Source of the DNA: Myxococcales bacterium
GTDB taxonomy: Bacteria > Myxococcota_A > UBA9042 > JABWCM01 > BTVJ01
DNA: 64,000 nt
Assembly: GCA_045863395.1 (NCBI GenBank)
Contig: BTVJ01000006.1
Location: 96,001 to 160,000, forward strand
Reading direction: 5' to 3'
Positions within the stretch are counted from its first letter, which is position 1. Each line of letters opens with the position of its first letter. A program made the position numbers and the translations under genes. The notes under the pieces are model-generated. The model searched no databases and was not told the DNA's origin. It worked only from the letters and a program-made list of their open reading frames with translations. Shown here one piece after another: positions 1 through 64,000 of this stretch.

Positions 1-1170
1 GATCCGGCGACTGGCGGCTGTGGCGTGCCCACCGCCGGCGGCACGCCATGCGACGCGGACGGAGACGGCTGCACGGTCGCCGACGCCTGCGACTCGGGGG
101 TGTGTCTGCCAGGGGCGCCCGCCGACTGCTCAGACCTGTCCGACCCCTGCAACGTGGGCGTGTGCGCGGCGGATGGGCCTGAAGCGTACTCGTGCAGTGC
201 TCAGGCGGTCGCCGGTCCCTGTGACGACGGGGACCCCTGCACCTCGGGCGATGCGTGCACCGCCGGCACCTGCGTCGGCGCGGCCGTCACCTGCGGGGAC
301 GACGGCAACCCGTGCACCACCGATACGTGCGACCCCGCGACGGGTGGCTGCGGCGTGCCCGTCCCCAGCGGTACGCCCTGCGACGCGGACGGCGACGGCT
401 GCACCCAGGGCGACGCGTGCGTGGGAGGGCAGTGTCTCGCCGGCCCGCCCGTGGACTGCTCGGCGTCAGACGACGACTGCAACGTCGGCGCGTGCGCGTC
501 GACGGGCCCCGAGACCTGGGCCTGCGCCCAGGACCCGGTCCCGCTGGAGGGAGCCCCCTGCGATGACGGCGAGGTCTGCACGTTCCCCGACACCTGCGGT
601 CAGGGTGCCTGCGGGGGCGCGACCTACCCCGCGTGCGAGGACCCGGATGGTGGGCTGATCTGCCTGCTCTGGGGCCAGTCGGGCCAGACCGTCGCGTGCG
701 AGCTGCACCTGGCGCGCGCCACCGAGGCGTCGCCCCCGGCGGTCAACCTCCAGGCCGACTGGGCCTGGGACGCGACGGCGGCGAGCCTCGATCAGCTCCA
801 GGACGGCGAGAAGTGCTTCACGCCCGAGTTCTGCGTGCCCTGGCTCATCCCGTCGAGCTTCTCGGCGCTCCAGTCCGGGCACTCCGTCAACCTGGACCCG
901 ACGACCCCCGCGACCTGGACCGGGGCCGGTCACATGCTCCTCGCCAACGTCCAGGCGGCGGACGTCCCGCTGACGGAGGCGTGGCTGGAGGGCCCGATCC
1001 TGCACGGTGAGTCCCATGTGGTGACGGCGCTCTTCACGCTGAAGAAGGACATCCCGGCGTCGAGCCCGGTGCCGGTGAGCCTCTCGAACCTCGTGATGTC
1101 GGACAAGGACCTCCACCCCCTCGCGGCGCAGGCGCTCCAGCTCCTGCTGCGCACGAGCCCTGCCCCTTGA
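1..1170 (+). CDS. Cys-rich repeat secreted/surface protein, 5' end outside window; C-terminal beta-rich domain, possibly cohesin-like
   Basis: Frame is open from base 1 (DPATGGCGVP...). Repeated CDDGxPCTxxDxC / CDADGDGCT units are followed by a non-repetitive C-terminus (GQSGQTVACELHL...LQADWAWD). Stop at 1168-1170. Confidence 0.75.
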   Translation, partial: DPATGGCGVPTAGGTPCDADGDGCTVADACDSGVCLPGAPADCSDLSDPCNVGVCAADGPEAYSCSAQAVAGPCDDGDPCTSGDACTAGTCVGAAVTCGDDGNPCTTDTCDPATGGCGVPVPSGTPCDADGDGCTQGDACVGGQCLAGPPVDCSASDDDCNVGACASTGPETWACAQDPVPLEGAPCDDGEVCTFPDTCGQGACGGATYPACEDPDGGLICLLWGQSGQTVACELHLARATEASPPAVNLQADWAWDATAASLDQLQDGEKCFTPEFCVPWLIPSSFSALQSGHSVNLDPTTPATWTGAGHMLLANVQAADVPLTEAWLEGPILHGESHVVTALFTLKKDIPASSPVPVSLSNLVMSDKDLHPLAAQALQLLLRTSPAP

Positions 1171-1514
1171 GCGAGGACCCCATGACCGCTCTGGCCGATC
1201 GTGACTGCCGCCGCTGCCGCACCGCCACCCTGGACGCCTTCGGCATCGATCCGCTCCTGGCCGAGCTCTCCGACCGCTGGAGGGTCGTCGGCACCGACCG
1301 CCTGGAGGGGGACCTGGTCTTCCCGGACTTCGCCGAGGGGCTGGAGTTCGTCAACATTGTCGGCGCCATCGCGGAGGCCCAGGATCACCACCCGGAGCTC
1401 CACCTGTCATGGGGCAAGGTGCGCGTGATCCTGTGGACCCACTCGGCGGGCGGGCTGACGGAGGCAGACTTCGTGCTGGCGGCCCGCATCGACCGCGCCT
1501 TCGAGGAGGGCTAG
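1167..1514 (+). CDS. phhB: Pterin-4-alpha-carbinolamine dehydratase
   Basis: Signature FxDFxEGLEFVN...AEAQDHHPELHLSWGKV...WTHSAGGLTEADFVLAARID. Start is either TTG 1167 or ATG 1182. Confidence 0.9.
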   Translation: MSEDPMTALADRDCRRCRTATLDAFGIDPLLAELSDRWRVVGTDRLEGDLVFPDFAEGLEFVNIVGAIAEAQDHHPELHLSWGKVRVILWTHSAGGLTEADFVLAARIDRAFEEG

Positions 1515-2848
1515 CCCTCGTAGGCGGCGTCGGCGATCTTCAGCGCGTCATCGATCATCGCCATGCCCTCGTCCAGCTCCGCCTCATTGACGCAGAGCGG
1601 GGGGACGGTGAAGATCCAGTTCCAGCGCACGAAGGTGTGCATGCCCAGCTCTCGGAGCCGCGCCGCCACCTTGCCCATGGCGCCCATCTGCGCGGCCGTC
1701 GCGTTCCAGGGGGCCAGGGGCTCGCGGGTCTCGCGGTTCTTCACGCACTCGATGACGCCGAACAGGCCGATGCTGCGCGTGTCGCCCACCGACGGGTGGT
1801 TGGCCTTCAGCTCCGCGTGCCGCGCGGCCATCTTCTCGCCCATGACGCGGGCGTTCTCGACCAGCCCGTCCTCCTCGTAGACCTCCATGGTGGCCAGCGC
1901 CGCCGCGCAGCCCACCGGGTGGCCGCTGTAGGTGAGGCCGCACATCAGGGGCTTGTCCTCGAAGAAGTCGGCGATGTGCTGGCGCACGATGACCGCCCCG
2001 AGGGGGACGTAGCCGCAGGTGATGCCCTTGGCGCAGACCATGATGTCCGGCACCACGTCGTAGTGCTCGATGGCGAACATCTTGCCCGTGCGCCCGAAGC
2101 CGCTCATCACCTCGTCGGCGATGATCAGGATCCCGTGCTTGTCCGCATACTTGCGCAGCGCCTGCCAGTAGCCCTGCGGCGGGATGATCAGGCCGCTCGA
2201 CCCGGTGACGCTCTCCATGAGGATGGCCGCCACGTTCTCGGGCCCCTCGAACTCGATGGTCTGGATCACGTGGTCGATGTAGACCTGCAGGTTGCCCTCC
2301 GGCGCGTAGCCGAAGGGGCATCGGTAGGCGTAGGGGTCGTGGACGCGCACGATGCCCGTGATGCCCGGCTCGTGGGGCAGGCGCCGCGGGTCGCCGCTGG
2401 CGGTGGTCGCGCCGTAGGTCGCCCCGTGGTAGCTGCGGTAGCGGGTGACGATCTTCTGGCGACCGGTCACGTCCCGCGCGATCTTGATGGCGTTCTCGAT
2501 GGCCTCGGCCCCACCGAGCGTGAACAGCGTCTTCGTCAGGTCGCCGGGCGCGAGGGACGCCAGCTTCGCGGCTGCCTGCCCCTTCACCTCCGTCGCCATG
2601 CCCGGGTAGACGAAGGCCAGGCGCTCCGCCTGCTCCTGGATGGCGCGGATGATCTTCGGGTGCCCGTGCCCGACGTTCATGTTCATGAGCTGTGACGAGA
2701 AGTCGATGTACCGCTTGCCGTCCACGTCCCAGATGTAGACCCCCTTGGCCCGGTCCATCACGATGGGGTTGGTCGCGGCCTTCTGGGGCATCCACGAGAA
2801 GAACACGTGGTCGCGGTGCTGGGAGAGGATCTCTGCGCGTCTGTCCAT
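1511..2848 (-). CDS. Class III PLP-dependent aminotransferase (omega-amino acid/taurine/beta-alanine:pyruvate type)
   Basis: Motifs G-YIWDVDGKRYIDFSS, SYHGAT, IADEVMSGFGRTG, PDIMVCAKGIT (PLP Lys), GLTYSGHP. Start taken at ATG 2848 (MDRRAEIL). Confidence 0.9.
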   Translation of the reverse strand: MDRRAEILSQHRDHVFFSWMPQKAATNPIVMDRAKGVYIWDVDGKRYIDFSSQLMNMNVGHGHPKIIRAIQEQAERLAFVYPGMATEVKGQAAAKLASLAPGDLTKTLFTLGGAEAIENAIKIARDVTGRQKIVTRYRSYHGATYGATTASGDPRRLPHEPGITGIVRVHDPYAYRCPFGYAPEGNLQVYIDHVIQTIEFEGPENVAAILMESVTGSSGLIIPPQGYWQALRKYADKHGILIIADEVMSGFGRTGKMFAIEHYDVVPDIMVCAKGITCGYVPLGAVIVRQHIADFFEDKPLMCGLTYSGHPVGCAAALATMEVYEEDGLVENARVMGEKMAARHAELKANHPSVGDTRSIGLFGVIECVKNRETREPLAPWNATAAQMGAMGKVAARLRELGMHTFVRWNWIFTVPPLCVNEAELDEGMAMIDDALKIADAAYEG

Positions 2849-2932
2849 GGTCAGCCCTCGCTCGGGGTGGTCAGCCAAAAGAAGCCTCTCTCTAGCCCTT
2901 TTTGCCGCGACGGGCAAGTCGCAGGGTTTCGA

Positions 2933-2962
2933 TTGACGGCGCCCGGACGGGAGCGGTACGGT
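2933..2962 (+). promoter_or_regulatory. Putative sigma70-type promoter for the ACBP-POT operon
   Basis: TTGACG (2933-2938), 18-nt spacer, TACGGT (2957-2962), upstream of the AGGAGG RBS and ATG 3003. Confidence 0.35.
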
Positions 2963-3002
2963 CGGGCCCTTCGACGGCGCGGCTACGCGCAGGAGGTCTC
3001 CC

Positions 3003-3281
3003 ATGAGCCCAGCCATGGACTCGGAAGCGCGGTTCCGCGACGCCCTCGCCCGCGTGAAGGCGCTCCCCCAGCAGCCGAGCAACGTGCTCCTCGATCTCTA
3101 CGGCCTGTTCAAGCAGGCGTCCGACGGCGACGTCAGCGGCAAGCGCCCCGGCGTCCTCGACCTGCGGGGCCGCGCCAAGTGGGACGCCTGGGCCGCGCGC
3201 CAGGGCATGACCCGCGAGGCCGCGATGCTCGCCTATGCGGAGCTCGTCGACCGGCTGTGTGGCAGGGGGGCGAACCCATGA
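3003..3281 (+). CDS. Acyl-CoA-binding protein (ACBP)
   Basis: LLDLYGLFKQASDGD...RPGVLDLRGRAKWDAW...GMTREAAMLAY is the ACBP consensus. AGGAGG RBS upstream. Confidence 0.9.
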   Translation: MSPAMDSEARFRDALARVKALPQQPSNVLLDLYGLFKQASDGDVSGKRPGVLDLRGRAKWDAWAARQGMTREAAMLAYAELVDRLCGRGANP

Positions 3282-5014
3282 CGGACGCCCCGCCCCGCAA
3301 CGCGAAGGGCTACCTGACGGCCCCGGACCACACGCTGACCGGGTGGCCCCCCGGCGTGCCCTACATCATCGGCAACGAGGGCTGCGAGCGGTTCAGCTTC
3401 TACGGCATGAAGTCCATCCTTCAGGTCCACCTGACGGCGCTCGGCGTCATGGTCCTGCTCACGCAGGGCATCGCCGACGGCACGGTGGAGTGGGTGGAGA
3501 CCACCTTGGGGCGAATTCCGCTGCTCTCGGCTGCCGCGCGCGAGTCTGCCGCCCAGGAAGCTCAATACGTCGTCCACCTCTTCATCGCGGGCGTCTACGC
3601 CTTCCCGATGATCGGCGCCATCCTCGCCGACCGGCTCTGGAACAAGTACAACACCATCCTCTGGCTGAGCCTGGTCTACTGCGCGGGCCACGCGGTGCTC
3701 GCCGTGGGCGAGAACAGCCTGGAGGGCATGTACCTGGGCCTCGCCCTCATAGCCATCGGGTCGGGCGGCATCAAGCCCTGCGTGTCCGCCAATGTGGGTG
3801 ACCAGTTCGGGAAGGCCAACTGGAGCCGGCTCGAGCGCGTCTTCCAGATGTTCTACTTCATCATCAACTTCGGGTCCTTCTTCGCCACCCTGCTCATCCC
3901 GTGGGTCAAGGAGGTCTACGGGACGAGCGTCGCCTTCGGCATCCCCGGCGTCCTCATGTTCATCGCGACGGTGATCTTCTGGACCGGGCGCAAGAAGTTC
4001 GTCCACGTGCCCGCGCGCCCGGGCGGCGCCTTGGGGGGCCTCGACTTCCTGAGCTCGGCGTTCATGTTCATGACCTTCGGGTCGCTCTTCTTCACGGCGA
4101 CCGCCCCCTTGTGGGTCATCCTCGTCACGTCGGGGTCCTGCCTCGCCGTCGGCATGGTGCTGTTCTTCGCGCGGCAGCAGCGCCAGCCCGACGACAGCTT
4201 CCTGCCCGTGTTCCTGTACGCGGCCTCATCCTTCCTTCGCGGTGAGCGCGGCGAGGGGCGCCCGGTCCGGGCGGCGGGGGACGACAAGCCCGCGTCCGAG
4301 CGGTGGCTGGACCAGAGCCGCTTCTGGGGCGCCGCCGTGCGCCGCTACGGGCACGCGACCGTCGAGGGGCCGGTGGCGGTCCTCAAGATCATCAGCATCT
4401 TCGTGATGGTCAGCGTGTTCTGGGCGCTCTTCGATCAACACGCCTCGTCGTGGATCCGCCAGGCCGAGGTCATGGACCGGACCTTCGATCTGCCGTTCAT
4501 CGGGGCCTTCACCGTGCTGCCCTCGCAGGTGCAGGCGCTCAACCCGGCCCTCGTGATGATCCTCATCCCCTTCGCGGGCTTCGTCCTCTACCCGGGCATC
4601 GGCAAGCTCGGCTTCACCATGACGCCGCTGCGGCGCATGACCATCGGCATGGCCATCGCCAGCGCCGCCTTCGCCGTAGTGGCGCTCATCCAGGCGCGCA
4701 TCGACGGGGGCGAGCACGTCCACGTGGTCTGGCAGATCATCCCCTACATCATCATGACCCTCGCCGAGGTCATGGTGTCGATCACCGGCCTGGAGTTCGC
4801 CTACAGCCAAGCGCCGAAGCGCATGAAGTCCACCATCATGGGCTTCTGGCTGCTCACGGTGGCGCTCGGCAACGTGCTCGTGTCCTTCCTGAGCACGTTC
4901 AAGGGGCTGGCGCTGGTCGACTTCTTCTGGACCTTCGCGGCCTTCATGGCGGGGGCGGCGCTGCTCTTCGGCCTGCGGGCGGCCTTCTACCGTATGCGGG
5001 ACTACGCGCAGTAG
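3278..5014 (+). CDS. POT/PTR family proton-dependent oligopeptide transporter (MFS)
   Basis: ExxERFSFYGM motif, GSGGIKPCVSANVGDQF, FYFIINFGS, GLEFAYSQAPKRMKS and many TM segments. ATG 3278 overlaps the ACBP stop (ATGA). Confidence 0.92.
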   Translation: MTDAPPRNAKGYLTAPDHTLTGWPPGVPYIIGNEGCERFSFYGMKSILQVHLTALGVMVLLTQGIADGTVEWVETTLGRIPLLSAAARESAAQEAQYVVHLFIAGVYAFPMIGAILADRLWNKYNTILWLSLVYCAGHAVLAVGENSLEGMYLGLALIAIGSGGIKPCVSANVGDQFGKANWSRLERVFQMFYFIINFGSFFATLLIPWVKEVYGTSVAFGIPGVLMFIATVIFWTGRKKFVHVPARPGGALGGLDFLSSAFMFMTFGSLFFTATAPLWVILVTSGSCLAVGMVLFFARQQRQPDDSFLPVFLYAASSFLRGERGEGRPVRAAGDDKPASERWLDQSRFWGAAVRRYGHATVEGPVAVLKIISIFVMVSVFWALFDQHASSWIRQAEVMDRTFDLPFIGAFTVLPSQVQALNPALVMILIPFAGFVLYPGIGKLGFTMTPLRRMTIGMAIASAAFAVVALIQARIDGGEHVHVVWQIIPYIIMTLAEVMVSITGLEFAYSQAPKRMKSTIMGFWLLTVALGNVLVSFLSTFKGLALVDFFWTFAAFMAGAALLFGLRAAFYRMRDYAQ

Positions 5015-5042
5015 GCAGCCAAGCTCGTCAGGCTCGACGGGG

Positions 5043-5366
5043 TCAGGCGAGCTCGTCCTCGATCTCGGCGAGGAGCTGCTCGCACTCCAGGCGGGGCCCG
5101 CTGTGGCCCTGGGCGATGGCGAGCTTGATGGCGGCGCGGCAGGCGTCCCGGGCGTCGGACCACCGCTCCAGCTCCATCAGGGCCCGGGTGCGATGCACGT
5201 GGGCCATCATGTAGTCGGGCTTGATGGCGGCGACCTCGGCGAAGGTCGCGGCAGCCTCCTCGAAGCGCCCCGCCTCCAGCAGCGCCTGGCCCAGAGAGAA
5301 CCGCGGGAGCTCGCTGTCCGGGAACTGGGCCACGAGGGCGCGACACCGGTCGATTCGTTCGCTCAT
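5043..5366 (-). CDS. Small tetratricopeptide-repeat protein
   Basis: FPDSELPRFSLGQALLEAGRFEEAAATF...PDYMMAHVHRTRAL...ELERWSDARDAC gives two TPR-like helix pairs. Start overlaps the upstream stop. Confidence 0.75.
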   Translation of the reverse strand: MSERIDRCRALVAQFPDSELPRFSLGQALLEAGRFEEAAATFAEVAAIKPDYMMAHVHRTRALMELERWSDARDACRAAIKLAIAQGHSGPRLECEQLLAEIEDELA

Positions 5367-5710
5367 GGTGCCTTCGGGGGGGGCGTCGCCTCCGCCTCTG
5401 TTGCAGTGCGGGCCTTGTAGCCGGCCTTCTCGATGGCTTGGATGATGTCCGCTGCCTTGAGCTTCGCGGGGTCGAACGTGACCCAGGCCCGGGCCTGTTC
5501 GTGGCTGGCCTTGGCCTCAGTGATGCCGTCGACCTTGGCCAGGGTCTCTTCGATGTGTGTGGCGCAGCCCTCGCAAGTGGTCCCCTCCAGCACCAGGGTT
5601 ACGCTCGCTGCCTTCGCCTTCGCTTCCGCCACCGTCGCGGCCTTCTCACCGCCGCACGCGATCAGCGGCAACGCCAACCACGCCAGCACCACGAAAGTCT
5701 TCATGTTCAC
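5363..5710 (-). CDS. Heavy-metal-associated (HMA, MerP/CopZ-like) lipoprotein
   Basis: Signal peptide with lipobox LIAC, then EGTTCEGCATHIEETLAKVDGI...IIQAIEKAGY (GxxCxxC metal site). Start GTG 5710 or ATG 5704. Confidence 0.85.
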   Translation of the reverse strand: MNMKTFVVLAWLALPLIACGGEKAATVAEAKAKAASVTLVLEGTTCEGCATHIEETLAKVDGITEAKASHEQARAWVTFDPAKLKAADIIQAIEKAGYKARTATEAEATPPPKAP

Positions 5711-6855
5711 ACCATCTGCTCAGGCACGGTGGCCTTGTCCTTGCTGCTCTTGCCGGTCTGAAGGATCCGTGTGCCGAGGTCCGACCGGATGAAGATATAG
5801 AGGATCGCGGTCAGCGCCAGGAGCACGCCGCCGGCGAGCCACGGGTTGTACTGCTCCTGCAGGTAGATCTTTCCCTCGCCCACCGGCGGGATGAACGGCG
5901 GCTCGATGGGCAAGCCGAACCGTTGGGCCAAGATGGCCGCCTGGATGAGGTGGATGACCGGCACGCCCTCGTTGGAGAAGCGGACCATCACGGAGTCGAT
6001 GGTCGACGAGCCCGACGGCGTGGCGCGGTTGAGGCCCGCGCGGAACATCTTCTTGCCGACGCTGGTGCCGACGGACGCGGCGCCGCCGCCCACGTTGACG
6101 TAGGCGGCGATGGGGCGCTCCCCCGCGGCCTCGCGGTACACGCGCATGCGCTCGACGACGCTCTCCTCGTAGTTCGCGGGCTTGATCAGCGGGATGTTGT
6201 TGCGCTCGATGGACTCCAGGAGCATGGCGCGCCCCTGCTTGGACATGCCGAAGCCCCGGTCGTCGATGCCGCCCATCGACGCGGCGACGGACCGGATGCT
6301 GAACACCCCGTGCTGGCTCAGGATTCGCTCCATGTCGAGCCAGGTCAGCCCCGGGATGTTTGCTCCCCACTGGGAGGCCGCAACGGACGTCATGACGATG
6401 CACCGCAGCTTGAGCGCCGTGCAGGCCGCGTAGCTCCCCATGTTGAGCGCGGGGAAGGAGCCGGACGCGCCGACCGCCACCGTGTCGCCCTCCTCGACGC
6501 CCGCCTTCTTGAGCAAGTGGACGATCACGGCGCCCCAGTTGGGGTTGATCGAGGTGCGCTTGGCGGGCAGGTGGCCGCTGTTGGACGTGATCGGCGACAT
6601 GAGGATGCCGATGACGCCCGACTGGGCCGGGTCCGCCTCCAGGTCCACCTCGGGGCCGAGGCGAAGCCGCTCCTCCTTGATGACCTCCAGCGCCTGCCGG
6701 GTGAGGCGCGCCGCGGCCATCTTCTCTGCGTGGAACGGCTGCTTCGTCTTGACGAGGAAGTTCTCGACGGACCACAGGGCCGTGACGGACAGCAGCGCCA
6801 CCAGGAGGAGCACGTTGCGCGAGACCTTGTTGGGCCGCCAGTAGAGACGCTTCAT
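5707..6855 (-). CDS. pgsW: Poly-gamma-glutamate system protein (PgsW-type)
   Basis: SGVIG..SPITSNSGHLPAKRTSINPNW, GDTVAVGASGSFPALN, ASQWGANIP, SMGGIDDRG, YVNVGGGAASVG, GVPVIHL. Lies directly after pgsC; ATG 6855 overlaps the pgsC stop. Confidence 0.85.
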   Translation of the reverse strand: MKRLYWRPNKVSRNVLLLVALLSVTALWSVENFLVKTKQPFHAEKMAAARLTRQALEVIKEERLRLGPEVDLEADPAQSGVIGILMSPITSNSGHLPAKRTSINPNWGAVIVHLLKKAGVEEGDTVAVGASGSFPALNMGSYAACTALKLRCIVMTSVAASQWGANIPGLTWLDMERILSQHGVFSIRSVAASMGGIDDRGFGMSKQGRAMLLESIERNNIPLIKPANYEESVVERMRVYREAAGERPIAAYVNVGGGAASVGTSVGKKMFRAGLNRATPSGSSTIDSVMVRFSNEGVPVIHLIQAAILAQRFGLPIEPPFIPPVGEGKIYLQEQYNPWLAGGVLLALTAILYIFIRSDLGTRILQTGKSSKDKATVPEQMV

Positions 6856-7310
6856 GCCGACTGGAGCTCCGTTCCGACGACCAGGATCAGCACCAGGCGC
6901 ACCAGCACGGACACCGTGAGGAGCGTGGTCACGGTCTCGACGACGCCCTGGCGGTCGAGCCAGATGCCGATGAGGCCGGGGATGATGAAGCCGATGATCG
7001 CCCACTCCTGCCCGAAGGTGGTGATGTTGCCGTGGAGGACCATGCGCAGCCCCATGCCCAGCAGGTAGCCGACCAGGATCATCAACACGGTGCGTCGCCG
7101 CCCGTAGAGGATCAGCACCGACCCGAGGGCGTGGACGATGGCGAAGGTCGCGAAGCCGGCGCCGATGGTCAGCGCCACGTCCATGGGGTGGACGAGGCGC
7201 AGGGCGAAGTAGCCAGGCACCACCATGCCGCCCGGCGCGACGCCGAACAGCTCCGAGAAGACCAGGCTCACGATGAGCCCGACGCCGATGGCGAGGGGGA
7301 GAAGCTCCAT
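6852..7310 (-). CDS. pgsC: Poly-gamma-glutamate biosynthesis membrane protein PgsC/CapC
   Basis: IGVGLIVSLVFSELFGVAPGGMVVPGYFAL, ILYGRRR, IGFIIPGLIGIWLDRQG match CapC motifs. Confidence 0.93.
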   Translation of the reverse strand: MELLPLAIGVGLIVSLVFSELFGVAPGGMVVPGYFALRLVHPMDVALTIGAGFATFAIVHALGSVLILYGRRRTVLMILVGYLLGMGLRMVLHGNITTFGQEWAIIGFIIPGLIGIWLDRQGVVETVTTLLTVSVLVRLVLILVVGTELQSA

Positions 7311-7311
7311 G

Positions 7312-8523
7312 TCAGGCGGCCCTCAGTTCCTTGTGGATGATGCTGCGGTTCTTGAAGTGGCGCACCAGGGGGATCCCCTGGCCGCCGATGTTTCCCATGC
7401 CGACGATCAGCGCCTCCTCGCCGGAGACCCCGATGAGCGTCTCGAAGATCTGCTCGACGCCGAAGTCGTCTGCGATCACGTACTTGGAGTAGTCCGCGCC
7501 CCTGTCGACCGCGGCCTTGCTGAAGATGTACGTGCCCGTGCCCATCAGCGCCACGTGGTCGGCCGGCTGCCAGTCCACGCACGCCTCGCCGAGCTGGATG
7601 GACCGGTCGGGGCGGTCCGCGCGGCAGTTGAAGAGCATGATGCGCCGCTTGATGTGCGGGTACTTGGCGATGGCGATGTTCCAGAGGCGCTCGGTGGACT
7701 CCGGGTCGTTGGCCGCGAAGGCGTTGACGAACACGATGCGGCGCCCGAAGAAGTCGATCTCGTAGTCCATCAGCACGCCCGGGTCCGGCTGGGCCTGCCA
7801 CATGCCCCGCAGCGCCACGTTCCGCTCGACGCCCAGGTCCGCGCACACCTTGAGGGCGAGGGCCACGTTCTCGGCGTGCTCGATGTAGCTGAAGCCGGCG
7901 AGGTCCTCCTTGGAGATGTCCGCGACCTCCTCCTCGGTGGTGCCGAAGAACTGTGACTTGCGGTCCGCGGCCGCCACCTTGAAGATGCCGTCCAGGTCTC
8001 GCTCCGCCGTGAAGAACTTGCCCTTGGTGGGCATCATGCCGGCGAGCGCCAGCGCCACGTCGTCCTCCGTGGGCCCCATGACGTCCAGGTGGTCGGGGCG
8101 GGCGTTGGTGATGACCCCGTGGGTCGCCCGCACGATGCGCGCCTCGCACAGCCACTGGAGGTAGGGCACGAGCGCCATGCACTCGATGACCAGCGCCTGG
8201 GCCTCGTTGGCCTGGGCCGTGGCGACGATGCGGAGCTGCTCGATGACGTTGGCCCGCGCCGGCCGGAACACGGGGTACTCCTTGCCGTCGGGCATGATCA
8301 TGCGCGGCAGGGTGCCGGTGGTCTTGGCGCAGGTCCTGATGCCCCCAGCGCGCAGGCCCGCGGCGATGAGGCGAGTCACGCTGGACTTGCCCCGCGTCCC
8401 GTTGACGTGGATGCGGATGGGGATCTTGAAAAGGCGCTTGCGATGGAGCCACAGCTCCGTGACGCCCAGCACCACTGCCACGACGGTCGCGACCACCAGG
8501 ACGATGTAGCGTGTGGGATCCAT
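7312..8523 (-). CDS. pgsB: Poly-gamma-glutamate synthase PgsB/CapB (Mur-ligase fold)
   Basis: IPIRIHVNGTRGKSSVTRLIAAGL, AKTTGT, ANVIEQ, VIECMAL, ITNARPDHLDVMGPT, FVNAFAANDPEST, NCRADRPDRS. N-terminal TM helix; start ATG 8523. Confidence 0.95.
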   Translation of the reverse strand: MDPTRYIVLVVATVVAVVLGVTELWLHRKRLFKIPIRIHVNGTRGKSSVTRLIAAGLRAGGIRTCAKTTGTLPRMIMPDGKEYPVFRPARANVIEQLRIVATAQANEAQALVIECMALVPYLQWLCEARIVRATHGVITNARPDHLDVMGPTEDDVALALAGMMPTKGKFFTAERDLDGIFKVAAADRKSQFFGTTEEEVADISKEDLAGFSYIEHAENVALALKVCADLGVERNVALRGMWQAQPDPGVLMDYEIDFFGRRIVFVNAFAANDPESTERLWNIAIAKYPHIKRRIMLFNCRADRPDRSIQLGEACVDWQPADHVALMGTGTYIFSKAAVDRGADYSKYVIADDFGVEQIFETLIGVSGEEALIVGMGNIGGQGIPLVRHFKNRSIIHKELRAA

Positions 8524-8557
8524 CGAGCTCCCGCGGCACGAGGGGGACCGGCGCCGC

Positions 8558-8586
8558 AGTATTGCGACGCGCCCCTGGACTGTCAA
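8558..8586 (-). promoter_or_regulatory. Putative sigma70-type promoter of the pgs operon
   Basis: Minus strand: TTGACA (8586-8581), 17-nt spacer, AATACT (8563-8558), about 35 nt before the pgsB ATG. Confidence 0.5.
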
Positions 8587-8708
8587 TGGACGGGGTGCAA
8601 CCGTGAGGTGGGTTCGGGTCCGGTGCCCGGATCGCGCGACCGTGGGTAGATCCTTCCGCGCCGGTGTGCGTCCCCACCCTCCGTCACGACCCTTGATGGA
8701 GGAGCCCC

Positions 8709-10283
8709 ATGAGACGCCTGCTTTCGATCACCCTCTGTGCCGCCGCCGCCACCCTGCTCGCCCCCCAGACCGAAGCGCGGAGTCCCCGCGACGACGACGA
8801 GGAGCGCCCCTCGCCGTCACCAGCTCACATGAAGGTCTACGACTTCTCCAGCATCGAGGTCATGGGCGAGCTGGGCGTGACCGCCGGTGGCGCCCAGGAC
8901 ATCCGCTTCTTCCGGGACCGCGCCGCCTCTGGGGAGGTGCCCCACCCGGCGGTGTTCACGCCCGAGGGCCTCTTCAGCGAGCACGACCTGCCCTTGGAGT
9001 CGCGTGGCCCGTGCCGCGAGCTGGTCTGCGCCTTCGGTGAAGCCAGCGACGCCCGCCTGCTGGTGCAGCCCGAGGTGCTCTGGCTCGCGCAGCTCGGCTT
9101 CTCGTCCGGAATGGATCCCGCCACGTTTCGACGCGCCCCGCTGAACCTCGTCGCAGTGGTCGACAAGTCCGGCTCCATGAGCGGGCAGCCCATGGAGATG
9201 GTGAAGAAGGCGCTCCACAAGCTCGCGGACCAGCTCGACGACCGCGACCGGCTCCAGATCGTGCTCTACGGGGACACCTCGCACGTGCACCTGGAGGCGA
9301 CCGGGGGCGCCGAGAAGGGGCGGCTGCACAGCGCCATCGACGCCATCGCCATCAACGGGTCCACGTACATGGAGGCAGGCCTGAAGCTCGGCTTCGCGGA
9401 GGCCCGCAAGAGCGCCGCGCGCTTCGACGGCCTGACCCGCGTGATGCTCTACACCGACGAGCGCCCGAACGTCGGGCGCACGGACGCCGAGTCCTTCATG
9501 GGCATGGCGGAGGCCAACTCCCGGGCCGGCATCGGGATGACCACCATCGGCGTGGGGGTCCAGTTCGGGGCCGAGCTGGCGACGAAGATCAGCAGCGTCC
9601 GTGGCGGCAACCTCTTCTTCTTCAATGACGACGCGGCCATCGAGAAGACCTTCGGCGAGGAGCTCGACACCATCGTCACCGAGCTGGCCTACGACATGGC
9701 GCTGGAGGTGCGGCCGGCGCCAGGCCTCAAGATCGCGGGCATGTACGGGATCCCGGGTGAGGCGCTCCAGTGGACCCCCGAGGGCGGGCTGAAGGTCCAG
9801 ATCGCCACCATGTTCGCGAGCAAGCGGGCCGGGGCGATCTACGTGGCGTTCTCGTCGGAGGCGGGGCCGAACCTGCCTGCGCGTCGCCTGGAGCGGGGGG
9901 ACTCGGCGGGCTCCGTGTCCCTGGTCTACACGCTGCGCGACGGCCGGGTGGTCTCGGGGGCCGCGGACCTCACGTATGTGGCTCCCGGGCAGACGAGCAC
10001 GGGCTTGTTCCGGGGCGCGCTCCTCGTGAACCAGGCGACCGCGCTGAAGGAGGCGACGCGGCTTCATCACGAGAAGAACGACCAGGAGGGCGCCTACCAG
10101 CTCGTACACGCCGTGGCGTCCATCTACCGGCAGATCGCGGACGAGGAGCTGCGGTCGGAGGTGGAGCTCACGGAGAACCTGGAGCGGACGCTTGCGAAGC
10201 TGTCCGGGCACGAGGGCGAGCCGTCGAGCGTCCGCCCGGGCCCGCGAATCAACCCGGTGACCGGGCTGCCCGCCGAGGACTGA
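8709..10283 (+). CDS. Secreted von Willebrand factor A domain protein (YfbK-like)
   Basis: Signal peptide; RAPLNLVAVVDKSGSMSG (MIDAS DxSxS), GSTYMEAGL, VMLYTDERPNVG, TTIGVG. GGAGG RBS. Confidence 0.85.
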   Translation: MRRLLSITLCAAAATLLAPQTEARSPRDDDEERPSPSPAHMKVYDFSSIEVMGELGVTAGGAQDIRFFRDRAASGEVPHPAVFTPEGLFSEHDLPLESRGPCRELVCAFGEASDARLLVQPEVLWLAQLGFSSGMDPATFRRAPLNLVAVVDKSGSMSGQPMEMVKKALHKLADQLDDRDRLQIVLYGDTSHVHLEATGGAEKGRLHSAIDAIAINGSTYMEAGLKLGFAEARKSAARFDGLTRVMLYTDERPNVGRTDAESFMGMAEANSRAGIGMTTIGVGVQFGAELATKISSVRGGNLFFFNDDAAIEKTFGEELDTIVTELAYDMALEVRPAPGLKIAGMYGIPGEALQWTPEGGLKVQIATMFASKRAGAIYVAFSSEAGPNLPARRLERGDSAGSVSLVYTLRDGRVVSGAADLTYVAPGQTSTGLFRGALLVNQATALKEATRLHHEKNDQEGAYQLVHAVASIYRQIADEELRSEVELTENLERTLAKLSGHEGEPSSVRPGPRINPVTGLPAED

Positions 10284-10305
10284 GCTCCTCCCACCCAGTG
10301 TCGCC

Positions 10306-11484
10306 CTAGCCAGACACCAGGCTGAACAGCCACCCAAGGCCCACCCAGGCGCCCATGGCCGACCCGAGCGTCGAGGCGACGGTGACCAGGAGGACACGGG
10401 TCGCGCGGTTCGCGTAGATGCCGCGGAGGCTCTCGATGGCGTGGGGGATGGCCTCCGCGTCTTCGACGGTGGGCTTTCGCAGCCACGCCTCCAGGAGTCC
10501 CACGACCAGACCCGCCGGGACCATGGGGTTCAGGGACGTGATGGGTGAGGCGATGAAGCCCGCGAGCACCGACAGGGGCTTGCCGCCGGCGATGGCGGTC
10601 AGCAGGGCGCAGAAGATGGAGTTGGGCAGGATCCAGGCCGTGAGCACCTGCCGGAAGGACTCGACGTGCTGCGCCTGGGCGCCCCGCCAGAACAGGTAGA
10701 GGATCAGCGCCGGGAGGATCCACTTGACCACCTGGGTCCACCGCGCCGGGGGAGGCAGGACGTCCAGCTTGGCGCGGTCCACCTCCGTGTGGAGGTGGCG
10801 GATCATGCCCCCCACGTGGGCGGCCCCCACCACCGCCACCAGGCGAGCGCCCTCCGCAGCTCGGATGCCGGCGATCATGTAGCGGTCCCGCTCGTCGATC
10901 AGCGGCTCCTTGACCTCGGGGAGCATCTTGCCGAGCTCCTCCATGGCCTGGGAGAGGCTGGCGTTGTCCTTCAGCTTCTCGATGTCCTTGGACTCGATCT
11001 CGCCCTCCTCGCCGCCGGCCAGGAAGGCACCGAGGAGCTTCGCCTTGCTCAGGAACGACAGGTTCCGCCACGTCCGCTTGAGCGTGATGTGGACGTCCCG
11101 ATCGATGAGGACCACCTTCGCGCCGATGGCGGTCGCCTCCTCCGTCGCCGCGAGCAGCTCGGCGCCGGGTTTGACGCCGAGGCGGTCTCCCAGGCGCTTC
11201 TGCCACGCCGCGATGGCGAGGCTCACGAGCAGGAACAGCGTCTTGCCCTCGCGGATGACCTTGAACACGTCCAGGCGACGCCACCGGCTGTCGTCGGTCA
11301 GGGCCTCGTAGCGGCCCTGGTCCAGCTCCACGCAGACCGTGTCAGGGCGCAGGTCGCGGATCACCTGGCGTACCTCGTGGACGCTCGCCTCCGAGACGTG
11401 CGCCGTGCCGACCAGGTGCACGAGGCGCCCGTCCACGTCGATGATCCGGATGTTGTCGGGGAGCGCCGGCGCGTCCTGGTCCAT
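10306..11484 (-). CDS. TraB/PrgY (TraB/GumN, pheromone-shutdown) family protein
   Basis: VHLVGTAHVS..SVHEV...RPDTVCVELDQGRY, KPGAELLAA, LIDERDRYM, VAVVGAAHVGG, with C-terminal TM helices (PITSLNP). Confidence 0.9.
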   Translation of the reverse strand: MDQDAPALPDNIRIIDVDGRLVHLVGTAHVSEASVHEVRQVIRDLRPDTVCVELDQGRYEALTDDSRWRRLDVFKVIREGKTLFLLVSLAIAAWQKRLGDRLGVKPGAELLAATEEATAIGAKVVLIDRDVHITLKRTWRNLSFLSKAKLLGAFLAGGEEGEIESKDIEKLKDNASLSQAMEELGKMLPEVKEPLIDERDRYMIAGIRAAEGARLVAVVGAAHVGGMIRHLHTEVDRAKLDVLPPPARWTQVVKWILPALILYLFWRGAQAQHVESFRQVLTAWILPNSIFCALLTAIAGGKPLSVLAGFIASPITSLNPMVPAGLVVGLLEAWLRKPTVEDAEAIPHAIESLRGIYANRATRVLLVTVASTLGSAMGAWVGLGWLFSLVSG

Positions 11485-11584
11485 GTTCCCTCTCCGTGTG
11501 GACGCGACTGTCTATCACCGACCGGTGGATGCGGCAACCACCGCAGGGTGGACAGCGCCGGCGCCTTCGGGCAGGGTAGGGCGC

Positions 11585-12070
11585 ATGGGCATCCTGGCGC
11601 TGCTGTTCATCGTCGTCCCCATCGTGGAGCTGAGCCTGCTCGTCCGCATCGGCGCGCGTATCGGCTTTCTCCCCACCGTCGCGCTCGTCATCGCGACGGG
11701 CGTCCTCGGCGCCGGCCTGGCGAAGTGGCAGGGCACGGGGGTCATCCGCCAGATGAAGGGGGAGCTCCTGCGAGGCCACCTGCCGGCGGAGTCCCTCGTC
11801 GATGGGGCCATCCTGCTGGTCGCCGCGCTCCTGCTGATCACGCCCGGTGTGCTAACGGACCTCGTTGGGCTCCTGTGCCTCGTGCCGCCGATCCGGGCCA
11901 TGGTGCGGGAGCGGGTGTGGAAGCAGGTCAAGGAGGCGGTGCGGGTGCAGCAGGTGCGCATCGTCGGCGGGGACCCCTTCGCGCGTCCCGGCGACGTGAT
12001 CATCGAGGGCGAGTCGGAGGTGGTGGAGTCACACCGGGATCCGCGTCTTCAGCCCCCGAGGAGCGAGTAG
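11585..12070 (+). CDS. fxsA: FxsA family membrane protein
   Basis: LFIVVPIVELSLLVRIGARIGFLPTVALVIATGVLG...LLLITPGVLTDLVGLLCLVPP...VIIEGE. Confidence 0.88.
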   Translation: MGILALLFIVVPIVELSLLVRIGARIGFLPTVALVIATGVLGAGLAKWQGTGVIRQMKGELLRGHLPAESLVDGAILLVAALLLITPGVLTDLVGLLCLVPPIRAMVRERVWKQVKEAVRVQQVRIVGGDPFARPGDVIIEGESEVVESHRDPRLQPPRSE

Positions 12071-12525
12071 ACGACGTCGGCGCGGCGCACCAGCCACTCG
12101 CTGCCCTGTTTGCGGAGCTGGAGGCGGATTCGCCGGTGCGCGCGCACCTCCGCGTCGTCGGGATCCACGCGGCCCCCCTCACCCGCCAGGTCCACGCGGA
12201 TCTTGACTGTCGCCGTGCCCGCGTCCTTGTCCAGCTCGATGTCCAGGTTGCTGATCACCACGTCAAGGGAGTCCACCCGGTCCGTGATGCGGAACACGCG
12301 GTCCGTGATGCCCTCGCGGTCGTGCCCATACGGATCGGAGTAGTCGAGGGTGAGCCCGTCGAGGAAGGCGTCTGTGTCGCCGTTCTCCACGGCGGCCTCC
12401 AGCGCGGCGACGCGGGCCTCTATGGCAAGCCGGTCCGGGTCGGGCCGGGTGAGCCACGCCCAGATGCCCCAGCCCGCCAGCACGGCGATGACCGCGATGG
12501 CCACGTGGCGCGGCGAGATGGTCAT
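12049..12525 (-). CDS. Membrane-anchored NTF2/SnoaL-like fold protein
   Basis: N-terminal TM helix, then AIEARVAALEAAVENGDTDAFLDGLTLDYSD...LRKQGSEWLVRRA, a pattern typical of NTF2-like domains. Confidence 0.6.
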   Translation of the reverse strand: MTISPRHVAIAVIAVLAGWGIWAWLTRPDPDRLAIEARVAALEAAVENGDTDAFLDGLTLDYSDPYGHDREGITDRVFRITDRVDSLDVVISNLDIELDKDAGTATVKIRVDLAGEGGRVDPDDAEVRAHRRIRLQLRKQGSEWLVRRADVVYSLLGG

Positions 12526-12550
12526 CTCAGGGGGCTCCGGGGATGGGGGG

Positions 12551-12634
12551 TGCCGAAGGTGGGACTCGAACCCACACACCCTTGCGGGTACCGGATTTTG
12601 AGTCCGGCGCGTCTACCGGTTTCACCACTTCGGC
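12551..12634 (-). tRNA. tRNA-Leu (anticodon CAA); CCA end not encoded
   Basis: Reverse complement GCCGAAGTGGTGAAACCGGTAGACGCGCCGGACTCAAAATCCGGTACCCGCAAGGGTGTGTGGGTTCGAGTCCCACCTTCGGCA. Acceptor stem GCCGAAG/CTTCGGC, anticodon loop CT-CAA-AA, long variable arm, TTCGA T-loop. Confidence 0.97.
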
Positions 12635-12643
12635 ATGGCGGGC

Positions 12644-12672
12644 ATGATCTTCGCGACCGTGGAGCGTGTCAA
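12644..12672 (-). promoter_or_regulatory. Putative sigma70-type promoter of tRNA-Leu
   Basis: Minus strand: TTGACA (12672-12667), 17-nt spacer, GATCAT (12649-12644), 9 nt before the tRNA 5' end. Confidence 0.5.
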
Positions 12673-13400
12673 GAGGCATCCAGGCTTTGGCCGCCGTCCA
12701 CGTGCAGAGTCGTACCCGTGATGAACTGCGCGGCCTCAGAGGCAAGGAAGGCGACGACGGCGCCCACCTCCCACGGAGTGCCCAGGCGGCCCACGGGGAC
12801 GTCGGGCTTGTCCACGCCGTCCGCCTCCCAAGGGCAGCGCTCGAAGGCGCTCGTGTCGATGGCGCCCAGTGCCACCGCGCTCACGCGCACGCCCTGGCGC
12901 ACCCAGCGGCCAGCCAGCCGGCGCGTCAGCTCCTCGATGGGGGCCACCCGGGCGGCGCGGGTGTCGTCGCAGCAGGCGTCCACCAGGTTGACGATGGCGC
13001 CGCTCGCGCGGGAGAGCAGCGGCTGAACGGCCCGGCAGTAGGACGCGACGCCCTCCACCACCGTGTCGAAGGAGCCGTTGCCTTCGTCGTGGCGGGCGAC
13101 GGTCACCAGCAGGTCCAGGTGGCCGTGGACGGTCTCCAGCTCCTCCACCAGCTCGCCGAGGGAGTCGGCGCTCTGCGGGTCGGAGTCGAAGCCGGACACG
13201 GGGCCGCCCTCGCTCGTGAGCTCCCGAAACCAGGTGTCCAGGCCGCCGATGCGGGACCCGGTCAGGATCACCTCGGCGCCCAGGCGGGACAGGACTGCTG
13301 CGATGCCGCGGCCGATGCCAGAGTCGCCGCCCGTCACCAAGGCGACCTTGCCCTCCAGCAGGCCCTCACGGAACGGCCTGGGGCCGTCGCTACCGTACAC
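12669..13400 (-). CDS. SDR family oxidoreductase, atypical (no YxxxK)
   Basis: GKVALVTGGDSGIGRGIA (Rossmann motif), GVRVSAVALGAIDT, PVGRLGTPWEVGAVVAFLASEAAQFITGTTLHVDGG. Confidence 0.8.
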   Translation of the reverse strand: MYGSDGPRPFREGLLEGKVALVTGGDSGIGRGIAAVLSRLGAEVILTGSRIGGLDTWFRELTSEGGPVSGFDSDPQSADSLGELVEELETVHGHLDLLVTVARHDEGNGSFDTVVEGVASYCRAVQPLLSRASGAIVNLVDACCDDTRAARVAPIEELTRRLAGRWVRQGVRVSAVALGAIDTSAFERCPWEADGVDKPDVPVGRLGTPWEVGAVVAFLASEAAQFITGTTLHVDGGQSLDAS

Positions 13401-13467
13401 GATGGATGTCCTCGTCGCGGGTTTGTCCCTCGGGGCGGTGCGCCGCAGCCTCTCCGAGGAGCAGCCA

Positions 13468-13497
13468 AGCCTAGTCGAGTCCCGCGCGGGGTGTCAA
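13468..13497 (-). promoter_or_regulatory. Putative sigma70-type promoter of the SDR gene
   Basis: Minus strand: TTGACA (13497-13492), 18-nt spacer, TAGGCT (13473-13468). Confidence 0.45.
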
Positions 13498-13614
13498 CAC
13501 CGGCGCGCAGGGCGACACCGCGCAGGCGCCACTGGCGGGGCCGTCGCGCGGCCCCGGGTTGATCCTGCGAGGCCACGGGGGGCATAGTGGCCACCCTGCG
13601 ACAGGAGGCGACAC

Positions 13615-14442
13615 ATGCTCAGGACGAGGCAGCTCGGGGTCATCGGGGCGGGGAACATGGGGGAGGCGCTGCTGCGCGGCGTCCTGCACGGTGGGCTGAT
13701 CAACGCAGATCGGGTGCTGGCGTCGGCGCGGACGGAGGGGCGGCTTCGTGAGCTGCGGGACCGGCTCCACGTCCGGACCACCCTCGACAACGCCGCTGTC
13801 GTCGATGCCTCCGACGTGGTGGTCCTGGCGGTCAAACCCCAGGTCATGCCCGAGGTGCTGGGCCCCCTGCGGGGTCGCTTCCGGGCGAATCAGATCGTGC
13901 TCAGCGTCGCCGCGGGCATCACGACCGGGACCATCGAGGAGGCCCTCGGCGTGAGCGCTGCGGTCCTGCGGGCCATGCCGAACACGCCCGCGCTGGTGGG
14001 AGAGGGCGCCAGCGCCTACTGCCGGGGCCGCTGGGCGACCGCCGAGCACGCGCTGGTCACCCAGGCGATCCTGGACTCGGTGGGCATGGCCGTGGAGGTG
14101 GACGAGGCGCTCATGGACCCGGTCACCGCGGTCAGCGGGACGGGGCCCGCGTACATCTTCTATACGTTGGAGGCCATGATCGGCGGGGCCGTCGCCCTCG
14201 GGATCCCCGACGAGCTCGCCCGGCGCCTGGTCAAGCAGACCGTGCTCGGCGCCGCGCGGCTGGTCATGGACGCCGGCGAGGAGCCGGACCAGCTCCGCGC
14301 GAGGGTCACGTCCAAGGGTGGGACGACGGAGGCCGCGATCACGCACCTCGGGCAGAACGGGTACGCGGCGCTCGTCCAGGCCGCCATCGGTGCGGCCTGC
14401 CGGCGGGCCAACGAGCTGGGCGCCCGCAAGGAGGGAGCATGA
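13615..14442 (+). CDS. proC: Pyrroline-5-carboxylate reductase
   Basis: GVIGAGNMGEAL, VLAVKPQ, SVAAGI, RAMPNTPALVG, TAVSGTGPAY, VTSKGGTT. AGGAGG RBS. Confidence 0.96.
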   Translation: MLRTRQLGVIGAGNMGEALLRGVLHGGLINADRVLASARTEGRLRELRDRLHVRTTLDNAAVVDASDVVVLAVKPQVMPEVLGPLRGRFRANQIVLSVAAGITTGTIEEALGVSAAVLRAMPNTPALVGEGASAYCRGRWATAEHALVTQAILDSVGMAVEVDEALMDPVTAVSGTGPAYIFYTLEAMIGGAVALGIPDELARRLVKQTVLGAARLVMDAGEEPDQLRARVTSKGGTTEAAITHLGQNGYAALVQAAIGAACRRANELGARKEGA

Positions 14443-15590
14443 ACATCGAGGCGTTCGCGCGAGCATTTGCAGAGGCCGAGGCCCCGGGCATGCTCGCGGA
14501 GCTGGAGGCGGTGGTGAACGTCAACAGCGGCACCGCCAACCTCGCGGGCAACCGGGTCATGCTCGACTGCTTCGAGGCGCTGTTCCGGCGTTCGGGGCTG
14601 GAGCGGGGCGGTCAGGTGGAGGCGCATGGGCGCCCGCATCTGATCCTGACGGGCGGGGACGGGGACCGCCACATCCTGCTCGTTGGGCACGTGGACACCG
14701 TGTTCCCCGAGGGCCACCCCTTCCAGCGCTTCGAGGTGCGGGGTGAGCGGGCGCACGGGCCTGGCGTCAACGACATGAAGGGTGGGCTCATCGTGGCGGC
14801 GGCGACGGTGCGCGCCCTCGGCGAGCTTGGGGCGCTGGGGCGCACGCGGGTGACGGCCTTCCTGAATAGCGACGAGGAGGTCCAGTCGCCCACGTCCAAG
14901 GCGCTGCTCCTGGATCTGTGCGCCCGGGAGCGCTTCGACATGGCGCTGGTCTTCGAGGGCGGCCGCAAGACCGGGGCGCTGGTCAGGGCCCGCAAGGGGG
15001 TCGGGAAGTACGTGCTCGCCTCGCAGGGGCGGGCGGCTCACTCGGGCATGAGCCACGAGGCCGGCATCAACGCCATCGAAGAGCTTGCGGCGAAGGTCGG
15101 TCCCATCCAGGCGCTGACCGACTATGACAAGGGGGTGACCCTGAACGTGGGGACGTTCCACGGTGGGGTGGGGCGCAACACGGTGCCCCCGGAGGCCCGC
15201 TGCGAGGTGGACGTGCGCATCTGGCGCCCGGAGGACGCCGCACCGGTGGACGAGGCCCTGCGCAGGATTGCTGCGCAGGTGCGGCTCGCTGGGGCTTCGA
15301 CGACCATCGAGGGCGGCATCGGGCGCCCGCCCTGGCCGGTCAACGAGGCGAGCGACCGCCTGGTGGGGCTCTGGGCGGCCGCTGGCGAGGCACTTGGTGT
15401 GTGTGTGGAGGCGGAGGCTACCGGAGGCGGCAGCGACGGCAACTTCACCCACCAGGTGGGGATCCCCACCCTCGACGCCCTGGGACCCCAGGGGGGGCAC
15501 CCCCACACCCCGGAGGAGTACATCGAGATCGCGAGCCTGGAGTCCCGCGTGGCGCTGCACACGGTGGCGCTGGCGCGCTGGCTCGACTGA
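14439..15590 (+). CDS. M20 family metallopeptidase (glutamate carboxypeptidase/CPG2-like)
   Basis: GHVDTVFP, GPGVNDMKGG, NSDEE, VFEG, GRAAHSG, GGGSDGNF, GGHPHTPEEY. Coupled to proC by an ATGA overlap. Confidence 0.9.
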   Translation: MNIEAFARAFAEAEAPGMLAELEAVVNVNSGTANLAGNRVMLDCFEALFRRSGLERGGQVEAHGRPHLILTGGDGDRHILLVGHVDTVFPEGHPFQRFEVRGERAHGPGVNDMKGGLIVAAATVRALGELGALGRTRVTAFLNSDEEVQSPTSKALLLDLCARERFDMALVFEGGRKTGALVRARKGVGKYVLASQGRAAHSGMSHEAGINAIEELAAKVGPIQALTDYDKGVTLNVGTFHGGVGRNTVPPEARCEVDVRIWRPEDAAPVDEALRRIAAQVRLAGASTTIEGGIGRPPWPVNEASDRLVGLWAAAGEALGVCVEAEATGGGSDGNFTHQVGIPTLDALGPQGGHPHTPEEYIEIASLESRVALHTVALARWLD

Positions 15591-15811
15591 CGGTGGGGGA
15601 CTGCGGCGAGGGTCCCTCTGTCACGCTCCCCGACTCCGCCGCGCCTCCCGGACAAGCTGCGCGACCTGACCCCCGAGGCCGTGGTGGGCGGCACCGACGC
15701 GGGCGACGCCCGAAAGAGTGTGGACACTCGGTAGCTTGACGAGGAACCGCTTCGCGGCGCGGGCTCTGTCGTGTATGAGCGACTCCCTACCCCTTCAACG
15801 GAGCAGCACCC

Positions 15812-17737
15812 ATGAGACCGTTCGACCTGCGCCAGTGTATGCGATATGGACTCGGGGTCGTGGCCACCCTCTCTCTGCTCGCCGGCTGTGCGTCCGAGGA
15901 CGAGCCGAGCGGCGCGGCGGATGCGGGCGTGGCCGATGCCACCACGGACACCGGCGGCACGGACGGTGGAGTGGACGGGGGCGCGGGAGACACTGGTGGA
16001 GCGGACACAGGGCCGGCGACGGACACGGGCCCTGTGACGGACAGCGGCCCAACGGACACGGGCCCCGGGGCGGACGTGACGGATGCGGGAGGGGGCGGCA
16101 CGGATGCGCAGGTCGACACGGTGCCGAGCGACGCAGCGGATGTCGCCGCCGACGCAGGCCCTGGGGTCCTCTGCGGCACGGGCAGCGCGGCGGCGCTGGC
16201 AGCTTGCGTCGATCAGCAGAAGTACGTGGCCGACCTGGAGGCCATCGAGGGGCACCGCCCCACCGAGTCCTCTCATTGGCAGGTGGTGCAGGACCTGTGC
16301 GCGACGCGCCTCGAGGAGCTCGGCTTCCAGGTGGAGCGCCAGGCCTACGGCAACGGCGTCAACGTCATCGGGACGCTGCTCGGCAAGACGCAGCCGGACA
16401 GCACCGTCCTCGTGGGGGCCCACTACGACGGCCAGCCCGGCTGCCCCGGTGCCGACGACAACGCCACCGGCGTGGCGGGGGCCCTGGAGGTGGCGCGCGT
16501 CCTGTCCTTGGCGGAGCACGACCGCACGCTGGTGGTCGCCTGCTGGGACGAGGAGGAGCGCGGGACCTACGGGTCCAGCGCGTGGGCCAACCAGGCCGGG
16601 GCCGAGGGCCGCCGCATCGTGATGGTCTTCAACTACGAGATGATCGGGTACTTCTCCAGCGAGCCGAACACCCAGACGTTCCCGCCGGGCTTCGGGGCCC
16701 TGTTCCCGGAGGCGGAGCAGACCATGATTGCGAACGACTGGCGTGGCGACTTCATCGGGCTCATCGCGGACGACTCCGCTCAGAAGCACATCGATGCCAT
16801 GGTGAAGCACGCGGCCGTCGCCGGGATCCACGCGGAGCCGGTGATCCTCAAGGGCGGTCTGAAGGAGAGCGCGCTGCTCAGCCAGCTTCGCCGCTCCGAC
16901 CACCGGGCCTTCTGGGACCAGGACTACCCGGCCGTGATGATCACCGACACGGCGGACTTCCGGAACAAGAACTACCACTGCCAGGGCGGTCCAGACGCGG
17001 TGAGCACTCTCGATCACGCGTCGACGGCTCGGGTCATCGCGGGGACCGTGGGCGCGGCGGCGGAGGCGCTGGTCGCCGGCGACCCGACCGAGGGGGGGGC
17101 GGGCCGCCCCTCCGTCTGCGACCCGGTCGCCCAGGACTGCGCCGGCGGCAAGAAGTGTGCGGTCACCGTCAACCCGGTGAACGTGTGGGTCAACGCTTGC
17201 GTGGACCAGCCAAAGGAGCCCGTTGGAAAGGGGGAGGTGTGCGTGCGGCCGACCAACAAAGTCGGAATCGACACCTGCGCTCCTGGCCTCTTCTGCACCT
17301 GGTGGGGTGTCGCCATGGCGGAGCCGCCCATCCGCCGCTGTTTCTCCACCTGCCAGGGCAGCGCCGACTGCACCGGCGACGAGGCGTGCATCCGGCCTCC
17401 GGCGTCGGCGCACAGCGGCCTGTGCCTTCCGACGTGCGATCCCTTCGACTCGGGGTGTGGCGAGGGGCTCACCTGCGCGCACCGGTTCCTGGCCTATGAT
17501 GACGCCACCACCGTCTACGCCTGCGAGCAGGCGGGGGCGGTGGGCGAGGGGGGCGCGTGCGAGCCGGACCTGAGCGAGTGCGGCGTGGGCCTCGCCTGTG
17601 CCCTCCACAAGGAGGAGGGCACCTGGTCCTGTCGTACCTGGTGCGACGCCGCCCATCCTTGTGCGGGGGCGCAGGACTGTGTGCCGATCATCAACCCCGG
17701 CGCCAAGCCGGGCATCGGGTTCTGCTGGCCGAAGTAG
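15812..17737 (+). CDS. M28 family metallopeptidase lipoprotein with Thr/Asp/Gly linker and Cys-rich C-terminal repeats
   Basis: Lipobox LAGC; VGAHYD, GADDNATGVA, DEEERG, NYEMIG, RSDH, NYHC. C-terminal region has many Cys (CDPVAQDC, CDPFDSGC). Confidence 0.88.
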   Translation: MRPFDLRQCMRYGLGVVATLSLLAGCASEDEPSGAADAGVADATTDTGGTDGGVDGGAGDTGGADTGPATDTGPVTDSGPTDTGPGADVTDAGGGGTDAQVDTVPSDAADVAADAGPGVLCGTGSAAALAACVDQQKYVADLEAIEGHRPTESSHWQVVQDLCATRLEELGFQVERQAYGNGVNVIGTLLGKTQPDSTVLVGAHYDGQPGCPGADDNATGVAGALEVARVLSLAEHDRTLVVACWDEEERGTYGSSAWANQAGAEGRRIVMVFNYEMIGYFSSEPNTQTFPPGFGALFPEAEQTMIANDWRGDFIGLIADDSAQKHIDAMVKHAAVAGIHAEPVILKGGLKESALLSQLRRSDHRAFWDQDYPAVMITDTADFRNKNYHCQGGPDAVSTLDHASTARVIAGTVGAAAEALVAGDPTEGGAGRPSVCDPVAQDCAGGKKCAVTVNPVNVWVNACVDQPKEPVGKGEVCVRPTNKVGIDTCAPGLFCTWWGVAMAEPPIRRCFSTCQGSADCTGDEACIRPPASAHSGLCLPTCDPFDSGCGEGLTCAHRFLAYDDATTVYACEQAGAVGEGGACEPDLSECGVGLACALHKEEGTWSCRTWCDAAHPCAGAQDCVPIINPGAKPGIGFCWPK

Positions 17738-17878
17738 CCGGAGCCATCCCGACGATCCTGCGAGCCGTGGCTGCCCTCGTGCGCCGAGGTGGCGGAGCCG
17801 CTGCGGGTGGAGATCCTTTGCGGGCCTCGACCGTGTCAGGCACGGTCGGTTGATGCAGACCCACGGAGGATGGACACC

Positions 17879-20506
17879 ATGAGGAAGATGCGCTGGCTGG
17901 TCGTCGCGGCCATGGTCGTTGGTGCGTGCAAGGGGGACGCGAAGGGGGAGAGTCCTGTCGCAGGGGCAGGGGAGCCGGGTCCGGCCAAGGGGGCGCTGGA
18001 GTCGGGACCCACGAAGGCGCGCCCCGAAGTTCCGCTGCTCGTCGCCCCGCTCAAGCCGGGGGAGGACGCGGCCAAGGCGCTGGGGCTGCCGGCCGCCGAG
18101 CGCGACTTCGGCGCGCCGGAGGTCGCCGACGCCAGGGTCTCCGAGCTGGCGCGCACGGTGATGACGGAGCCGGGAGACATCCCGCGCCTGAAGGTCGCCG
18201 TGGACGGGAAGCAGCTCGAGCTGCCCCTGGAGCACACCCATGTCCAGGCCGAGCTGACGGGCTTCGTCGCCCGCGTGACGGTCACCCAGACCTACCAGAA
18301 CCCGTTCCCTGAGCCCATCGAGGCGATCTACGTCTTCCCGCTCCCTGAGAACAGCGCCGTCGACGACATGAAGCTGCGCGTCGGCGACCGGCTCATCGAG
18401 GCGGAGATCAAGAAGCGGGAAGAGGCCCGGCAGGAGTATGAGGAGGCGAAGCGGGCGGGTCACACGGCGGCCCTGCTGGAGCAGGAGCGGCCCAACATCT
18501 TCACCCAGTCCGTCGCCAACATCGAGCCCGGAAAGAAGATCGACGTCGTGATTCGCTATGTGCAGGACCTGAGCTACGACGCCGGCACCTACGAGTTCGT
18601 GTTCCCGATGGTGGTCGGCCCGCGGTTCATCCCGGGCAACCCGACGGACTCCACCGGCGCGGGCTGGTCGAAGAACACGGATCAGGTCGCCGACGCCTCG
18701 CGCATCACGCCGCCCATCATCGGCGGCGGGCGCCGCACCGGCCACGACATCGGCATCGAGGTCACGGTGGATCGGAGCCTGCCAGTCATGGACCTGGATG
18801 TCCCCACCCACGACGTGCAGGTCAGCGAGGTGGACGGCGACTTCCTGGTGGAGCTCGCGGATCACGACACGCTCCCGAACCGCGACTTCGTCATGCGCTA
18901 CCGGGTGGACCGGGACGAGCCCCAGGTCTCGGTCATCGCCCACAAGGACAAGCGCGGCGGGTTCTTCTCCGTCGTGCTGCAGCCGCCGACCGCCGACATG
19001 GACGCCGTGGTCGGTGACCGGGAGCTCGTGTTCGTCGTCGACATCTCCGGCTCCATGTGGGGGGCGCCCATCAGCATGTGCAAGCAGGCCATGCAGGAGG
19101 CCATCCGAAACCTGCGGCCGACGGATCTCTTCAACGTCATGACCTTCGCGGGTCACACGGCCAAGGCGTTCCCCGAGTCTCGCCCGGCAAACCAGTCCAA
19201 CGTGCGGCTGGCACTCGACTTCGTGATGAACGCACAGGCGGGGGGCGGGACCAACCTGGCGGACGCCGTCGACGCAGCGCTGTCGCCCGCGGCGTCTGCG
19301 GGGAGACAGCGCCACGTGTTCTTCCTGACCGACGGCTACGTGGGCAACGAGGCGCAGATCATCGCCAAGACCCGCGCCTTCACGGACGCCGAGGCCGCCG
19401 CGGGGCGGCGCTCCAAGGTGTTCGGCATGGGAGTCGGGTCGAGCGTCAATCGCTATCTCCTCGACGGGATCGCCGACGCCGGCCGGGGGTTGACCGTCTA
19501 CGCGACCAACCGGGAGGACCCGTCTCAGGCAGTCAATCGCTTCTATCACTACGTGGATCACCCGGTCCTGACCGACGTGCGCCTGAGCTGGGGAGACCTG
19601 GCCGTGGCCGATGTCTACCCCACCGAGATGCCGGACCTGTTTGCGAGCCGCCCCCTGATCCTGCACGGGCGATACACCTCCGCGGGCGCGGGGACCCTGG
19701 TCATCGAGGGGATGCAGGGAGACAAGCCGGTGAGACTGACCGCGCAGGTGACTCTGCCGGAGCGTGAGGTGACCAATGAGGCGCTGGAGACTCTCTGGGC
19801 CCGCGCGCGCATCGATCGAGTGGAGCAGAATCTGTGGTTCAGCCAGGATCAGAAGTACATCGACGAGATTACCGCCCTCGGGCTCGACTATCGCATCGTG
19901 ACCGCCTACACGAGCTTCGTGGCCGTGGACCGCTCGAAGAAGGTGGGCAATGGCGACCCGACGACGGTCGTGCAGCCCGTGGAGGCGGCCGAGGGGGTCG
20001 CGGCGCCCATGGCCGCGCCGCCGGCGGCCTTCGCTCACGGCGCCATGCCGGGTGGCGCTGGGTATGGGGCCGGGGGCAGCTCGATGCCCGTGCCCACGCG
20101 CGCCGCGCTCCGGGAAGGGCCCATGAAGAAGGTGCAGGCGATGGCGGCAGGGGACGCTGCGGCCCTGGTCGTCCCCGACCCGAGCCCTGAGGAGGAGCCG
20201 CGGGAGATCGGCGTGCGGCTCGTCTCCGTGACCGTGGAGAAGGGCACCCTGGGTACGGCGCAGGCGCGGGCGCTCGTCGAGGCGCGGCTCGCGACGTGCA
20301 GCGGGTGCCTCGGCGGTGCGCCGGGGGCGGGGACCATCACGCTGCGCCTCGTCGTGGATGGGTCCGGGACCGTAAGCGAAGTGACCGAGGTCGAGACGAC
20401 CCTGTCTCAAGCGCTGGCGACCTGCATCCGCGATGCCCTGAAGCAGCCCCGGGCGGCCGCCCTGAAGGGCGAGGTCACGCTGCTGGTCACGCTCACGGTG
20501 GGCTGA
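17879..20506 (+). CDS. VIT + VWA domain lipoprotein with C-terminal AgmX/PglI (TonB-C-like) domain
   Basis: LPLEHTHVQAELTGFVARVTVTQTYQNPF..PIEAIYVFPLP (VIT), VFVVDISGSM (VWA), FFLTDG, LWARARI, YTSFVAVD. C-terminal GTITLRLVVDGSGTVSEV...ATCIRDALK. GGAGGA RBS before ATG 17879. Confidence 0.88.
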   Translation: MRKMRWLVVAAMVVGACKGDAKGESPVAGAGEPGPAKGALESGPTKARPEVPLLVAPLKPGEDAAKALGLPAAERDFGAPEVADARVSELARTVMTEPGDIPRLKVAVDGKQLELPLEHTHVQAELTGFVARVTVTQTYQNPFPEPIEAIYVFPLPENSAVDDMKLRVGDRLIEAEIKKREEARQEYEEAKRAGHTAALLEQERPNIFTQSVANIEPGKKIDVVIRYVQDLSYDAGTYEFVFPMVVGPRFIPGNPTDSTGAGWSKNTDQVADASRITPPIIGGGRRTGHDIGIEVTVDRSLPVMDLDVPTHDVQVSEVDGDFLVELADHDTLPNRDFVMRYRVDRDEPQVSVIAHKDKRGGFFSVVLQPPTADMDAVVGDRELVFVVDISGSMWGAPISMCKQAMQEAIRNLRPTDLFNVMTFAGHTAKAFPESRPANQSNVRLALDFVMNAQAGGGTNLADAVDAALSPAASAGRQRHVFFLTDGYVGNEAQIIAKTRAFTDAEAAAGRRSKVFGMGVGSSVNRYLLDGIADAGRGLTVYATNREDPSQAVNRFYHYVDHPVLTDVRLSWGDLAVADVYPTEMPDLFASRPLILHGRYTSAGAGTLVIEGMQGDKPVRLTAQVTLPEREVTNEALETLWARARIDRVEQNLWFSQDQKYIDEITALGLDYRIVTAYTSFVAVDRSKKVGNGDPTTVVQPVEAAEGVAAPMAAPPAAFAHGAMPGGAGYGAGGSSMPVPTRAALREGPMKKVQAMAAGDAAALVVPDPSPEEEPREIGVRLVSVTVEKGTLGTAQARALVEARLATCSGCLGGAPGAGTITLRLVVDGSGTVSEVTEVETTLSQALATCIRDALKQPRAAALKGEVTLLVTLTVG

Positions 20507-20625
20507 TCGCGCCGCCGCCGCTGTCCCGACGCCCCCTTCCGCCCCCTCTCCTTGACACGGGTCTGGTCTACGCGCCAGCCTGACATGGCCATACCACACG
20601 GGCCTTGCTGAATCGGAGGCGCGCC

Positions 20626-23600
20626 ATGGTGACCCTCTCACGGCTCCTGTGCTCCCTGTTGGCGTCCTGGGTGCTCGCCCTGGGGACGGGCTGCTCCGAC
20701 GACGATGGGGGACCTGGGTCCAGCCAGGACGCCGGGGGATCGGAGGGCGACACCCGTGTCACCACGGGCGGCAATGCCCTGCTGCGGGGCCCGTGGCCCC
20801 AGGCGACCGGCGCGCCCGGGGCCGACCCGGAGCGCCCCCTCGCCGCCACCTGGCGCATGGCCCGCGGCGGCACGCCAGGCAACGGCTTCGTGACGGTGCC
20901 CTGCCGCGAGGGGTGCTACGGCCCCTGCGGCATCGCGTGGGAGGTGCCGTCTGATCGCCGCATCGCCGACGCGCAGGTGGTGGTGGGGGCCGGCGACGCA
21001 ATCTTCGTGCACGTGCTCGAGGGGCCGGACGCCGTCGCGGGGAGCGGCCCCGACGGGTATGCCTCCACGGTGCTGCGGGTGTCGGCTGCTGGAGACGACC
21101 TCTTCGCGCGGGAGCCCGTCCCGCTCGACCCCCTGGGTGTGCTCGCCGCGCTCGCCGTCGACGCAGACGAGGCGGTGCCGCTCGTGCGCGACATGATCTC
21201 TCTGGAGACCGAGGACGGACCCGCACTGGTGGTGCTCATGCACATCGCCTGGCGGGCGGGGGGGCAGTGGAGCGTGCGCGACGTCATCGTGGGGATCGAT
21301 CCTGCCGTGGAGGCCCGCCGGTTCCTCTACGGCTTCCCCCAGGAGGTCTTCACCCAGACCACTCCGTTCATGCCCGAGTGGGGCGCAGAGGCCATCCGCG
21401 TGGACGGCCTCGGGCGCCTGGTCGTGCTCAAGAAGGGGCGCATCGAGCAGCAGGGGCGCCTGTACGCGGCGCCCCTGCCGCGTCAGGGCGAGGGGCTGGC
21501 CGGGGCGGGGCTCGTGGCGGAGGTGGTCGAGATCCCCCTCGAGGGCACGGGCGCCCCCTACGCGATCGACGCCTTCGAGGTGGACGACCGGGACCGCCTG
21601 TGGACCGTGGGGCGTGAGAGCGTCTCGCCTCCGCTGTGCACGGACGACCGCCGCTTCGAGCAGCTCCGCCTGCGCGTGTTCGCCCCGGACGGCGCGCTGC
21701 TGGAGGACCGCCCGGACCCGGCGCACACCTTTGTCTCCGTGTCCCGCGTCCATGTGGAGCGGGACAGGGACAACGGCGCCTTGCGGGCCATCCTGCTCGG
21801 GTCGCTCCCGACTGACCCCACCTGCATCGACCTGGTGCTGCACTACCCCAAGGCGGCGGACCAGTTCACCGACGACGAGGACGACCCCACCCGCTGCCCG
21901 CGGCGCTTCGAGCAGGCGTGCACAACCGGCGGTGACTGCCCGTGCCGGGGCTGCGAGGGGATGCTGCAGATCTGCCCACCGCCGCTGTTCGGAGGGGCGC
22001 CGCCCGGGCTCGCCGAGGTCTGGTGGTACGCCGACGACACCGACGTCGCCGTGCTCGTGGCGTCCGGCAAGCGCGCCACTCCCGTGGTGGCGCCCGGGCG
22101 CGTCGTCACCGACGGCCGCGGCCTCGCGATGCTCGGAGGCACGCGGCTCCAGGTCATCGACATGAAGGCGGACGCGGGGGCCCTGATGCTGCTCTCCGCG
22201 GAGGAGTGGCACGTGGAGTCCTCGCCGTGGGCGGACGGGATGCAGTCCCTGGCGTCGGTGGCCGGCGGGTGGCAGACGCCGCTCTTCGGGGCCCCGGTGG
22301 GGGGCGCCGTCCCCTTCGTGGCTGCCCTCCGGTCCACGGTCACGGACGAGTCCGTCTCGTTCGAGAACGCCGGGATCATTCGACATGCCACGGAGTGGGG
22401 CAACCTGGTGACGGGAACCGTAGCGGGGCACGCCGGGCTCACGAGCCGCACGGTCGCGCGTCGCCGCGGACCCTTCGAGGACTACTACGTCGCCCACGGG
22501 GAGGTGGACCGGGTCTATCCCCTCGACGGCGGGCGCCTGCTGCACGTGTTCCACTGGGCGGGGCCCGCCGCGAAGAAGAGCGGCGCGAGTGGCGGGGCCA
22601 ACGAGCGGCGCCTGGAGCTGCGCATCGCCGTGCCTGGCGGCGGGCTCTGGGAGGGGCGCGATCTCCAGCCTGCCGCCGGGGCGCCCATGCCGCTCGTGCC
22701 TCCCTGCGTAGACGGCGACCCACCCGAGACCTGCCGCTACCCCCTCGGCACGACGGTGGTGCCCGAAGAGGTACAGACGGTCGCGGTCCACGAGGTCTCC
22801 TGCCTGCTCACGGACTCGGCGGGGGCGGCGCAGGTCGGGTGCAGCCGCGACGAGCTGGTGCGCCAGTGGGAGGGGAGCCAGGCCGCGACCCTGGCCCAGG
22901 CATCCTCGGGCAAGGTCCGTCCGCTGTGCCTGGCGAGCGGGGTGCGCGAGCGCCGGACCACGGCCGAGGACGGGAGCGTCACGCTCCACGTGCTCTGCGA
23001 GGCGTTCACCGAGACCCTGGCGCCGAGCCACCCAACGGGGCTCGTGAGCCTGGTGCCACGCGACCACGCCACCACCTGCGACGCCTGGGGGGAGCCGCTG
23101 CCGCTGCGGACGGTGGGGCTCGCGTCCGTCATCGATGTGACCATCACCGACGCGAGCGGCGCCCCCGTGACCAGCGTGGAGGTCGGGCAGGCGGTGACGG
23201 TGGTGGTGACCACCACCGGGTCCGTGCACATCGAGGTGCTCTCGGGGGGCGCGACGCTGAACGGTGGGGTGGAGGCTCACGTCGGGGGCGGTGAGCCCGT
23301 GCTCCTCGTCGCCACCGCAGAGGGGGTGGTGGTGCTGCGCGTGACGGTGACCGATGCGTGGGGCATGGTCGTCGGGACCCGCCTCGTGGCCATCGCGGTG
23401 GAGGGGCCGGGCGCGTGTAGCGGGGCGGCCGACGGCAGCACCTTCTCGGTGTGCCACCCCCTGCTCGAGGTCGACGCTCCCGACGGGGAGGACACCTACG
23501 AGTCCCTGGCGGATCCCGCCGTTGTGCGAGAGGTCCTGCTCCACGACCGGAGCCTCCTGCACACCGCCGTAGACCACCGGGTGGAGGGCTTCGGGCCCTC

Positions 23601-26600
23601 CGTGGTGCTCGCGCGCACCCACCGGAGCGGGGTGCTGCCAGCCAAGGGCGGCATCATGGGTGGGTGGCACCTCTCCCTCGACATGCGTCTCTCCCCAGTG
23701 GCGGCGCCTGGAGACGACTCGTGGCTCCTCAGCGAGTCTGATGGGAGCGACGGCGAGGTGCGGGTTCACGACCTCGCGCTCATGGACCCCACGGGCCGCG
23801 TCGACGTGTGGCGCCACCCGGGCGTGAGCGAGCTGGTCCAGTTTGGCGGATCAGGCCCCGACTTCTGGGTGTGGGACCCGGCCGCGCTCAAGGTCGTGGC
23901 GCGCCCGTTCAGCGCGCGGGTCGTCACCTTCCAGGCGCCCCGGGGTCGCTTCGCCGCGCTGCGCAGCTACACCCTGGTGCTGGAGCCGGGGGTGGCGGCC
24001 CACCAGAAGCACCCTTACTACCGGCCGGATCGGGGCTTCCACACGGCCGAGCGCCGCTTCTACGAGCTGGTCGAGCCCTCGGGGCTGCGGCGCATCTTCG
24101 ACTGCAAGGGCAGGCTCGCGCTGATCATCGATCCCCAGCACCGGGAGGTGGAGCTGCTCTGGGAGGGGCCGGTCCACCCGCTCACCCACGTGAGGGCGCT
24201 CAGCGGGATGGTGGACGCGGCCGGGCGGCGGTGGGCGGTGGAGTGGAAGGACGTCGCCGGGATTCCTCGAGTGTGGCGCGTGACGGACCCCTTCGGGCGC
24301 AAGGTGGTGTATGGCTACGAGGCGCTGCCTGACGAGGGGGCGCGGCTGCTCACCGTGACCAAGGACTTCGGCGACGGCGAGTCCACCCACTACACCTACG
24401 ACGAGGGTCGCCTCACGAGCGTGACGCGGCCCGGGGCCAGCGAGCCCTGGCTCCGCGTGGAGTACGCGGGCGGGGCGGTGGTGCGCCAGGTCGTCGGGCG
24501 CGAGGCGCCCCAGGCCCCCGGGGTCAGCGACGGTGGGGTCACCACCTTCCTGGCGGTGGGTGGGGGCGTCCGCGTCACCGACGGGAGAGGGACTGCGCGC
24601 ACGTACGCCCTGGAGGCGCTGCCCGGCGGGGGGCCCGTGGTGGTGGCGTCCGAGCGGTGGGTGCGCGAGGTGGCCACAGATGGTGACCCCGGCCCCCGGC
24701 TCCTGCCATCCCGTGCTCCGGTGGAGGTGGCGCGGACGTTCACCCACGAGGCGAGCGGGCTGGTGGCGTCCATCACCCACCCGTCGGGCCGGGTGGAGTC
24801 CTTTGTGTGGAGCCCCGGCGGGAGGCTCGCGGAGCGGCGCGAGGACCCCGTGAGCGGTGGGGCGGCGCGGGTGGAGAAGTGGACCTGGGAGGCGATGGAC
24901 CCGGGGTGGCCCGGCTTTGCCTGCGAGGTGGAGACGGGCTCGCTCAGCGCGACCGGCGCCAAGACAAGCCGAGTGGTCGCGCCCCTCGACCCCGCGATGC
25001 CTGGCCTCGCCTGTACCGCGGTGGCCAGCGACCTGCCTCCGGTCACGGCGGCCTCAGGCGCCAAGGTGGCGGTGAGGGTCGAGGACGACCTGGAGGTCGG
25101 TGGGGTGCTGCGCGGTGCCCTCAAAGTGCGGCGCCTGTTGCAAGGGGGCGCCCTGCACGAGAGCACGCGGGTGGAGCACGCGGTCGTGGCGACGCCGACG
25201 CCAGCCGAGGTGGCGGCGGCGCCCCAGGGCAAGGTCGCCATGCCGGCGCTGGGCCACACGGTCGCCATCGAGGTGCACCGACCCCGCCCGCCCGAGTGTC
25301 CGGCCGACACCGCCACGGACGCCCGCACGGACATCGAGAGCGACGAGCGCGGCAACCCGGTGCGCACGGTCACGTCGTACACGGGTGCCCCCTGCACGGC
25401 GGGCGCTCCGTGCCCCGCGGGGGTGTGCGAGGCGGGCCGGTGCCGCACGACCCTGGTCATCGAGAAGGAGGTGGACGGCCACGACCGGGTGGTGCGGACG
25501 GTGGTGGACGCCGGCGGGGCCGCGCATGAGTCGAGGGCGCGCTACGACTCCCGCGGTCTGCCGACGGAGCGGTCCGTGCGGGTGGCGGACGACGTGCAGG
25601 TTGGCGGCCCTCCGTTCCAGTGGACCCCGCCCCGGTGGGTGACCACCACCGTCCACTACGACCTGGCGGGGCGTCGTATCGCCTCGGTGGTGGAGGCTCC
25701 CGGCGAGCGCAGCTTCGAGCTGACGGCGCTGGATGCCGAGGGTGGCGTGGTGGCGACGCTCGTGCCCGGCCCGGGGGCGGACGACGCCACCGTAGCGGCG
25801 GTGGTGGAGGCGGTCCGGGGTGGTGAGTCGCCCGCAGAGATCCTCGCGGCGTGGGGCCCCGAGGCCCTGGGGCCCGGCAACTTCGCCAGCGTGGCGCCCC
25901 ACAGCGGAGTCCTGCTGGACCCGCGCGTCGTCCTGCGAACCACGGAGCGAGACGCCGACGGCCTGCCGATACGCGAGACGGTGACCGACGGGCAGGCAGG
26001 ATGCGCGGTGTGTGCCGCGATCCACGGCCACACCACGGAGCTCTGGCGGGACGCCGAGGGGCGCGTCGTCTACGAGGATCCGGGCCGCGACGACCGGGCC
26101 GCGGACGGTCGCCGGGTGCTGGTGGAGACCACACGGGACGGCCTCGGGCGCCCGACGGAGCGGGCGGTGCGCGACCCCCTGGGCTGCGCCGGCCCCGACA
26201 CGGTGGTGCGGCGGGAGCTCTCCCTCGACTATGGCGCGCATGACACTCCAGCACTGACAGAGATCCGGGGCGACGACGGCAGGGCGAGCGTCACCGCGGG
26301 GTCCCTCGACGTGGTGGCGTGCGACACGGGCGCCCTGCTGAGCCGCACGGAGGCGGAGCGGGACGCGCGGGGCGACGTGGTCGCGCTCGTGGAGCACCGC
26401 TTTGCGCTGCTGGCGCAGGACCAGGGCGCCCCGGGCGCCCAAGGGGCTCGCACCACGCGATTCGGGCGGGACGCCCAGGGCCGCGTGGTGGAGGAGCGCG
26501 CGACGGGGGAGGGCCTGAACCGCCGGGAGCGCACCGCCTACGGGCTCCAGGGTGGGGCGTGCTGGAGCGCCGTCGGCACGGGGACCGACGTCACCGTGGA

Positions 26601-29600
26601 GACCCGCGCCGTCGTCGATGAGGGCGGTCGCGCCGTGACCCGGGAGGTGATCCATCGGGGAAGCAGCGACGAGGTGACCATCGGCGCGCGCTTCGACCAT
26701 GACGCCGTGGGGAGGCTGCTCCGCGTGGCGGACGGTCTCGGGCAGGTGCAGCGGGAGCTGGCCTGGGACAGCCTCGGGCGCCTGCGCGCAGAGCGCGACG
26801 AGCGGGGCTCGGTCACGGAGACCCGCTGGGACATGCTCGGCGCGGCACAGGAGACGACGCGGACGCTGCCGGGCGGCGAGCGGCGCACGACGCTCTTCGC
26901 CGCGACGCAGGGGTACCTGCGCGGCGAGGAGGCCTTTGGCGAGGGCGGCGGGGTCACGCCGTTGGGCGAGCGGCAGACCCTGTATGACGCCCTGGGACGG
27001 CCAGCCGTCGTGTACCCGCACGGCCTGGGCTCGCCGCAGACCGCCGAGGAGACCCTCGCCTGGGCAGGGGGCGCCGCCTGGCGCCGCACGTCGAGCGGCG
27101 CGACGATCACGAGCGAGATCGACGCCCTGGGGCAGCCACTCGAAGAGGTGGCGCAGGAGCCCGCGAAGCCGCAACCCGGGTACGCCCCAGCGGCGGTACG
27201 CACCGCGGTCCGGTCCTTCCGCTGGGACGCGGTCGGGCACCTGACCATGGCGCGCAACCTCTCCACGGACGACCTGCCGGTCTCCACGGTGCTCCGGGGC
27301 CACGACAGCCACGGGAACCTGATGCGCGAGGACCTCCACCTGCACCTTGGGGCGGGGGGCGAGCAGCACACCCGCACCCTCGCCACCTGGGACGACGGGG
27401 GCGCGCTGGTCAGCCTGGTGCCTGAGGCGGGCCCCGCCAGCGTGCTCATCGAGCACCAGCGTGACCCGCTCGGGCGCCTCGTTGCGACCCGGGTCGCGCC
27501 CACGACCGGAACTGCGTTCGCCTACGCCTACCCGAAGGCGATCACCTACACCTGGGCCGGGGAGCTGCTCCGCAAGCGGGTCGCCACTCTCGACAGCACG
27601 TTCCAGCCAGGGGAGGTCCCGTTCACTACCACCTTCGAGCACGACGAGCGGGGGCAGACCTGGCGGGTGGTCAACGCGGGCCCCGGCGGCGAGCTCTGGC
27701 GCCAGGAGCGCCTCTTCTGGCAGGGGGACGCCGTGGTGGACGTGACCGCCTCGGTCAAGGGAGGGGTCCCGCAGGCCGACCTCGCGCCCATCGAGGCGCT
27801 GGGGCGGGCTGGGGTCGCGCGGCTGCTGGCGCCCCCGACGGACCTCCTCGAGGCGCAGCCTTCCTACCAGGGCTGGCCGGACACCGCGCTCGGGAGCGCC
27901 GTCGCCGTGCGGGCGCTCGACGGGGACGGGGAGCCCGTCCGGCAGACCGTCACGCGCTGGGCCAAAGGCTACGGCAACCCCATGCTCTCCGGCACGTGGA
28001 CCACGCGCCGTGGAGGGCGCCTCGCCGAGGAGGCGTCGCTGCTGTGGGAGCCCGAGAAGGGCAAGGCCATGGAGGCGCGGCACCTGACCGTCGAGGCCGC
28101 CCCCGATGGCACGGACCGGGCGGTCGGGGCGGCGCATCGCCTCGTCCGCAAGGTGGCGGCCCCCTTCGCGAAGCCGGCTCCCGGGGGGAGCGCCGCGGCC
28201 CCCACCCTCGCGGGCCACCCGACGAACCGCGCCGACCACCTGGCCTTCGAGCACGGCGGCCCGGGGGTGCTGGCGCACGACGGCTGCCCCGGGGCGTGCG
28301 CGGACGGGAACCCCCGCCATCGCTACGGCTATGACGCCTGGGACCAGCTCGTCCGCATCGCCGCCGACGAGCCCGCCGCATGCACCGCCCCAGGCCCCGC
28401 CATGGACGACGTGTGGCCGGTCGCCACGGAGCTCGTCGTCGTGCGTGACGCCCTCGGCCGCCGGGTCGCCGAGCGGTGGGAGCTGCCGCCGGGCTGCGCG
28501 ACCCCGGAGTCCACGCTCCGCGGGGAGCGGGACCGCACCTTCCACTACCTCGGCGACACGGAGGTGGGCGAGCGCATCGAGCAGAGCACGGGCGACGGGG
28601 TCGTGACGCTGCTGCAAGGGCCCGAGGGCCTCGCCTGGGTCGCCGTCGCCTTCCCCTACGACCACGACAATCAGTACGTCGTGCTGCCGGACGCCACGGG
28701 TGGCCACGCAGGCGTCTGGGACGTGCGCAACCAGGGGCTCGCAGCCCCTGACTCACCGTCCCCCTGGTTCCGCCCCCACCCGATGCTCGCCATCGATCCG
28801 GCGGTGAGCTGGTCCTGGCGCTGGCTGGGCGGCGGCCTGGAGACCCAGCCCTTCGGCGCGATCACGTGGATGCAGGGCCGCGAGGCCGCCCACGACCTGC
28901 GCTCCAATCCCCTTGCCGACCGGTGGTACGCCACGCTTCACGCCACCGAGGGCTTCTGGGAGTCGGTGGGTGAGAAGGCGCTGGTGGCCCTCAACCTGTT
29001 CGCCGCGGCGGTGGGGTTCGTGCCCTTCGTCGGGGACCTGGTGGGGCTGCTCGCCGACGCCGTCTCCATCGGCGCGGACTTCGCGGCGGATGGCATGAGC
29101 TGGAGCCTCGCCGGCAAGGGGCTCCTCGCCGTGGGCCTCGCCGCGGTGGGCATCGGCGCGAGCCTGGCCGGGCCGGAGGGGTGGGCCGCCAAGGGCGCGG
29201 CGCGGGCTACGATCAGCTCGGCACGGGCGGGCCGGGCGGCGGCCCTGACCGCGGACGGCATCGGGGCGGCGAGGGCGCTCGATGCTCCCGGCGGCGCGGC
29301 CCAAGCGGCTCGCGCTGCGCAGGGGGGCGCCCAGAGCGCCATCCAGGCGTCCCGGGCGGCAGAGGCGGCGGCGGCGGCCCGCCTGGCACAGGAGCAGCGC
29401 ACCACGCACTTCCTGGGGAGGCTGTTTCGGGGGTACGTCCGGAGCCGTGGCGGCCTGGCGGGGGCTCCCCTGCCCGTCGCGCAGCGGCGCCTCCTGAACC
29501 AGGACCAGTGGGCGACGCGTGGCTTCGACGCCTGCGGGCCGACGGCCCTCGCCATGGTCCTCTCCGACTACGGCGTGCGCCTGACCGACGGGGCCCAGCG

Positions 29601-30012
29601 GCTTCTGAGCCGCGTTGTGGGGCACGGGGTCGTCTTCGGTACGCCCGCCGAGGGGTTGGCGCGCGGCGCAAGCGCGGCGGGCCTGCGCGCCGTCGTCCGC
29701 GAGATCCACGATCAGCGCGAGGCCTTCGAGGCGCTCCGCCGCGCCACCCAGCGGGGCGTCCCGGTCATCGCCTGGGAGCGCATCTTCGACCAGGGCTACG
29801 CGACCCGCCGCCTCCAGCAAGGCCGCAATGTGCGCGGTGCCCACTGGATCGTCGTCGACCAGTGGGTGGCGGAGACGGCCCACAGCCCGGCGGGCTTCTG
29901 GGTCCGCGACCCGGCGATCAGCTCGCGCTACGGGGTGCTGGAGCCCGCGTTCGTGCCCGAGTCCGAGATGCGGGACCTCATCGGGCATCAGCTCATCGGG
30001 CTGTTCAGGTAG
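20626..30012 (+). CDS. Giant RHS/YD-repeat protein with lipoprotein signal, DUF6531-like segment, hydrophobic pre-toxin segment and C-terminal C39-like cysteine peptidase
   Basis: GGAGG RBS; LALGTGC lipobox. YD-like units: VTDPFGRKVVYGYE, THYTYDEGRLTSV, YDSRG, HYDLAGRR, HDAVGRLLRVADGLG, YGYDAWDQL, RDALGRR. C-terminus Q...ACGPTALAMVL...HWIVV...VRDPA. Confidence 0.85.
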   Translation: MVTLSRLLCSLLASWVLALGTGCSDDDGGPGSSQDAGGSEGDTRVTTGGNALLRGPWPQATGAPGADPERPLAATWRMARGGTPGNGFVTVPCREGCYGPCGIAWEVPSDRRIADAQVVVGAGDAIFVHVLEGPDAVAGSGPDGYASTVLRVSAAGDDLFAREPVPLDPLGVLAALAVDADEAVPLVRDMISLETEDGPALVVLMHIAWRAGGQWSVRDVIVGIDPAVEARRFLYGFPQEVFTQTTPFMPEWGAEAIRVDGLGRLVVLKKGRIEQQGRLYAAPLPRQGEGLAGAGLVAEVVEIPLEGTGAPYAIDAFEVDDRDRLWTVGRESVSPPLCTDDRRFEQLRLRVFAPDGALLEDRPDPAHTFVSVSRVHVERDRDNGALRAILLGSLPTDPTCIDLVLHYPKAADQFTDDEDDPTRCPRRFEQACTTGGDCPCRGCEGMLQICPPPLFGGAPPGLAEVWWYADDTDVAVLVASGKRATPVVAPGRVVTDGRGLAMLGGTRLQVIDMKADAGALMLLSAEEWHVESSPWADGMQSLASVAGGWQTPLFGAPVGGAVPFVAALRSTVTDESVSFENAGIIRHATEWGNLVTGTVAGHAGLTSRTVARRRGPFEDYYVAHGEVDRVYPLDGGRLLHVFHWAGPAAKKSGASGGANERRLELRIAVPGGGLWEGRDLQPAAGAPMPLVPPCVDGDPPETCRYPLGTTVVPEEVQTVAVHEVSCLLTDSAGAAQVGCSRDELVRQWEGSQAATLAQASSGKVRPLCLASGVRERRTTAEDGSVTLHVLCEAFTETLAPSHPTGLVSLVPRDHATTCDAWGEPLPLRTVGLASVIDVTITDASGAPVTSVEVGQAVTVVVTTTGSVHIEVLSGGATLNGGVEAHVGGGEPVLLVATAEGVVVLRVTVTDAWGMVVGTRLVAIAVEGPGACSGAADGSTFSVCHPLLEVDAPDGEDTYESLADPAVVREVLLHDRSLLHTAVDHRVEGFGPSVVLARTHRSGVLPAKGGIMGGWHLSLDMRLSPVAAPGDDSWLLSESDGSDGEVRVHDLALMDPTGRVDVWRHPGVSELVQFGGSGPDFWVWDPAALKVVARPFSARVVTFQAPRGRFAALRSYTLVLEPGVAAHQKHPYYRPDRGFHTAERRFYELVEPSGLRRIFDCKGRLALIIDPQHREVELLWEGPVHPLTHVRALSGMVDAAGRRWAVEWKDVAGIPRVWRVTDPFGRKVVYGYEALPDEGARLLTVTKDFGDGESTHYTYDEGRLTSVTRPGASEPWLRVEYAGGAVVRQVVGREAPQAPGVSDGGVTTFLAVGGGVRVTDGRGTARTYALEALPGGGPVVVASERWVREVATDGDPGPRLLPSRAPVEVARTFTHEASGLVASITHPSGRVESFVWSPGGRLAERREDPVSGGAARVEKWTWEAMDPGWPGFACEVETGSLSATGAKTSRVVAPLDPAMPGLACTAVASDLPPVTAASGAKVAVRVEDDLEVGGVLRGALKVRRLLQGGALHESTRVEHAVVATPTPAEVAAAPQGKVAMPALGHTVAIEVHRPRPPECPADTATDARTDIESDERGNPVRTVTSYTGAPCTAGAPCPAGVCEAGRCRTTLVIEKEVDGHDRVVRTVVDAGGAAHESRARYDSRGLPTERSVRVADDVQVGGPPFQWTPPRWVTTTVHYDLAGRRIASVVEAPGERSFELTALDAEGGVVATLVPGPGADDATVAAVVEAVRGGESPAEILAAWGPEALGPGNFASVAPHSGVLLDPRVVLRTTERDADGLPIRETVTDGQAGCAVCAAIHGHTTELWRDAEGRVVYEDPGRDDRAADGRRVLVETTRDGLGRPTERAVRDPLGCAGPDTVVRRELSLDYGAHDTPALTEIRGDDGRASVTAGSLDVVACDTGALLSRTEAERDARGDVVALVEHRFALLAQDQGAPGAQGARTTRFGRDAQGRVVEERATGEGLNRRERTAYGLQGGACWSAVGTGTDVTVETRAVVDEGGRAVTREVIHRGSSDEVTIGARFDHDAVGRLLRVADGLGQVQRELAWDSLGRLRAERDERGSVTETRWDMLGAAQETTRTLPGGERRTTLFAATQGYLRGEEAFGEGGGVTPLGERQTLYDALGRPAVVYPHGLGSPQTAEETLAWAGGAAWRRTSSGATITSEIDALGQPLEEVAQEPAKPQPGYAPAAVRTAVRSFRWDAVGHLTMARNLSTDDLPVSTVLRGHDSHGNLMREDLHLHLGAGGEQHTRTLATWDDGGALVSLVPEAGPASVLIEHQRDPLGRLVATRVAPTTGTAFAYAYPKAITYTWAGELLRKRVATLDSTFQPGEVPFTTTFEHDERGQTWRVVNAGPGGELWRQERLFWQGDAVVDVTASVKGGVPQADLAPIEALGRAGVARLLAPPTDLLEAQPSYQGWPDTALGSAVAVRALDGDGEPVRQTVTRWAKGYGNPMLSGTWTTRRGGRLAEEASLLWEPEKGKAMEARHLTVEAAPDGTDRAVGAAHRLVRKVAAPFAKPAPGGSAAAPTLAGHPTNRADHLAFEHGGPGVLAHDGCPGACADGNPRHRYGYDAWDQLVRIAADEPAACTAPGPAMDDVWPVATELVVVRDALGRRVAERWELPPGCATPESTLRGERDRTFHYLGDTEVGERIEQSTGDGVVTLLQGPEGLAWVAVAFPYDHDNQYVVLPDATGGHAGVWDVRNQGLAAPDSPSPWFRPHPMLAIDPAVSWSWRWLGGGLETQPFGAITWMQGREAAHDLRSNPLADRWYATLHATEGFWESVGEKALVALNLFAAAVGFVPFVGDLVGLLADAVSIGADFAADGMSWSLAGKGLLAVGLAAVGIGASLAGPEGWAAKGAARATISSARAGRAAALTADGIGAARALDAPGGAAQAARAAQGGAQSAIQASRAAEAAAAARLAQEQRTTHFLGRLFRGYVRSRGGLAGAPLPVAQRRLLNQDQWATRGFDACGPTALAMVLSDYGVRLTDGAQRLLSRVVGHGVVFGTPAEGLARGASAAGLRAVVREIHDQREAFEALRRATQRGVPVIAWERIFDQGYATRRLQQGRNVRGAHWIVVDQWVAETAHSPAGFWVRDPAISSRYGVLEPAFVPESEMRDLIGHQLIGLFR

Positions 30013-30046
30013 GGGCGCGCCGGGGGCGGGAGCAGGAGGTGAGGGC

Positions 30047-30080
30047 GCGCCGGCCGCTCCGCCAGGGGAGCGGCCGGCGC
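30047..30080. terminator. Perfect 14-bp GC-rich hairpin between convergent genes (possible bidirectional terminator; no U-tract)
   Basis: GCGCCGGCCGCTCC-gccagg-GGAGCGGCCGGCGC between the stops at 30012 (+) and 30086 (-). Confidence 0.5.
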
Positions 30081-30085
30081 TGGGG

Positions 30086-33016
30086 CTACTTCTTGCCGCC
30101 GCAGGACGACTGGGCCGCCGTGGACACGACCACGCCGTGCTGCACGCCCGTGATCAGGCCGAGGCTGACCAGCGTGTTGGCGCTGTGCGCCACGCACGAG
30201 ACGTACTGGCCGTGGTTCTTCCACGCCGTCGTCGTCCCCCTGGGCCCGCTGCAGGGGCAGAGCTGCGGGATGGAGCAGCCGTTGGCCGGGTCGACCACTG
30301 CGCCAGCGAGGGTGCTGGGGCACAGGTCGCCGCCGTCCGCCACTCCGTCGCCGTCGTCGTCGTCGTCGCAGGCGTCACCGAGGCCGTCTCCGTCGTAGTC
30401 CGCCTGCGTCGGGTTGGCCACCAGGGAGCAGTTGTCGCCGCCGTCGAGGACGCCGTCGTTGTCGTCGTCCGCGTCGCACGCATCGCCCTGGCTGTCGCCG
30501 TCCGTGTCGATCTGATCCGCGTTGCCGAGGAACGGGCAGTTGTCGACGCCGTCGATGATGCCGTCGTTGTCGTCGTCCGGGTCACACACGTCGCCGAGGC
30601 CGTCCCCGTCGTTGTCCGCCTGGTCGCCGTTGGACCCGAGCGGGCAGTTGTCGTCGCCGTCCTCGACGCCGTCGTTGTCGTCGTCCGCATCGCAGGCGTC
30701 TCCCGCGCTGTCCCAGTCGTTGTCCGCCTGGTCGTCGTTGGCCGTCAGCGGGCAGTTGTCCGCCTCGTTCTCGACGCCGTCGCCGTCGATGTCGCTGTCG
30801 CAGGAGTCGCCGAGGCCGTCACCATCGAGATCGGTCTGGTCCCCGTTTGGCGCGAGCGGGCAGTTGTCGTCCGCATTGAGAACCCCGTCGCCGTCGGCGT
30901 CGTCGTCACAGAGGTCGCCCTGGCCGTCGCCGTCCGTGTCGGTCTGACCAGCGTTGGCCGTGAACTGGCAGTTGTCAGCGCCGTCGAGCACGCCATCGTC
31001 GTCGTCGTCGGCGTCGCACGCATCGCCGTCGCCATCGCCGTCGTTGTCGCTCTGGTCGGAGTTGCCGTCGAAGGGGCAGTTGTCGGCGGTGTCCTCGACC
31101 CCGTCGTTGTCGTCGTCCGGGTCGCAGGTGTCGCCAGCGCCGTCGCCGTCGTTGTCGCCCTGGTCACCGTTGGCGTCGAAGGGGCAGTTGTCGGCGGTGT
31201 CCTCGACCCCGTCGTTGTCGTCGTCGTCGTCGCAGGCGTCTCCTGCGCCGTCGAGGTCGTTGTTCGCCTGATCCGCGTTGGCTACGAACGCGCAGTTGTC
31301 CGCACCGTCCTCGACGCCATCGTTGTCGTCGTCCGGATCGCACGCGTCGCCCGCGCCATCGCTGTCGTTGTTGCCCTGCCCCGGGTTCGCGGTCAGCGGG
31401 CAGTTGTCAGCCCCGTCGGCCACGCCGTCGCCATCGTCGTCCGCGTCGCAGGCGTCACCCTCGCCATCGCCGTCCGTGTCGACCTGGTCGGCGTTCGCCA
31501 CGAGATCGCAGTTGTCGTCCACGTCATCGACGCCGTCGTTGTCGTCGTCCGCGTCGCAGGCGTCGCCGATGCCGTCGCCCTCGCTGTCCTCCTGGCCCGC
31601 GTTGGCGCTCACCGGGCAGTTGTCGGCACCGTCGGCGATGCCGTCGTTGTCGTCGTCCGGGTCGCAGGCGTCGCCGAGGCCGTCGCCATCCGTGTTGGTC
31701 TGGTCCGGGTCGGCCACCCATGGGCACACGTCGCTGCCGTTGGCCACGCCGTCGCCGTCCACGTCACCGTCGCAGGCATCACCGGCCCCGTCCAGGTCCT
31801 GGTCGAGCTGGTCCGCGTTCGCCGTGAACTGGCAGTTGTCGATGGAGTCGATGACCCCGTCGTTGTCGTCGTCGGGGTCGCATGCGTCGCCGGCCCCGTC
31901 GAAGTCGTTGTTCGCCTGGGTCGGGTTCGGCACGAGCGGGCAGTTGTCGCTCGTGTCTAGCACACCGTCGTTGTCGTCGTCCGGGTCGCACGCGTTACCC
32001 AGGGCGTCACCGTCGGTGTTCTGCTGCGTGGGGTTTGCCACCAGCGGGCAGTTGTCGAACTGGTCCTGGACGCCGTCGTTGTCGTCGTCCGGGTCACAGG
32101 CGTCGCCCAGGGAGTCCCCGTCCGTGTTGAGCTGGTTCGCGTTCGGCACCGTGGGGCAGTTGTCGGCGGTGTCCGGCTTGCCGTCCCCGTCGGTGTCCGG
32201 GTCCTGGCCGGGGCAGCCCGTGCTCGCGGGCTGGCCCGTGGGAGCCCCGACGTGCAGACGATCAACGACGGCGCCCGCGTTCAAGACGTTGTCGTAGCGG
32301 TCCGACGCCTGGAAGCGCAGCGTGATGGTCTGGCCCTGGTACGCCGAGACGTTGACGACCACGTGGCGGGTCACGAGGCCCCACTCGAAGGCGCTGTTGC
32401 CCTTGTAGTACCCGAGCTCACACGAGAGGTACGCCTGGGCGATCAACGTGCTCTGGACACCCGCCACGAGGTAGACGCGGAAGGGGTCCTCGTAAGGGAC
32501 GTAGTCCCACTCGAAGAACCGGTAGTCGAACTCGAGGTGCGTCGCCCCGAAGGGGATGGCCAACCCCACGTGGAGACCGCCCTGATTGCACAGCGTCCCG
32601 AACTGCGCGTCGGACGTGCAGCCCCCCATGGAGGTGCTCGACACGGTGCTCGACCCCACGCCCGGGATGATGTTGCGCGCGTCACCACTCGCAATGATCA
32701 GGTAGCTCGACCCGTGGGTGGGGAAGCCACCGGCAGGGACGGTGGTCACCTGCGACTGGAAGTGGGCGCCGTGGTCGCTCATGCCCACGATGGCGTTGGA
32801 TGTCTGGGTGTTGGCCGCCAGCGCGCTCCTGAGGGCCGTGAGTGTGTAGTGGCTGCTGTGGGCCTCGGACAGGTCCTCCGTCCCCTCCGGCGCCGGGCGG
32901 GCGAAGGAAGGATCGGGCGGGACCGCGTCCCCGGAGTGCTCCCCCTCGTGCGCGAAGGCCAAGGGCGCCTGCAGGACGGCGAGGGCTGCGGCCCAGCGCC
33001 ATGGTGCTTTGAACAT
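30086..33016 (-). CDS. Secreted thrombospondin type-3 (Ca-binding) repeat protein
   Basis: Signal peptide (MFKAPWRWAAALAVLQAPLAFA), a beta-sandwich-like N-domain, 17 tandem 36-aa DxDxDGVxDxxDNCPxxxNxxQxDxDxDGxGDACD repeats, C-terminal WKNHGQYVSCV motif. Confidence 0.9.
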   Translation of the reverse strand: MFKAPWRWAAALAVLQAPLAFAHEGEHSGDAVPPDPSFARPAPEGTEDLSEAHSSHYTLTALRSALAANTQTSNAIVGMSDHGAHFQSQVTTVPAGGFPTHGSSYLIIASGDARNIIPGVGSSTVSSTSMGGCTSDAQFGTLCNQGGLHVGLAIPFGATHLEFDYRFFEWDYVPYEDPFRVYLVAGVQSTLIAQAYLSCELGYYKGNSAFEWGLVTRHVVVNVSAYQGQTITLRFQASDRYDNVLNAGAVVDRLHVGAPTGQPASTGCPGQDPDTDGDGKPDTADNCPTVPNANQLNTDGDSLGDACDPDDDNDGVQDQFDNCPLVANPTQQNTDGDALGNACDPDDDNDGVLDTSDNCPLVPNPTQANNDFDGAGDACDPDDDNDGVIDSIDNCQFTANADQLDQDLDGAGDACDGDVDGDGVANGSDVCPWVADPDQTNTDGDGLGDACDPDDDNDGIADGADNCPVSANAGQEDSEGDGIGDACDADDDNDGVDDVDDNCDLVANADQVDTDGDGEGDACDADDDGDGVADGADNCPLTANPGQGNNDSDGAGDACDPDDDNDGVEDGADNCAFVANADQANNDLDGAGDACDDDDDNDGVEDTADNCPFDANGDQGDNDGDGAGDTCDPDDDNDGVEDTADNCPFDGNSDQSDNDGDGDGDACDADDDDDGVLDGADNCQFTANAGQTDTDGDGQGDLCDDDADGDGVLNADDNCPLAPNGDQTDLDGDGLGDSCDSDIDGDGVENEADNCPLTANDDQADNDWDSAGDACDADDDNDGVEDGDDNCPLGSNGDQADNDGDGLGDVCDPDDDNDGIIDGVDNCPFLGNADQIDTDGDSQGDACDADDDNDGVLDGGDNCSLVANPTQADYDGDGLGDACDDDDDGDGVADGGDLCPSTLAGAVVDPANGCSIPQLCPCSGPRGTTTAWKNHGQYVSCVAHSANTLVSLGLITGVQHGVVVSTAAQSSCGGKK
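30362..32197 (-). repeat. 17 x 108-bp intragenic tandem repeat (TSP3 units)
   Basis: Counted from the translation; the DNA recurrence gggcagttgtc...gtcgttgtcgtcgtcc has a 108-bp period. Confidence 0.9.
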
Positions 33017-33264
33017 GGACATACCTCGACGGAGCAAACGGTCCTCAAGACCGGTGCGTCTGAGCGTGGGGGCGCGTAAGTCGCGTCCCCACTTGGATGA
33101 CCCAGATTTCGGGATCGGCGGAGATGCTCGCACGGGTCCCGAGCGGACGTCAAGGTACTTTGCTGCGTGTGGCGCTGAAGTGGACGAAATTTCGGCGTTC
33201 TTCGGTGTCTTGCGTGGCTGGACCGCGACGGTGGGGGCGCCAAGGCGAGCCCAGCGGCGCTCGG

Positions 33265-35922
33265 CTACAGCGGCTCGAACCTCCCCTGGAAGAACCGCAG
33301 CTTCGCCGGCTCGTAGACCAGGCGCAGGCCCCCGATCTCGTGGCGACGCTCATGGAGGCGGATGATGCCCTCCGCGACGGCCCTCATGTGGTCGTTGGTG
33401 TAGACGCGCCGCGGCAGGGTCAGGCGCACGAGCTCCAGGGCGGGGCGGTAGTTCTGCCCCGTCTTGGGGTCGCGGCCCTTGGAGACGTTGCCGCGCTCCA
33501 TGGCGCGGACCCCCGTCTCCACGTACAGCTCGGCGGCGAGGCGCTGGGCGGGGTACTCGTCCTGGTCGACGTGGGGCAGGAAGCGCCTGGCGTCGAGGAA
33601 GATGGCGTGGGTGCCGCTCGGCTCCACCACCGGCACGCCCGCATCGCGCAGGAGCTGCCCCAGCAGGTGGGTCTGCCGCACCCGCGAGCGGATGTACCGG
33701 TCGTCGATGGCCTCCTCGATGCCCCGGGTGGTGGCGGCCAGGTCCGCCGTCGAGAGCCCGCCGTCGGTGACGTTGCCCTCGTGGATACGCAGCAGGTGCC
33801 GCGCCTGGTCGGCGAGCTTGCCGTCCTCGCGGAAGGCCAGCAGGCCCCCGATGTTGATGAGGAAGTCCTTCTTGCCGCTCACCGTGCAGCCGTCGCCGTA
33901 GAGCATCATCTCCCGCACGATGTCCCGGATGCGCGTGTCGTGGTAGCGCGGGTCGTGGAGCTTTATCATGTGCGCGTTCTCGATGAAGCGCGTCGCGTCG
34001 AAGTACACGGGGATGCCGTGTCCGCTGCACAGGCTGTAGACCTCGCGCATGTTGTCCATGCTCACGGGCTGGCCGCCGGCCATGTTCACGGACAGCTCGA
34101 AGGACACGTAGGCGATCTTCGCGGCGCCGTGCTCGTCGATGAGCGCCCGGAGCTTGCTCAGATCGATGTTGCCCTTCCAGGGGAAGTCGCTCTCCGGCTG
34201 GTGGGCCTCGTCCACGATGACGTCCGCGAAGGTGCCGCCCGCCAGCTCCTGGTGGAGCTTGGTGGTCGTGAAGTACATGTTGCCGGGCACGAGCTGGCCC
34301 GGCTTGATGCAGACCGTGCTCAGGATGTGCTCGGCGGCTCGCCCCTGGTGGGTGGGGAGGATGTGCTCGTAGCCGAGCAGCTCCCGCAGGAGCCCCACCA
34401 GGCGGTGGTGCTCGTCGCTGGCGGTGGCGCTCGCCCGCGCGCTCTCGTAGGCCGCCCACTGGTCGGTGCTCATGGCAGACGTGCCCGAGTCGGTGAGCAG
34501 GTCGATGGCCACGTCCGCGGAGCGCAGCAGGAACGTGTTGTAGCCGGCCGCCCGAATCGCCGCGGCCCGCTTCTCCCGGCTCAGGGTCGCCACCTTCTCG
34601 ATGCTGTGGATGGTGTAGGGGAAGGTGTCGAGCTCCGTGGTCTCGATGGCCGGAAAGACGCCGTGGTAGGCCATCTGGTCGCGCCAGGGTCCGCTCTCGA
34701 TGGCGTGGAGCCCCGGGATGGACGCGCGCTGCTCGTGGAGCCGGATGATGGCATCGGCCACCGCGTCGAGCTGCTCGTTGGTCAGGGCCAGCCGCGGGAT
34801 CTGGACGGGGACCAGGGTGTCCCGGGCGACCAGGCCATGGGCCACGGCCCGCACGCCCGAGGCCAGGTAGAGCGCCGCAGAGAGCGTGTCCTGCTGGTGG
34901 GCGTCCAGGTGGGGCAGGAAGGCGTCGGCTCGCAGGTAGGCGCCGTCACACCCCCGCTCCAGGGGGACGCCGGCGTCGCGCAGCCGCGCGGTGAAGCGCT
35001 CGGTCTGCGCCATGACCCACTGGACCTCGGGCTCGTCGCACATCTCCGCGATGCCGCGGCAGAGCTGCTCCAGCGTGCGGCCGGACATGCCCCCGTAGGT
35101 GTGCAGCCCCTCGAAGACCACCACCTCGTTCATGAGCTTCTCGTGGTCGGCGGGGTTGTCCGTGGTCAGGATGCCCCCGGTGCTGCACTTCGGGTCCTGG
35201 GCGCCGTCGAGCTGGAACACGTGGCTGGTCTTCACGATCTGCCGCACGATCTCGCCGATGGAGCGGCTGCCTTGGCCCGGCTCGTGCTGCTGGATGTACC
35301 AGGCGTTCTCGATGACCCGCGAGCCGTCGCAGATCAGGCGCTTCCCGTAGGTGTCCGCCAGCACCCGCACCGCGCGCAGGTTCGCCAGCGAGAAGGGGTG
35401 CTGGCCGTCGGCGAAGGCCTGGAGCCCGACCAGGGCCACGTTGCCGCCTTTCAAGATGGCCTCCAGGCGCCCGAGGTCCACGTTGCCCGTGAACACCGGG
35501 GCCTCATGATCGCGCACGTCGGGGTACTCGACGCGCAGGGAGGCGAGCTGGTCGAGGCGCGAGCGGGCGTTGCTCGGAAGGATCGAGCCCGGCGGCACCA
35601 TGGTCGACACCACCAGCTTCACGCACCCGAGCAGGTTGTGGGTGGGGCACACGTAGTGGTGGCCGAGCACCTCGCGGACGACCCGCTCCAGGGTCTCGAA
35701 GTTGCGCGACCCCGCGTAGGCCTCGTCTCCGATGCGCTCGCCCGCCACCTGCTCCTGCGTGACGGCGCTCGTGCCCATGGAGCACATATCGAAGGTGACC
35801 TGGCTCGGTGTCAGGTGCCACACGTTGAAGCGCGCCCGCGCCAGGTTGCGCTTGCGCTCGTCGAGGGTCGGGAACGGGATCAGTCGCACTGTCTTGATCT
35901 TGTGGGGCTCGTGGCTCTGCAT
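33265..35922 (-). CDS. tpl: Double-length (tandem-fused) tyrosine phenol-lyase/tryptophanase-family beta-eliminating lyase
   Basis: Two consecutive TPL-like units (EPHKIKTV... and FPYTIHSIE...). The second has IDLLTDSGT, PTHQGRAAE, GNMYFTTT, DATR, SGKKD, VETGVRAMERG, VRLTLPRRVYT, LRFF. Start ATG 35922. Confidence 0.88.
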   Translation of the reverse strand: MQSHEPHKIKTVRLIPFPTLDERKRNLARARFNVWHLTPSQVTFDMCSMGTSAVTQEQVAGERIGDEAYAGSRNFETLERVVREVLGHHYVCPTHNLLGCVKLVVSTMVPPGSILPSNARSRLDQLASLRVEYPDVRDHEAPVFTGNVDLGRLEAILKGGNVALVGLQAFADGQHPFSLANLRAVRVLADTYGKRLICDGSRVIENAWYIQQHEPGQGSRSIGEIVRQIVKTSHVFQLDGAQDPKCSTGGILTTDNPADHEKLMNEVVVFEGLHTYGGMSGRTLEQLCRGIAEMCDEPEVQWVMAQTERFTARLRDAGVPLERGCDGAYLRADAFLPHLDAHQQDTLSAALYLASGVRAVAHGLVARDTLVPVQIPRLALTNEQLDAVADAIIRLHEQRASIPGLHAIESGPWRDQMAYHGVFPAIETTELDTFPYTIHSIEKVATLSREKRAAAIRAAGYNTFLLRSADVAIDLLTDSGTSAMSTDQWAAYESARASATASDEHHRLVGLLRELLGYEHILPTHQGRAAEHILSTVCIKPGQLVPGNMYFTTTKLHQELAGGTFADVIVDEAHQPESDFPWKGNIDLSKLRALIDEHGAAKIAYVSFELSVNMAGGQPVSMDNMREVYSLCSGHGIPVYFDATRFIENAHMIKLHDPRYHDTRIRDIVREMMLYGDGCTVSGKKDFLINIGGLLAFREDGKLADQARHLLRIHEGNVTDGGLSTADLAATTRGIEEAIDDRYIRSRVRQTHLLGQLLRDAGVPVVEPSGTHAIFLDARRFLPHVDQDEYPAQRLAAELYVETGVRAMERGNVSKGRDPKTGQNYRPALELVRLTLPRRVYTNDHMRAVAEGIIRLHERRHEIGGLRLVYEPAKLRFFQGRFEPL

Positions 35923-36101
35923 GGTCCGCCTCGGTTGGTTGTCCCCCCCGGTCCGGCAGGACACTATTGGACCGGGAAGTCCGGAGTCAACGCGCGGATC
36001 GGGGGCATCGGGGCTTCGGTGACGAAGGGGGTTGTGCCGGCGGGCGGGAGGGCGGATCCTGGGGCGGGGAGCGGGGGGCGCGTGGGTCAGGAGGTGACGG
36101 G

Positions 36102-37109
36102 ATGCGGTGGCTGGCGTGGGTCCTGGTGGCTGGGTGTGGGGCGGGTGGACCGGGCGAGGCGGTGCTCGATGCGGGCGCCGGGACGCAGGCCGACGGGGCC
36201 GCGGGAGACGCCGCGGAGGACGGAGGCGCCTGGTCGGGGACCGTGGCGACGGCCAAGAGCACCGTCCATGCGCTGGCGGCGAGCGGCACCGCGGTGGCCT
36301 GGGTGGAGCGGGACGGCGAGCGGTCGCGGCTGATGCGGATCGGGGATGGGGGCGCCCCGGCGGAGCTGTCCCAGGCGGACTACCCCACTCCGGCGTGGGG
36401 GAGCCAGGCGTGGCTCTTCATGGACCAGGGCGCCATCGTGTGGACGTGGCCGGGGCAGGGGACGATCCGGCGGATCGCTGGAGGGGCCGAGGCGGTCATC
36501 GCGGAGCCGGAGGGGCTCAGCGGCCTCGCCGTTGGCCCGGAGCACGTCTACTGGACCGAGCACGGGGCTGGCAAGGTGTGGCGGGCGCCCCTGAGCGGCG
36601 GAGCCTCGGAGAACATCGCGGCGGTCGAGTATCCCACAGGTGTGGTGGCGGGCCCGGACGGCCTCTTCGTCATCGACCGGCTGGATGCGCGGATGATCCG
36701 GTACGAGCTGGACGGCAGTGACCCGACGACGTGGGCCACCTGGCCCGGCGACAACACCATGAGGCTCAGCGGCGGGGAGGGTCACCTGGTCTGGAGCGAC
36801 AACTCCAATGGCAAGCTGATGGCGATGCCGAGGGCCGGTGGGGAGCCGGTGGTGGTGGCGGAGGGGGCGGCCACGATGGATGGTGACGTGGCGGTGGGGG
36901 AGGGTGTTGTCGTGGTGGCTCCCGGCGAGTGGGACTTCGACCGGACGGTGCGGGTGTGGCCGTTGCCCGGCGCGGGGACGCGGGAGGGGACTGACGAGCC
37001 GACCGTCGTCGGGCACCCGGGCGAAGGGTGCGGCGCGCGGGTGACGGTGGCGGGGGGTGCCGTGCTCTGGTCGCGCTGCGACGGGAGGATCGAGGCCCAT
37101 GGGCTGTAA
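36102..37109 (+). CDS. Putative beta-propeller lipoprotein
   Basis: GGAGGT RBS, MRWLAWVLVAGC lipobox. Repeated blades GLAVGPEHVYWTEHGAGKVWRAPLSGG / HLVWSDNSNGKLMAMPRAGGEPVVVA. Confidence 0.65.
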   Translation: MRWLAWVLVAGCGAGGPGEAVLDAGAGTQADGAAGDAAEDGGAWSGTVATAKSTVHALAASGTAVAWVERDGERSRLMRIGDGGAPAELSQADYPTPAWGSQAWLFMDQGAIVWTWPGQGTIRRIAGGAEAVIAEPEGLSGLAVGPEHVYWTEHGAGKVWRAPLSGGASENIAAVEYPTGVVAGPDGLFVIDRLDARMIRYELDGSDPTTWATWPGDNTMRLSGGEGHLVWSDNSNGKLMAMPRAGGEPVVVAEGAATMDGDVAVGEGVVVVAPGEWDFDRTVRVWPLPGAGTREGTDEPTVVGHPGEGCGARVTVAGGAVLWSRCDGRIEAHGL

Positions 37110-38646
37110 GGACTGCGTGGCAGGAGAGGGGAGGGCGTCGGGCGGTGCGTCACGGGGGAGGAGGGCGTCGCAGGCGCAGGTGGGACGCGCATGGGTCGTC
37201 GCGTGGCTCGTGAGCCTGTCAGCGTGCGCTGCTGGCCCATCGGGCTCTTCGGGCTCGACCGAGCCCACGCCCGACGGGTTGGTGTTCGGCGGGGGAGACT
37301 ACGCGGCGGGCGCTGCTCACGGGGACGGCGGGGGCGCGGTGGACTCCGCTGGGCGTGGCGGTGGATCGGGCGGGCCAGGCACCGGTGATGCAGGCGGTGG
37401 CGCGGGCGCGGTCGACGCAGGCCAGGGGGGCTCCGTCGACGCGGGCCACGGGGGCGACGCGAGCGCCGGGGGCGACGCGGGCGACTGGAGCGATGGGAGC
37501 GACGGGAGCGACGGGAGCGACGTGGTCGGCGAGCCTGACGCCCCGGCGGGCCTCGGCGTGCTGACCCTGGCCCCTCCGCTGATCGTGGACGCCCACCCGA
37601 CGGCCAACTTCCGCGGAGTGGACGGCGCGTGGGACCCGGTGGCCGGAGCGTTTCTCTTCGCCTACGGCAACGCGCCCATCGGCGGCGCCTACGTGGACCC
37701 GAGCGGGGCCCAGGTTGGCGCAGGCTTCCGCCTGACGGACGCCCCCTACGACGACTCGAACTGGACCCAGAACCCCCGCGTGGCGCCGAGCGACGGCGGC
37801 TGCCTCGTCTCGTGGCACGCCACCTTGCCCGCCGGCAACCACGTGGCCGTCCGGCGCGTCCGCTGGCAGGACGGCCCGGCCTTCGACGGCCCCGCGGTCA
37901 TCCTGAGCGGCCCCGGCCCCAACCAGGAGAGCGCCGCGGCCCTCGGGTGGGCCCCTGGCATCGGGGAGCACCTGGTGGTGTGGGCCCAGGACGGCCTCCG
38001 CGGCAGACGGGTAGCCCCGAGCGGCGCGCCGGTGGGGGCGGAGCTCACGCTCTCGGAGCCGGGCGTCTGGGTGGAGGGGTCGAGCGTCGCCTGGCACCCG
38101 GGCTGCGGCTGTTGGTTCGTCGCCTTCATGCAGGTCGCCCCACCGGGGGCACACATCGCCCTGGTGAGGGTCGGTGGCGATGGCGTCCCCCTCGGCGGGG
38201 CGCTGGACCTCACGGGGATGATCGAGTTCGCCAAGATCACGGACCTGGAGCTGGACGCACAGACGGGCTCCGTCGTGGCGTCCTGGTACGAGGTGCGAGA
38301 CGGCGCGGCCGGCTTCGCGGCGATGAGGGTGGGCGCGGACGGCCTCCCCCAGACGGCGGCGGTGCCCGTGTTCGTCCCACACGGCTCCTACGACGGCTAC
38401 GACCTCGCCTACAGCGCAGTCACGGGGACGAGCCTCGCCGCCTTCCACGGGCCGACAATCGCAGTGTGGGCCGCGGAGCTGGGCCCAGACCTCTCGAACG
38501 GAGTCCCCTTCCCCCTGGACCCGGGCGGCTCCACCTTCGGGGCCTTCCTGCCGCGCGTCGTGGCGTCCCCCGAGGTGGCGGCGTGGTTCGTGGCCTTCAC
38601 CCCGGACTACGCAGGGGTCACGGTGCAGAAGGTGGTGCGGGAGTAG
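37099..38646 (+). CDS. Putative lipoprotein with Gly/Asp-rich linker and repeated beta-blade motifs
   Basis: LVSLSAC lipobox and low-complexity linker, then recurring AWxxxxxxYLVVW-like units (AWDPVAGAFLFAY, GWAPGIGEHLVVW, AWHPGCGCWFVAF, AYSAVTGTSLAAF). Start uncertain (GTG 37180 is possible). Confidence 0.6.
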   Translation: MGCKDCVAGEGRASGGASRGRRASQAQVGRAWVVAWLVSLSACAAGPSGSSGSTEPTPDGLVFGGGDYAAGAAHGDGGGAVDSAGRGGGSGGPGTGDAGGGAGAVDAGQGGSVDAGHGGDASAGGDAGDWSDGSDGSDGSDVVGEPDAPAGLGVLTLAPPLIVDAHPTANFRGVDGAWDPVAGAFLFAYGNAPIGGAYVDPSGAQVGAGFRLTDAPYDDSNWTQNPRVAPSDGGCLVSWHATLPAGNHVAVRRVRWQDGPAFDGPAVILSGPGPNQESAAALGWAPGIGEHLVVWAQDGLRGRRVAPSGAPVGAELTLSEPGVWVEGSSVAWHPGCGCWFVAFMQVAPPGAHIALVRVGGDGVPLGGALDLTGMIEFAKITDLELDAQTGSVVASWYEVRDGAAGFAAMRVGADGLPQTAAVPVFVPHGSYDGYDLAYSAVTGTSLAAFHGPTIAVWAAELGPDLSNGVPFPLDPGGSTFGAFLPRVVASPEVAAWFVAFTPDYAGVTVQKVVRE

Positions 38647-38806
38647 GGTCGTGGCCGTGACGAGGGCCGCTCAGGAGAGACGTCGGAGCCACTCTCGTGT
38701 GGGCCGTATCGAGGACCCGCGGCACGGGGTGGAGAGCGAGCAACTGCTCACCGTCCATCCGATGTCTGACCTTGGAGGGTGTGCTCTCTGCGTCGTCGAT
38801 CAGGTG

Positions 38807-40390
38807 TCAGGGAGAGATGGTCAGGTCGTCGATGAGCACCGTCGCGCTGCCCGCCGTGGCGAAGTCGTTCTCGTCGTAGAGGCGCACGAAGCCGCGCACG
38901 AAGGCCGCGTTGGCCGGGGCGGCCTTGGTGAAGCTGTAGTTCGCCCATGCCGCGGAGTCGCTCGTGTAGGTGGTCGAGAACTCGTTGGGGCTCAGCGCCA
39001 CCTTGGACGCCGTGTAGAAGGTCAGCGCCAGCCGGGCGCGCCCGTTCGGGTCGTTGTCCCGCATCCAGAGCGAGATGGTCGCGTCCATCCCAGGCACCAC
39101 CGGCACGAACATGCCCGCCATGAAGTCCTGGTTGCTGGTGGAGGTCCAGGTCAGCTTGGCCGCCGCCGCGCCACCGTGGACGCTGCCTGTCTCCTTCGTG
39201 GCCGTGAACTTGTCGGTGAGCTTGATGAAGCCCGCCGGCGGGTCAGACTGCGTCCAGTCCTCGAAGCCCCAATTTGAGTCGTCATAGACCGGCTCGGCTC
39301 CGCACCCGGACACGTCGACATTCCCGAGGTCCACGGCGCCGTCGTACACGCGAATCTGGTAGACCCCGTTGAACTCGGTGATCGCCGCCTGGAAGACGTC
39401 GAGCACCGCGCCCACGCAGAGGCTCCCCGGGGCGTTGTCCGCGAACATCTGGGTGTCGGCGACGCCGCCGTGGTCGAGCCAGAAGGTCTTGCCCGCCACC
39501 TTGGTGACGACGAGGTCGTTGCCGGCCACAAGCATACTCTCCACGAGCTCGGCCGCCACGAAGCCGTCGTCGATGGGCAGCGCCCAGCCGACCAGCGACT
39601 TCTTGCCCTTGGACGTCGGCGCCTCGTGGCCCGTGATCTCCTGCTGGCCGCTGAAGCTGCCGTACTCCGTCACCGGGATGTCCAGCACGTCGCCGGCCAC
39701 CGGCGGCGTGTAGGTCCAGTTGCCCGTGCCGACGAACACCAGGGTCGCGGGGCCCGCCGGGCCCTGTTGCACGAAGTAGCCCGCGCCGAACACGTAGGTC
39801 ACCGTGACGCCGCACAGGGTGAGGTCCACCGGCCCCTCCGGGGTGGCCTTCAGCTCCGCGATGGTGGCGCACGTCGGGCCGGTGCCCGTGTCCGGCGCGC
39901 CACCGGTGTCCTCCTCAGCCACGTCGGGGCCGCCGACGTCGACGGCCGTGTCGTCCGGCGTCGCGACGTCCTCGCCAGCTACGTCCGGTCCCTGCACGTC
40001 GGGCCCGGCGACGTCGTCGCCCGTGACGTCCGGGAGGGCGACGTCGTCGCCCGTGATGTCAACGCCCGGGACGTCGTCGCCCCCGATGTCGGTGGCGTCT
40101 CCCGCGCTGGCGTCCTCGGCGGCGTCCGCGCCGCCCGCGTCCGGGATGGACGCGTCGGATCCGCCGACATCGTTGGAGGTGCCGGTGTCCGTGGAGCCGA
40201 CGTCCGTGGTGCCAGTGTCCGCAGTGCCCGCGTCGCCCCCACCGCTGGCGTCCTCCCCTCCGCTCGTGTCTCCGGCTGCGTCACCGCCCGGGATCAGCGT
40301 GCCGCCCTTGTCGTCGTCGCGGCACGCCGCGCCTCCCACCACGAGGGCGAGGGCGAGGCCGGTGCGGGCGAGGAGTGTCCTGTGCTTCAT
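38807..40390 (-). CDS. Lipoprotein with acidic low-complexity stalk, OB-fold-like segments and C-terminal carbohydrate-binding-like jelly-roll domain
   Basis: GAAC lipobox; repeats GDDVxxPDVT; TIAELK...VTVTYV..GYFVQQG...GDVLDI; C-terminal NWGFEDW...VHGG..AAKL...APANAAFVR...LIDDL. Confidence 0.65.
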   Translation of the reverse strand: MKHRTLLARTGLALALVVGGAACRDDDKGGTLIPGGDAAGDTSGGEDASGGGDAGTADTGTTDVGSTDTGTSNDVGGSDASIPDAGGADAAEDASAGDATDIGGDDVPGVDITGDDVALPDVTGDDVAGPDVQGPDVAGEDVATPDDTAVDVGGPDVAEEDTGGAPDTGTGPTCATIAELKATPEGPVDLTLCGVTVTYVFGAGYFVQQGPAGPATLVFVGTGNWTYTPPVAGDVLDIPVTEYGSFSGQQEITGHEAPTSKGKKSLVGWALPIDDGFVAAELVESMLVAGNDLVVTKVAGKTFWLDHGGVADTQMFADNAPGSLCVGAVLDVFQAAITEFNGVYQIRVYDGAVDLGNVDVSGCGAEPVYDDSNWGFEDWTQSDPPAGFIKLTDKFTATKETGSVHGGAAAAKLTWTSTSNQDFMAGMFVPVVPGMDATISLWMRDNDPNGRARLALTFYTASKVALSPNEFSTTYTSDSAAWANYSFTKAAPANAAFVRGFVRLYDENDFATAGSATVLIDDLTISP

Positions 40391-40523
40391 GGCTCCGGCT
40401 CCTTGGTCTTCAGGGCGGGCCCGAGTGCCCGCGCCTGGGGCGCCTCTTACAACGTCGCCCTCCCGCGGTCAACCTCGACTCGGCCCGGTGGCTCGGGGTA
40501 GCATCGACGACCGGAGGTCCACC

Positions 40524-42851
40524 ATGCCGCTGTCCGTCCTCGTCACCCAGTGCCTGCAGAACGACTTCGTCGCCCCCATCGAGAGAAACGAGCCGCTGCC
40601 CAACGCTCTGCACGTGGGCCGCGAGGAGTCCCGGCGCCTGCTCGGGGCAGACCCCCACGCGGGCGCCGTGGCGCAGCTCCTCGCGTGGGCGCGCGCACAG
40701 GACCCCGAGCAGCTCGCCATCGTCCACATCCGGGACTGGCACGACCCGGCGGATCCACACCAGGCAGCGCACCTCGCGCGCTTCGGGAGCCATTGCCTCA
40801 AGGGGACGACCGGCGCCGCCTTCGTCCTCGGTCTGGACGACGTCCTGGGCACGGAGCGGGGCGAGCACGTCGTCGACGCGACCGGCCTCAACGACTTCGA
40901 GGGGACCAGCCTGGGCCCCATCCTGGAGCGCCTCCTCGCGCGGGCCGACGGCGCTCTGCGGGTAGGAGTCGTCGGGGTGTGGACCGAGGCCAAGGTCACG
41001 TTCCTGCTCTACGACCTGCTCACGCGGTTCGGGCTCACCGATGTCGCCACCTGCTCGGCCCTGACGGCGAGCAGCTCTCGGAATCGCCACTTCGCCGCCC
41101 TGGACCAGCTCCGGCGGATCCTCGGCGTGCAGGTGCATGACACGGTCGGCGACTTCACGTCGTGGCTCTTGCCCATGGGAGTCTCAGTCTCCGTGCCGGT
41201 ACCGCCTGGGGCGTGCGCCCCGAGACTCACCGCGGATACCGCCATCTCCGAGGAGGACCGCGCCCTCGTCGGCGTCCTGTACCGGGACGCCGCGGAGGTC
41301 GACCTCACCTCCCTGAGCGGCGGTTTCTCCGGCGCCCTGGTGTTCAAGGCGTCGAGCCGGGACCCCCTCGGCCACGTGCAGGCGCCGAGCGTGCTCAAGC
41401 TCGGGAGACGCTCGGAGATCGGCAAGGAGCGCGTCGCCTTCGAGCAGGTGGAGGACATCCTCGGGAACTCGGCGCCCAGCGTGCGAGGCTTCGTGGACCT
41501 GGGCGAGCGCGCCGCCATCAAGTACAGCTTCGCCGCCATGGGCCAGGGGGCGGTGCGCACCTTCAAGTCGCTCTATGAGTCCGGCGCACCCCAAGACCGG
41601 GTCGACGCCGTGCTCCACACGGTCTTTGGCGAGATCCTGGCACCGTTCTTCGCCGCAGCGCAGTATGATCGCTTGCCGCTCCTCGCCTCGTACCAGTTCT
41701 CTCCCCGGTGGGCGCAGTCGGTCGCTCGCAACGTCGAGGCGGTCGCCGGTGTCTCGGGGACGGCCGAGTCTCTCCAGTTTCCCGGAGGAATCTCACTCCC
41801 GAACGTCGTGCGCTTCTACGACCGGTTCCTGCCCGCGCGCCCCACGCACGACGGCGAGTCCCACTTCGTCTCGTGGGTGCATGGCGACCTGAACGGCGCG
41901 AACATCCTCCTCGACGCGCGGGACAACGTCTGGCTCATCGACTTCGCCCACACCGCGCGCACCCACGTGCTCAAGGACCTGGCGAAGCTGGAGAACGACC
42001 TCCTCTACATCTACACGCCCCTGACGACGGAGGTGGACCTGGCCGACGCGGTCGCCGTGAGCCAGGCGCTGCGGGCGGTGAGAGACCTGCGCGAGGCGCT
42101 CCCCGTGGAGCCTCCGGTGCCGTGTGCTCCCCCCCTTCGGCGCGCCTGGGCAACGCTGCGGACCCTGCGCGCCATCGTCGCCAGGGAGTGCCGGGAGGAC
42201 CGGGATCCGACGCAGCTCCGCGTCGCGCTCCTGCGCTACGCCGCGCACACCCTGTCCTTCGAGGAGTCGAACCCTCTCCAGCGTCGCTGGGCCCTCGCGG
42301 CCGCCTGCGGTCACGCGGAGGACGTCGAGCGGGCCCTCCTGGCCAGCGACCGGCTCCGGGTGGACTTCATCGAGCTCGGGCTCCTGCCGGGCCCAGGGCG
42401 GCTCGGCCTCACCATCTGCCCTGGGCGCCGTGACCGGGGGCGGGATCTGGCGGCGGATCTCGCGGCGCTCCGGGATGCGGGCGCCACGGATCTCGTCACC
42501 CTCGTCACGCGAGAGGAGCTGGAGTGGGCGGGCGTCCCCCACCTGGCGGCACAGGCGAGCGCCGCCGGGATGGCGGTGACCGTCGCGCCGATCCCCGACC
42601 AGGCCGTGCCCACCCTCGCGGAGGCGCGCGCCCTCGTCGGCGCCACTCTGGACGCGCTCCGGGCCGGACGCACCGTCGTCGCGCACTGCATGGGGGGCCT
42701 CGGCCGCTCGGGCCTGGTCGCCGCCTGTTGTCTGGTCGCCGTCGGTCTGTCGCCCCCCGACGCGGTCGCCGCCGTCCGCCGAGCGCGGGGCCCCCGCGCC
42801 GTGGAGACCACCGAGCAGGAGCGCTTCGTCGCCACCTTCGCTGGGGTGTGA
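40524..42851 (+). CDS. Three-domain protein: isochorismatase/nicotinamidase-like + APH/kinase-like phosphotransferase + CX5R (CDKN3/DSP-like) phosphatase
   Basis: GGAGG RBS, ATG 40524. LQNDF, HIRDWH, HCLKGTTGA; LSGGFSGALVF, VLKLG, HGDLNGANILLD, LIDFAH, DLAKLE; PIPDQAVP, HCMGGLGRSG, AVETTEQ. Confidence 0.85.
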   Translation: MPLSVLVTQCLQNDFVAPIERNEPLPNALHVGREESRRLLGADPHAGAVAQLLAWARAQDPEQLAIVHIRDWHDPADPHQAAHLARFGSHCLKGTTGAAFVLGLDDVLGTERGEHVVDATGLNDFEGTSLGPILERLLARADGALRVGVVGVWTEAKVTFLLYDLLTRFGLTDVATCSALTASSSRNRHFAALDQLRRILGVQVHDTVGDFTSWLLPMGVSVSVPVPPGACAPRLTADTAISEEDRALVGVLYRDAAEVDLTSLSGGFSGALVFKASSRDPLGHVQAPSVLKLGRRSEIGKERVAFEQVEDILGNSAPSVRGFVDLGERAAIKYSFAAMGQGAVRTFKSLYESGAPQDRVDAVLHTVFGEILAPFFAAAQYDRLPLLASYQFSPRWAQSVARNVEAVAGVSGTAESLQFPGGISLPNVVRFYDRFLPARPTHDGESHFVSWVHGDLNGANILLDARDNVWLIDFAHTARTHVLKDLAKLENDLLYIYTPLTTEVDLADAVAVSQALRAVRDLREALPVEPPVPCAPPLRRAWATLRTLRAIVARECREDRDPTQLRVALLRYAAHTLSFEESNPLQRRWALAAACGHAEDVERALLASDRLRVDFIELGLLPGPGRLGLTICPGRRDRGRDLAADLAALRDAGATDLVTLVTREELEWAGVPHLAAQASAAGMAVTVAPIPDQAVPTLAEARALVGATLDALRAGRTVVAHCMGGLGRSGLVAACCLVAVGLSPPDAVAAVRRARGPRAVETTEQERFVATFAGV

Positions 42852-42946
42852 AACCGTCGACGCCCCCGCGACCCAACGGCGTGGCTGGCGAGCCGACCCG
42901 GGTTCTGCTAGCGTCGGCAGGACCGGTGGGGCGAGCAAGGTGACCG

Positions 42947-44920
42947 ATGCAGACCGCGCTGAGTCGTGAGTGCCCGAGCTGCACGAGGGAGACGGACGCC
43001 GCGTCCTGCCCGGAGTGCCAGGTGCCCACGCTGTCCCGGGAGTCGCTGGAGCTGGTCCCCGGCACGATCTTCGCCGGCAAGTTCCGCATCGAGCAGCGCC
43101 TCGGGCAGGGCGCCATGAGCACCGTGTACCGGGCTCACCAGCTCGCCATGGACCGGCCGGTCGCCCTCAAGATCCTCAAGAGCTCCGCCAGCAGCGACGA
43201 TCTGGGCGTCCGCCGCTTCTACCGGGAGCTGCGCGCCACGGCCCGCGTGGAGCACCCGAACACCATCCGCGTGTACGACTTCGGGCACACGGACCGCGGC
43301 GAGCTGTATCTGGCCGTGGAGCTGCTCCAGGGGCGCACCCTCTTCGACGCGCTGCATCAGGACGGAGTGTTCGACGGGGCGCGCGTCGTGCGGGTCGCCA
43401 CCCAGGTCGCCAAGGCGCTGGGCGCGGCCCACCGGGCGGGCGTGATCCACCGGGACCTGAAGCCCGAGAACCTCTTCCTCCTCGACCTCTACGGCGAGCG
43501 CGACTTCGTCAAGGTGCTCGACTTCGGCATCGCGCGGGTCCACGGGGGAGGGGACGGGCCGGACGCCGGCCGGACGACCTTCGGCGCCGTCGTCGGCACG
43601 CCGCTCTATATGTCGCCCGAGCACGTCAACGGCAACCTGGACGGGCGCTCCGACCTGTACTCCCTCGGGGTCGTCATGTACGCGATGGTGACGGGGCACG
43701 AGCCCTTCGGCGGCAAGGACCCGGTCCAGATCCTCATGCAGCACCTGACGGCCGAGCCCCCGCCTCCGTCCTCCTGGCGGCCCGTCGCAGCGCCGCTGGA
43801 GGCGCTGATCCTCCGCCTGCTCTCGAAGGACCCGGCTGGCCGCTCCCAGTCGGCCGAGGCGTTGATCGACGAGCTCGCCGCCGTCGCCCGCGTGCTGCCC
43901 GACGAGGACCGAACCGCGGTCACGCCGGCGCTGCCGGCGGCGCTGCTCCACGACCTGGCGGCGCGCACGACCCCCGAGCCCCACGTGCGCTCCCTCCACG
44001 GGGCGGACACCCAGATCGTGCCGCAGCCGGTGGACCCCGGCACGCCGGCAAAGCCCGACGAGCCCGCGTCGCTGCGCCTCGCCGCCACGGGCGTGATCCC
44101 CATGGCGCACCCTCCGGCGTCCCGCCTCCGGCATACCGAGATCGCCCCGGATCAGCTCGCGACCGTGACGCTCCGGGCCGCTGTGGCCACGCGACCCCAG
44201 GCATCCCGCCGGTGGTTGCTGGCGGGGGGCGTCGCGGTTGCCGCCGTGAGCGTGGCGTGGCTGGTCGTGGGGAACAACAGCGGTGCGTCCTCGGATGCCT
44301 CGCGGGAGGCGCCCGCGGTGGTACTCCCTGTGGCGCCTGCGTCCCCCTTCGAGGTCGCCGCGCCCGACGGTGCCCCACTGGCGCAACCGGTCGCCGAGGC
44401 CCCCCGCCAGGCCGCGACCAGTCCTGGCACGGCCCCGGCGCCCGCTGCCCCCGCACTACCCAAGACCGCGGTCGTGGAGCCGGTGCCAGCCGCCGCGAGG
44501 GCCGAAGCTGCGAACGCCGGGTCACGGGTGGAGACTCCGTCGCCGGCGGTAGAGGCGACAGCGGCAGGTGTGGAGCGCAATCCCGCACGCAGGGGTGGAG
44601 TTCCGCCGGAGACAGTCCCGCGGGAGCCTGCGCCCGTCAAGGTCGCCGTGACGTCCACCCCGAGCGGCGCCGTGGTCTTTCAGGACGGCCGCCGCGTCGG
44701 CGTGACCCCGACGTCCGTGGAGCTCTCCAGCGGCTCTCCGGGCGCCCTCCGACTCCGTCTCCGCGGCTACGAAGATCGTGTGGTCTCGTTCGTGGCGGGG
44801 AAGGACGATGCGGTGCACGCCGCCCTGACGCGCGCGGCGGGTGGCGCCTCGGGGGCGGGCAAGTCCGAGCCCAAGCAGACGGAGCCGCCCAAGCCGTTGA
44901 CCTTCGAGAAGTGGGACTGA
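42947..44920 (+). CDS. Hanks-type Ser/Thr protein kinase with N-terminal Zn ribbon, TM helix and C-terminal PEGA domain
   Basis: CPSC/CPEC; LGQGAMSTVY, VALK, IHRDLKPENLFL, VKVLDFGIA, GTPLYMSPE, SDLYSLG; TM WLLAGGVAVAAVSVAWLVV; VTSTPSGAVVFQDGRRVGVTP (PEGA). Confidence 0.93.
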   Translation: MQTALSRECPSCTRETDAASCPECQVPTLSRESLELVPGTIFAGKFRIEQRLGQGAMSTVYRAHQLAMDRPVALKILKSSASSDDLGVRRFYRELRATARVEHPNTIRVYDFGHTDRGELYLAVELLQGRTLFDALHQDGVFDGARVVRVATQVAKALGAAHRAGVIHRDLKPENLFLLDLYGERDFVKVLDFGIARVHGGGDGPDAGRTTFGAVVGTPLYMSPEHVNGNLDGRSDLYSLGVVMYAMVTGHEPFGGKDPVQILMQHLTAEPPPPSSWRPVAAPLEALILRLLSKDPAGRSQSAEALIDELAAVARVLPDEDRTAVTPALPAALLHDLAARTTPEPHVRSLHGADTQIVPQPVDPGTPAKPDEPASLRLAATGVIPMAHPPASRLRHTEIAPDQLATVTLRAAVATRPQASRRWLLAGGVAVAAVSVAWLVVGNNSGASSDASREAPAVVLPVAPASPFEVAAPDGAPLAQPVAEAPRQAATSPGTAPAPAAPALPKTAVVEPVPAAARAEAANAGSRVETPSPAVEATAAGVERNPARRGGVPPETVPREPAPVKVAVTSTPSGAVVFQDGRRVGVTPTSVELSSGSPGALRLRLRGYEDRVVSFVAGKDDAVHAALTRAAGGASGAGKSEPKQTEPPKPLTFEKWD

Positions 44921-44951
44921 GGGGGAGGGGAGGGACGCGAGCCTGCCGAGG

Positions 44952-47900
44952 CTACTTGCAGGCCGTGACCAGGTCGCAGGTCTTCCCGCTGCACTTGATG
45001 GGGCGCCCGACGCACTGGCCAGACCAGCAGCGGTCGTTGGACGTGCAGGCGTTGCCGTCGTCGCAGGCGCCGCTCACCGGCCTGCTCAGGCAGCCCATGG
45101 CGGCGTCGCACCAGTTCTTGGTGCAGGGGTTGCCGTCGTCGCACTGGGCGTTGCTCACGCACAGGGGTGCAGGCGCGCAGGCCGCGCTCGCCGTATGGGT
45201 GCACCCGCCGGCGACGCACGCGTCCACGGTGCAGGGGTCTCCGTCATCGCAAGAGAGCGCCGCGCCCTTGCAGACCCCGCCGGCACACGCATCCGCCGCG
45301 GTGCAGGCGTCCCCGTCGTCGCAGGCCGCGGAGTTGGCCGTGAAGACGCAGCCCTTGGCCGGGTCGCAGGAGTCGGTCGTGCAGGGGTTGCCGTCGTTGC
45401 AGGCCAGGGGGTTTCCGCCGCAGGACCCGGCGTCGCAGGTGTCTGCCACGGTGCAGGCGTCGCCGTCATTGCACAGGGCGCCGTTGTCGGTGTGGACGCA
45501 GCCCTTGGCGGGGTCGCAGGCGTCGGTGGTGCAGGGGTTGCCGTCGTCGCAGGCCGCTGCGCCGCCGCAGGCGACCGATGGCGGGGGCAGGGGAGCGTCC
45601 GTCTCGCTCAGCAGGTGGAAGGTGACGGTGGTCAGCGCCTGCTCCAGCACGGTGAACTCGGTCATCATCGGCAGCTCGAAGGCGTCGTTGAAGCGGCGCA
45701 GGACGGGCAGCGGGTCCACCGTGGTCCAGGTCCACGGGTAGTTGTTGGCGTCTGCCTGGGTCGCCGACTGGTATGGGTTGCCCTTGGACTGGTTGTGGTG
45801 CACGCCGAACAGGGGCAGGCCCGGCACCGGCTCGACGACGCCGTCGTACTCCGACTCCATGTCCAGCGGGTTCATGGGGTAGCGGGCGCCGACGCCGGTG
45901 ATGAACGACAGGGACAGGGGGTTGCTGCCGAGCTGCGCGTCGGCGTTGATGACGGCCAGGTCCCGGTATGCCTCGTTGCCGGTCAGCACATACGCCTGGA
46001 GCAGCGGGAAGGACGCCTTCGGGCCCATGGTGAACACGCCCCAGCCGATCCACTCGGGCACGTCGAGGCGGCTCCCGTTCATGTAGGGGTTCGACAGCGT
46101 GTAGTTCACGATGGCGTCTGCCTGGCTGATCAGCGCGGCCTTGATGGAGCTCGTGATGGACGCCGTCGTCGTGAAGGCGGTCCGCAGATAGGCCCAGTAG
46201 GCTCGCTTGTAGTGGTGCTGCCAGTCATTCCAGCCCCACTGGCTGCCGTTCGCCTGCCAGAGGGTCTCGAAGGCGGTCCGGTAGACCTGCTCGCCCGTCG
46301 TGCGATACAGCTCCGCGGCGGCCCACATACGGTTGTCCACGTCGTCCGACTCCGTGTACTCGCCGGTGCAGTTTCCAGGCGGGTTGACGGCGCCGCCCGC
46401 CGGGGTCGGGTTGGGGTAGGCCTGCAGGAAGGTCCACGCCTTCTTGGCCGCCGCCAGGTACTTGGCTGCCTGAACCGGGTCGTGTGTCTTGTAGACGCGC
46501 GCCGCCGCCGCCATCACGGCTGCGCCCGTGGCCGTGTCGTAGGTGGTCGACTCGTAGATGTAGCGCTGGACCTTCTCGGCCTCGGGCATGCCGTTGAACC
46601 AGCAGGCCGCGGTCACCTTGTGGGGGAACGCGCCGTCGCTGCGCATGATCTTGAGCATCCAGTCGATCTGGTAGCGCGCCTCGTCCAGCACGTCGGGGAC
46701 GCCGTTTCCGCTCTCCGGGATGTTCCACGCGCCGTCCACGAACTTCGACGGGTTCAGCTCGTAGCCCTCCAGGAGATACCAGACCGCCGCCACGCCCGTC
46801 GGCATGTACTTGCCGAAGTCTCCCGCGTCGTGCCACCCGCCCGACGCGTCGATCTTCGTCCCGACCTTCTCACCGCCGTAGAGCGGAGTGTTGGGGAGAG
46901 ACACGTCATAGGCCGCGTCATGGGTGGGGCTGTGGCAGAGTCCGCGCTCGTAGCCATCGTCCACGTGGGGCGCCACCAGCGCCGTGCCGCACCGCTGGTA
47001 GTAGAACGAGCGGCCGGTGGTGTAGGCGACCGAGTCGAGCACGTCCGCCCCGATACGGAAGGGGTCGGAGACGCCGATCCCCGGCACATAGGCGCGGTAG
47101 GTGCCCGGCTTCGAGAACGCGGTGAAGTCGAAGAGGTAGACGTCCTCGCCCGAGAGGCCCCAGTTGGCCGCGCGAAGCTCCAGGGGGGCCGTGAAGACCG
47201 TGACGCCCGAGTCCGCGTCGAAGAGCGTGACCGCGGGAGCAGGCTCCGGCAGGCGCAGCGCCCCGTAGGGGAGGGCGGCCACGGCGTTCATCGTGGTCGC
47301 CGGCTTGCTTGCCCACGGCCCCGCGAGCGTGTCCAGGGTCTGACCCACGCCCACCGCGAAGAGCCGCCGATTGTCGAGCCGCGAGATGGCGTGGATCGCC
47401 GCGGTCGTCGGGCTCGCCTCAGCCACGAACGGGTCGTTCCCGAACTTGGGGCGCTTCCAGAGGATGCCGCCGTCGCCCGACACCCAGACGCCACCCATGG
47501 AGTCCCAGGCGATGCCGCGCAGGGTCGCGGTGCTCGCCGGGCGCCCGGTCCAGGTCTTCCAGCTCCCCCACTGGAACGCGATGACGGTCCCGCCCGCACC
47601 CACCGCCCAGAGGCTCTCCTCGTGGGGCCCGTCGATGGCCAGCAGGTCCGACGTGGTGGGGGAGGACACCGCGGTCCACTTGCCGCCGCTCCACCGCAGG
47701 AGCGTGCCACCGTCGCCGACCGCCCACGCGCCGTCGTCTGCGCCCGCCCAGACCGCCCGCAGGGTCTTGGTCGTGGGCGTCGTGGTCTTGGTCCAGGTTC
47801 CGCCCACGTACCGCAGCGCCGTGCCGCCCGCGCCGACGGCCCACCCGATGCGCGACGGGCCGAACGCCACGCCGTAGAGGTGGGACGTGGTCTGGGACGG

Positions 47901-49094
47901 GGCGAGGCTCCACGAGGAGCCGTTCCACACCAGGACCGTGCCGTCGTCGCCGACCGCCAGGGCCAGGTGCTCGCTGGTGGCGGCCACGGAGTTGAGGCGC
48001 TTCGCGGTGGGGCTCGTGACGGGCTTCCAGCCGGCGTCCTTGTCCCAGGACGAGATCGCGCCACCGTCGCCCACGGACCACACCGCGCCGCCGGTGTCTC
48101 CCAGATACCCGGCCACGTAGCCCAGCTTCGGGCGGTTCGGCAGATAGCCGACCTGGTTCACCTTGATGACGGGGCTGGTGGTGGTCATGTCGTCCCAGGT
48201 GAAGGACAGGGTGGTCGGCTCGCAGGGGTTTCCGACCGTGTCCTTGATGCCCTTGACAGCCACGGAGTAGGTGTGGCCGGCCTTGAGCGGCGACGGAGGG
48301 CGGACGAAGACCATGTGGTCGTTGACGGGCTCGTCGCCCGGTCCGAAGTCCTTGAAGCGGATCTGGACGCCGGCCGCCAGCGGGGCCTTTCCACCCAGAT
48401 AGGCAGGGTCCGTGGTGCTCGTGATGGTGTAGTTGGACTTGTCGCGCGCCGTCTTCAGATCGAAGGACTCGCTCACCTCGACGCGGATCATGGACTCCGA
48501 CACCGGCCCGGCGCCCACGATGGCGGGCCCGTAGATGTCTCGTGCCGCCACGTCGTCCACGTACCAGGTGCGGTTCTGGGCGTCCTTGCCCCACACCAGG
48601 CGCTCCACGTTGCCGAGCTTCCACTCGGGGGTCGCGAGGGCCGCGATGGGGATGCGGACCAGCCTCCACGCCGTATCCAGCTTGCCGCCCTCGATGTAGT
48701 CCGAGACCTTGACCTCCTTGCCCAGGAAGTTCCAGGTGCGGACGTAGAACGTGGGGGCGCCGGCGTCGGCGGTCGCGGCGCGCATCTTGAACTCGAGCAC
48801 GTCGTAGGAGCTCAGGTCGCGGCGGGGCTGCCCCCCGCAGTAGAGGTTGTAGGCGGGGTTGTGCCAGGCGTCGGGCTTGAGCTGGAGCGCGTTGCCGCCG
48901 CCGACCCCGGCCCCAAGCGCCTGGACGGCGTACTCGGGGCAGGCGGTCCCGAGCACCGGGACGGAGCCGGTCTCGCCGTCGTAGAGGACGGTGTCACCCG
49001 CGGCGAGCGCTACGGTGGGCAGCGAGAGAGTGACCAGCGCGCCGAGCGCGGCGATCACACGGGTGCCCCAGGATGCAAGTCCACGTCGTGCCAT
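44952..49094 (-). CDS. Multidomain secreted glycoside hydrolase family 9 (CBM-like, Ig-like, inserted beta-propeller, GH9 catalytic domain, Cys-rich tail)
   Basis: Signal peptide; IKVNQVGYLP and FDFTAFSKPGTY (CelD N-Ig); FYYQRCG, DASGGWHDAGDFGKY, ESGNGVPDVLDEARY, WAAAELYRTTG, LGSNPLSLSFITGVG; CDDGNPCTTDxC repeats. Confidence 0.88.
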   Translation of the reverse strand: MARRGLASWGTRVIAALGALVTLSLPTVALAAGDTVLYDGETGSVPVLGTACPEYAVQALGAGVGGGNALQLKPDAWHNPAYNLYCGGQPRRDLSSYDVLEFKMRAATADAGAPTFYVRTWNFLGKEVKVSDYIEGGKLDTAWRLVRIPIAALATPEWKLGNVERLVWGKDAQNRTWYVDDVAARDIYGPAIVGAGPVSESMIRVEVSESFDLKTARDKSNYTITSTTDPAYLGGKAPLAAGVQIRFKDFGPGDEPVNDHMVFVRPPSPLKAGHTYSVAVKGIKDTVGNPCEPTTLSFTWDDMTTTSPVIKVNQVGYLPNRPKLGYVAGYLGDTGGAVWSVGDGGAISSWDKDAGWKPVTSPTAKRLNSVAATSEHLALAVGDDGTVLVWNGSSWSLAPSQTTSHLYGVAFGPSRIGWAVGAGGTALRYVGGTWTKTTTPTTKTLRAVWAGADDGAWAVGDGGTLLRWSGGKWTAVSSPTTSDLLAIDGPHEESLWAVGAGGTVIAFQWGSWKTWTGRPASTATLRGIAWDSMGGVWVSGDGGILWKRPKFGNDPFVAEASPTTAAIHAISRLDNRRLFAVGVGQTLDTLAGPWASKPATTMNAVAALPYGALRLPEPAPAVTLFDADSGVTVFTAPLELRAANWGLSGEDVYLFDFTAFSKPGTYRAYVPGIGVSDPFRIGADVLDSVAYTTGRSFYYQRCGTALVAPHVDDGYERGLCHSPTHDAAYDVSLPNTPLYGGEKVGTKIDASGGWHDAGDFGKYMPTGVAAVWYLLEGYELNPSKFVDGAWNIPESGNGVPDVLDEARYQIDWMLKIMRSDGAFPHKVTAACWFNGMPEAEKVQRYIYESTTYDTATGAAVMAAAARVYKTHDPVQAAKYLAAAKKAWTFLQAYPNPTPAGGAVNPPGNCTGEYTESDDVDNRMWAAAELYRTTGEQVYRTAFETLWQANGSQWGWNDWQHHYKRAYWAYLRTAFTTTASITSSIKAALISQADAIVNYTLSNPYMNGSRLDVPEWIGWGVFTMGPKASFPLLQAYVLTGNEAYRDLAVINADAQLGSNPLSLSFITGVGARYPMNPLDMESEYDGVVEPVPGLPLFGVHHNQSKGNPYQSATQADANNYPWTWTTVDPLPVLRRFNDAFELPMMTEFTVLEQALTTVTFHLLSETDAPLPPPSVACGGAAACDDGNPCTTDACDPAKGCVHTDNGALCNDGDACTVADTCDAGSCGGNPLACNDGNPCTTDSCDPAKGCVFTANSAACDDGDACTAADACAGGVCKGAALSCDDGDPCTVDACVAGGCTHTASAACAPAPLCVSNAQCDDGNPCTKNWCDAAMGCLSRPVSGACDDGNACTSNDRCWSGQCVGRPIKCSGKTCDLVTACK

Positions 49095-49217
49095 ATGCAG
49101 TGTCTCCGTAGGTCTGGTGAGAGAGCCCGGGACTCCGGGCGTGCACACGGGGAGGTGACGGGAGGCAGGGGCGGTTCTGTCGGGGCGTGGGTTACAAAGG
49201 GGGGCGGGCCACTGGGG

Positions 49218-50312
49218 TCACAGCCACCGCTTCCGCCGGAACCACGCGAGCATCGCCAGCGCCAGTGCGCCCATGCCGAGCATCACGGCGGGGTAACCGT
49301 AAGCCCACTCGGTCTCAGGCATGTTCCAAGGTGACACCTTGGAGTCGAAGTTCATGCCGTAGACCCCCGCCACGAAGGTCAGCGGGATGAAGATGGTCGC
49401 GATGACCGTGAGCACCCGCATGACGTCGTTCATACGGTTGCTGGTCATGGACATGTGGGTCTCCATGAGGCTCGTCCCCAGGTCTCGGTAGGTCTCCACC
49501 AGGTCCATGATTTGGACGCAGTGGTCGTGGCAGTCCCGCAGGTAGACGGCCGTGTCGGGGTGAAAGGCAGTGGCGGACTCCCGGAGCAGGGCTGCCACCG
49601 CGTCCCGCAGCGGGTAGACGGCGCGGCGCATGAGCCGCAGGTCCTGCTTCACCTCGTGGATCCGCTGGATCATCTCTGGGTCGTGGCCGCTCAGGAGCTC
49701 CTCCTCCAGGGCGTCGAGCCTGTCGCCGTAGCGCTCCAGCACGGGGAACCAGGCGTCGATCAGCGCGTCGAGGAGCATGTAGGCGAGCCAGTCGGCCCCG
49801 GACGTGCGCGCGCGCCCCTTGCCGTGGCGGATCCGGTCCCGCACGGCGTCGAACACGTCGCCGGGCAGCTCCTGGAAGGTCAGCACGAAGCCGGGGCCCA
49901 GGAACATGCTCCACTGCTCGCTCTCGAGCCGCTCGCCCACCAGCTCGATCATGCGCGCCACGATGAAGAGGCGGTCGGCGTAGGGCTCCACCTTGGCCCG
50001 CTGGTGCACGTGGACCACATCCTCCAGGGCGAGGTGGTGGAGGCCGAAGATCTCGCCGACCTGCTGAATCACCGCGGCGTCCCCGAGGCCAGCCACGTCC
50101 AGCCAGACGACCGGCACCTTGCCGAGCCAGGTGCGCACCTCCGCGGGGCTCTTCAGCGAGCGCTCCTCCACGGTGTCGGGACCGAAGGCGAGCAGGCTCA
50201 GGACGGGCCGCGGCGCCTCGGGGTCGATGACCAGCGTCCCCGGCGGGCTGCCCGGTGGGGTGGGGTGCCTGTCCTGCTTGCGCTTGCGCCTGACGGGGGC
50301 CTTTCGGACCAT
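49218..50312 (-). CDS. corA: Magnesium/cobalt transporter CorA
   Basis: PGSPPGTL, FGLHHLALED..QRAKVE, LTFQE, MNDVMRVLTVIATIFIPLTFVAGVYGMNF (GMN motif), MPE.W..GYP. Confidence 0.95.
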   Translation of the reverse strand: MVRKAPVRRKRKQDRHPTPPGSPPGTLVIDPEAPRPVLSLLAFGPDTVEERSLKSPAEVRTWLGKVPVVWLDVAGLGDAAVIQQVGEIFGLHHLALEDVVHVHQRAKVEPYADRLFIVARMIELVGERLESEQWSMFLGPGFVLTFQELPGDVFDAVRDRIRHGKGRARTSGADWLAYMLLDALIDAWFPVLERYGDRLDALEEELLSGHDPEMIQRIHEVKQDLRLMRRAVYPLRDAVAALLRESATAFHPDTAVYLRDCHDHCVQIMDLVETYRDLGTSLMETHMSMTSNRMNDVMRVLTVIATIFIPLTFVAGVYGMNFDSKVSPWNMPETEWAYGYPAVMLGMGALALAMLAWFRRKRWL

Positions 50313-50425
50313 CGCTCGCCTCCTCAAGTCGTGGCCCCGCAAGGGTCGCACGGATCCCCGTCACCGGCAACGACCGGAGCCCGTTGACTCACCGCGTCAA
50401 GCATGTTACGGAGGCCGACTGAGAG

Positions 50426-50439
50426 TGAATGGCCATTCA
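50426..50439. promoter_or_regulatory. Perfect 14-bp palindrome TGAATGGCCATTCA, candidate operator for the beta-oxidation operon
   Basis: Lies 17 nt upstream of the fadN ATG. AT-rich in a GC-rich background; its TGAATG/CATTCA half-sites resemble TetR-type FadR boxes. Confidence 0.5.
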
Positions 50440-50456
50440 TTTCGGCGGAGGAAGAC

Positions 50457-52850
50457 ATGGCAGAGGCAATCCGGAAGGTGGCGGTCCTCGGGGCCGGCGT
50501 GATGGGGAGCGGCATCGCCGCACACCTCGCGAGCGTCGGCATCCCTGTGATCATGCTCGACATCGTCCCGCGGGAGCTCACCCCCGACGAGCAGGCGAAG
50601 GGGCTGACGCTGGCGTCGCCCGCCGTGCGCAACCGCTTTGCCCTCGGCGGCGTCCAGGCGGCCCTCAAGGCGAAGCCCGCGGCCTTCAGCTCCCCGAAGT
50701 TCGCGCGGCTCATCACGGCGGGCAACCTGGAGGACGACCTGCACCGGGTCGCCGAGGTGGACTGGATCGTCGAGGTGGTCAAAGAGGACCTGGCCGTCAA
50801 GCGCGCCCTGTTCGAGAAGGTGCGCGCCCACCGGCGTGAAGGGACGCCCATCACGTCCAACACGTCCGGGATCCCCATCGCCGCCATGGTGGAGGGCGCC
50901 CCGGAGGAGTTCCGCAAGTGCTTCTTCGTGACGCACTTCTTCAACCCCGTGCGCTACATGAAGCTCCTGGAGCTGGTCACCGGCGTGGACACGGACCCCG
51001 GCGTGGTCGCCCGCTTCGCCCGCTTTGGCGAGCGCGTGCTGGGCAAGGGCATCGTCTACGGCAAGGACACGCCGAACTTCGTCGGCAACCGCATCGGCAT
51101 CTTCGGCATGCTGGCGACCATCGAGACCATGCTCGCGGACGGCTACGCGGTGGACGAGGTGGACGCCATCGTCGGGCCGCCCATGGGCCGCCCGAAGAGC
51201 GCCGCCTTCCGCACGGCGGACCTGGTCGGCCTCGACACCTTCGTTCACGTCGCCAACAACGTCTACGAGGCGCTGCCCACGGACGAGGAGCGCGCCACCT
51301 TCAAGCCGCCGGCCTTCGTCGAAAAGATGATCGCCAAGGGGTGGCTCGGCGACAAGAAGGGCCAGGGCTTCTACAAGAAAGAGAAGAGCGCCGCGGGCAA
51401 GACCATCCTGGTGCTGGACCCGGCCACCCTGGAGTACCGCCCGTCCCAGAAGATCGACATCCCGTCCATCAAGAAGTCCAAGGGCATCGAGGACGTGGGC
51501 AAGCGCCTGAAGATGATCGTCAACGCCGATGACCGGGCGGGCAAGTTCGCGTGGAAGGTGCTCTCGCGGTCGCTGGTCTACTCCGCCAACCGCCTGCCCG
51601 AGATCGCGGACGACGTCGTGAACATCGACCGCGCCATGCGCTGGGGCTTCGCCTGGGACCAGGGCCCCTTCGAGGCGTGGGACGCCATCGGCGTGGCCGA
51701 GTCCGTCGCGCGCATGGAGGCGGACGGCCTGACGGTGCCCGCGTTCGCGAAGCTGGCGGCCGAGAAGGGCGGATTCTACAAGAGCGAGGCCGGGGAGCGC
51801 TTCTTCCTGACCCTGGCGGGGGAGTGGGCGCCCGTGCCAAAGGCCCCCGAGGCAATCGTCCTCGCCGACCGCAAGGCCAAGGTGGGCGTCGTCAAGAAGA
51901 ACGGCGGCGCGAGCTTCATCGATCTCGGCGAGGGCGTCGCCTGCCTCGAGTTCCACACCAAGATGAACGCCATCGATGGGGACATCGGGAACATGATGGC
52001 CTTCGCCATCGAGGAGGCGGAGCGCAACTGGAAGGGCGTCGTCATCGGCAACGACGGCGGAAACTTCTCGGCGGGCGCCAACCTGATGCTGCTCGTGATG
52101 CTCGCCCAGCAGAAGAAGTGGGACGACATCCGCACCATGGTGACCGGCTTCCAGAAGGCTTGCCTCCAGCTCGCGCGGTGCAACGTGCCGGTGGTGTCGG
52201 CCCCCTTCGGCCTGACGCTGGGCGGCGGCGCCGAGGTGACCATGGCGGCGGACCGGGTGCAGGCCGCGGCGGAGACCTACATGGGCCTCGTCGAGGTGGG
52301 CGCCGGCCTGATCCCCGGCGGCGGAGGCACGCGCATGATGCTCCAGCGCATGCTGGAGGGCATCCCAGACGGCACCGAGGTCGGGAGCTTCCCGTTCGTG
52401 CGCAAGGCCTTCGAGATCATCGGCATGGCGAAGGTCGCCACCAGCGCCGCCGAGGCGAAGGACATCGGCTACCTGCGGGCCGGCGACGGCATCACCCAGA
52501 ACCGGGAGCACCTGCTCTTCGACGCGCGGACGGCCGTGCTGCGCATGGCCGACAACTACCGGCCCGCGCTGCCGTTCCAGTACAAGCTGCCCGGCGAGAG
52601 CGCGTTCGCGGCCCTGAAGCTCGGCCTGTTCCAGTGGGTGCAGTCGGGCGTGATCAGCGCCCACGACGCGCTGATCGGCGAGAAGCTGGCCTACGTGTTG
52701 ACCGGGGGGGCGGCGACCCCGACCCAGCCGGTCAGCGACGAGTACCTCCTGGAGCTGGAGGCCGAGGCCTTCCTCTCGCTGTGCGGCGAGGAGAAGAGCC
52801 AGGCGAGGATGCAGGCGCTGCTCACGACGGGCAAGCCGCTGCGGAACTGA
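50457..52850 (+). CDS. fadN: 3-hydroxyacyl-CoA dehydrogenase / enoyl-CoA hydratase fusion (FadN-type)
   Basis: [44 protein letters not shown], then a crotonase domain ([29 protein letters not shown]), ending GKPLRN. Confidence 0.92.
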
Positions 52851-52912
52851 TGACCGCGGGGGCCCTCGGCACAGCGCCGGGCGGCCCCCCGTACCAAATC
52901 AGGAGACGAACC

Positions 52913-54088
<1,176 letters not shown>

Positions 54089-54117
54089 GGCGTCAGGCCG
54101 CGCGGGCGGCGCCCACT

Positions 54118-54227
54118 TTTGCGTCGCCGTGCCTCCGTGTGGTAGCAATTCGCGCCGCTACCGCACGGAGGAGCCATGTTCGAGATCCTGACCCGCATGC
54201 TCAAGCCCGGGATCCACGTCCGCAGCG
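54118..54227 (+). repeat. 110-bp direct repeat, copy 1 (hairpin + RBS + first ~17 codons of orfX; truncated stub)
   Basis: Matches 56119-56228 with 4 mismatches by manual alignment. Confidence 0.9.
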
Positions 54228-54500
54228 CCTCGTCACCCGCGGAGCATGTGGCCCGAGATTGGAGGCATTCGTGTGGATCCACGCCATTCCAGGGTAGCGT
54301 ACCACGCGGGGGTTGATCCTGGGCACCCACCCGAAATGAGCTGGCCGCGCGAGGCGATGTCACCAGCCCCCGGAGGGGACCGAAGCATGGAAGAGATGCG
54401 CGACCCCTTCCCCGACAGCCCAATGGCAGAGAGTCGGGGCCATGGGTCGGCGCTGCGCCGGACGGGGCCAAGGGAGGACGAGGGACCAGCACCGTCAGAT

Positions 54501-55565
54501 ATGCCAACGGTGAACGAGTCTGTGCGCGAATGCCTTGACCGACACATGAGGGAGCAAGCCAGGCGACCGCTGTTTCTCCATGGAGAGTGTCGCCGCGTGC
54601 TGGCCGAGTTCCCCGCAGAGTTCGTGGACTGTGTGGTCACGTCCCCACCGTATTGGGGACACCGCCAGTATGCGGGTGGCGGCATCGGGCAAGAGCCGAC
54701 TTGCGAGGAGTATGTCGATCATCTGGTCGAGGTGTTCCGGGAGCTTCATCGAGTCCTCAAGCCGGCTGGATCCATTTGGCTGAATATCGGGGACTCCTAT
54801 CACAAGAAGAACCTACGAGGTGTCCCGTGGCGGGTGGCGCTGGCAGTCTGCGACCGCATCGGCCTCACGCTGCGAAACGACGTGATCTGGAACAAGGTGA
54901 AGGGTGGCCCTGACAATGCGCTCGACAAGCTGCGCAACGTCCACGAGCATGTATTCCACTTCGTGAAGCAGCCGAGAGGTTATTTCTACGACGTCGCCGC
55001 CATTCGGACGTCTCCCAAGCAGGCGCGGGTGGTCAATGGCGCCGTCGTGTCGGCCACGGGCGTTACCGGAGTGAGGTACGAGCGGCAGATCGAGCTGTCC
55101 ACGGAACTGACTGAAACGGAGAAAGACAACGCTCGTGCCCAGCTCCGCTCAATTCTGGAGGACATCCGCCTCGGCAAGCTCGCCGATTTTCGAATGGTGA
55201 TTCGGGGCCAGCAGCGGGCGACCCACTCCGACTCAGAGAAGGTCTCCGGAAGGGCGAAGGAGCTCCAGCACAAGGGTTTCTACTTCTTGAGGTATCACCC
55301 GGACGGAGCCAAGCCGGGAGACGTCTGGGACATCCTTCCCGAAGATACGCAGGGACGGACCGCGCACTTTGCGCCGTTCCCCGCCGATCTGTGCCGGATC
55401 CCGATAAGCGCCACCTGTCCGCCGGACGGCCTCGTTCTTGATCCGTTTTGTGGAACGGGCACGGCGCTGCTCGTGGCGCTCCAGATGGGTCGGCGCTCCG
55501 TGGGGATCGACCTGTCGGCAGACTACATCGAGTTCGCAGAGAAGCGATGCGCGGTGTTGTTGTGA
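54501..55565 (+). CDS. Site-specific DNA methyltransferase, beta class (N4-cytosine-like SPPY); no cognate endonuclease seen
   Basis: Motif IV VVTSPPY precedes motif I LDPFCGTGT; also LKPAGSIWLNIGDSY, LRNDVIWNK, HEHVFHF, HFAPFP. Visibly more A/T at codon third positions than neighbouring genes. Start uncertain (54501 chosen). Confidence 0.9.
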   Translation: MPTVNESVRECLDRHMREQARRPLFLHGECRRVLAEFPAEFVDCVVTSPPYWGHRQYAGGGIGQEPTCEEYVDHLVEVFRELHRVLKPAGSIWLNIGDSYHKKNLRGVPWRVALAVCDRIGLTLRNDVIWNKVKGGPDNALDKLRNVHEHVFHFVKQPRGYFYDVAAIRTSPKQARVVNGAVVSATGVTGVRYERQIELSTELTETEKDNARAQLRSILEDIRLGKLADFRMVIRGQQRATHSDSEKVSGRAKELQHKGFYFLRYHPDGAKPGDVWDILPEDTQGRTAHFAPFPADLCRIPISATCPPDGLVLDPFCGTGTALLVALQMGRRSVGIDLSADYIEFAEKRCAVLL

Positions 55566-55645
55566 CAAGAGCGGTGGATCGTTTCAATGGGTGCTGATGG
55601 TCGATGCCCGGAACTTGACTGCCCACCTGCCCGCCATGGCCGCGG

Positions 55646-56100
55646 CAATCGAGGAGAGGGTCCACGATTGATGCAGTCATCGCCAGGCGGTCCGCACCGC
55701 GGTCGGGCGCGCATACACAGGGCGGTGCGCCGCGGGCTGTCGGACGATCTGCCGGCGCACGACCCTCATGGAGCGTTCAGCCGCGCCGAGGCATTCGACC
55801 CGGCGTGTATCGTCGGCGTCCGCCTCGGCATGGCCGACTGCATGGGGTGGACGGACCTCATGGGCGATCACGACGAGACGCCGCGGAGCGACACGAGGCT
55901 GGTGAGGCTTGCGAAGATTGCGCCGGCCTTCGACGCCGGGGCCGCGGTGACGCTGGGTAACAGCTCGCCGCTCGGCGGCGGTGGGGCGGCGGTCATCGCG
56001 AGGCGGGCAGCCTCGCGTTGATGGTGAACCTCGATTCACTCGCCGTGTTCTGCGGCTTCCACGTGGCGGGCGTGAGCCCGGACATCCAGGGCAACGTCGG
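55646..56100 (+). pseudogene. Decayed, internally deleted copy of fadA
   Basis: gcagtcatcg..ggcggtccgcaccgcggtcgggcgcgc matches the fadA 5' end (start ATG appears as ACG). cgacgagacgccgcgg, aacagctcgccgctc and cccggacatc match fadA ~53516-53780. Frameshifts and stops present. Confidence 0.85.
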
Positions 56101-56118
56101 GGTGGCGTGGCGCTCCTC

Positions 56119-56228
56119 TTTGCGTCGCCGTGCCTCCGTGTGGTAGCAATCCGCGCCGCTACCGCACGGAGGAGCCATGTTCGAGATCCTGACCCGCATG
56201 TTGAAGCCCGAGATCCACGTCCGCAGCG
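56119..56228 (+). repeat. 110-bp direct repeat, copy 2 (leader and 5' end of intact orfX)
   Basis: Matches 54118-54227 at an offset of 2001 bp. Confidence 0.9.
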
Positions 56229-56677
56229 TCGATGAGCTGCGGTCGGGGCCCGTCATCGTCCACGGCATCCTGCGCAAGCCGGACCCGGTCCTGGTCACCC
56301 CCTTCCGCAGCGCCCGCTGCGCCGCGTACGACTACACGGCCGTCTGCGTGATCAAGGTCCGCCAGGGCTACGCCCAGCAGACCCTCAAGCACGCGGTGGT
56401 CTACACGCCCTTCGAGCTGGAGCTGCAAGGGGGTACGGTCCGCGCCGTCCCGAAGAAGACGGACCCGCCCATGAGCCCGGCGGAGCACCGCGAGCTCCAG
56501 TCCAGCGGCCGCGAGGGCTTCGCCGCGGTGGAGGAGACCATCCTCCCGGGCCGCCACGTCACCCTCCGCGGCATGGCAAAGCGCGATGGCGACGCCTGGG
56601 TGGTCACCTTCCACGAGCTGGTCCCGGGGGATGCGGAGCCGGCTGAGGAGCCGGCGCGGCGGAAGCGGCGGAGGTAG
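56177..56677 (+). CDS. Hypothetical protein (orfX), weak resemblance to GIDE-like domains
   Basis: GGAGGAG RBS and host-like codon usage. Pattern GPVIVHG...LVTPF..RCAAY...PFEL...GTVR...EETILPGRHVTLRG. Confidence 0.6.
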   Translation: MFEILTRMLKPEIHVRSVDELRSGPVIVHGILRKPDPVLVTPFRSARCAAYDYTAVCVIKVRQGYAQQTLKHAVVYTPFELELQGGTVRAVPKKTDPPMSPAEHRELQSSGREGFAAVEETILPGRHVTLRGMAKRDGDAWVVTFHELVPGDAEPAEEPARRKRRR

Positions 56678-56742
56678 GGGGCACAGGCTCTGCGGGGTCG
56701 ATCAGCCAAACAACCATCTGGTGCTGTGCCGGCGGCTCACGC

Positions 56743-57021
56743 TTGGTGCACCGCCACAGTCGGGTCGGTTTCCATGGCGTAGGTCACCGTTTCGGCCACG
56801 ACACGCCGGGTCGAACCGCGCACCCTGCGCCCTTCCCCGCGGACCTGTGCAGGTCTCCGATCACCGCCATGTGCCCGCCAGAGGGGCTCGCGCTCGACCC
56901 CTTCTGCGGTACGGGAACCACGCGGCTCCTCGCGCTCCAGACGGGCCGCCGCTCCGTGGGGATCGACCTGTCCGCTGACTGCATGGAACTCGCCGCAAAG
57001 AGATGCGCGGCGCCGTTGTGA
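56743..57021 (+). pseudogene. Remnant of a second DNA methyltransferase (3' 222 bp colinear with 55344-55565; most of the gene deleted)
   Basis: DTPGRTAHPAPFPADLCRSPITAMCPPEGLALDPFCGTGT...SVGIDLSADCMELAAKRC vs DTQGRTAHFAPFPADLCRIPISATCPPDGLVLDPFCGTGT...SVGIDLSADYIEFAEKRC. SPPY motif absent. Confidence 0.85.
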
Positions 57022-57104
57022 GCAAGGACGTGGAGTTGTTCGGACACGGAACGTGCCGTGGCCAGCCACGACGCGGCAGACGGGGAGCATACCCCTGCCA
57101 CTCG

Positions 57105-57142
57105 TGATGCATTGACGTCAATTGACGTGACGCTATGATGCA
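57105..57142 (+). promoter_or_regulatory. vapBC promoter/operator with overlapping palindromes; probably a leaderless transcript
   Basis: TTGACG (57112-57117), 16-nt spacer, TATGAT (57134-57139), ATG 6 nt later with no SD. Palindromes ATTGACGTCAAT and ACGTCAATTGACGT; TGATGCA direct repeat. Confidence 0.6.
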
Positions 57143-57145
57143 CCC

Positions 57146-57409
57146 ATGCGCACCACGCTGACCATCGACGACGACCTCATGCGAGACCTTCGAGACGAGG
57201 CCCACAGGACAGGGGTCTCACTGAAGGTGATGGTGAACCGCACCCTGCGGACGGGCATGAATGCGAGGAACGCGGCTCGACCCGAGCCCTACCGATGCCC
57301 CACCTTCTCGATGGGTCACCCGAGCGGGACACCGCTCGACAAAGCCCTCCAGCTCGCATCGGAGCTCGAGGACGAGGAGACCGCGCGCAAGCTGGTGATG
57401 CGGAAGTGA
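57146..57409 (+). CDS. vapB: VapB-type antitoxin (ribbon-helix-helix)
   Basis: MRTTLTIDDDL...SLKVMVNRTLRTG...LDKALQLASELEDEE; stop overlaps the toxin start (GTGA). Confidence 0.85.
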   Translation: MRTTLTIDDDLMRDLRDEAHRTGVSLKVMVNRTLRTGMNARNAARPEPYRCPTFSMGHPSGTPLDKALQLASELEDEETARKLVMRK

Positions 57410-57834
57410 TCATCACAGACCTCAACCTGCTCGTCTATGCGGTCAACGAGGACGCGCCGAGTCACGACCGCGCGAAGCCCTGGCTGGAGGAGTGCCTGTC
57501 AGGGGACGAGACGGTGGGGCTCCCTTGGGTGGTGGTCCTGGGCTTCCTCCGCATCACGACACACGCGCGCGTCTTGCCACGGCCACTGCGAGCGGAGCAG
57601 GCACTCGCCGTCATCGATGGCTGGATCGCGCGCCCGGTCGTGAGCTTGGTCGAGCCGACGGAGCGGCACTGGCCTCTCCTGCGGGAGCTGCTCGAAGAAC
57701 TCGGCACGGCCGGGAGCCTCACCACGGACGTGCATCTGGCCGCCCTGGCAATCGAGCATGGCGCGTTGCTCTGCTCCGCTGACCGCGACTTCGGCCGGTT
57801 CCGAAATCTCCGCTGGAGCAACCCGCTGGCCTGA
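57406..57834 (+). CDS. vapC: VapC PIN-domain toxin
   Basis: IITDLNLLVYA, GFLRITTH, TDVHLAALAIEHG, SADRDFGRF..LRWSNPL. GTG start at 57406. Confidence 0.9.
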   Translation: MIITDLNLLVYAVNEDAPSHDRAKPWLEECLSGDETVGLPWVVVLGFLRITTHARVLPRPLRAEQALAVIDGWIARPVVSLVEPTERHWPLLRELLEELGTAGSLTTDVHLAALAIEHGALLCSADRDFGRFRNLRWSNPLA

Positions 57835-57877
57835 GTGTCGAACCCTCAGGGCGCGGCAGACAGGCCAGCCGCTCGCC

Positions 57878-60397
57878 CTACGCCACCTCGTCGAACTGCA
57901 GGTAGCGGTAGAGGGACGCCGCCTTGGGCTCGATGGTCGCGCGCCAACGGGCAAGGTACTCCTCGACAGTGGGCAGGCGACCGAGCAGCGCGGCGACGGC
58001 GCCCAGCTCCGCCGAGCCGAGGAACACCTGCGCGCCCTTGCCCATGCGGTTGTCGAAGTTGCGGGTCGAGGTGGAGTAGACCGTCGCGCCGTCGGGCACC
58101 CGGGCCTGGTTGCCCATGCAGAGGGAGCAGCCGGCGGTCTCGATGCGGGCGCCCATGGCCGAGAACACCGAGAAGTAGCCTTCGTTGCGCAGCTCCGCCT
58201 GGTCCATGCGCGTCGGCGGGCAGACCCACGTGCGGACCGCGCCCGTGAACGCGCTGCCGCGCCACGCCTCGCCGGCCGCCCGGAAGTGCCCGATGTTGGT
58301 CATGCACGACCCGAGGAACACGTCGTGGATGGGCGTGCCTGCCACCTCGGAGAGGAGGCGCACGTCGTCCGGGTCGTTGGGGCAGGCGAGGATGGGCTCA
58401 GTGATGGCGTCCAGGTCCACCTCGATGACCGCCGCATACTCGGCGTGGGGGTCGGCGCTGAGGAGACTCGGGCTCGCCAGCCACGCCTTCATGTCGTCGA
58501 TGCGCCGCTGGATTGACCGGGCGTCCTGGTAGCCGTCGACGATCAGAGACTCGAGGAGCGCCACATTCGACCGGAGGTAGGTGGCGACTGTCTCCTCCGA
58601 GAGCTTGATGCACGCCGCTGCCGCGCTGCGCTCTGCAGCCGCGTCGGTGAGCTCGAAGGCCTGCTCCACGGAGAGATCCGGCAGGCCCTCCATCTCCAGG
58701 ATGCGGCCGTTGAAGACATTCTTCTTGTTCTTCTTGGGGACGGTGAGCAGGCCCTCCTGGATGGCCTGATACGGGATGGCGTTGACCACGTCCCGCAGCG
58801 TGATGCCGGGGCGCAGCGAGCCCTTGAAGCGCACGAGCACGCTCTCGGGCATGTCGAGCGGCATGAAGCCGAGTGCGGCGGCAAAGGCGACGAGCCCCGA
58901 CCCCGCCGGGAACGAGATCCCGATGGGGAAGCGGGTGTGGCTGTCGCCGCCCGTGCCGACCGTGTCGGGAACGAGCATCCGGTTGAGCCACGAGTGGATG
59001 ACGCCGTCGCCGGGCCGCAACGAGACTCCGCCTCGCGCCGTCACGAAGGGCGGAAGCGACTGGTGCATGGCGACGTCCGCCGGCTTCGGGTAGGCGGCCG
59101 TGTGGCAGAAGGACTGCATGACCAGCGGCGCCTGGAACGCGAGGCAGGCCAGCTCCTTCAGCTCGTCGGCGGTCATGGGGCCCGTGGTGTCCTGGGAGCC
59201 GACCGTGGTCATGCGCGGCTCGCAGGCCGTGCCGGGGAGGATGCCGTCCACGCCGCAGGCCCGGCCCACCATCTTCTGCGCCAGCGTGTAGCCCTGGCCG
59301 GGCGCGGGACGCGGGTTCTTTGGCTTGACGAAGGTCGTCTCGGGGCCGAGCCCCCGCGCTGCCCGGGCCCGGTCGGTGAGCGCTCGGCCGATGATCAGCG
59401 GCACGCGCCCGCCGGCCCGGTACTCGTCGGCCAGCGTCGAGGGCTGGAGCTCGAAGGAGGTCACCACCTCGCCGTCGCGCGTGATCGTTCCCCGCCGCGT
59501 GTCGATGGTCACCACGTCGCCGGTCTGGAGCCGCGTCACGTCGCAGCGGAGGGGCAGCGCGCCCGAGTCCTGGGCCGTGTTGAAGAAGATGGGGGCGATG
59601 ACGCCGCCGAGGATCACGCCACCCCGCCGCTTGTTGGGCACGAAGGGGATGTCCTCGCCGATGTGCCAGAGCACGCTGTTGCACGCCGACTTGCGCGAAG
59701 AGCCCGTGCCGACCACGTCGCCGACGAAGGCGACCTGGTGGCCCTCTGCGCGGAAGGACGCGATCAGCTCCTGCCCGCCCGCGAAGCGCGCCTTGCCCAT
59801 GGCGAGCGCGTGGAGCGGGATGTCGGGGCGCGTCGCGGCGTCTCCCGCTGGCGAGAAGTCGTCGGTGTTGATCTCTCCGTCCACCTTGAAGACCTTGACC
59901 GTGATGGTCTCGGGCAGGGCCGCGCGCCCCGTGAACCAGGTCGCCTGCGCCCACGCGTCCAGGACCCGCGATGCGGCCTGGTTGTGGGCTGCGAGCGCCG
60001 CCACCTGATCGAAGGCGTCGTAGACCTGCGTGAGGCCGGCAAGGGCGGTCGCGGCCTCGTCCGCGAGGGTGGGGCTCGAGAGCGCCGAGACGAGGGGCGC
60101 CACGTTGAAGCCGCCCATCATGGTCCCGAGCAGGCGGATCGCCTCGGTCGGGCTCACGAGCGGCGAGGTCGCCTCACCCGTCGCGATGCGGCCGAGGAAC
60201 TCCGCCTTCACCTGGGCCGCCGGGTCCACGCCCGGCGACACCCGGTCGCGCAGGAGCCCGAGCAGGAACGCGCCCTCGCCGGGCGGCGGGGTTTCGAGGA
60301 GCGCGCACAGCGCGGTGGTCTGCGCAGGGGTCAGCGGCTTCGGGGGGATGCCCAGCGCGGCGCGCTCGGCCTCGTGGGTGCGGTATGCCTCGATCAT
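57878..60397 (-). CDS. acnB: Aconitate hydratase B (bifunctional aconitase/2-methylisocitrate dehydratase)
   Basis: [99 protein letters not shown]. Confidence 0.97.
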
Positions 60398-60579
60398 GCT
60401 TCCTCCTTCGGGGGCGCCACGGTGGCGCGCGGGCGCATTCCTACACCATTTCCGCAGCGGGTTCCATGGGCGCGTGCCTCTGGTTCCACAGGTCGGGTCA
60501 CGGGCAGCGTTTGCGGAACGGCGACGCCCCCCGACACGGGCCGCTTGACTCCCCCGCCCAGTGCTGACACGTTCTTGCC

Positions 60580-60939
60580 ATGGTCGACCGGCTCCCCATG
60601 GTGCGGGCGTTTCTGAGCAGGCAGCGGCGTGAGGCGGCAGCCGCCGAGGCCCGCGCGGCGGTCCTACGGGCGCGAGCCGGAGAGGTTGCGGGCATGCTCT
60701 GCCGGGAGTTTGGCGCGACGGAGGTCATCCTCTTCGGGTCCCTGGTCGAGGGCGACCCCCATGCGGGCTCCGACGTGGATCTGGCCGTCCGGGGGATCCC
60801 GCCAGACCGCTACTTCGAGGCGCTCGCCCGCGCGGCGGATATGCTCGGCTGCGACGTGGATCTGGTGGAACTCGAGTCGGCGCGCCCGTCGCTGCGATCA
60901 CGCATCGACGAGACGGGCGTGGCGTTGGCGCAGGAGTGA
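60580..60939 (+). CDS. Minimal nucleotidyltransferase (MNT/MntA-like); no adjacent HEPN partner
   Basis: [10 protein letters not shown]...SDVDLAV...VDLVELE (GS + DxD + D). Confidence 0.85.
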
Positions 60940-60955
60940 GGCGCCCCTCGGTCAG

Positions 60956-62722
60956 TCAGAAGCCGACGGCCGAGGCCCCGATGGTGCCCATCACCGCGGT
61001 GGAGCCCCACCCGCCGTTGGGCTTGAACACCAGCGCCGGCGGCAGCACCGGGACGACGTTGCCCTGGCCGTCCACCCGCTCGATCTCGATGGGTTCGCCG
61101 CCGATGAGGATGTCTCCCTTGCTCTGGATCGGGCCTCCCTTGCCGACGGCCGAAAGCTCCAGGGTGCCGGTGACGGCGGAGGCGATGTGCCCGCGCAGCG
61201 TGCCCTTCACGGCGGAGACCAGCCGGACCGTCGGGCCCGGGTAGGGTCGCAGCAGCGTCACGCGCCCGGTCAGGTCGGCTCCCGCCGGGTCGCCAGAGAA
61301 GTGGACCGTGTTGCCGAACACGGCGGAGATGTCCGGGGCGAGCGCGACCGGCTGCTTCGGCTCCTTCGGCGCCGGAGCCGGGGGCGCACCCTCCTTTCCT
61401 TTGGCCGGAGCGATCTCCACGAGGATGTCCGACGGCAGCTTCTCCGGGCTTGGCGCCCACGCCGTGACCCAGAGCGTCACGGTGTTGGGGACCAGCTTCA
61501 CGTTGTCCAGCTCCAGGCCGTACTTGCCCTGACCGAAGGCGCGGCGGTTGGTGGAGATCACGTACATCTGGCCGCTGCCCACTGTGAACGTCGCGCTCTC
61601 GCCATCGACGCTCACCGTGTAGGTGTGGCCGGTCGGGTCGGCGTCGAAGGTCACGTCGACGGCTCCGGCTCTCTGGTAGCTGTGTGCCGGGATGAGCAGC
61701 GTGGGGCCGCCGTCGATGTTCAGCTCGGCGTGCGTCGGGGGGGTTCCAGGACCGGAGCACTTCCCGTCAGACTGCTCCTGGCAGGTTCCGTCGGCGGCGT
61801 TCCACCCGCTCGCGACTATCGTGACCCGGTACTGATTCTTCAGGATGTCGGCCAGCTCCTTGACCTCGCCCTTGGTCGCAGCAGCGTGAGCCGACGTGAG
61901 CGCTACGGTGGTCAGCGGGTCGTTCTTCGCGAGGATGGCGGAGACACCTTCGTCTCCGTCCTTCCACGGCAGGGCGACGACGCCCTTCGCCTCGTCGACT
62001 CTGCCCACCGTGGGCGTCGGGCCCGGCTTCGCCGCGAACGCCCAGACGTGGAAGTTCCACAGGGGGGGATCCGACCCCTTGGCGGCCACCGGCAGCGGGC
62101 ACTCCCACTCCGTGTCCACTGATGACCATACGACGGGCACGAGCTGCTCCTTCGAGGGCTCACCTCCTGTCCCCCCTTCGCAGCCGCCCTTGGCCCCACA
62201 GTCCCCGCCTCCCGTCCCGCCGGGGGCGATGGCCAGGGTCGCGCCTTGGACGAGGGCCGCGTCTCCTCCCGTGATCTCGATGATCGCCGTGCCGCCCGAG
62301 CCCGCGTCCCCGATGAGGAAGCCGGTCCGCAGCGCGACGTCCGCGGTGCTGGTCTGGTCACCGAAGAGGGCGAGGCTCCCGTCCGGGGCGACGAAGCCCT
62401 TGAGGAGCGTGATCGGCTTGTCGCCCGCACCGCGCAGGTCCAGGGTCGCGGCGGCACCGGGGGCCGGGGTCTCGGCCAGGGTGGCCGCCCCGTGGTGCCA
62501 GGTGATGCCCTCGTCGCAGGGGGCGGCGGCCTGGCCGTCGATGGCCGCCTTCACGCTCGACACGCCGGCCGTCGTGGTCACGGCGAGCCAAGATGACGTC
62601 GCCTTGCCTTCCATGTCGCGAATGCGCACGGTCTTGATCCGCGGTGAGCCCGTGTCGGCGTCTGCGTACTCGACGTGCGTGATCCCCAGCACACACACCG
62701 CCATCACCAATCCCCATCGCAT
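60956..62722 (-). CDS. Hypothetical secreted beta-rich protein
   Basis: AGGAGG RBS, signal-like N-terminus MRWGLVMAVCVLGI and host-like codon usage. No family recognised. Confidence 0.6.
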   Translation of the reverse strand: MRWGLVMAVCVLGITHVEYADADTGSPRIKTVRIRDMEGKATSSWLAVTTTAGVSSVKAAIDGQAAAPCDEGITWHHGAATLAETPAPGAAATLDLRGAGDKPITLLKGFVAPDGSLALFGDQTSTADVALRTGFLIGDAGSGGTAIIEITGGDAALVQGATLAIAPGGTGGGDCGAKGGCEGGTGGEPSKEQLVPVVWSSVDTEWECPLPVAAKGSDPPLWNFHVWAFAAKPGPTPTVGRVDEAKGVVALPWKDGDEGVSAILAKNDPLTTVALTSAHAAATKGEVKELADILKNQYRVTIVASGWNAADGTCQEQSDGKCSGPGTPPTHAELNIDGGPTLLIPAHSYQRAGAVDVTFDADPTGHTYTVSVDGESATFTVGSGQMYVISTNRRAFGQGKYGLELDNVKLVPNTVTLWVTAWAPSPEKLPSDILVEIAPAKGKEGAPPAPAPKEPKQPVALAPDISAVFGNTVHFSGDPAGADLTGRVTLLRPYPGPTVRLVSAVKGTLRGHIASAVTGTLELSAVGKGGPIQSKGDILIGGEPIEIERVDGQGNVVPVLPPALVFKPNGGWGSTAVMGTIGASAVGF

Positions 62723-63056
62723 ATCACTCACCTCCTGGTACAGCCTGGTTGCCGCCTGCCACACCGGCCGTGCAGGCGCCTCGGGCGCAGTGCTTCGGGG
62801 TTGGTCGGCGCGTGTCGAGGGAGGCTACCCAACCGTCTGACTCGCCGCAAGTGTGATCCGGGCGGCGTGAGACTTGGGAGAGTGGGCCGTGGGAGCCTCA
62901 CCCACGGGCTCGTGGATGGCGATCGGGGTCGTGACCCGAGCCTCTGGTCTGTGCAAGGGGCGTCCCCGTCGACCGGTCAAGCGGAGTCCCGAGCGGTGTC
63001 TGGCTGCTCCATCCGACACTGGAACCCGCCCCGGTGGCCATGCTAGGGTGCGCCCC

Positions 63057-63623
63057 ATGCGAACCCTCATCATTGCCGCCATCGTCGTCGTCCCCCTCCT
63101 CGCCGCCGCCGACTCCACCAAGGACCGCCTTGGCGCCGGGGAAATCATCGTCAAGACCAGCGAGGTGAAGGGGACGTCGACTCCGAAGCTGCGCGCCATG
63201 GCCGTCGTGGACGCGGCGCCCGAGAAGATCTGGCCGATCATCGACAAGTGCGCCGACTACCCGAAGACCATGGTGCGCATCGCTGCGGCCGAGGAGCTGT
63301 CGCGCAAGGGCAAGACCGTGCGCTGCCGGGTGACCGTGGACATGCCGTTCCCCCTCGGGGACCTGACCGCCGTCACGGAGGCCACTCATACGGTCAAGCC
63401 CGGCGAGCTGTGGGAGCGCAAGTGGAAGCTCGTGGAGGGTGACTACCGCCTCAACTCCGGGAGCTGGCGTCTCGTACCCTTCGATGACGCGAAGACGCGG
63501 ACCCTCGTGGTCTACGAGGTGCACGCGGAGCCGAACATCTCCATCCCCGACGGCATCAAGAAGGCGGCGCAGCAGAAGAGCATCCCCGAGCTGATGGAGA
63601 ACCTGCGGGCGCAGGTCAAGTAG
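63057..63623 (+). CDS. Secreted START/SRPBCC (polyketide cyclase-like) domain protein
   Basis: Signal peptide; VVDAAPEKIWPII..ADYPKTM, VDMPFPLGD, WKLVEGDYRLNSGSWRLVP, TLVVYEVHAEP..IPD. Confidence 0.8.
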   Translation: MRTLIIAAIVVVPLLAAADSTKDRLGAGEIIVKTSEVKGTSTPKLRAMAVVDAAPEKIWPIIDKCADYPKTMVRIAAAEELSRKGKTVRCRVTVDMPFPLGDLTAVTEATHTVKPGELWERKWKLVEGDYRLNSGSWRLVPFDDAKTRTLVVYEVHAEPNISIPDGIKKAAQQKSIPELMENLRAQVK

Positions 63624-64000
63624 CGCTGCAGAGGGTGAACAGCAGCGCGAGCACCCCGATCACCACCGCCACCTTCAGCGTGAACAGCGCGACCCCGAGC
63701 AGGACGATGCCCCCCACGATCAGGACGGGGACGGCGCCAACGCCCATCAGCGTACCGAGGGAGAAGCCGGCGACGTCGTGGCGGACCTCCGCCCAGAGGC
63801 CCGGCGGCTCGTGGGCGTCCTGGAGGACCAGGGCATCCGCGCGCTTGAGCAGGGCGGCGGCGCGGCCTGGGTCCGAGCGCCCGATGCGGTCCGCGGCCTG
63901 GACGAGGCGGTCGAGGCGCGCCTTCCGCTCGGGCCGCCGCAGCAGCGCCAGCTCCATCTGGTCCTCGTAGGTGGCGAGCGCCCGGAGCTGCGCGTCCAGG
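63616..64000 (-). CDS. Hypothetical membrane protein, 5' end outside window
   Basis: Frame is open to the window end (LDAQLRALATYEDQMEL...); C-terminal hydrophobic helices. Confidence 0.55.
   Translation of the reverse strand, partial: LDAQLRALATYEDQMELALLRRPERKARLDRLVQAADRIGRSDPGRAAALLKRADALVLQDAHEPPGLWAEVRHDVAGFSLGTLMGVGAVPVLIVGGIVLLGVALFTLKVAVVIGVLALLFTLCSAT

Follow-up and report, generated by a model that had tools for sequence, protein, structure and literature searches.

A single gene in the analysed window (64,000 nucleotides of contig BTVJ01000006.1 from a Myxococcales bacterium) encodes an 885-residue protein that, judged from its sequence, is likely a tyrosine phenol-lyase (TPL) in which two copies of the enzyme have been joined in tandem and share one active site. 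Each copy holds active-site parts missing from the other, so a working site needs one of each.

Architecture and Occurrence of the Fusion

The gene, at 33265..35922 on the reverse strand, is read as a tandem fusion of two TPL-family units from its translation, its Pfam and TIGR02618 matches and the alignment of its halves. The frame translates into 885 residues with no internal stops and contains two stretches matching Pfam Beta_elim_lyase (PF01212; 320.7 bits against a cut-off of 27). Half 1 (residues 1-423; 34654..35922, reverse strand) lacks the PLP lysine and carries the trans loops and the N-terminal arm, and a linker (residues 424-433; 34624..34653, reverse strand) leads to the PLP-bearing half 2 (residues 434-885; 33265..34623, reverse strand), which retains the cis residues and has lost both trans tyrosines. 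Half 2 begins at F434 (34623), in agreement with the initial annotation, which had placed the junction of two TPL-like units in one open reading frame near 34625. The halves share 29% identity over 437 columns (E 4e-48). The linker is nearly fixed in length: of 120 aligned proteins, 117 have a span of 23 residues from W413 to P435, and the other three have 24. Upstream, a probable but weak promoter (TTGACT-16-AATAGT at 35990-35963, within 35929..35990, reverse strand) is the one promoter-like site found, against a shuffle mean of 0.1 (sd 0.4), and a weak ribosome-binding-like word, GAGG (35932-35929, reverse strand), precedes the ATG at 35922. In two studies, RNA-library contigs end at 35945, which is only a weak hint; such contigs hold the fusion gene, and their presence says nothing about transcription. 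On the 3' side of the gene, neither a terminator-like site nor an unusual RNA fold (z 0.89) was found.

In the search for full-length homologues of about 880-900 residues proposed in the initial annotation, the best 119 listed have 866-925 residues and 72-87% identity to the fusion, and distinct full-length sequences number more than 180 overall. Residue counts below refer to 187 non-identical fusions, mostly close relatives. Among 80 GTDB loci, 69 are closed open reading frames with the motifs of both halves, eight reach a contig end, two are closed but lack the final RFFQ motif and one stops at 542 residues, away from the junction. Since all 80 loci come from metagenome-assembled genomes, an assembly artefact or read-through across two adjacent genes might be suspected; this scarcely credible reading is refuted by the distinct full-length homologues with their near-constant linker and by single contigs that bridge the junction in two public runs of other studies. 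The hosts are uncultured Gemmatimonadota, Acidobacteriota, Eisenbacteria, Planctomycetota, Myxococcales and others, and the database names of the fusions are "tryptophanase," which is frequent, or "tyrosine phenol-lyase."

None of the 80 GTDB loci is broken at the junction, so the searched set offered no example of the two halves as separate genes. A tandem pair in one genome consists of two intact genes side by side, one TPL-type and one tryptophanase-type, and was rejected as a split fusion. Free-standing half-1 proteins of 233-742 residues were sought among the best 120 of 6899, which comprised many partial or short-contig sequences followed by ordinary single-domain proteins; 11 of these hits were inspected individually.

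At 9 of 80 loci, the upstream region has an Lrp/AsnC regulator on the other strand, a point in favour of the TPL reading. Besides this regulator, the most frequent neighbours are members of a kinase family (at 17 of 81 loci) and blocks common to close relatives. No neighbour tied to the fusion gene recurs widely across the scanned loci, and the recurring ones include neither an aromatic amino-acid transporter nor any other tyrosine gene, which counts against that reading.

Division of the Catalytic Residues

In TPL, roles have been described for Lys257, Arg381, Tyr71 and Thr124 in an active site situated where one subunit meets its neighbour (PMC10170061). In E. coli tryptophanase, Tyr74 and Tyr307 extend to the PLP phosphate of the neighbour (PMC2770544). 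The motifs named in the initial annotation were all located where it had placed them, and alignments to solved TPL bore out its residue equivalences to the Citrobacter freundii enzyme. In half 1, the GDEAYAGS motif (35707..35730, reverse strand) supplies E67 and Y69, the equivalents of the cation ligand Glu69 and the general acid Tyr71, and the EGLHTYGG motif (35089..35112, reverse strand), common to single-domain relatives, supplies Y276, the equivalent of Tyr291; all three residues are retained in 187 of 187 fusions. The latter motif also contains L273 at the position of Met288, a TPL-diagnostic trans residue. The PLP motif of half 1 is dead (DGAQD; 35194..35208, reverse strand), with Q242 in place of Lys257 (Gln in 183/187, Lys in 1/187).

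Half 2 has the complementary set. Its SGKKD motif (33865..33879, reverse strand) provides the PLP-binding K685, equivalent to Lys257 (187/187), and its NMYFTTT motif (34261..34281, reverse strand) provides F551 and T552, equivalent to Phe123 and Thr124 (187/187). Further downstream are MERG (33490..33501, reverse strand), with M808 for Met379 (185/187) and R810 for Arg381 (186/187); VRLTLP (33412..33429, reverse strand), with R833 for the carboxylate-binding Arg404 (186/187; Pro in half 1 of 175/187); and RFF (33289..33297, reverse strand), with the equivalents of Phe448 and Phe449 (186/187). In total, K685 and 23 further cis positions are held in 185-187 of the 187 sequences. The GDEAY loop of half 2 has decayed to ARASATAS (34417..34440, reverse strand), where Tyr71 never occurs and Glu69 occurs in 6/187, and its NVTDGG motif (33757..33774, reverse strand) has D720 in place of Tyr291 (Tyr in 0/187, Asp in 181/187). 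Each catalytic residue examined is present once per chain, Met288 as Leu.

An unbiased scan gave the same picture: 14 of the 20 positions kept by half 1 only lie in the two trans loops, compared with 1 of the 81 kept by half 2 only, although the Fisher p of 1e-11 is overstated because the sequences are related. In half 2, 33 new changes have also become fixed, a point against the TPL reading, as some of them (Arg127Lys, Ile383Asn and Ala386Lys) are close to the pocket. The losses had been described as exactly reciprocal; the reciprocal split extends across the family, but it is not exact, as half 1 keeps the equivalents of Asp46 (186/187), Gly52 (181), Asp214 (182) and Arg217 (181), and often that of Asn262 (137/187; Ser in the 885-residue protein). 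Four more distant fusions deviate from the clean pattern. Divergent members of the family retain more of the dead site and offer a graded set in which to follow the formation of a pseudoenzyme after duplication.

The long branch of half 1 and the loss of most of its catalytic residues could also mark it as a decaying leftover or mere scaffold, with half 2 acting alone or with a second half 2. This is very improbable, given that half 1 is conserved about as well as half 2 among the homologues (73% vs. 77%), that its trans residues are invariant and that half 2 has no tyrosine at either trans position in any of the 187 sequences. Moreover, the Y74F variant of tryptophanase retains only about 0.4% of wild-type activity (PMC2770544).

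Tyrosine Phenol-Lyase or Tryptophanase

Five residues distinguish TPL from tryptophanase (PMC5805759). In the composite site of the fusion, four are of the TPL type (Thr124, Met379, Arg381 and Phe448) and Met288 is Leu, as in single-domain relatives, and none of the five residues diagnostic of tryptophanase (Asp137, Phe304, Val394, Ile396 and His463) is present. The whole chain scores 575.5 bits against the tryptophanase profile TIGR02617, which requires 825.8, and 851.9 bits against TIGR02618 (cut-off 720.7), the latter only as the sum of two stretches, since half 2 (622.8) and half 1 (234.6) each fall below the cut-off. All four single-domain relatives with the EGLHTYGG motif that were scanned exceed it (733-777 vs. 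720.7), and it is by this profile only that the group is classed as TPL; no characterised member of the group was found. In a quick tree, the half-2 sequences of the main lineage form a single clade within the TPL branch, with support 98. All half-1 sequences also group together, on long branches that make the grouping an unsafe guide to where half 1 came from or how often fusion occurred. The only other family member in the source genome is of the tryptophanase type. Across 50 fusion-bearing genomes, 47 other family stretches were typed, of which 44 are tryptophanase-type and three are half-2-like pieces; thus, there is no intact single-domain TPL among them. Residues, tree and genome content therefore all support the earlier preference for TPL over tryptophanase.

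It is unlikely that the split single site is kept for a main substrate other than L-tyrosine, such as a substituted tyrosine (DOPA or halo-tyrosine) or S-substituted cysteines. The trans loop has Leu for Met288 and His for Pro289, and the fixed changes of half 2 near the pocket would fit such a shift, as would a nearby 4Fe-4S gene at eight Gemmatimonadota loci with a weak reductive-dehalogenase match (23.4 bits, cut-off 24.3). However, the phenol-recognising Thr124, Arg381 and Phe448 are almost invariant, the Leu-His pair is also found in single-domain proteins above the TPL equivalog cut-off, the eight loci are close relatives, and the fusion-bearing genomes yielded no intact single-domain TPL among the typed stretches.

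Predicted Arrangement of the Live Site

When the halves were folded as separate chains and scored against controls, the complex scored 0.93 against 0.00 for the best control, a result that may reflect only likeness to solved TPL. Of 157 solved complexes, 116 attain the 0.93 mark, as do 2 of 215 mismatched pairs. The runs share at least 97% of their contacts, and partner pLDDT is at least 92. In this model, E67 of half 1 contacts G480, T481 and N690 of half 2, and Y69 contacts L476 and T477. Together with the family-wide split, these contacts support the proposal in the initial annotation that half 1 donates trans residues to the PLP site of half 2. It had suggested modelling to see whether the half-1 tyrosine sits in the half-2 pocket; Y69 makes the contacts above, and residues 274-277, Y276 included, are absent from the named interface residues. 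A half-1/half-2 pair would accordingly be predicted to form one live and one dead site, which implies one PLP per chain.

The choice between a pair inside a single chain and one shared by two chains is more finely balanced. A true single-chain pseudo-dimer, like glycine decarboxylase, comes close to being an even prospect: the single-chain AlphaFold model has a pTM of 0.83 and so holds one definite arrangement of the halves, and glycine decarboxylase offers a precedent of a fused two-half fold-type I chain (PMC7259800). In the AlphaFold model, pLDDT falls below 50 along both arms, in the trans-loop segments 65-71 and 274-278 and in 873-878, which tells against the shared-site TPL reading as a whole; the low value for the half-2 arm also tells against the single-chain pair. 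Further against that pair, only about 11 residues separate F423, equivalent to the TPL C-terminus, from F434, equivalent to Glu6, and both arms are conserved and reciprocally split, with Glu6, Lys9 and Lys11 held by half 1 (186, 184 and 186 of 187) and Glu14, Trp61, Tyr412 and His416 held by half 2 (187, 187, 186 and 181 of 187). The arms of half 1 may pair with those of half 2 over the non-catalytic interface, the neighbour that the short link would fit best. An AlphaFold model of residues 1-468 places strands at 8-11, 14, 436 and 442-443, in a block with pLDDT of just 45-68. With the arms split reciprocally and the linker short, two chains may come together to make the live site, an arrangement that is, on balance, a little more probable than its opposite.

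Proposed Origin and Fate of the Second Pocket

In the proposed scheme, a single-domain TPL-type gene would have undergone tandem duplication and fusion, after which the copies split the common active site. By sequence, half 2 has the cis pocket together with the PLP lysine (Lys257, Asp214, Arg217, Asn185, Gln98-Arg100, Ser254, Thr124, Arg381, Arg404, Phe448/449, Gly52 and Asn262), and half 1 has only the loops lent to a neighbour (Glu69, Tyr71 and Tyr291); the predicted reaction is the conversion of L-Tyr to phenol, pyruvate and ammonia. The assembly would most likely be a dimer of chains mimicking the TPL tetramer, with two live and two dead sites, in which the dead pocket is probably packed with fixed side chains as a rigid scaffold.

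In half 1, positions conserved at 95% or above number 12 of 19 in the pocket and 89 of 359 elsewhere (p 7e-4, among related sequences), and newly fixed residues include N185D, S254D, K257Q and H343D, with Y291D contributed by half 2. The phosphate cup now consists of acids and hydrophobics (S254D, R100L, K256A and the partner's Y291D), Arg404 is Pro, the equivalents of Tyr122-Thr124 are deleted and those of Phe448/449 are missing. A conserved arginine adjoining the deletion, R120 (175/187), might take up the cavity by pairing with these acids. The raised conservation, the retention of Asp214 and Arg217 and the newly fixed residues would also suit an effector site controlling the live site, which is compatible with TPL activity; this is unlikely, however, considering the altered phosphate cup, the lost equivalents of Arg404, Tyr122-Thr124 and Phe448/449, the potential of R120 to occupy the cavity and the fact that buried positions are conserved in any case. 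A structural plug is the likelier role. Less probable still is the combined scenario in which the chain locks arm-paired, non-catalytic neighbours, live sites form only between chains and the dead pocket binds an effector controlling closure; if true, it would constitute a naturally asymmetric, regulated TPL with a built-in pseudoenzyme subunit.

Comparison With Known Systems

TPL and tryptophanase, both homotetramers, have been studied extensively, and L-DOPA and tyrosine analogues are made with TPL. The best sequence and fold match of the fusion is TPL (EC 4.1.99.2; Citrobacter freundii and Erwinia herbicola; PDB 2ez1, 1tpl, 1c7g and 9j3u), with E 2e-160, a TM-score of 0.93 on the target and 52-55% identity. 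Known TPL is a homotetramer of subunits of about 456 residues, with four sites and a complete residue set per subunit, whereas the fusion joins two units with half a residue set each, half of its sites dead and asymmetric arms. Tryptophanase (EC 4.1.99.1; E. coli and Proteus vulgaris; TIGR02617, NF009709) shares family and fold with the fusion but differs in its diagnostic residues, and is represented in the source genome by a separate gene of its type. A literature search that covered few subscription journals and no supplements found no description of a fused or pseudoenzyme TPL or tryptophanase, and at least one mining study excluded sequences outside 400-600 residues (PMC12980246).

A half-dead natural form sorts conserved residues into those needed in cis, in trans and in the arms, and provides a scaffold for mutating each side of the active site independently. 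Against the background of half-of-sites behaviour in TPL, it would also allow a direct test of the second site's importance for turnover in a catalytic dimer.

Among fold-type I enzymes, the principle of a partner that lacks the lysine has precedents in glycine decarboxylase and SerTA, which limits the surprise. Eukaryotic serine palmitoyltransferase (LCB1/LCB2) is a heterodimer with one PLP lysine; it is of another family, membrane-bound and mostly encoded by separate genes. Published accounts cover the lysine of SPTLC2 and a single-chain form made by engineering. The glycine decarboxylase P-protein (GcvP/GLDC) is a fold-type I enzyme of two homologous halves, fused or alpha-beta, whose N-terminal half has Gln at the active-site Lys (PMC7259800), like Q242 of the fusion, in which the C-terminal K685 is the PLP lysine. 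It differs in family and reaction and stems from a much older duplication, with 26% identity across one region, and the fused form was not among the whole-chain fold matches listed. SerTA (Ser4/Ser5) of Serratia sp. ATCC 39006 is a heterotetrameric aminotransferase in which a lysine-less partner supplies residues to the active subunit, with one active site per heterodimer established by structure and mutants; unlike the fusion, it is encoded by two separate genes, has a truncated partner and belongs to a sugar-aminotransferase-type family (PMC11726168).

Gene layout and distribution of the fused family

Positions 33265-35922 of the window, on the minus strand, translate as a single 885-amino-acid ORF, and the Beta_elim_lyase profile matches two stretches of the encoded protein. 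Half 1 (residues 1-423) and half 2 (residues 434-885) are connected by a linker (residues 424-433) and align with 29% identity, which agrees with the initial annotation of two tandem TPL-like units in one ORF; each motif read there was found where it had been placed. Upstream of the ATG start codon at 35922 (minus strand) lie a GAGG word and a single sigma-70-like site. Contigs from the RNA libraries of two studies end at 35945 while DNA contigs continue past it, a weak hint that this position is the transcript start of the fused gene. The host genome is 8.77 Mb in size with 71% G+C, and near-identical DNA is present in sludge, wastewater and aquatic sequencing runs.

The fused two-unit family is real and widespread. 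The fusion junction is spanned by contigs of two other studies, and full-length homologues, which the initial annotation had proposed looking for, were found: the 119 best of 1754 matches are 866-925 amino acids long and 72-87% identical to the fused protein. A scan of GTDB retained 80 of 106 confirmed loci, all 80 from metagenome-assembled genomes, in Gemmatimonadota, Acidobacteriota, Eisenbacteria, Planctomycetota, Myxococcales, a Desulfobulbaceae, Gammaproteobacteria and an Anaerolineaceae. At 69 of these loci the ORF is closed and carries the three test motifs; eight reach a contig end, two are without the last motif and one ends at 542 amino acids. A search of representatives added 11 remoter two-unit proteins (847-928 amino acids, 37-50% identity).

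At two loci the fused gene is apparently frameshifted in half 2, through assembly error or decay: L071 (G045:C12) has a stop at 542 amino acids, and L034 (G017:C1) has 966 amino acids with the final motif absent. Two tryptophanase-like proteins, P0271 (706 amino acids) and P0275 (625 amino acids), carry an added N-terminal piece that by eye resembles the remnant of a second unit.

Division of active-site residues between the halves

In TPL, Lys257 holds PLP, Arg381 is described as the base and Tyr71 as the acid, Thr124 positions the phenol, and the active site lies at the interface with the neighbouring subunit (PMC10170061). From 203 fusions, 191 non-identical ones were taken, and each of their two halves was aligned with 33 single-domain TPL-type proteins and numbered on a Pantoea TPL; the counts use 187 fusions, mostly close relatives, leaving out four distant ones. 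Half 1 contains Gly67, Asp68, Glu69, Tyr71 and Tyr291 in 187/187 and has almost entirely lost Lys257 (1/187), Thr124 (0/187), Asn185 (0/187), Arg381 (4/187), Arg404 (0/187) and Phe448 (1/187). Half 2 retains each of 24 cis positions in 185-187 of the 187, with Tyr71 and Tyr291 both at 0/187 and Glu69 at 6/187.

The single-domain proteins share 199 positions with conservation of 95% or more; half 1 alone retains 20 of them, half 2 alone 81, both halves 46 and neither half 9, and 43 are mixed. Trans-loop positions account for 14/20 of the half-1-only set vs 1/81 of the half-2-only set (p = 1e-11, with loop bounds chosen by the analyst and the significance overstated by kinship). The division between the halves holds in these 187 fusions, but "exactly reciprocal", as had been claimed, slightly overstates it: half 1 also retains Asp46, Gly52, Asp214, Arg217 and, mostly, Asn262. 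Glu69, Gly52 and Asn262 of TPL have a role in cation binding.

Structural models and chain topology

TPL-equivalent numbers for residues of half 1 and half 2 were taken from alignments to solved TPL. When the two halves were modelled with PLP as unlinked chains, the complex scored 0.93 (best control 0.00), a mark attained by 116/157 solved complexes and 2/215 mismatches, with at least 97% contact agreement between runs and a partner pLDDT of at least 92. Half-1 residue E67 (Glu69) contacts G480, T481 and N690, and Y69 (Tyr71) contacts L476 and T477. Such halves can score well through resemblance to solved TPL, so the model shows fit, not binding. The model agrees, for E67 and Y69, with the proposal that half 1 lends its trans residues to half 2; Y276 (Tyr291) is absent from the named contacts. 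Tyr74 and Tyr307 of the E. coli tryptophanase extend to the phosphate of the neighbouring subunit's PLP (PMC2770544). A model of the single chain (pLDDT 84.5, pTM 0.83) is weak in both trans loops and both arms. A half-1/half-2 pair would comprise one live and one dead site, and one PLP per chain is predicted, whether the live pair lies within or across chains.

The N-terminal arms of TPL hold two catalytic dimers together (PMC10170061). Strand 12-17 of E. coli tryptophanase, equivalent by alignment offset to TPL 9-14, pairs across the non-catalytic interface (PMC2770544), and T15, V16 and I43 are reported as inter-dimer interface residues (PMC13578870). Half 1 retains Glu6, Lys9 and Lys11, with Arg at position 14, and half 2 retains Glu14, Trp61, Tyr412 and His416, its basic residue at 9 being gone. 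If residue 9 lies opposite the partner's 14, an arm of half 1 can pair only with one of half 2, and the protein would be a dimer of chains imitating the TPL tetramer. About 11 residues, nearly fixed in number, separate the equivalent of the TPL C-terminus from that of Glu6. This link suits joining to the arm partner, which would set the live sites between chains, and we lean slightly towards sites formed across two chains rather than within one.

The pocket without the catalytic lysine

Dead-pocket positions of half 1 are more conserved than the remainder of that half (12/19 vs 89/359 at 95% or above), so the pocket could serve as an effector site. Against such a role, acids and hydrophobic residues replace the original residues of the phosphate cup, Pro stands for Arg404, residues 122-124 are missing, and the retained Asp214 is accompanied by a conserved Arg beside this gap. 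The simpler reading from these substitutions is that the pocket may be plugged by its own side chains, and an effector site is the less likely one.

Substrate class and genomic setting

TPL and tryptophanase are told apart by five residues (PMC5805759), and the composite site has four of the TPL type (Thr124, Met379, Arg381 and Phe448). The fifth, Met288, is replaced by Leu inside EGLHTYGG, a motif present in 31/32 of the single-domain proteins nearest half 1; four scanned single-domain proteins with it, three from the 32 and one further, pass the TPL equivalog. Half-2 sequences from the main lineage cluster as a single clade within the TPL branch in both trees. The sole other family member in this genome is an intact, single-domain tryptophanase-type gene (457 amino acids; L081:5244-6614, minus strand, contig G000:C9). 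Other family matches were typed in 50 of 80 fusion-bearing genomes, a few short pieces being omitted; the 47 typed comprise 44 of tryptophanase type and three half-2-like pieces, in draft genomes from which further copies may be missing. The same locus, read in 11 of 60 relatives of this genome, holds the fusion in seven and a single-domain EGLHTYGG protein in four. Given these tryptophanase-type matches and the alternation among relatives, the fusion seems to occupy the TPL slot of its genomes. The initial preference for TPL over tryptophanase is supported by diagnostic residues, tree placement and genome content, and, judged by sequence, the fused protein probably works like a TPL of non-canonical architecture.

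Elsewhere, locus L158 (G062:C10:57173-59864) carries an intact single-domain TPL-type gene followed immediately on the same strand by an intact tryptophanase-type gene. An Lrp/AsnC-family regulator gene lies upstream of the fused gene on the opposite strand in 9/80 loci (L055:3740-4267, minus strand, and eight more), in Holophagales and Thermoanaerobaculia genomes. Eight Gemmatimonadota loci (L003:3612-5000, minus strand, and seven more) encode, near the fused gene, a 4Fe-4S dicluster protein whose N-terminal stretch is hydrophobic and which has a below-threshold reductive-dehalogenase match.

Within the window, a thrombospondin type 3 repeat protein with 18 matched stretches (30086-33133, minus strand) is encoded immediately downstream of the fused gene. 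The RHS-repeat protein at 20605-30012 (plus strand; 3135 amino acids) has a Cys motif in its C-terminal part that may resemble that of C39-like peptidases. A protein combining an isochorismatase-like domain, TCAD9 and a dual-specificity phosphatase domain (39804-42851, plus strand) precedes a Ser/Thr kinase that carries a PEGA domain (42947-44920, plus strand), a pair resembling a module for conflict or signalling. The gene at 44952-49148 (minus strand) encodes a glycoside hydrolase of family 9 that has Dictyostelium-type repeats.

Divergent fusions

Four fusions (P0242, P0244, P0245 and P0247) retain more traces of the half-1 site, such as Arg100, with unchanged polarity. In P0248, P0251, P0252 and P0254 (864-909 amino acids), half 2 falls outside the main clade, both lysines are in half 1 in three of the four, Tyr71 is in half 2 in two, and none of the four has more than one of Thr124, Arg381 and Phe448. 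These may represent a second, independent fusion with another function or substrate, or possibly an early stage of decay.

Comparison with known systems

A literature search that did not reach most subscription journals found no report of a fused or pseudoenzyme TPL or tryptophanase; a passing mention may exist. The available text of two family surveys contains no such fusion (PMC12980246, PMC8537960), and the former left out sequences beyond 400-600 amino acids. The split-site fusion is real, conserved and, for the TPL/tryptophanase family, apparently undescribed. Outside that family, a comparable precedent is eukaryotic serine palmitoyltransferase (LCB1/LCB2), a heterodimer with a single PLP lysine. 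Glycine decarboxylase, a fold-type I enzyme that is either fused or alpha-beta, has Gln for the lysine in its N-terminal half (PMC7259800), and the fused TPL-type protein likewise has a lysine-less N-terminal half. SerTA is described as a heterotetramer in which one partner has no lysine and each heterodimer has one site (PMC11726168), resembling the fusion in its lysine-less partner and in the single site predicted per half-1/half-2 pair.
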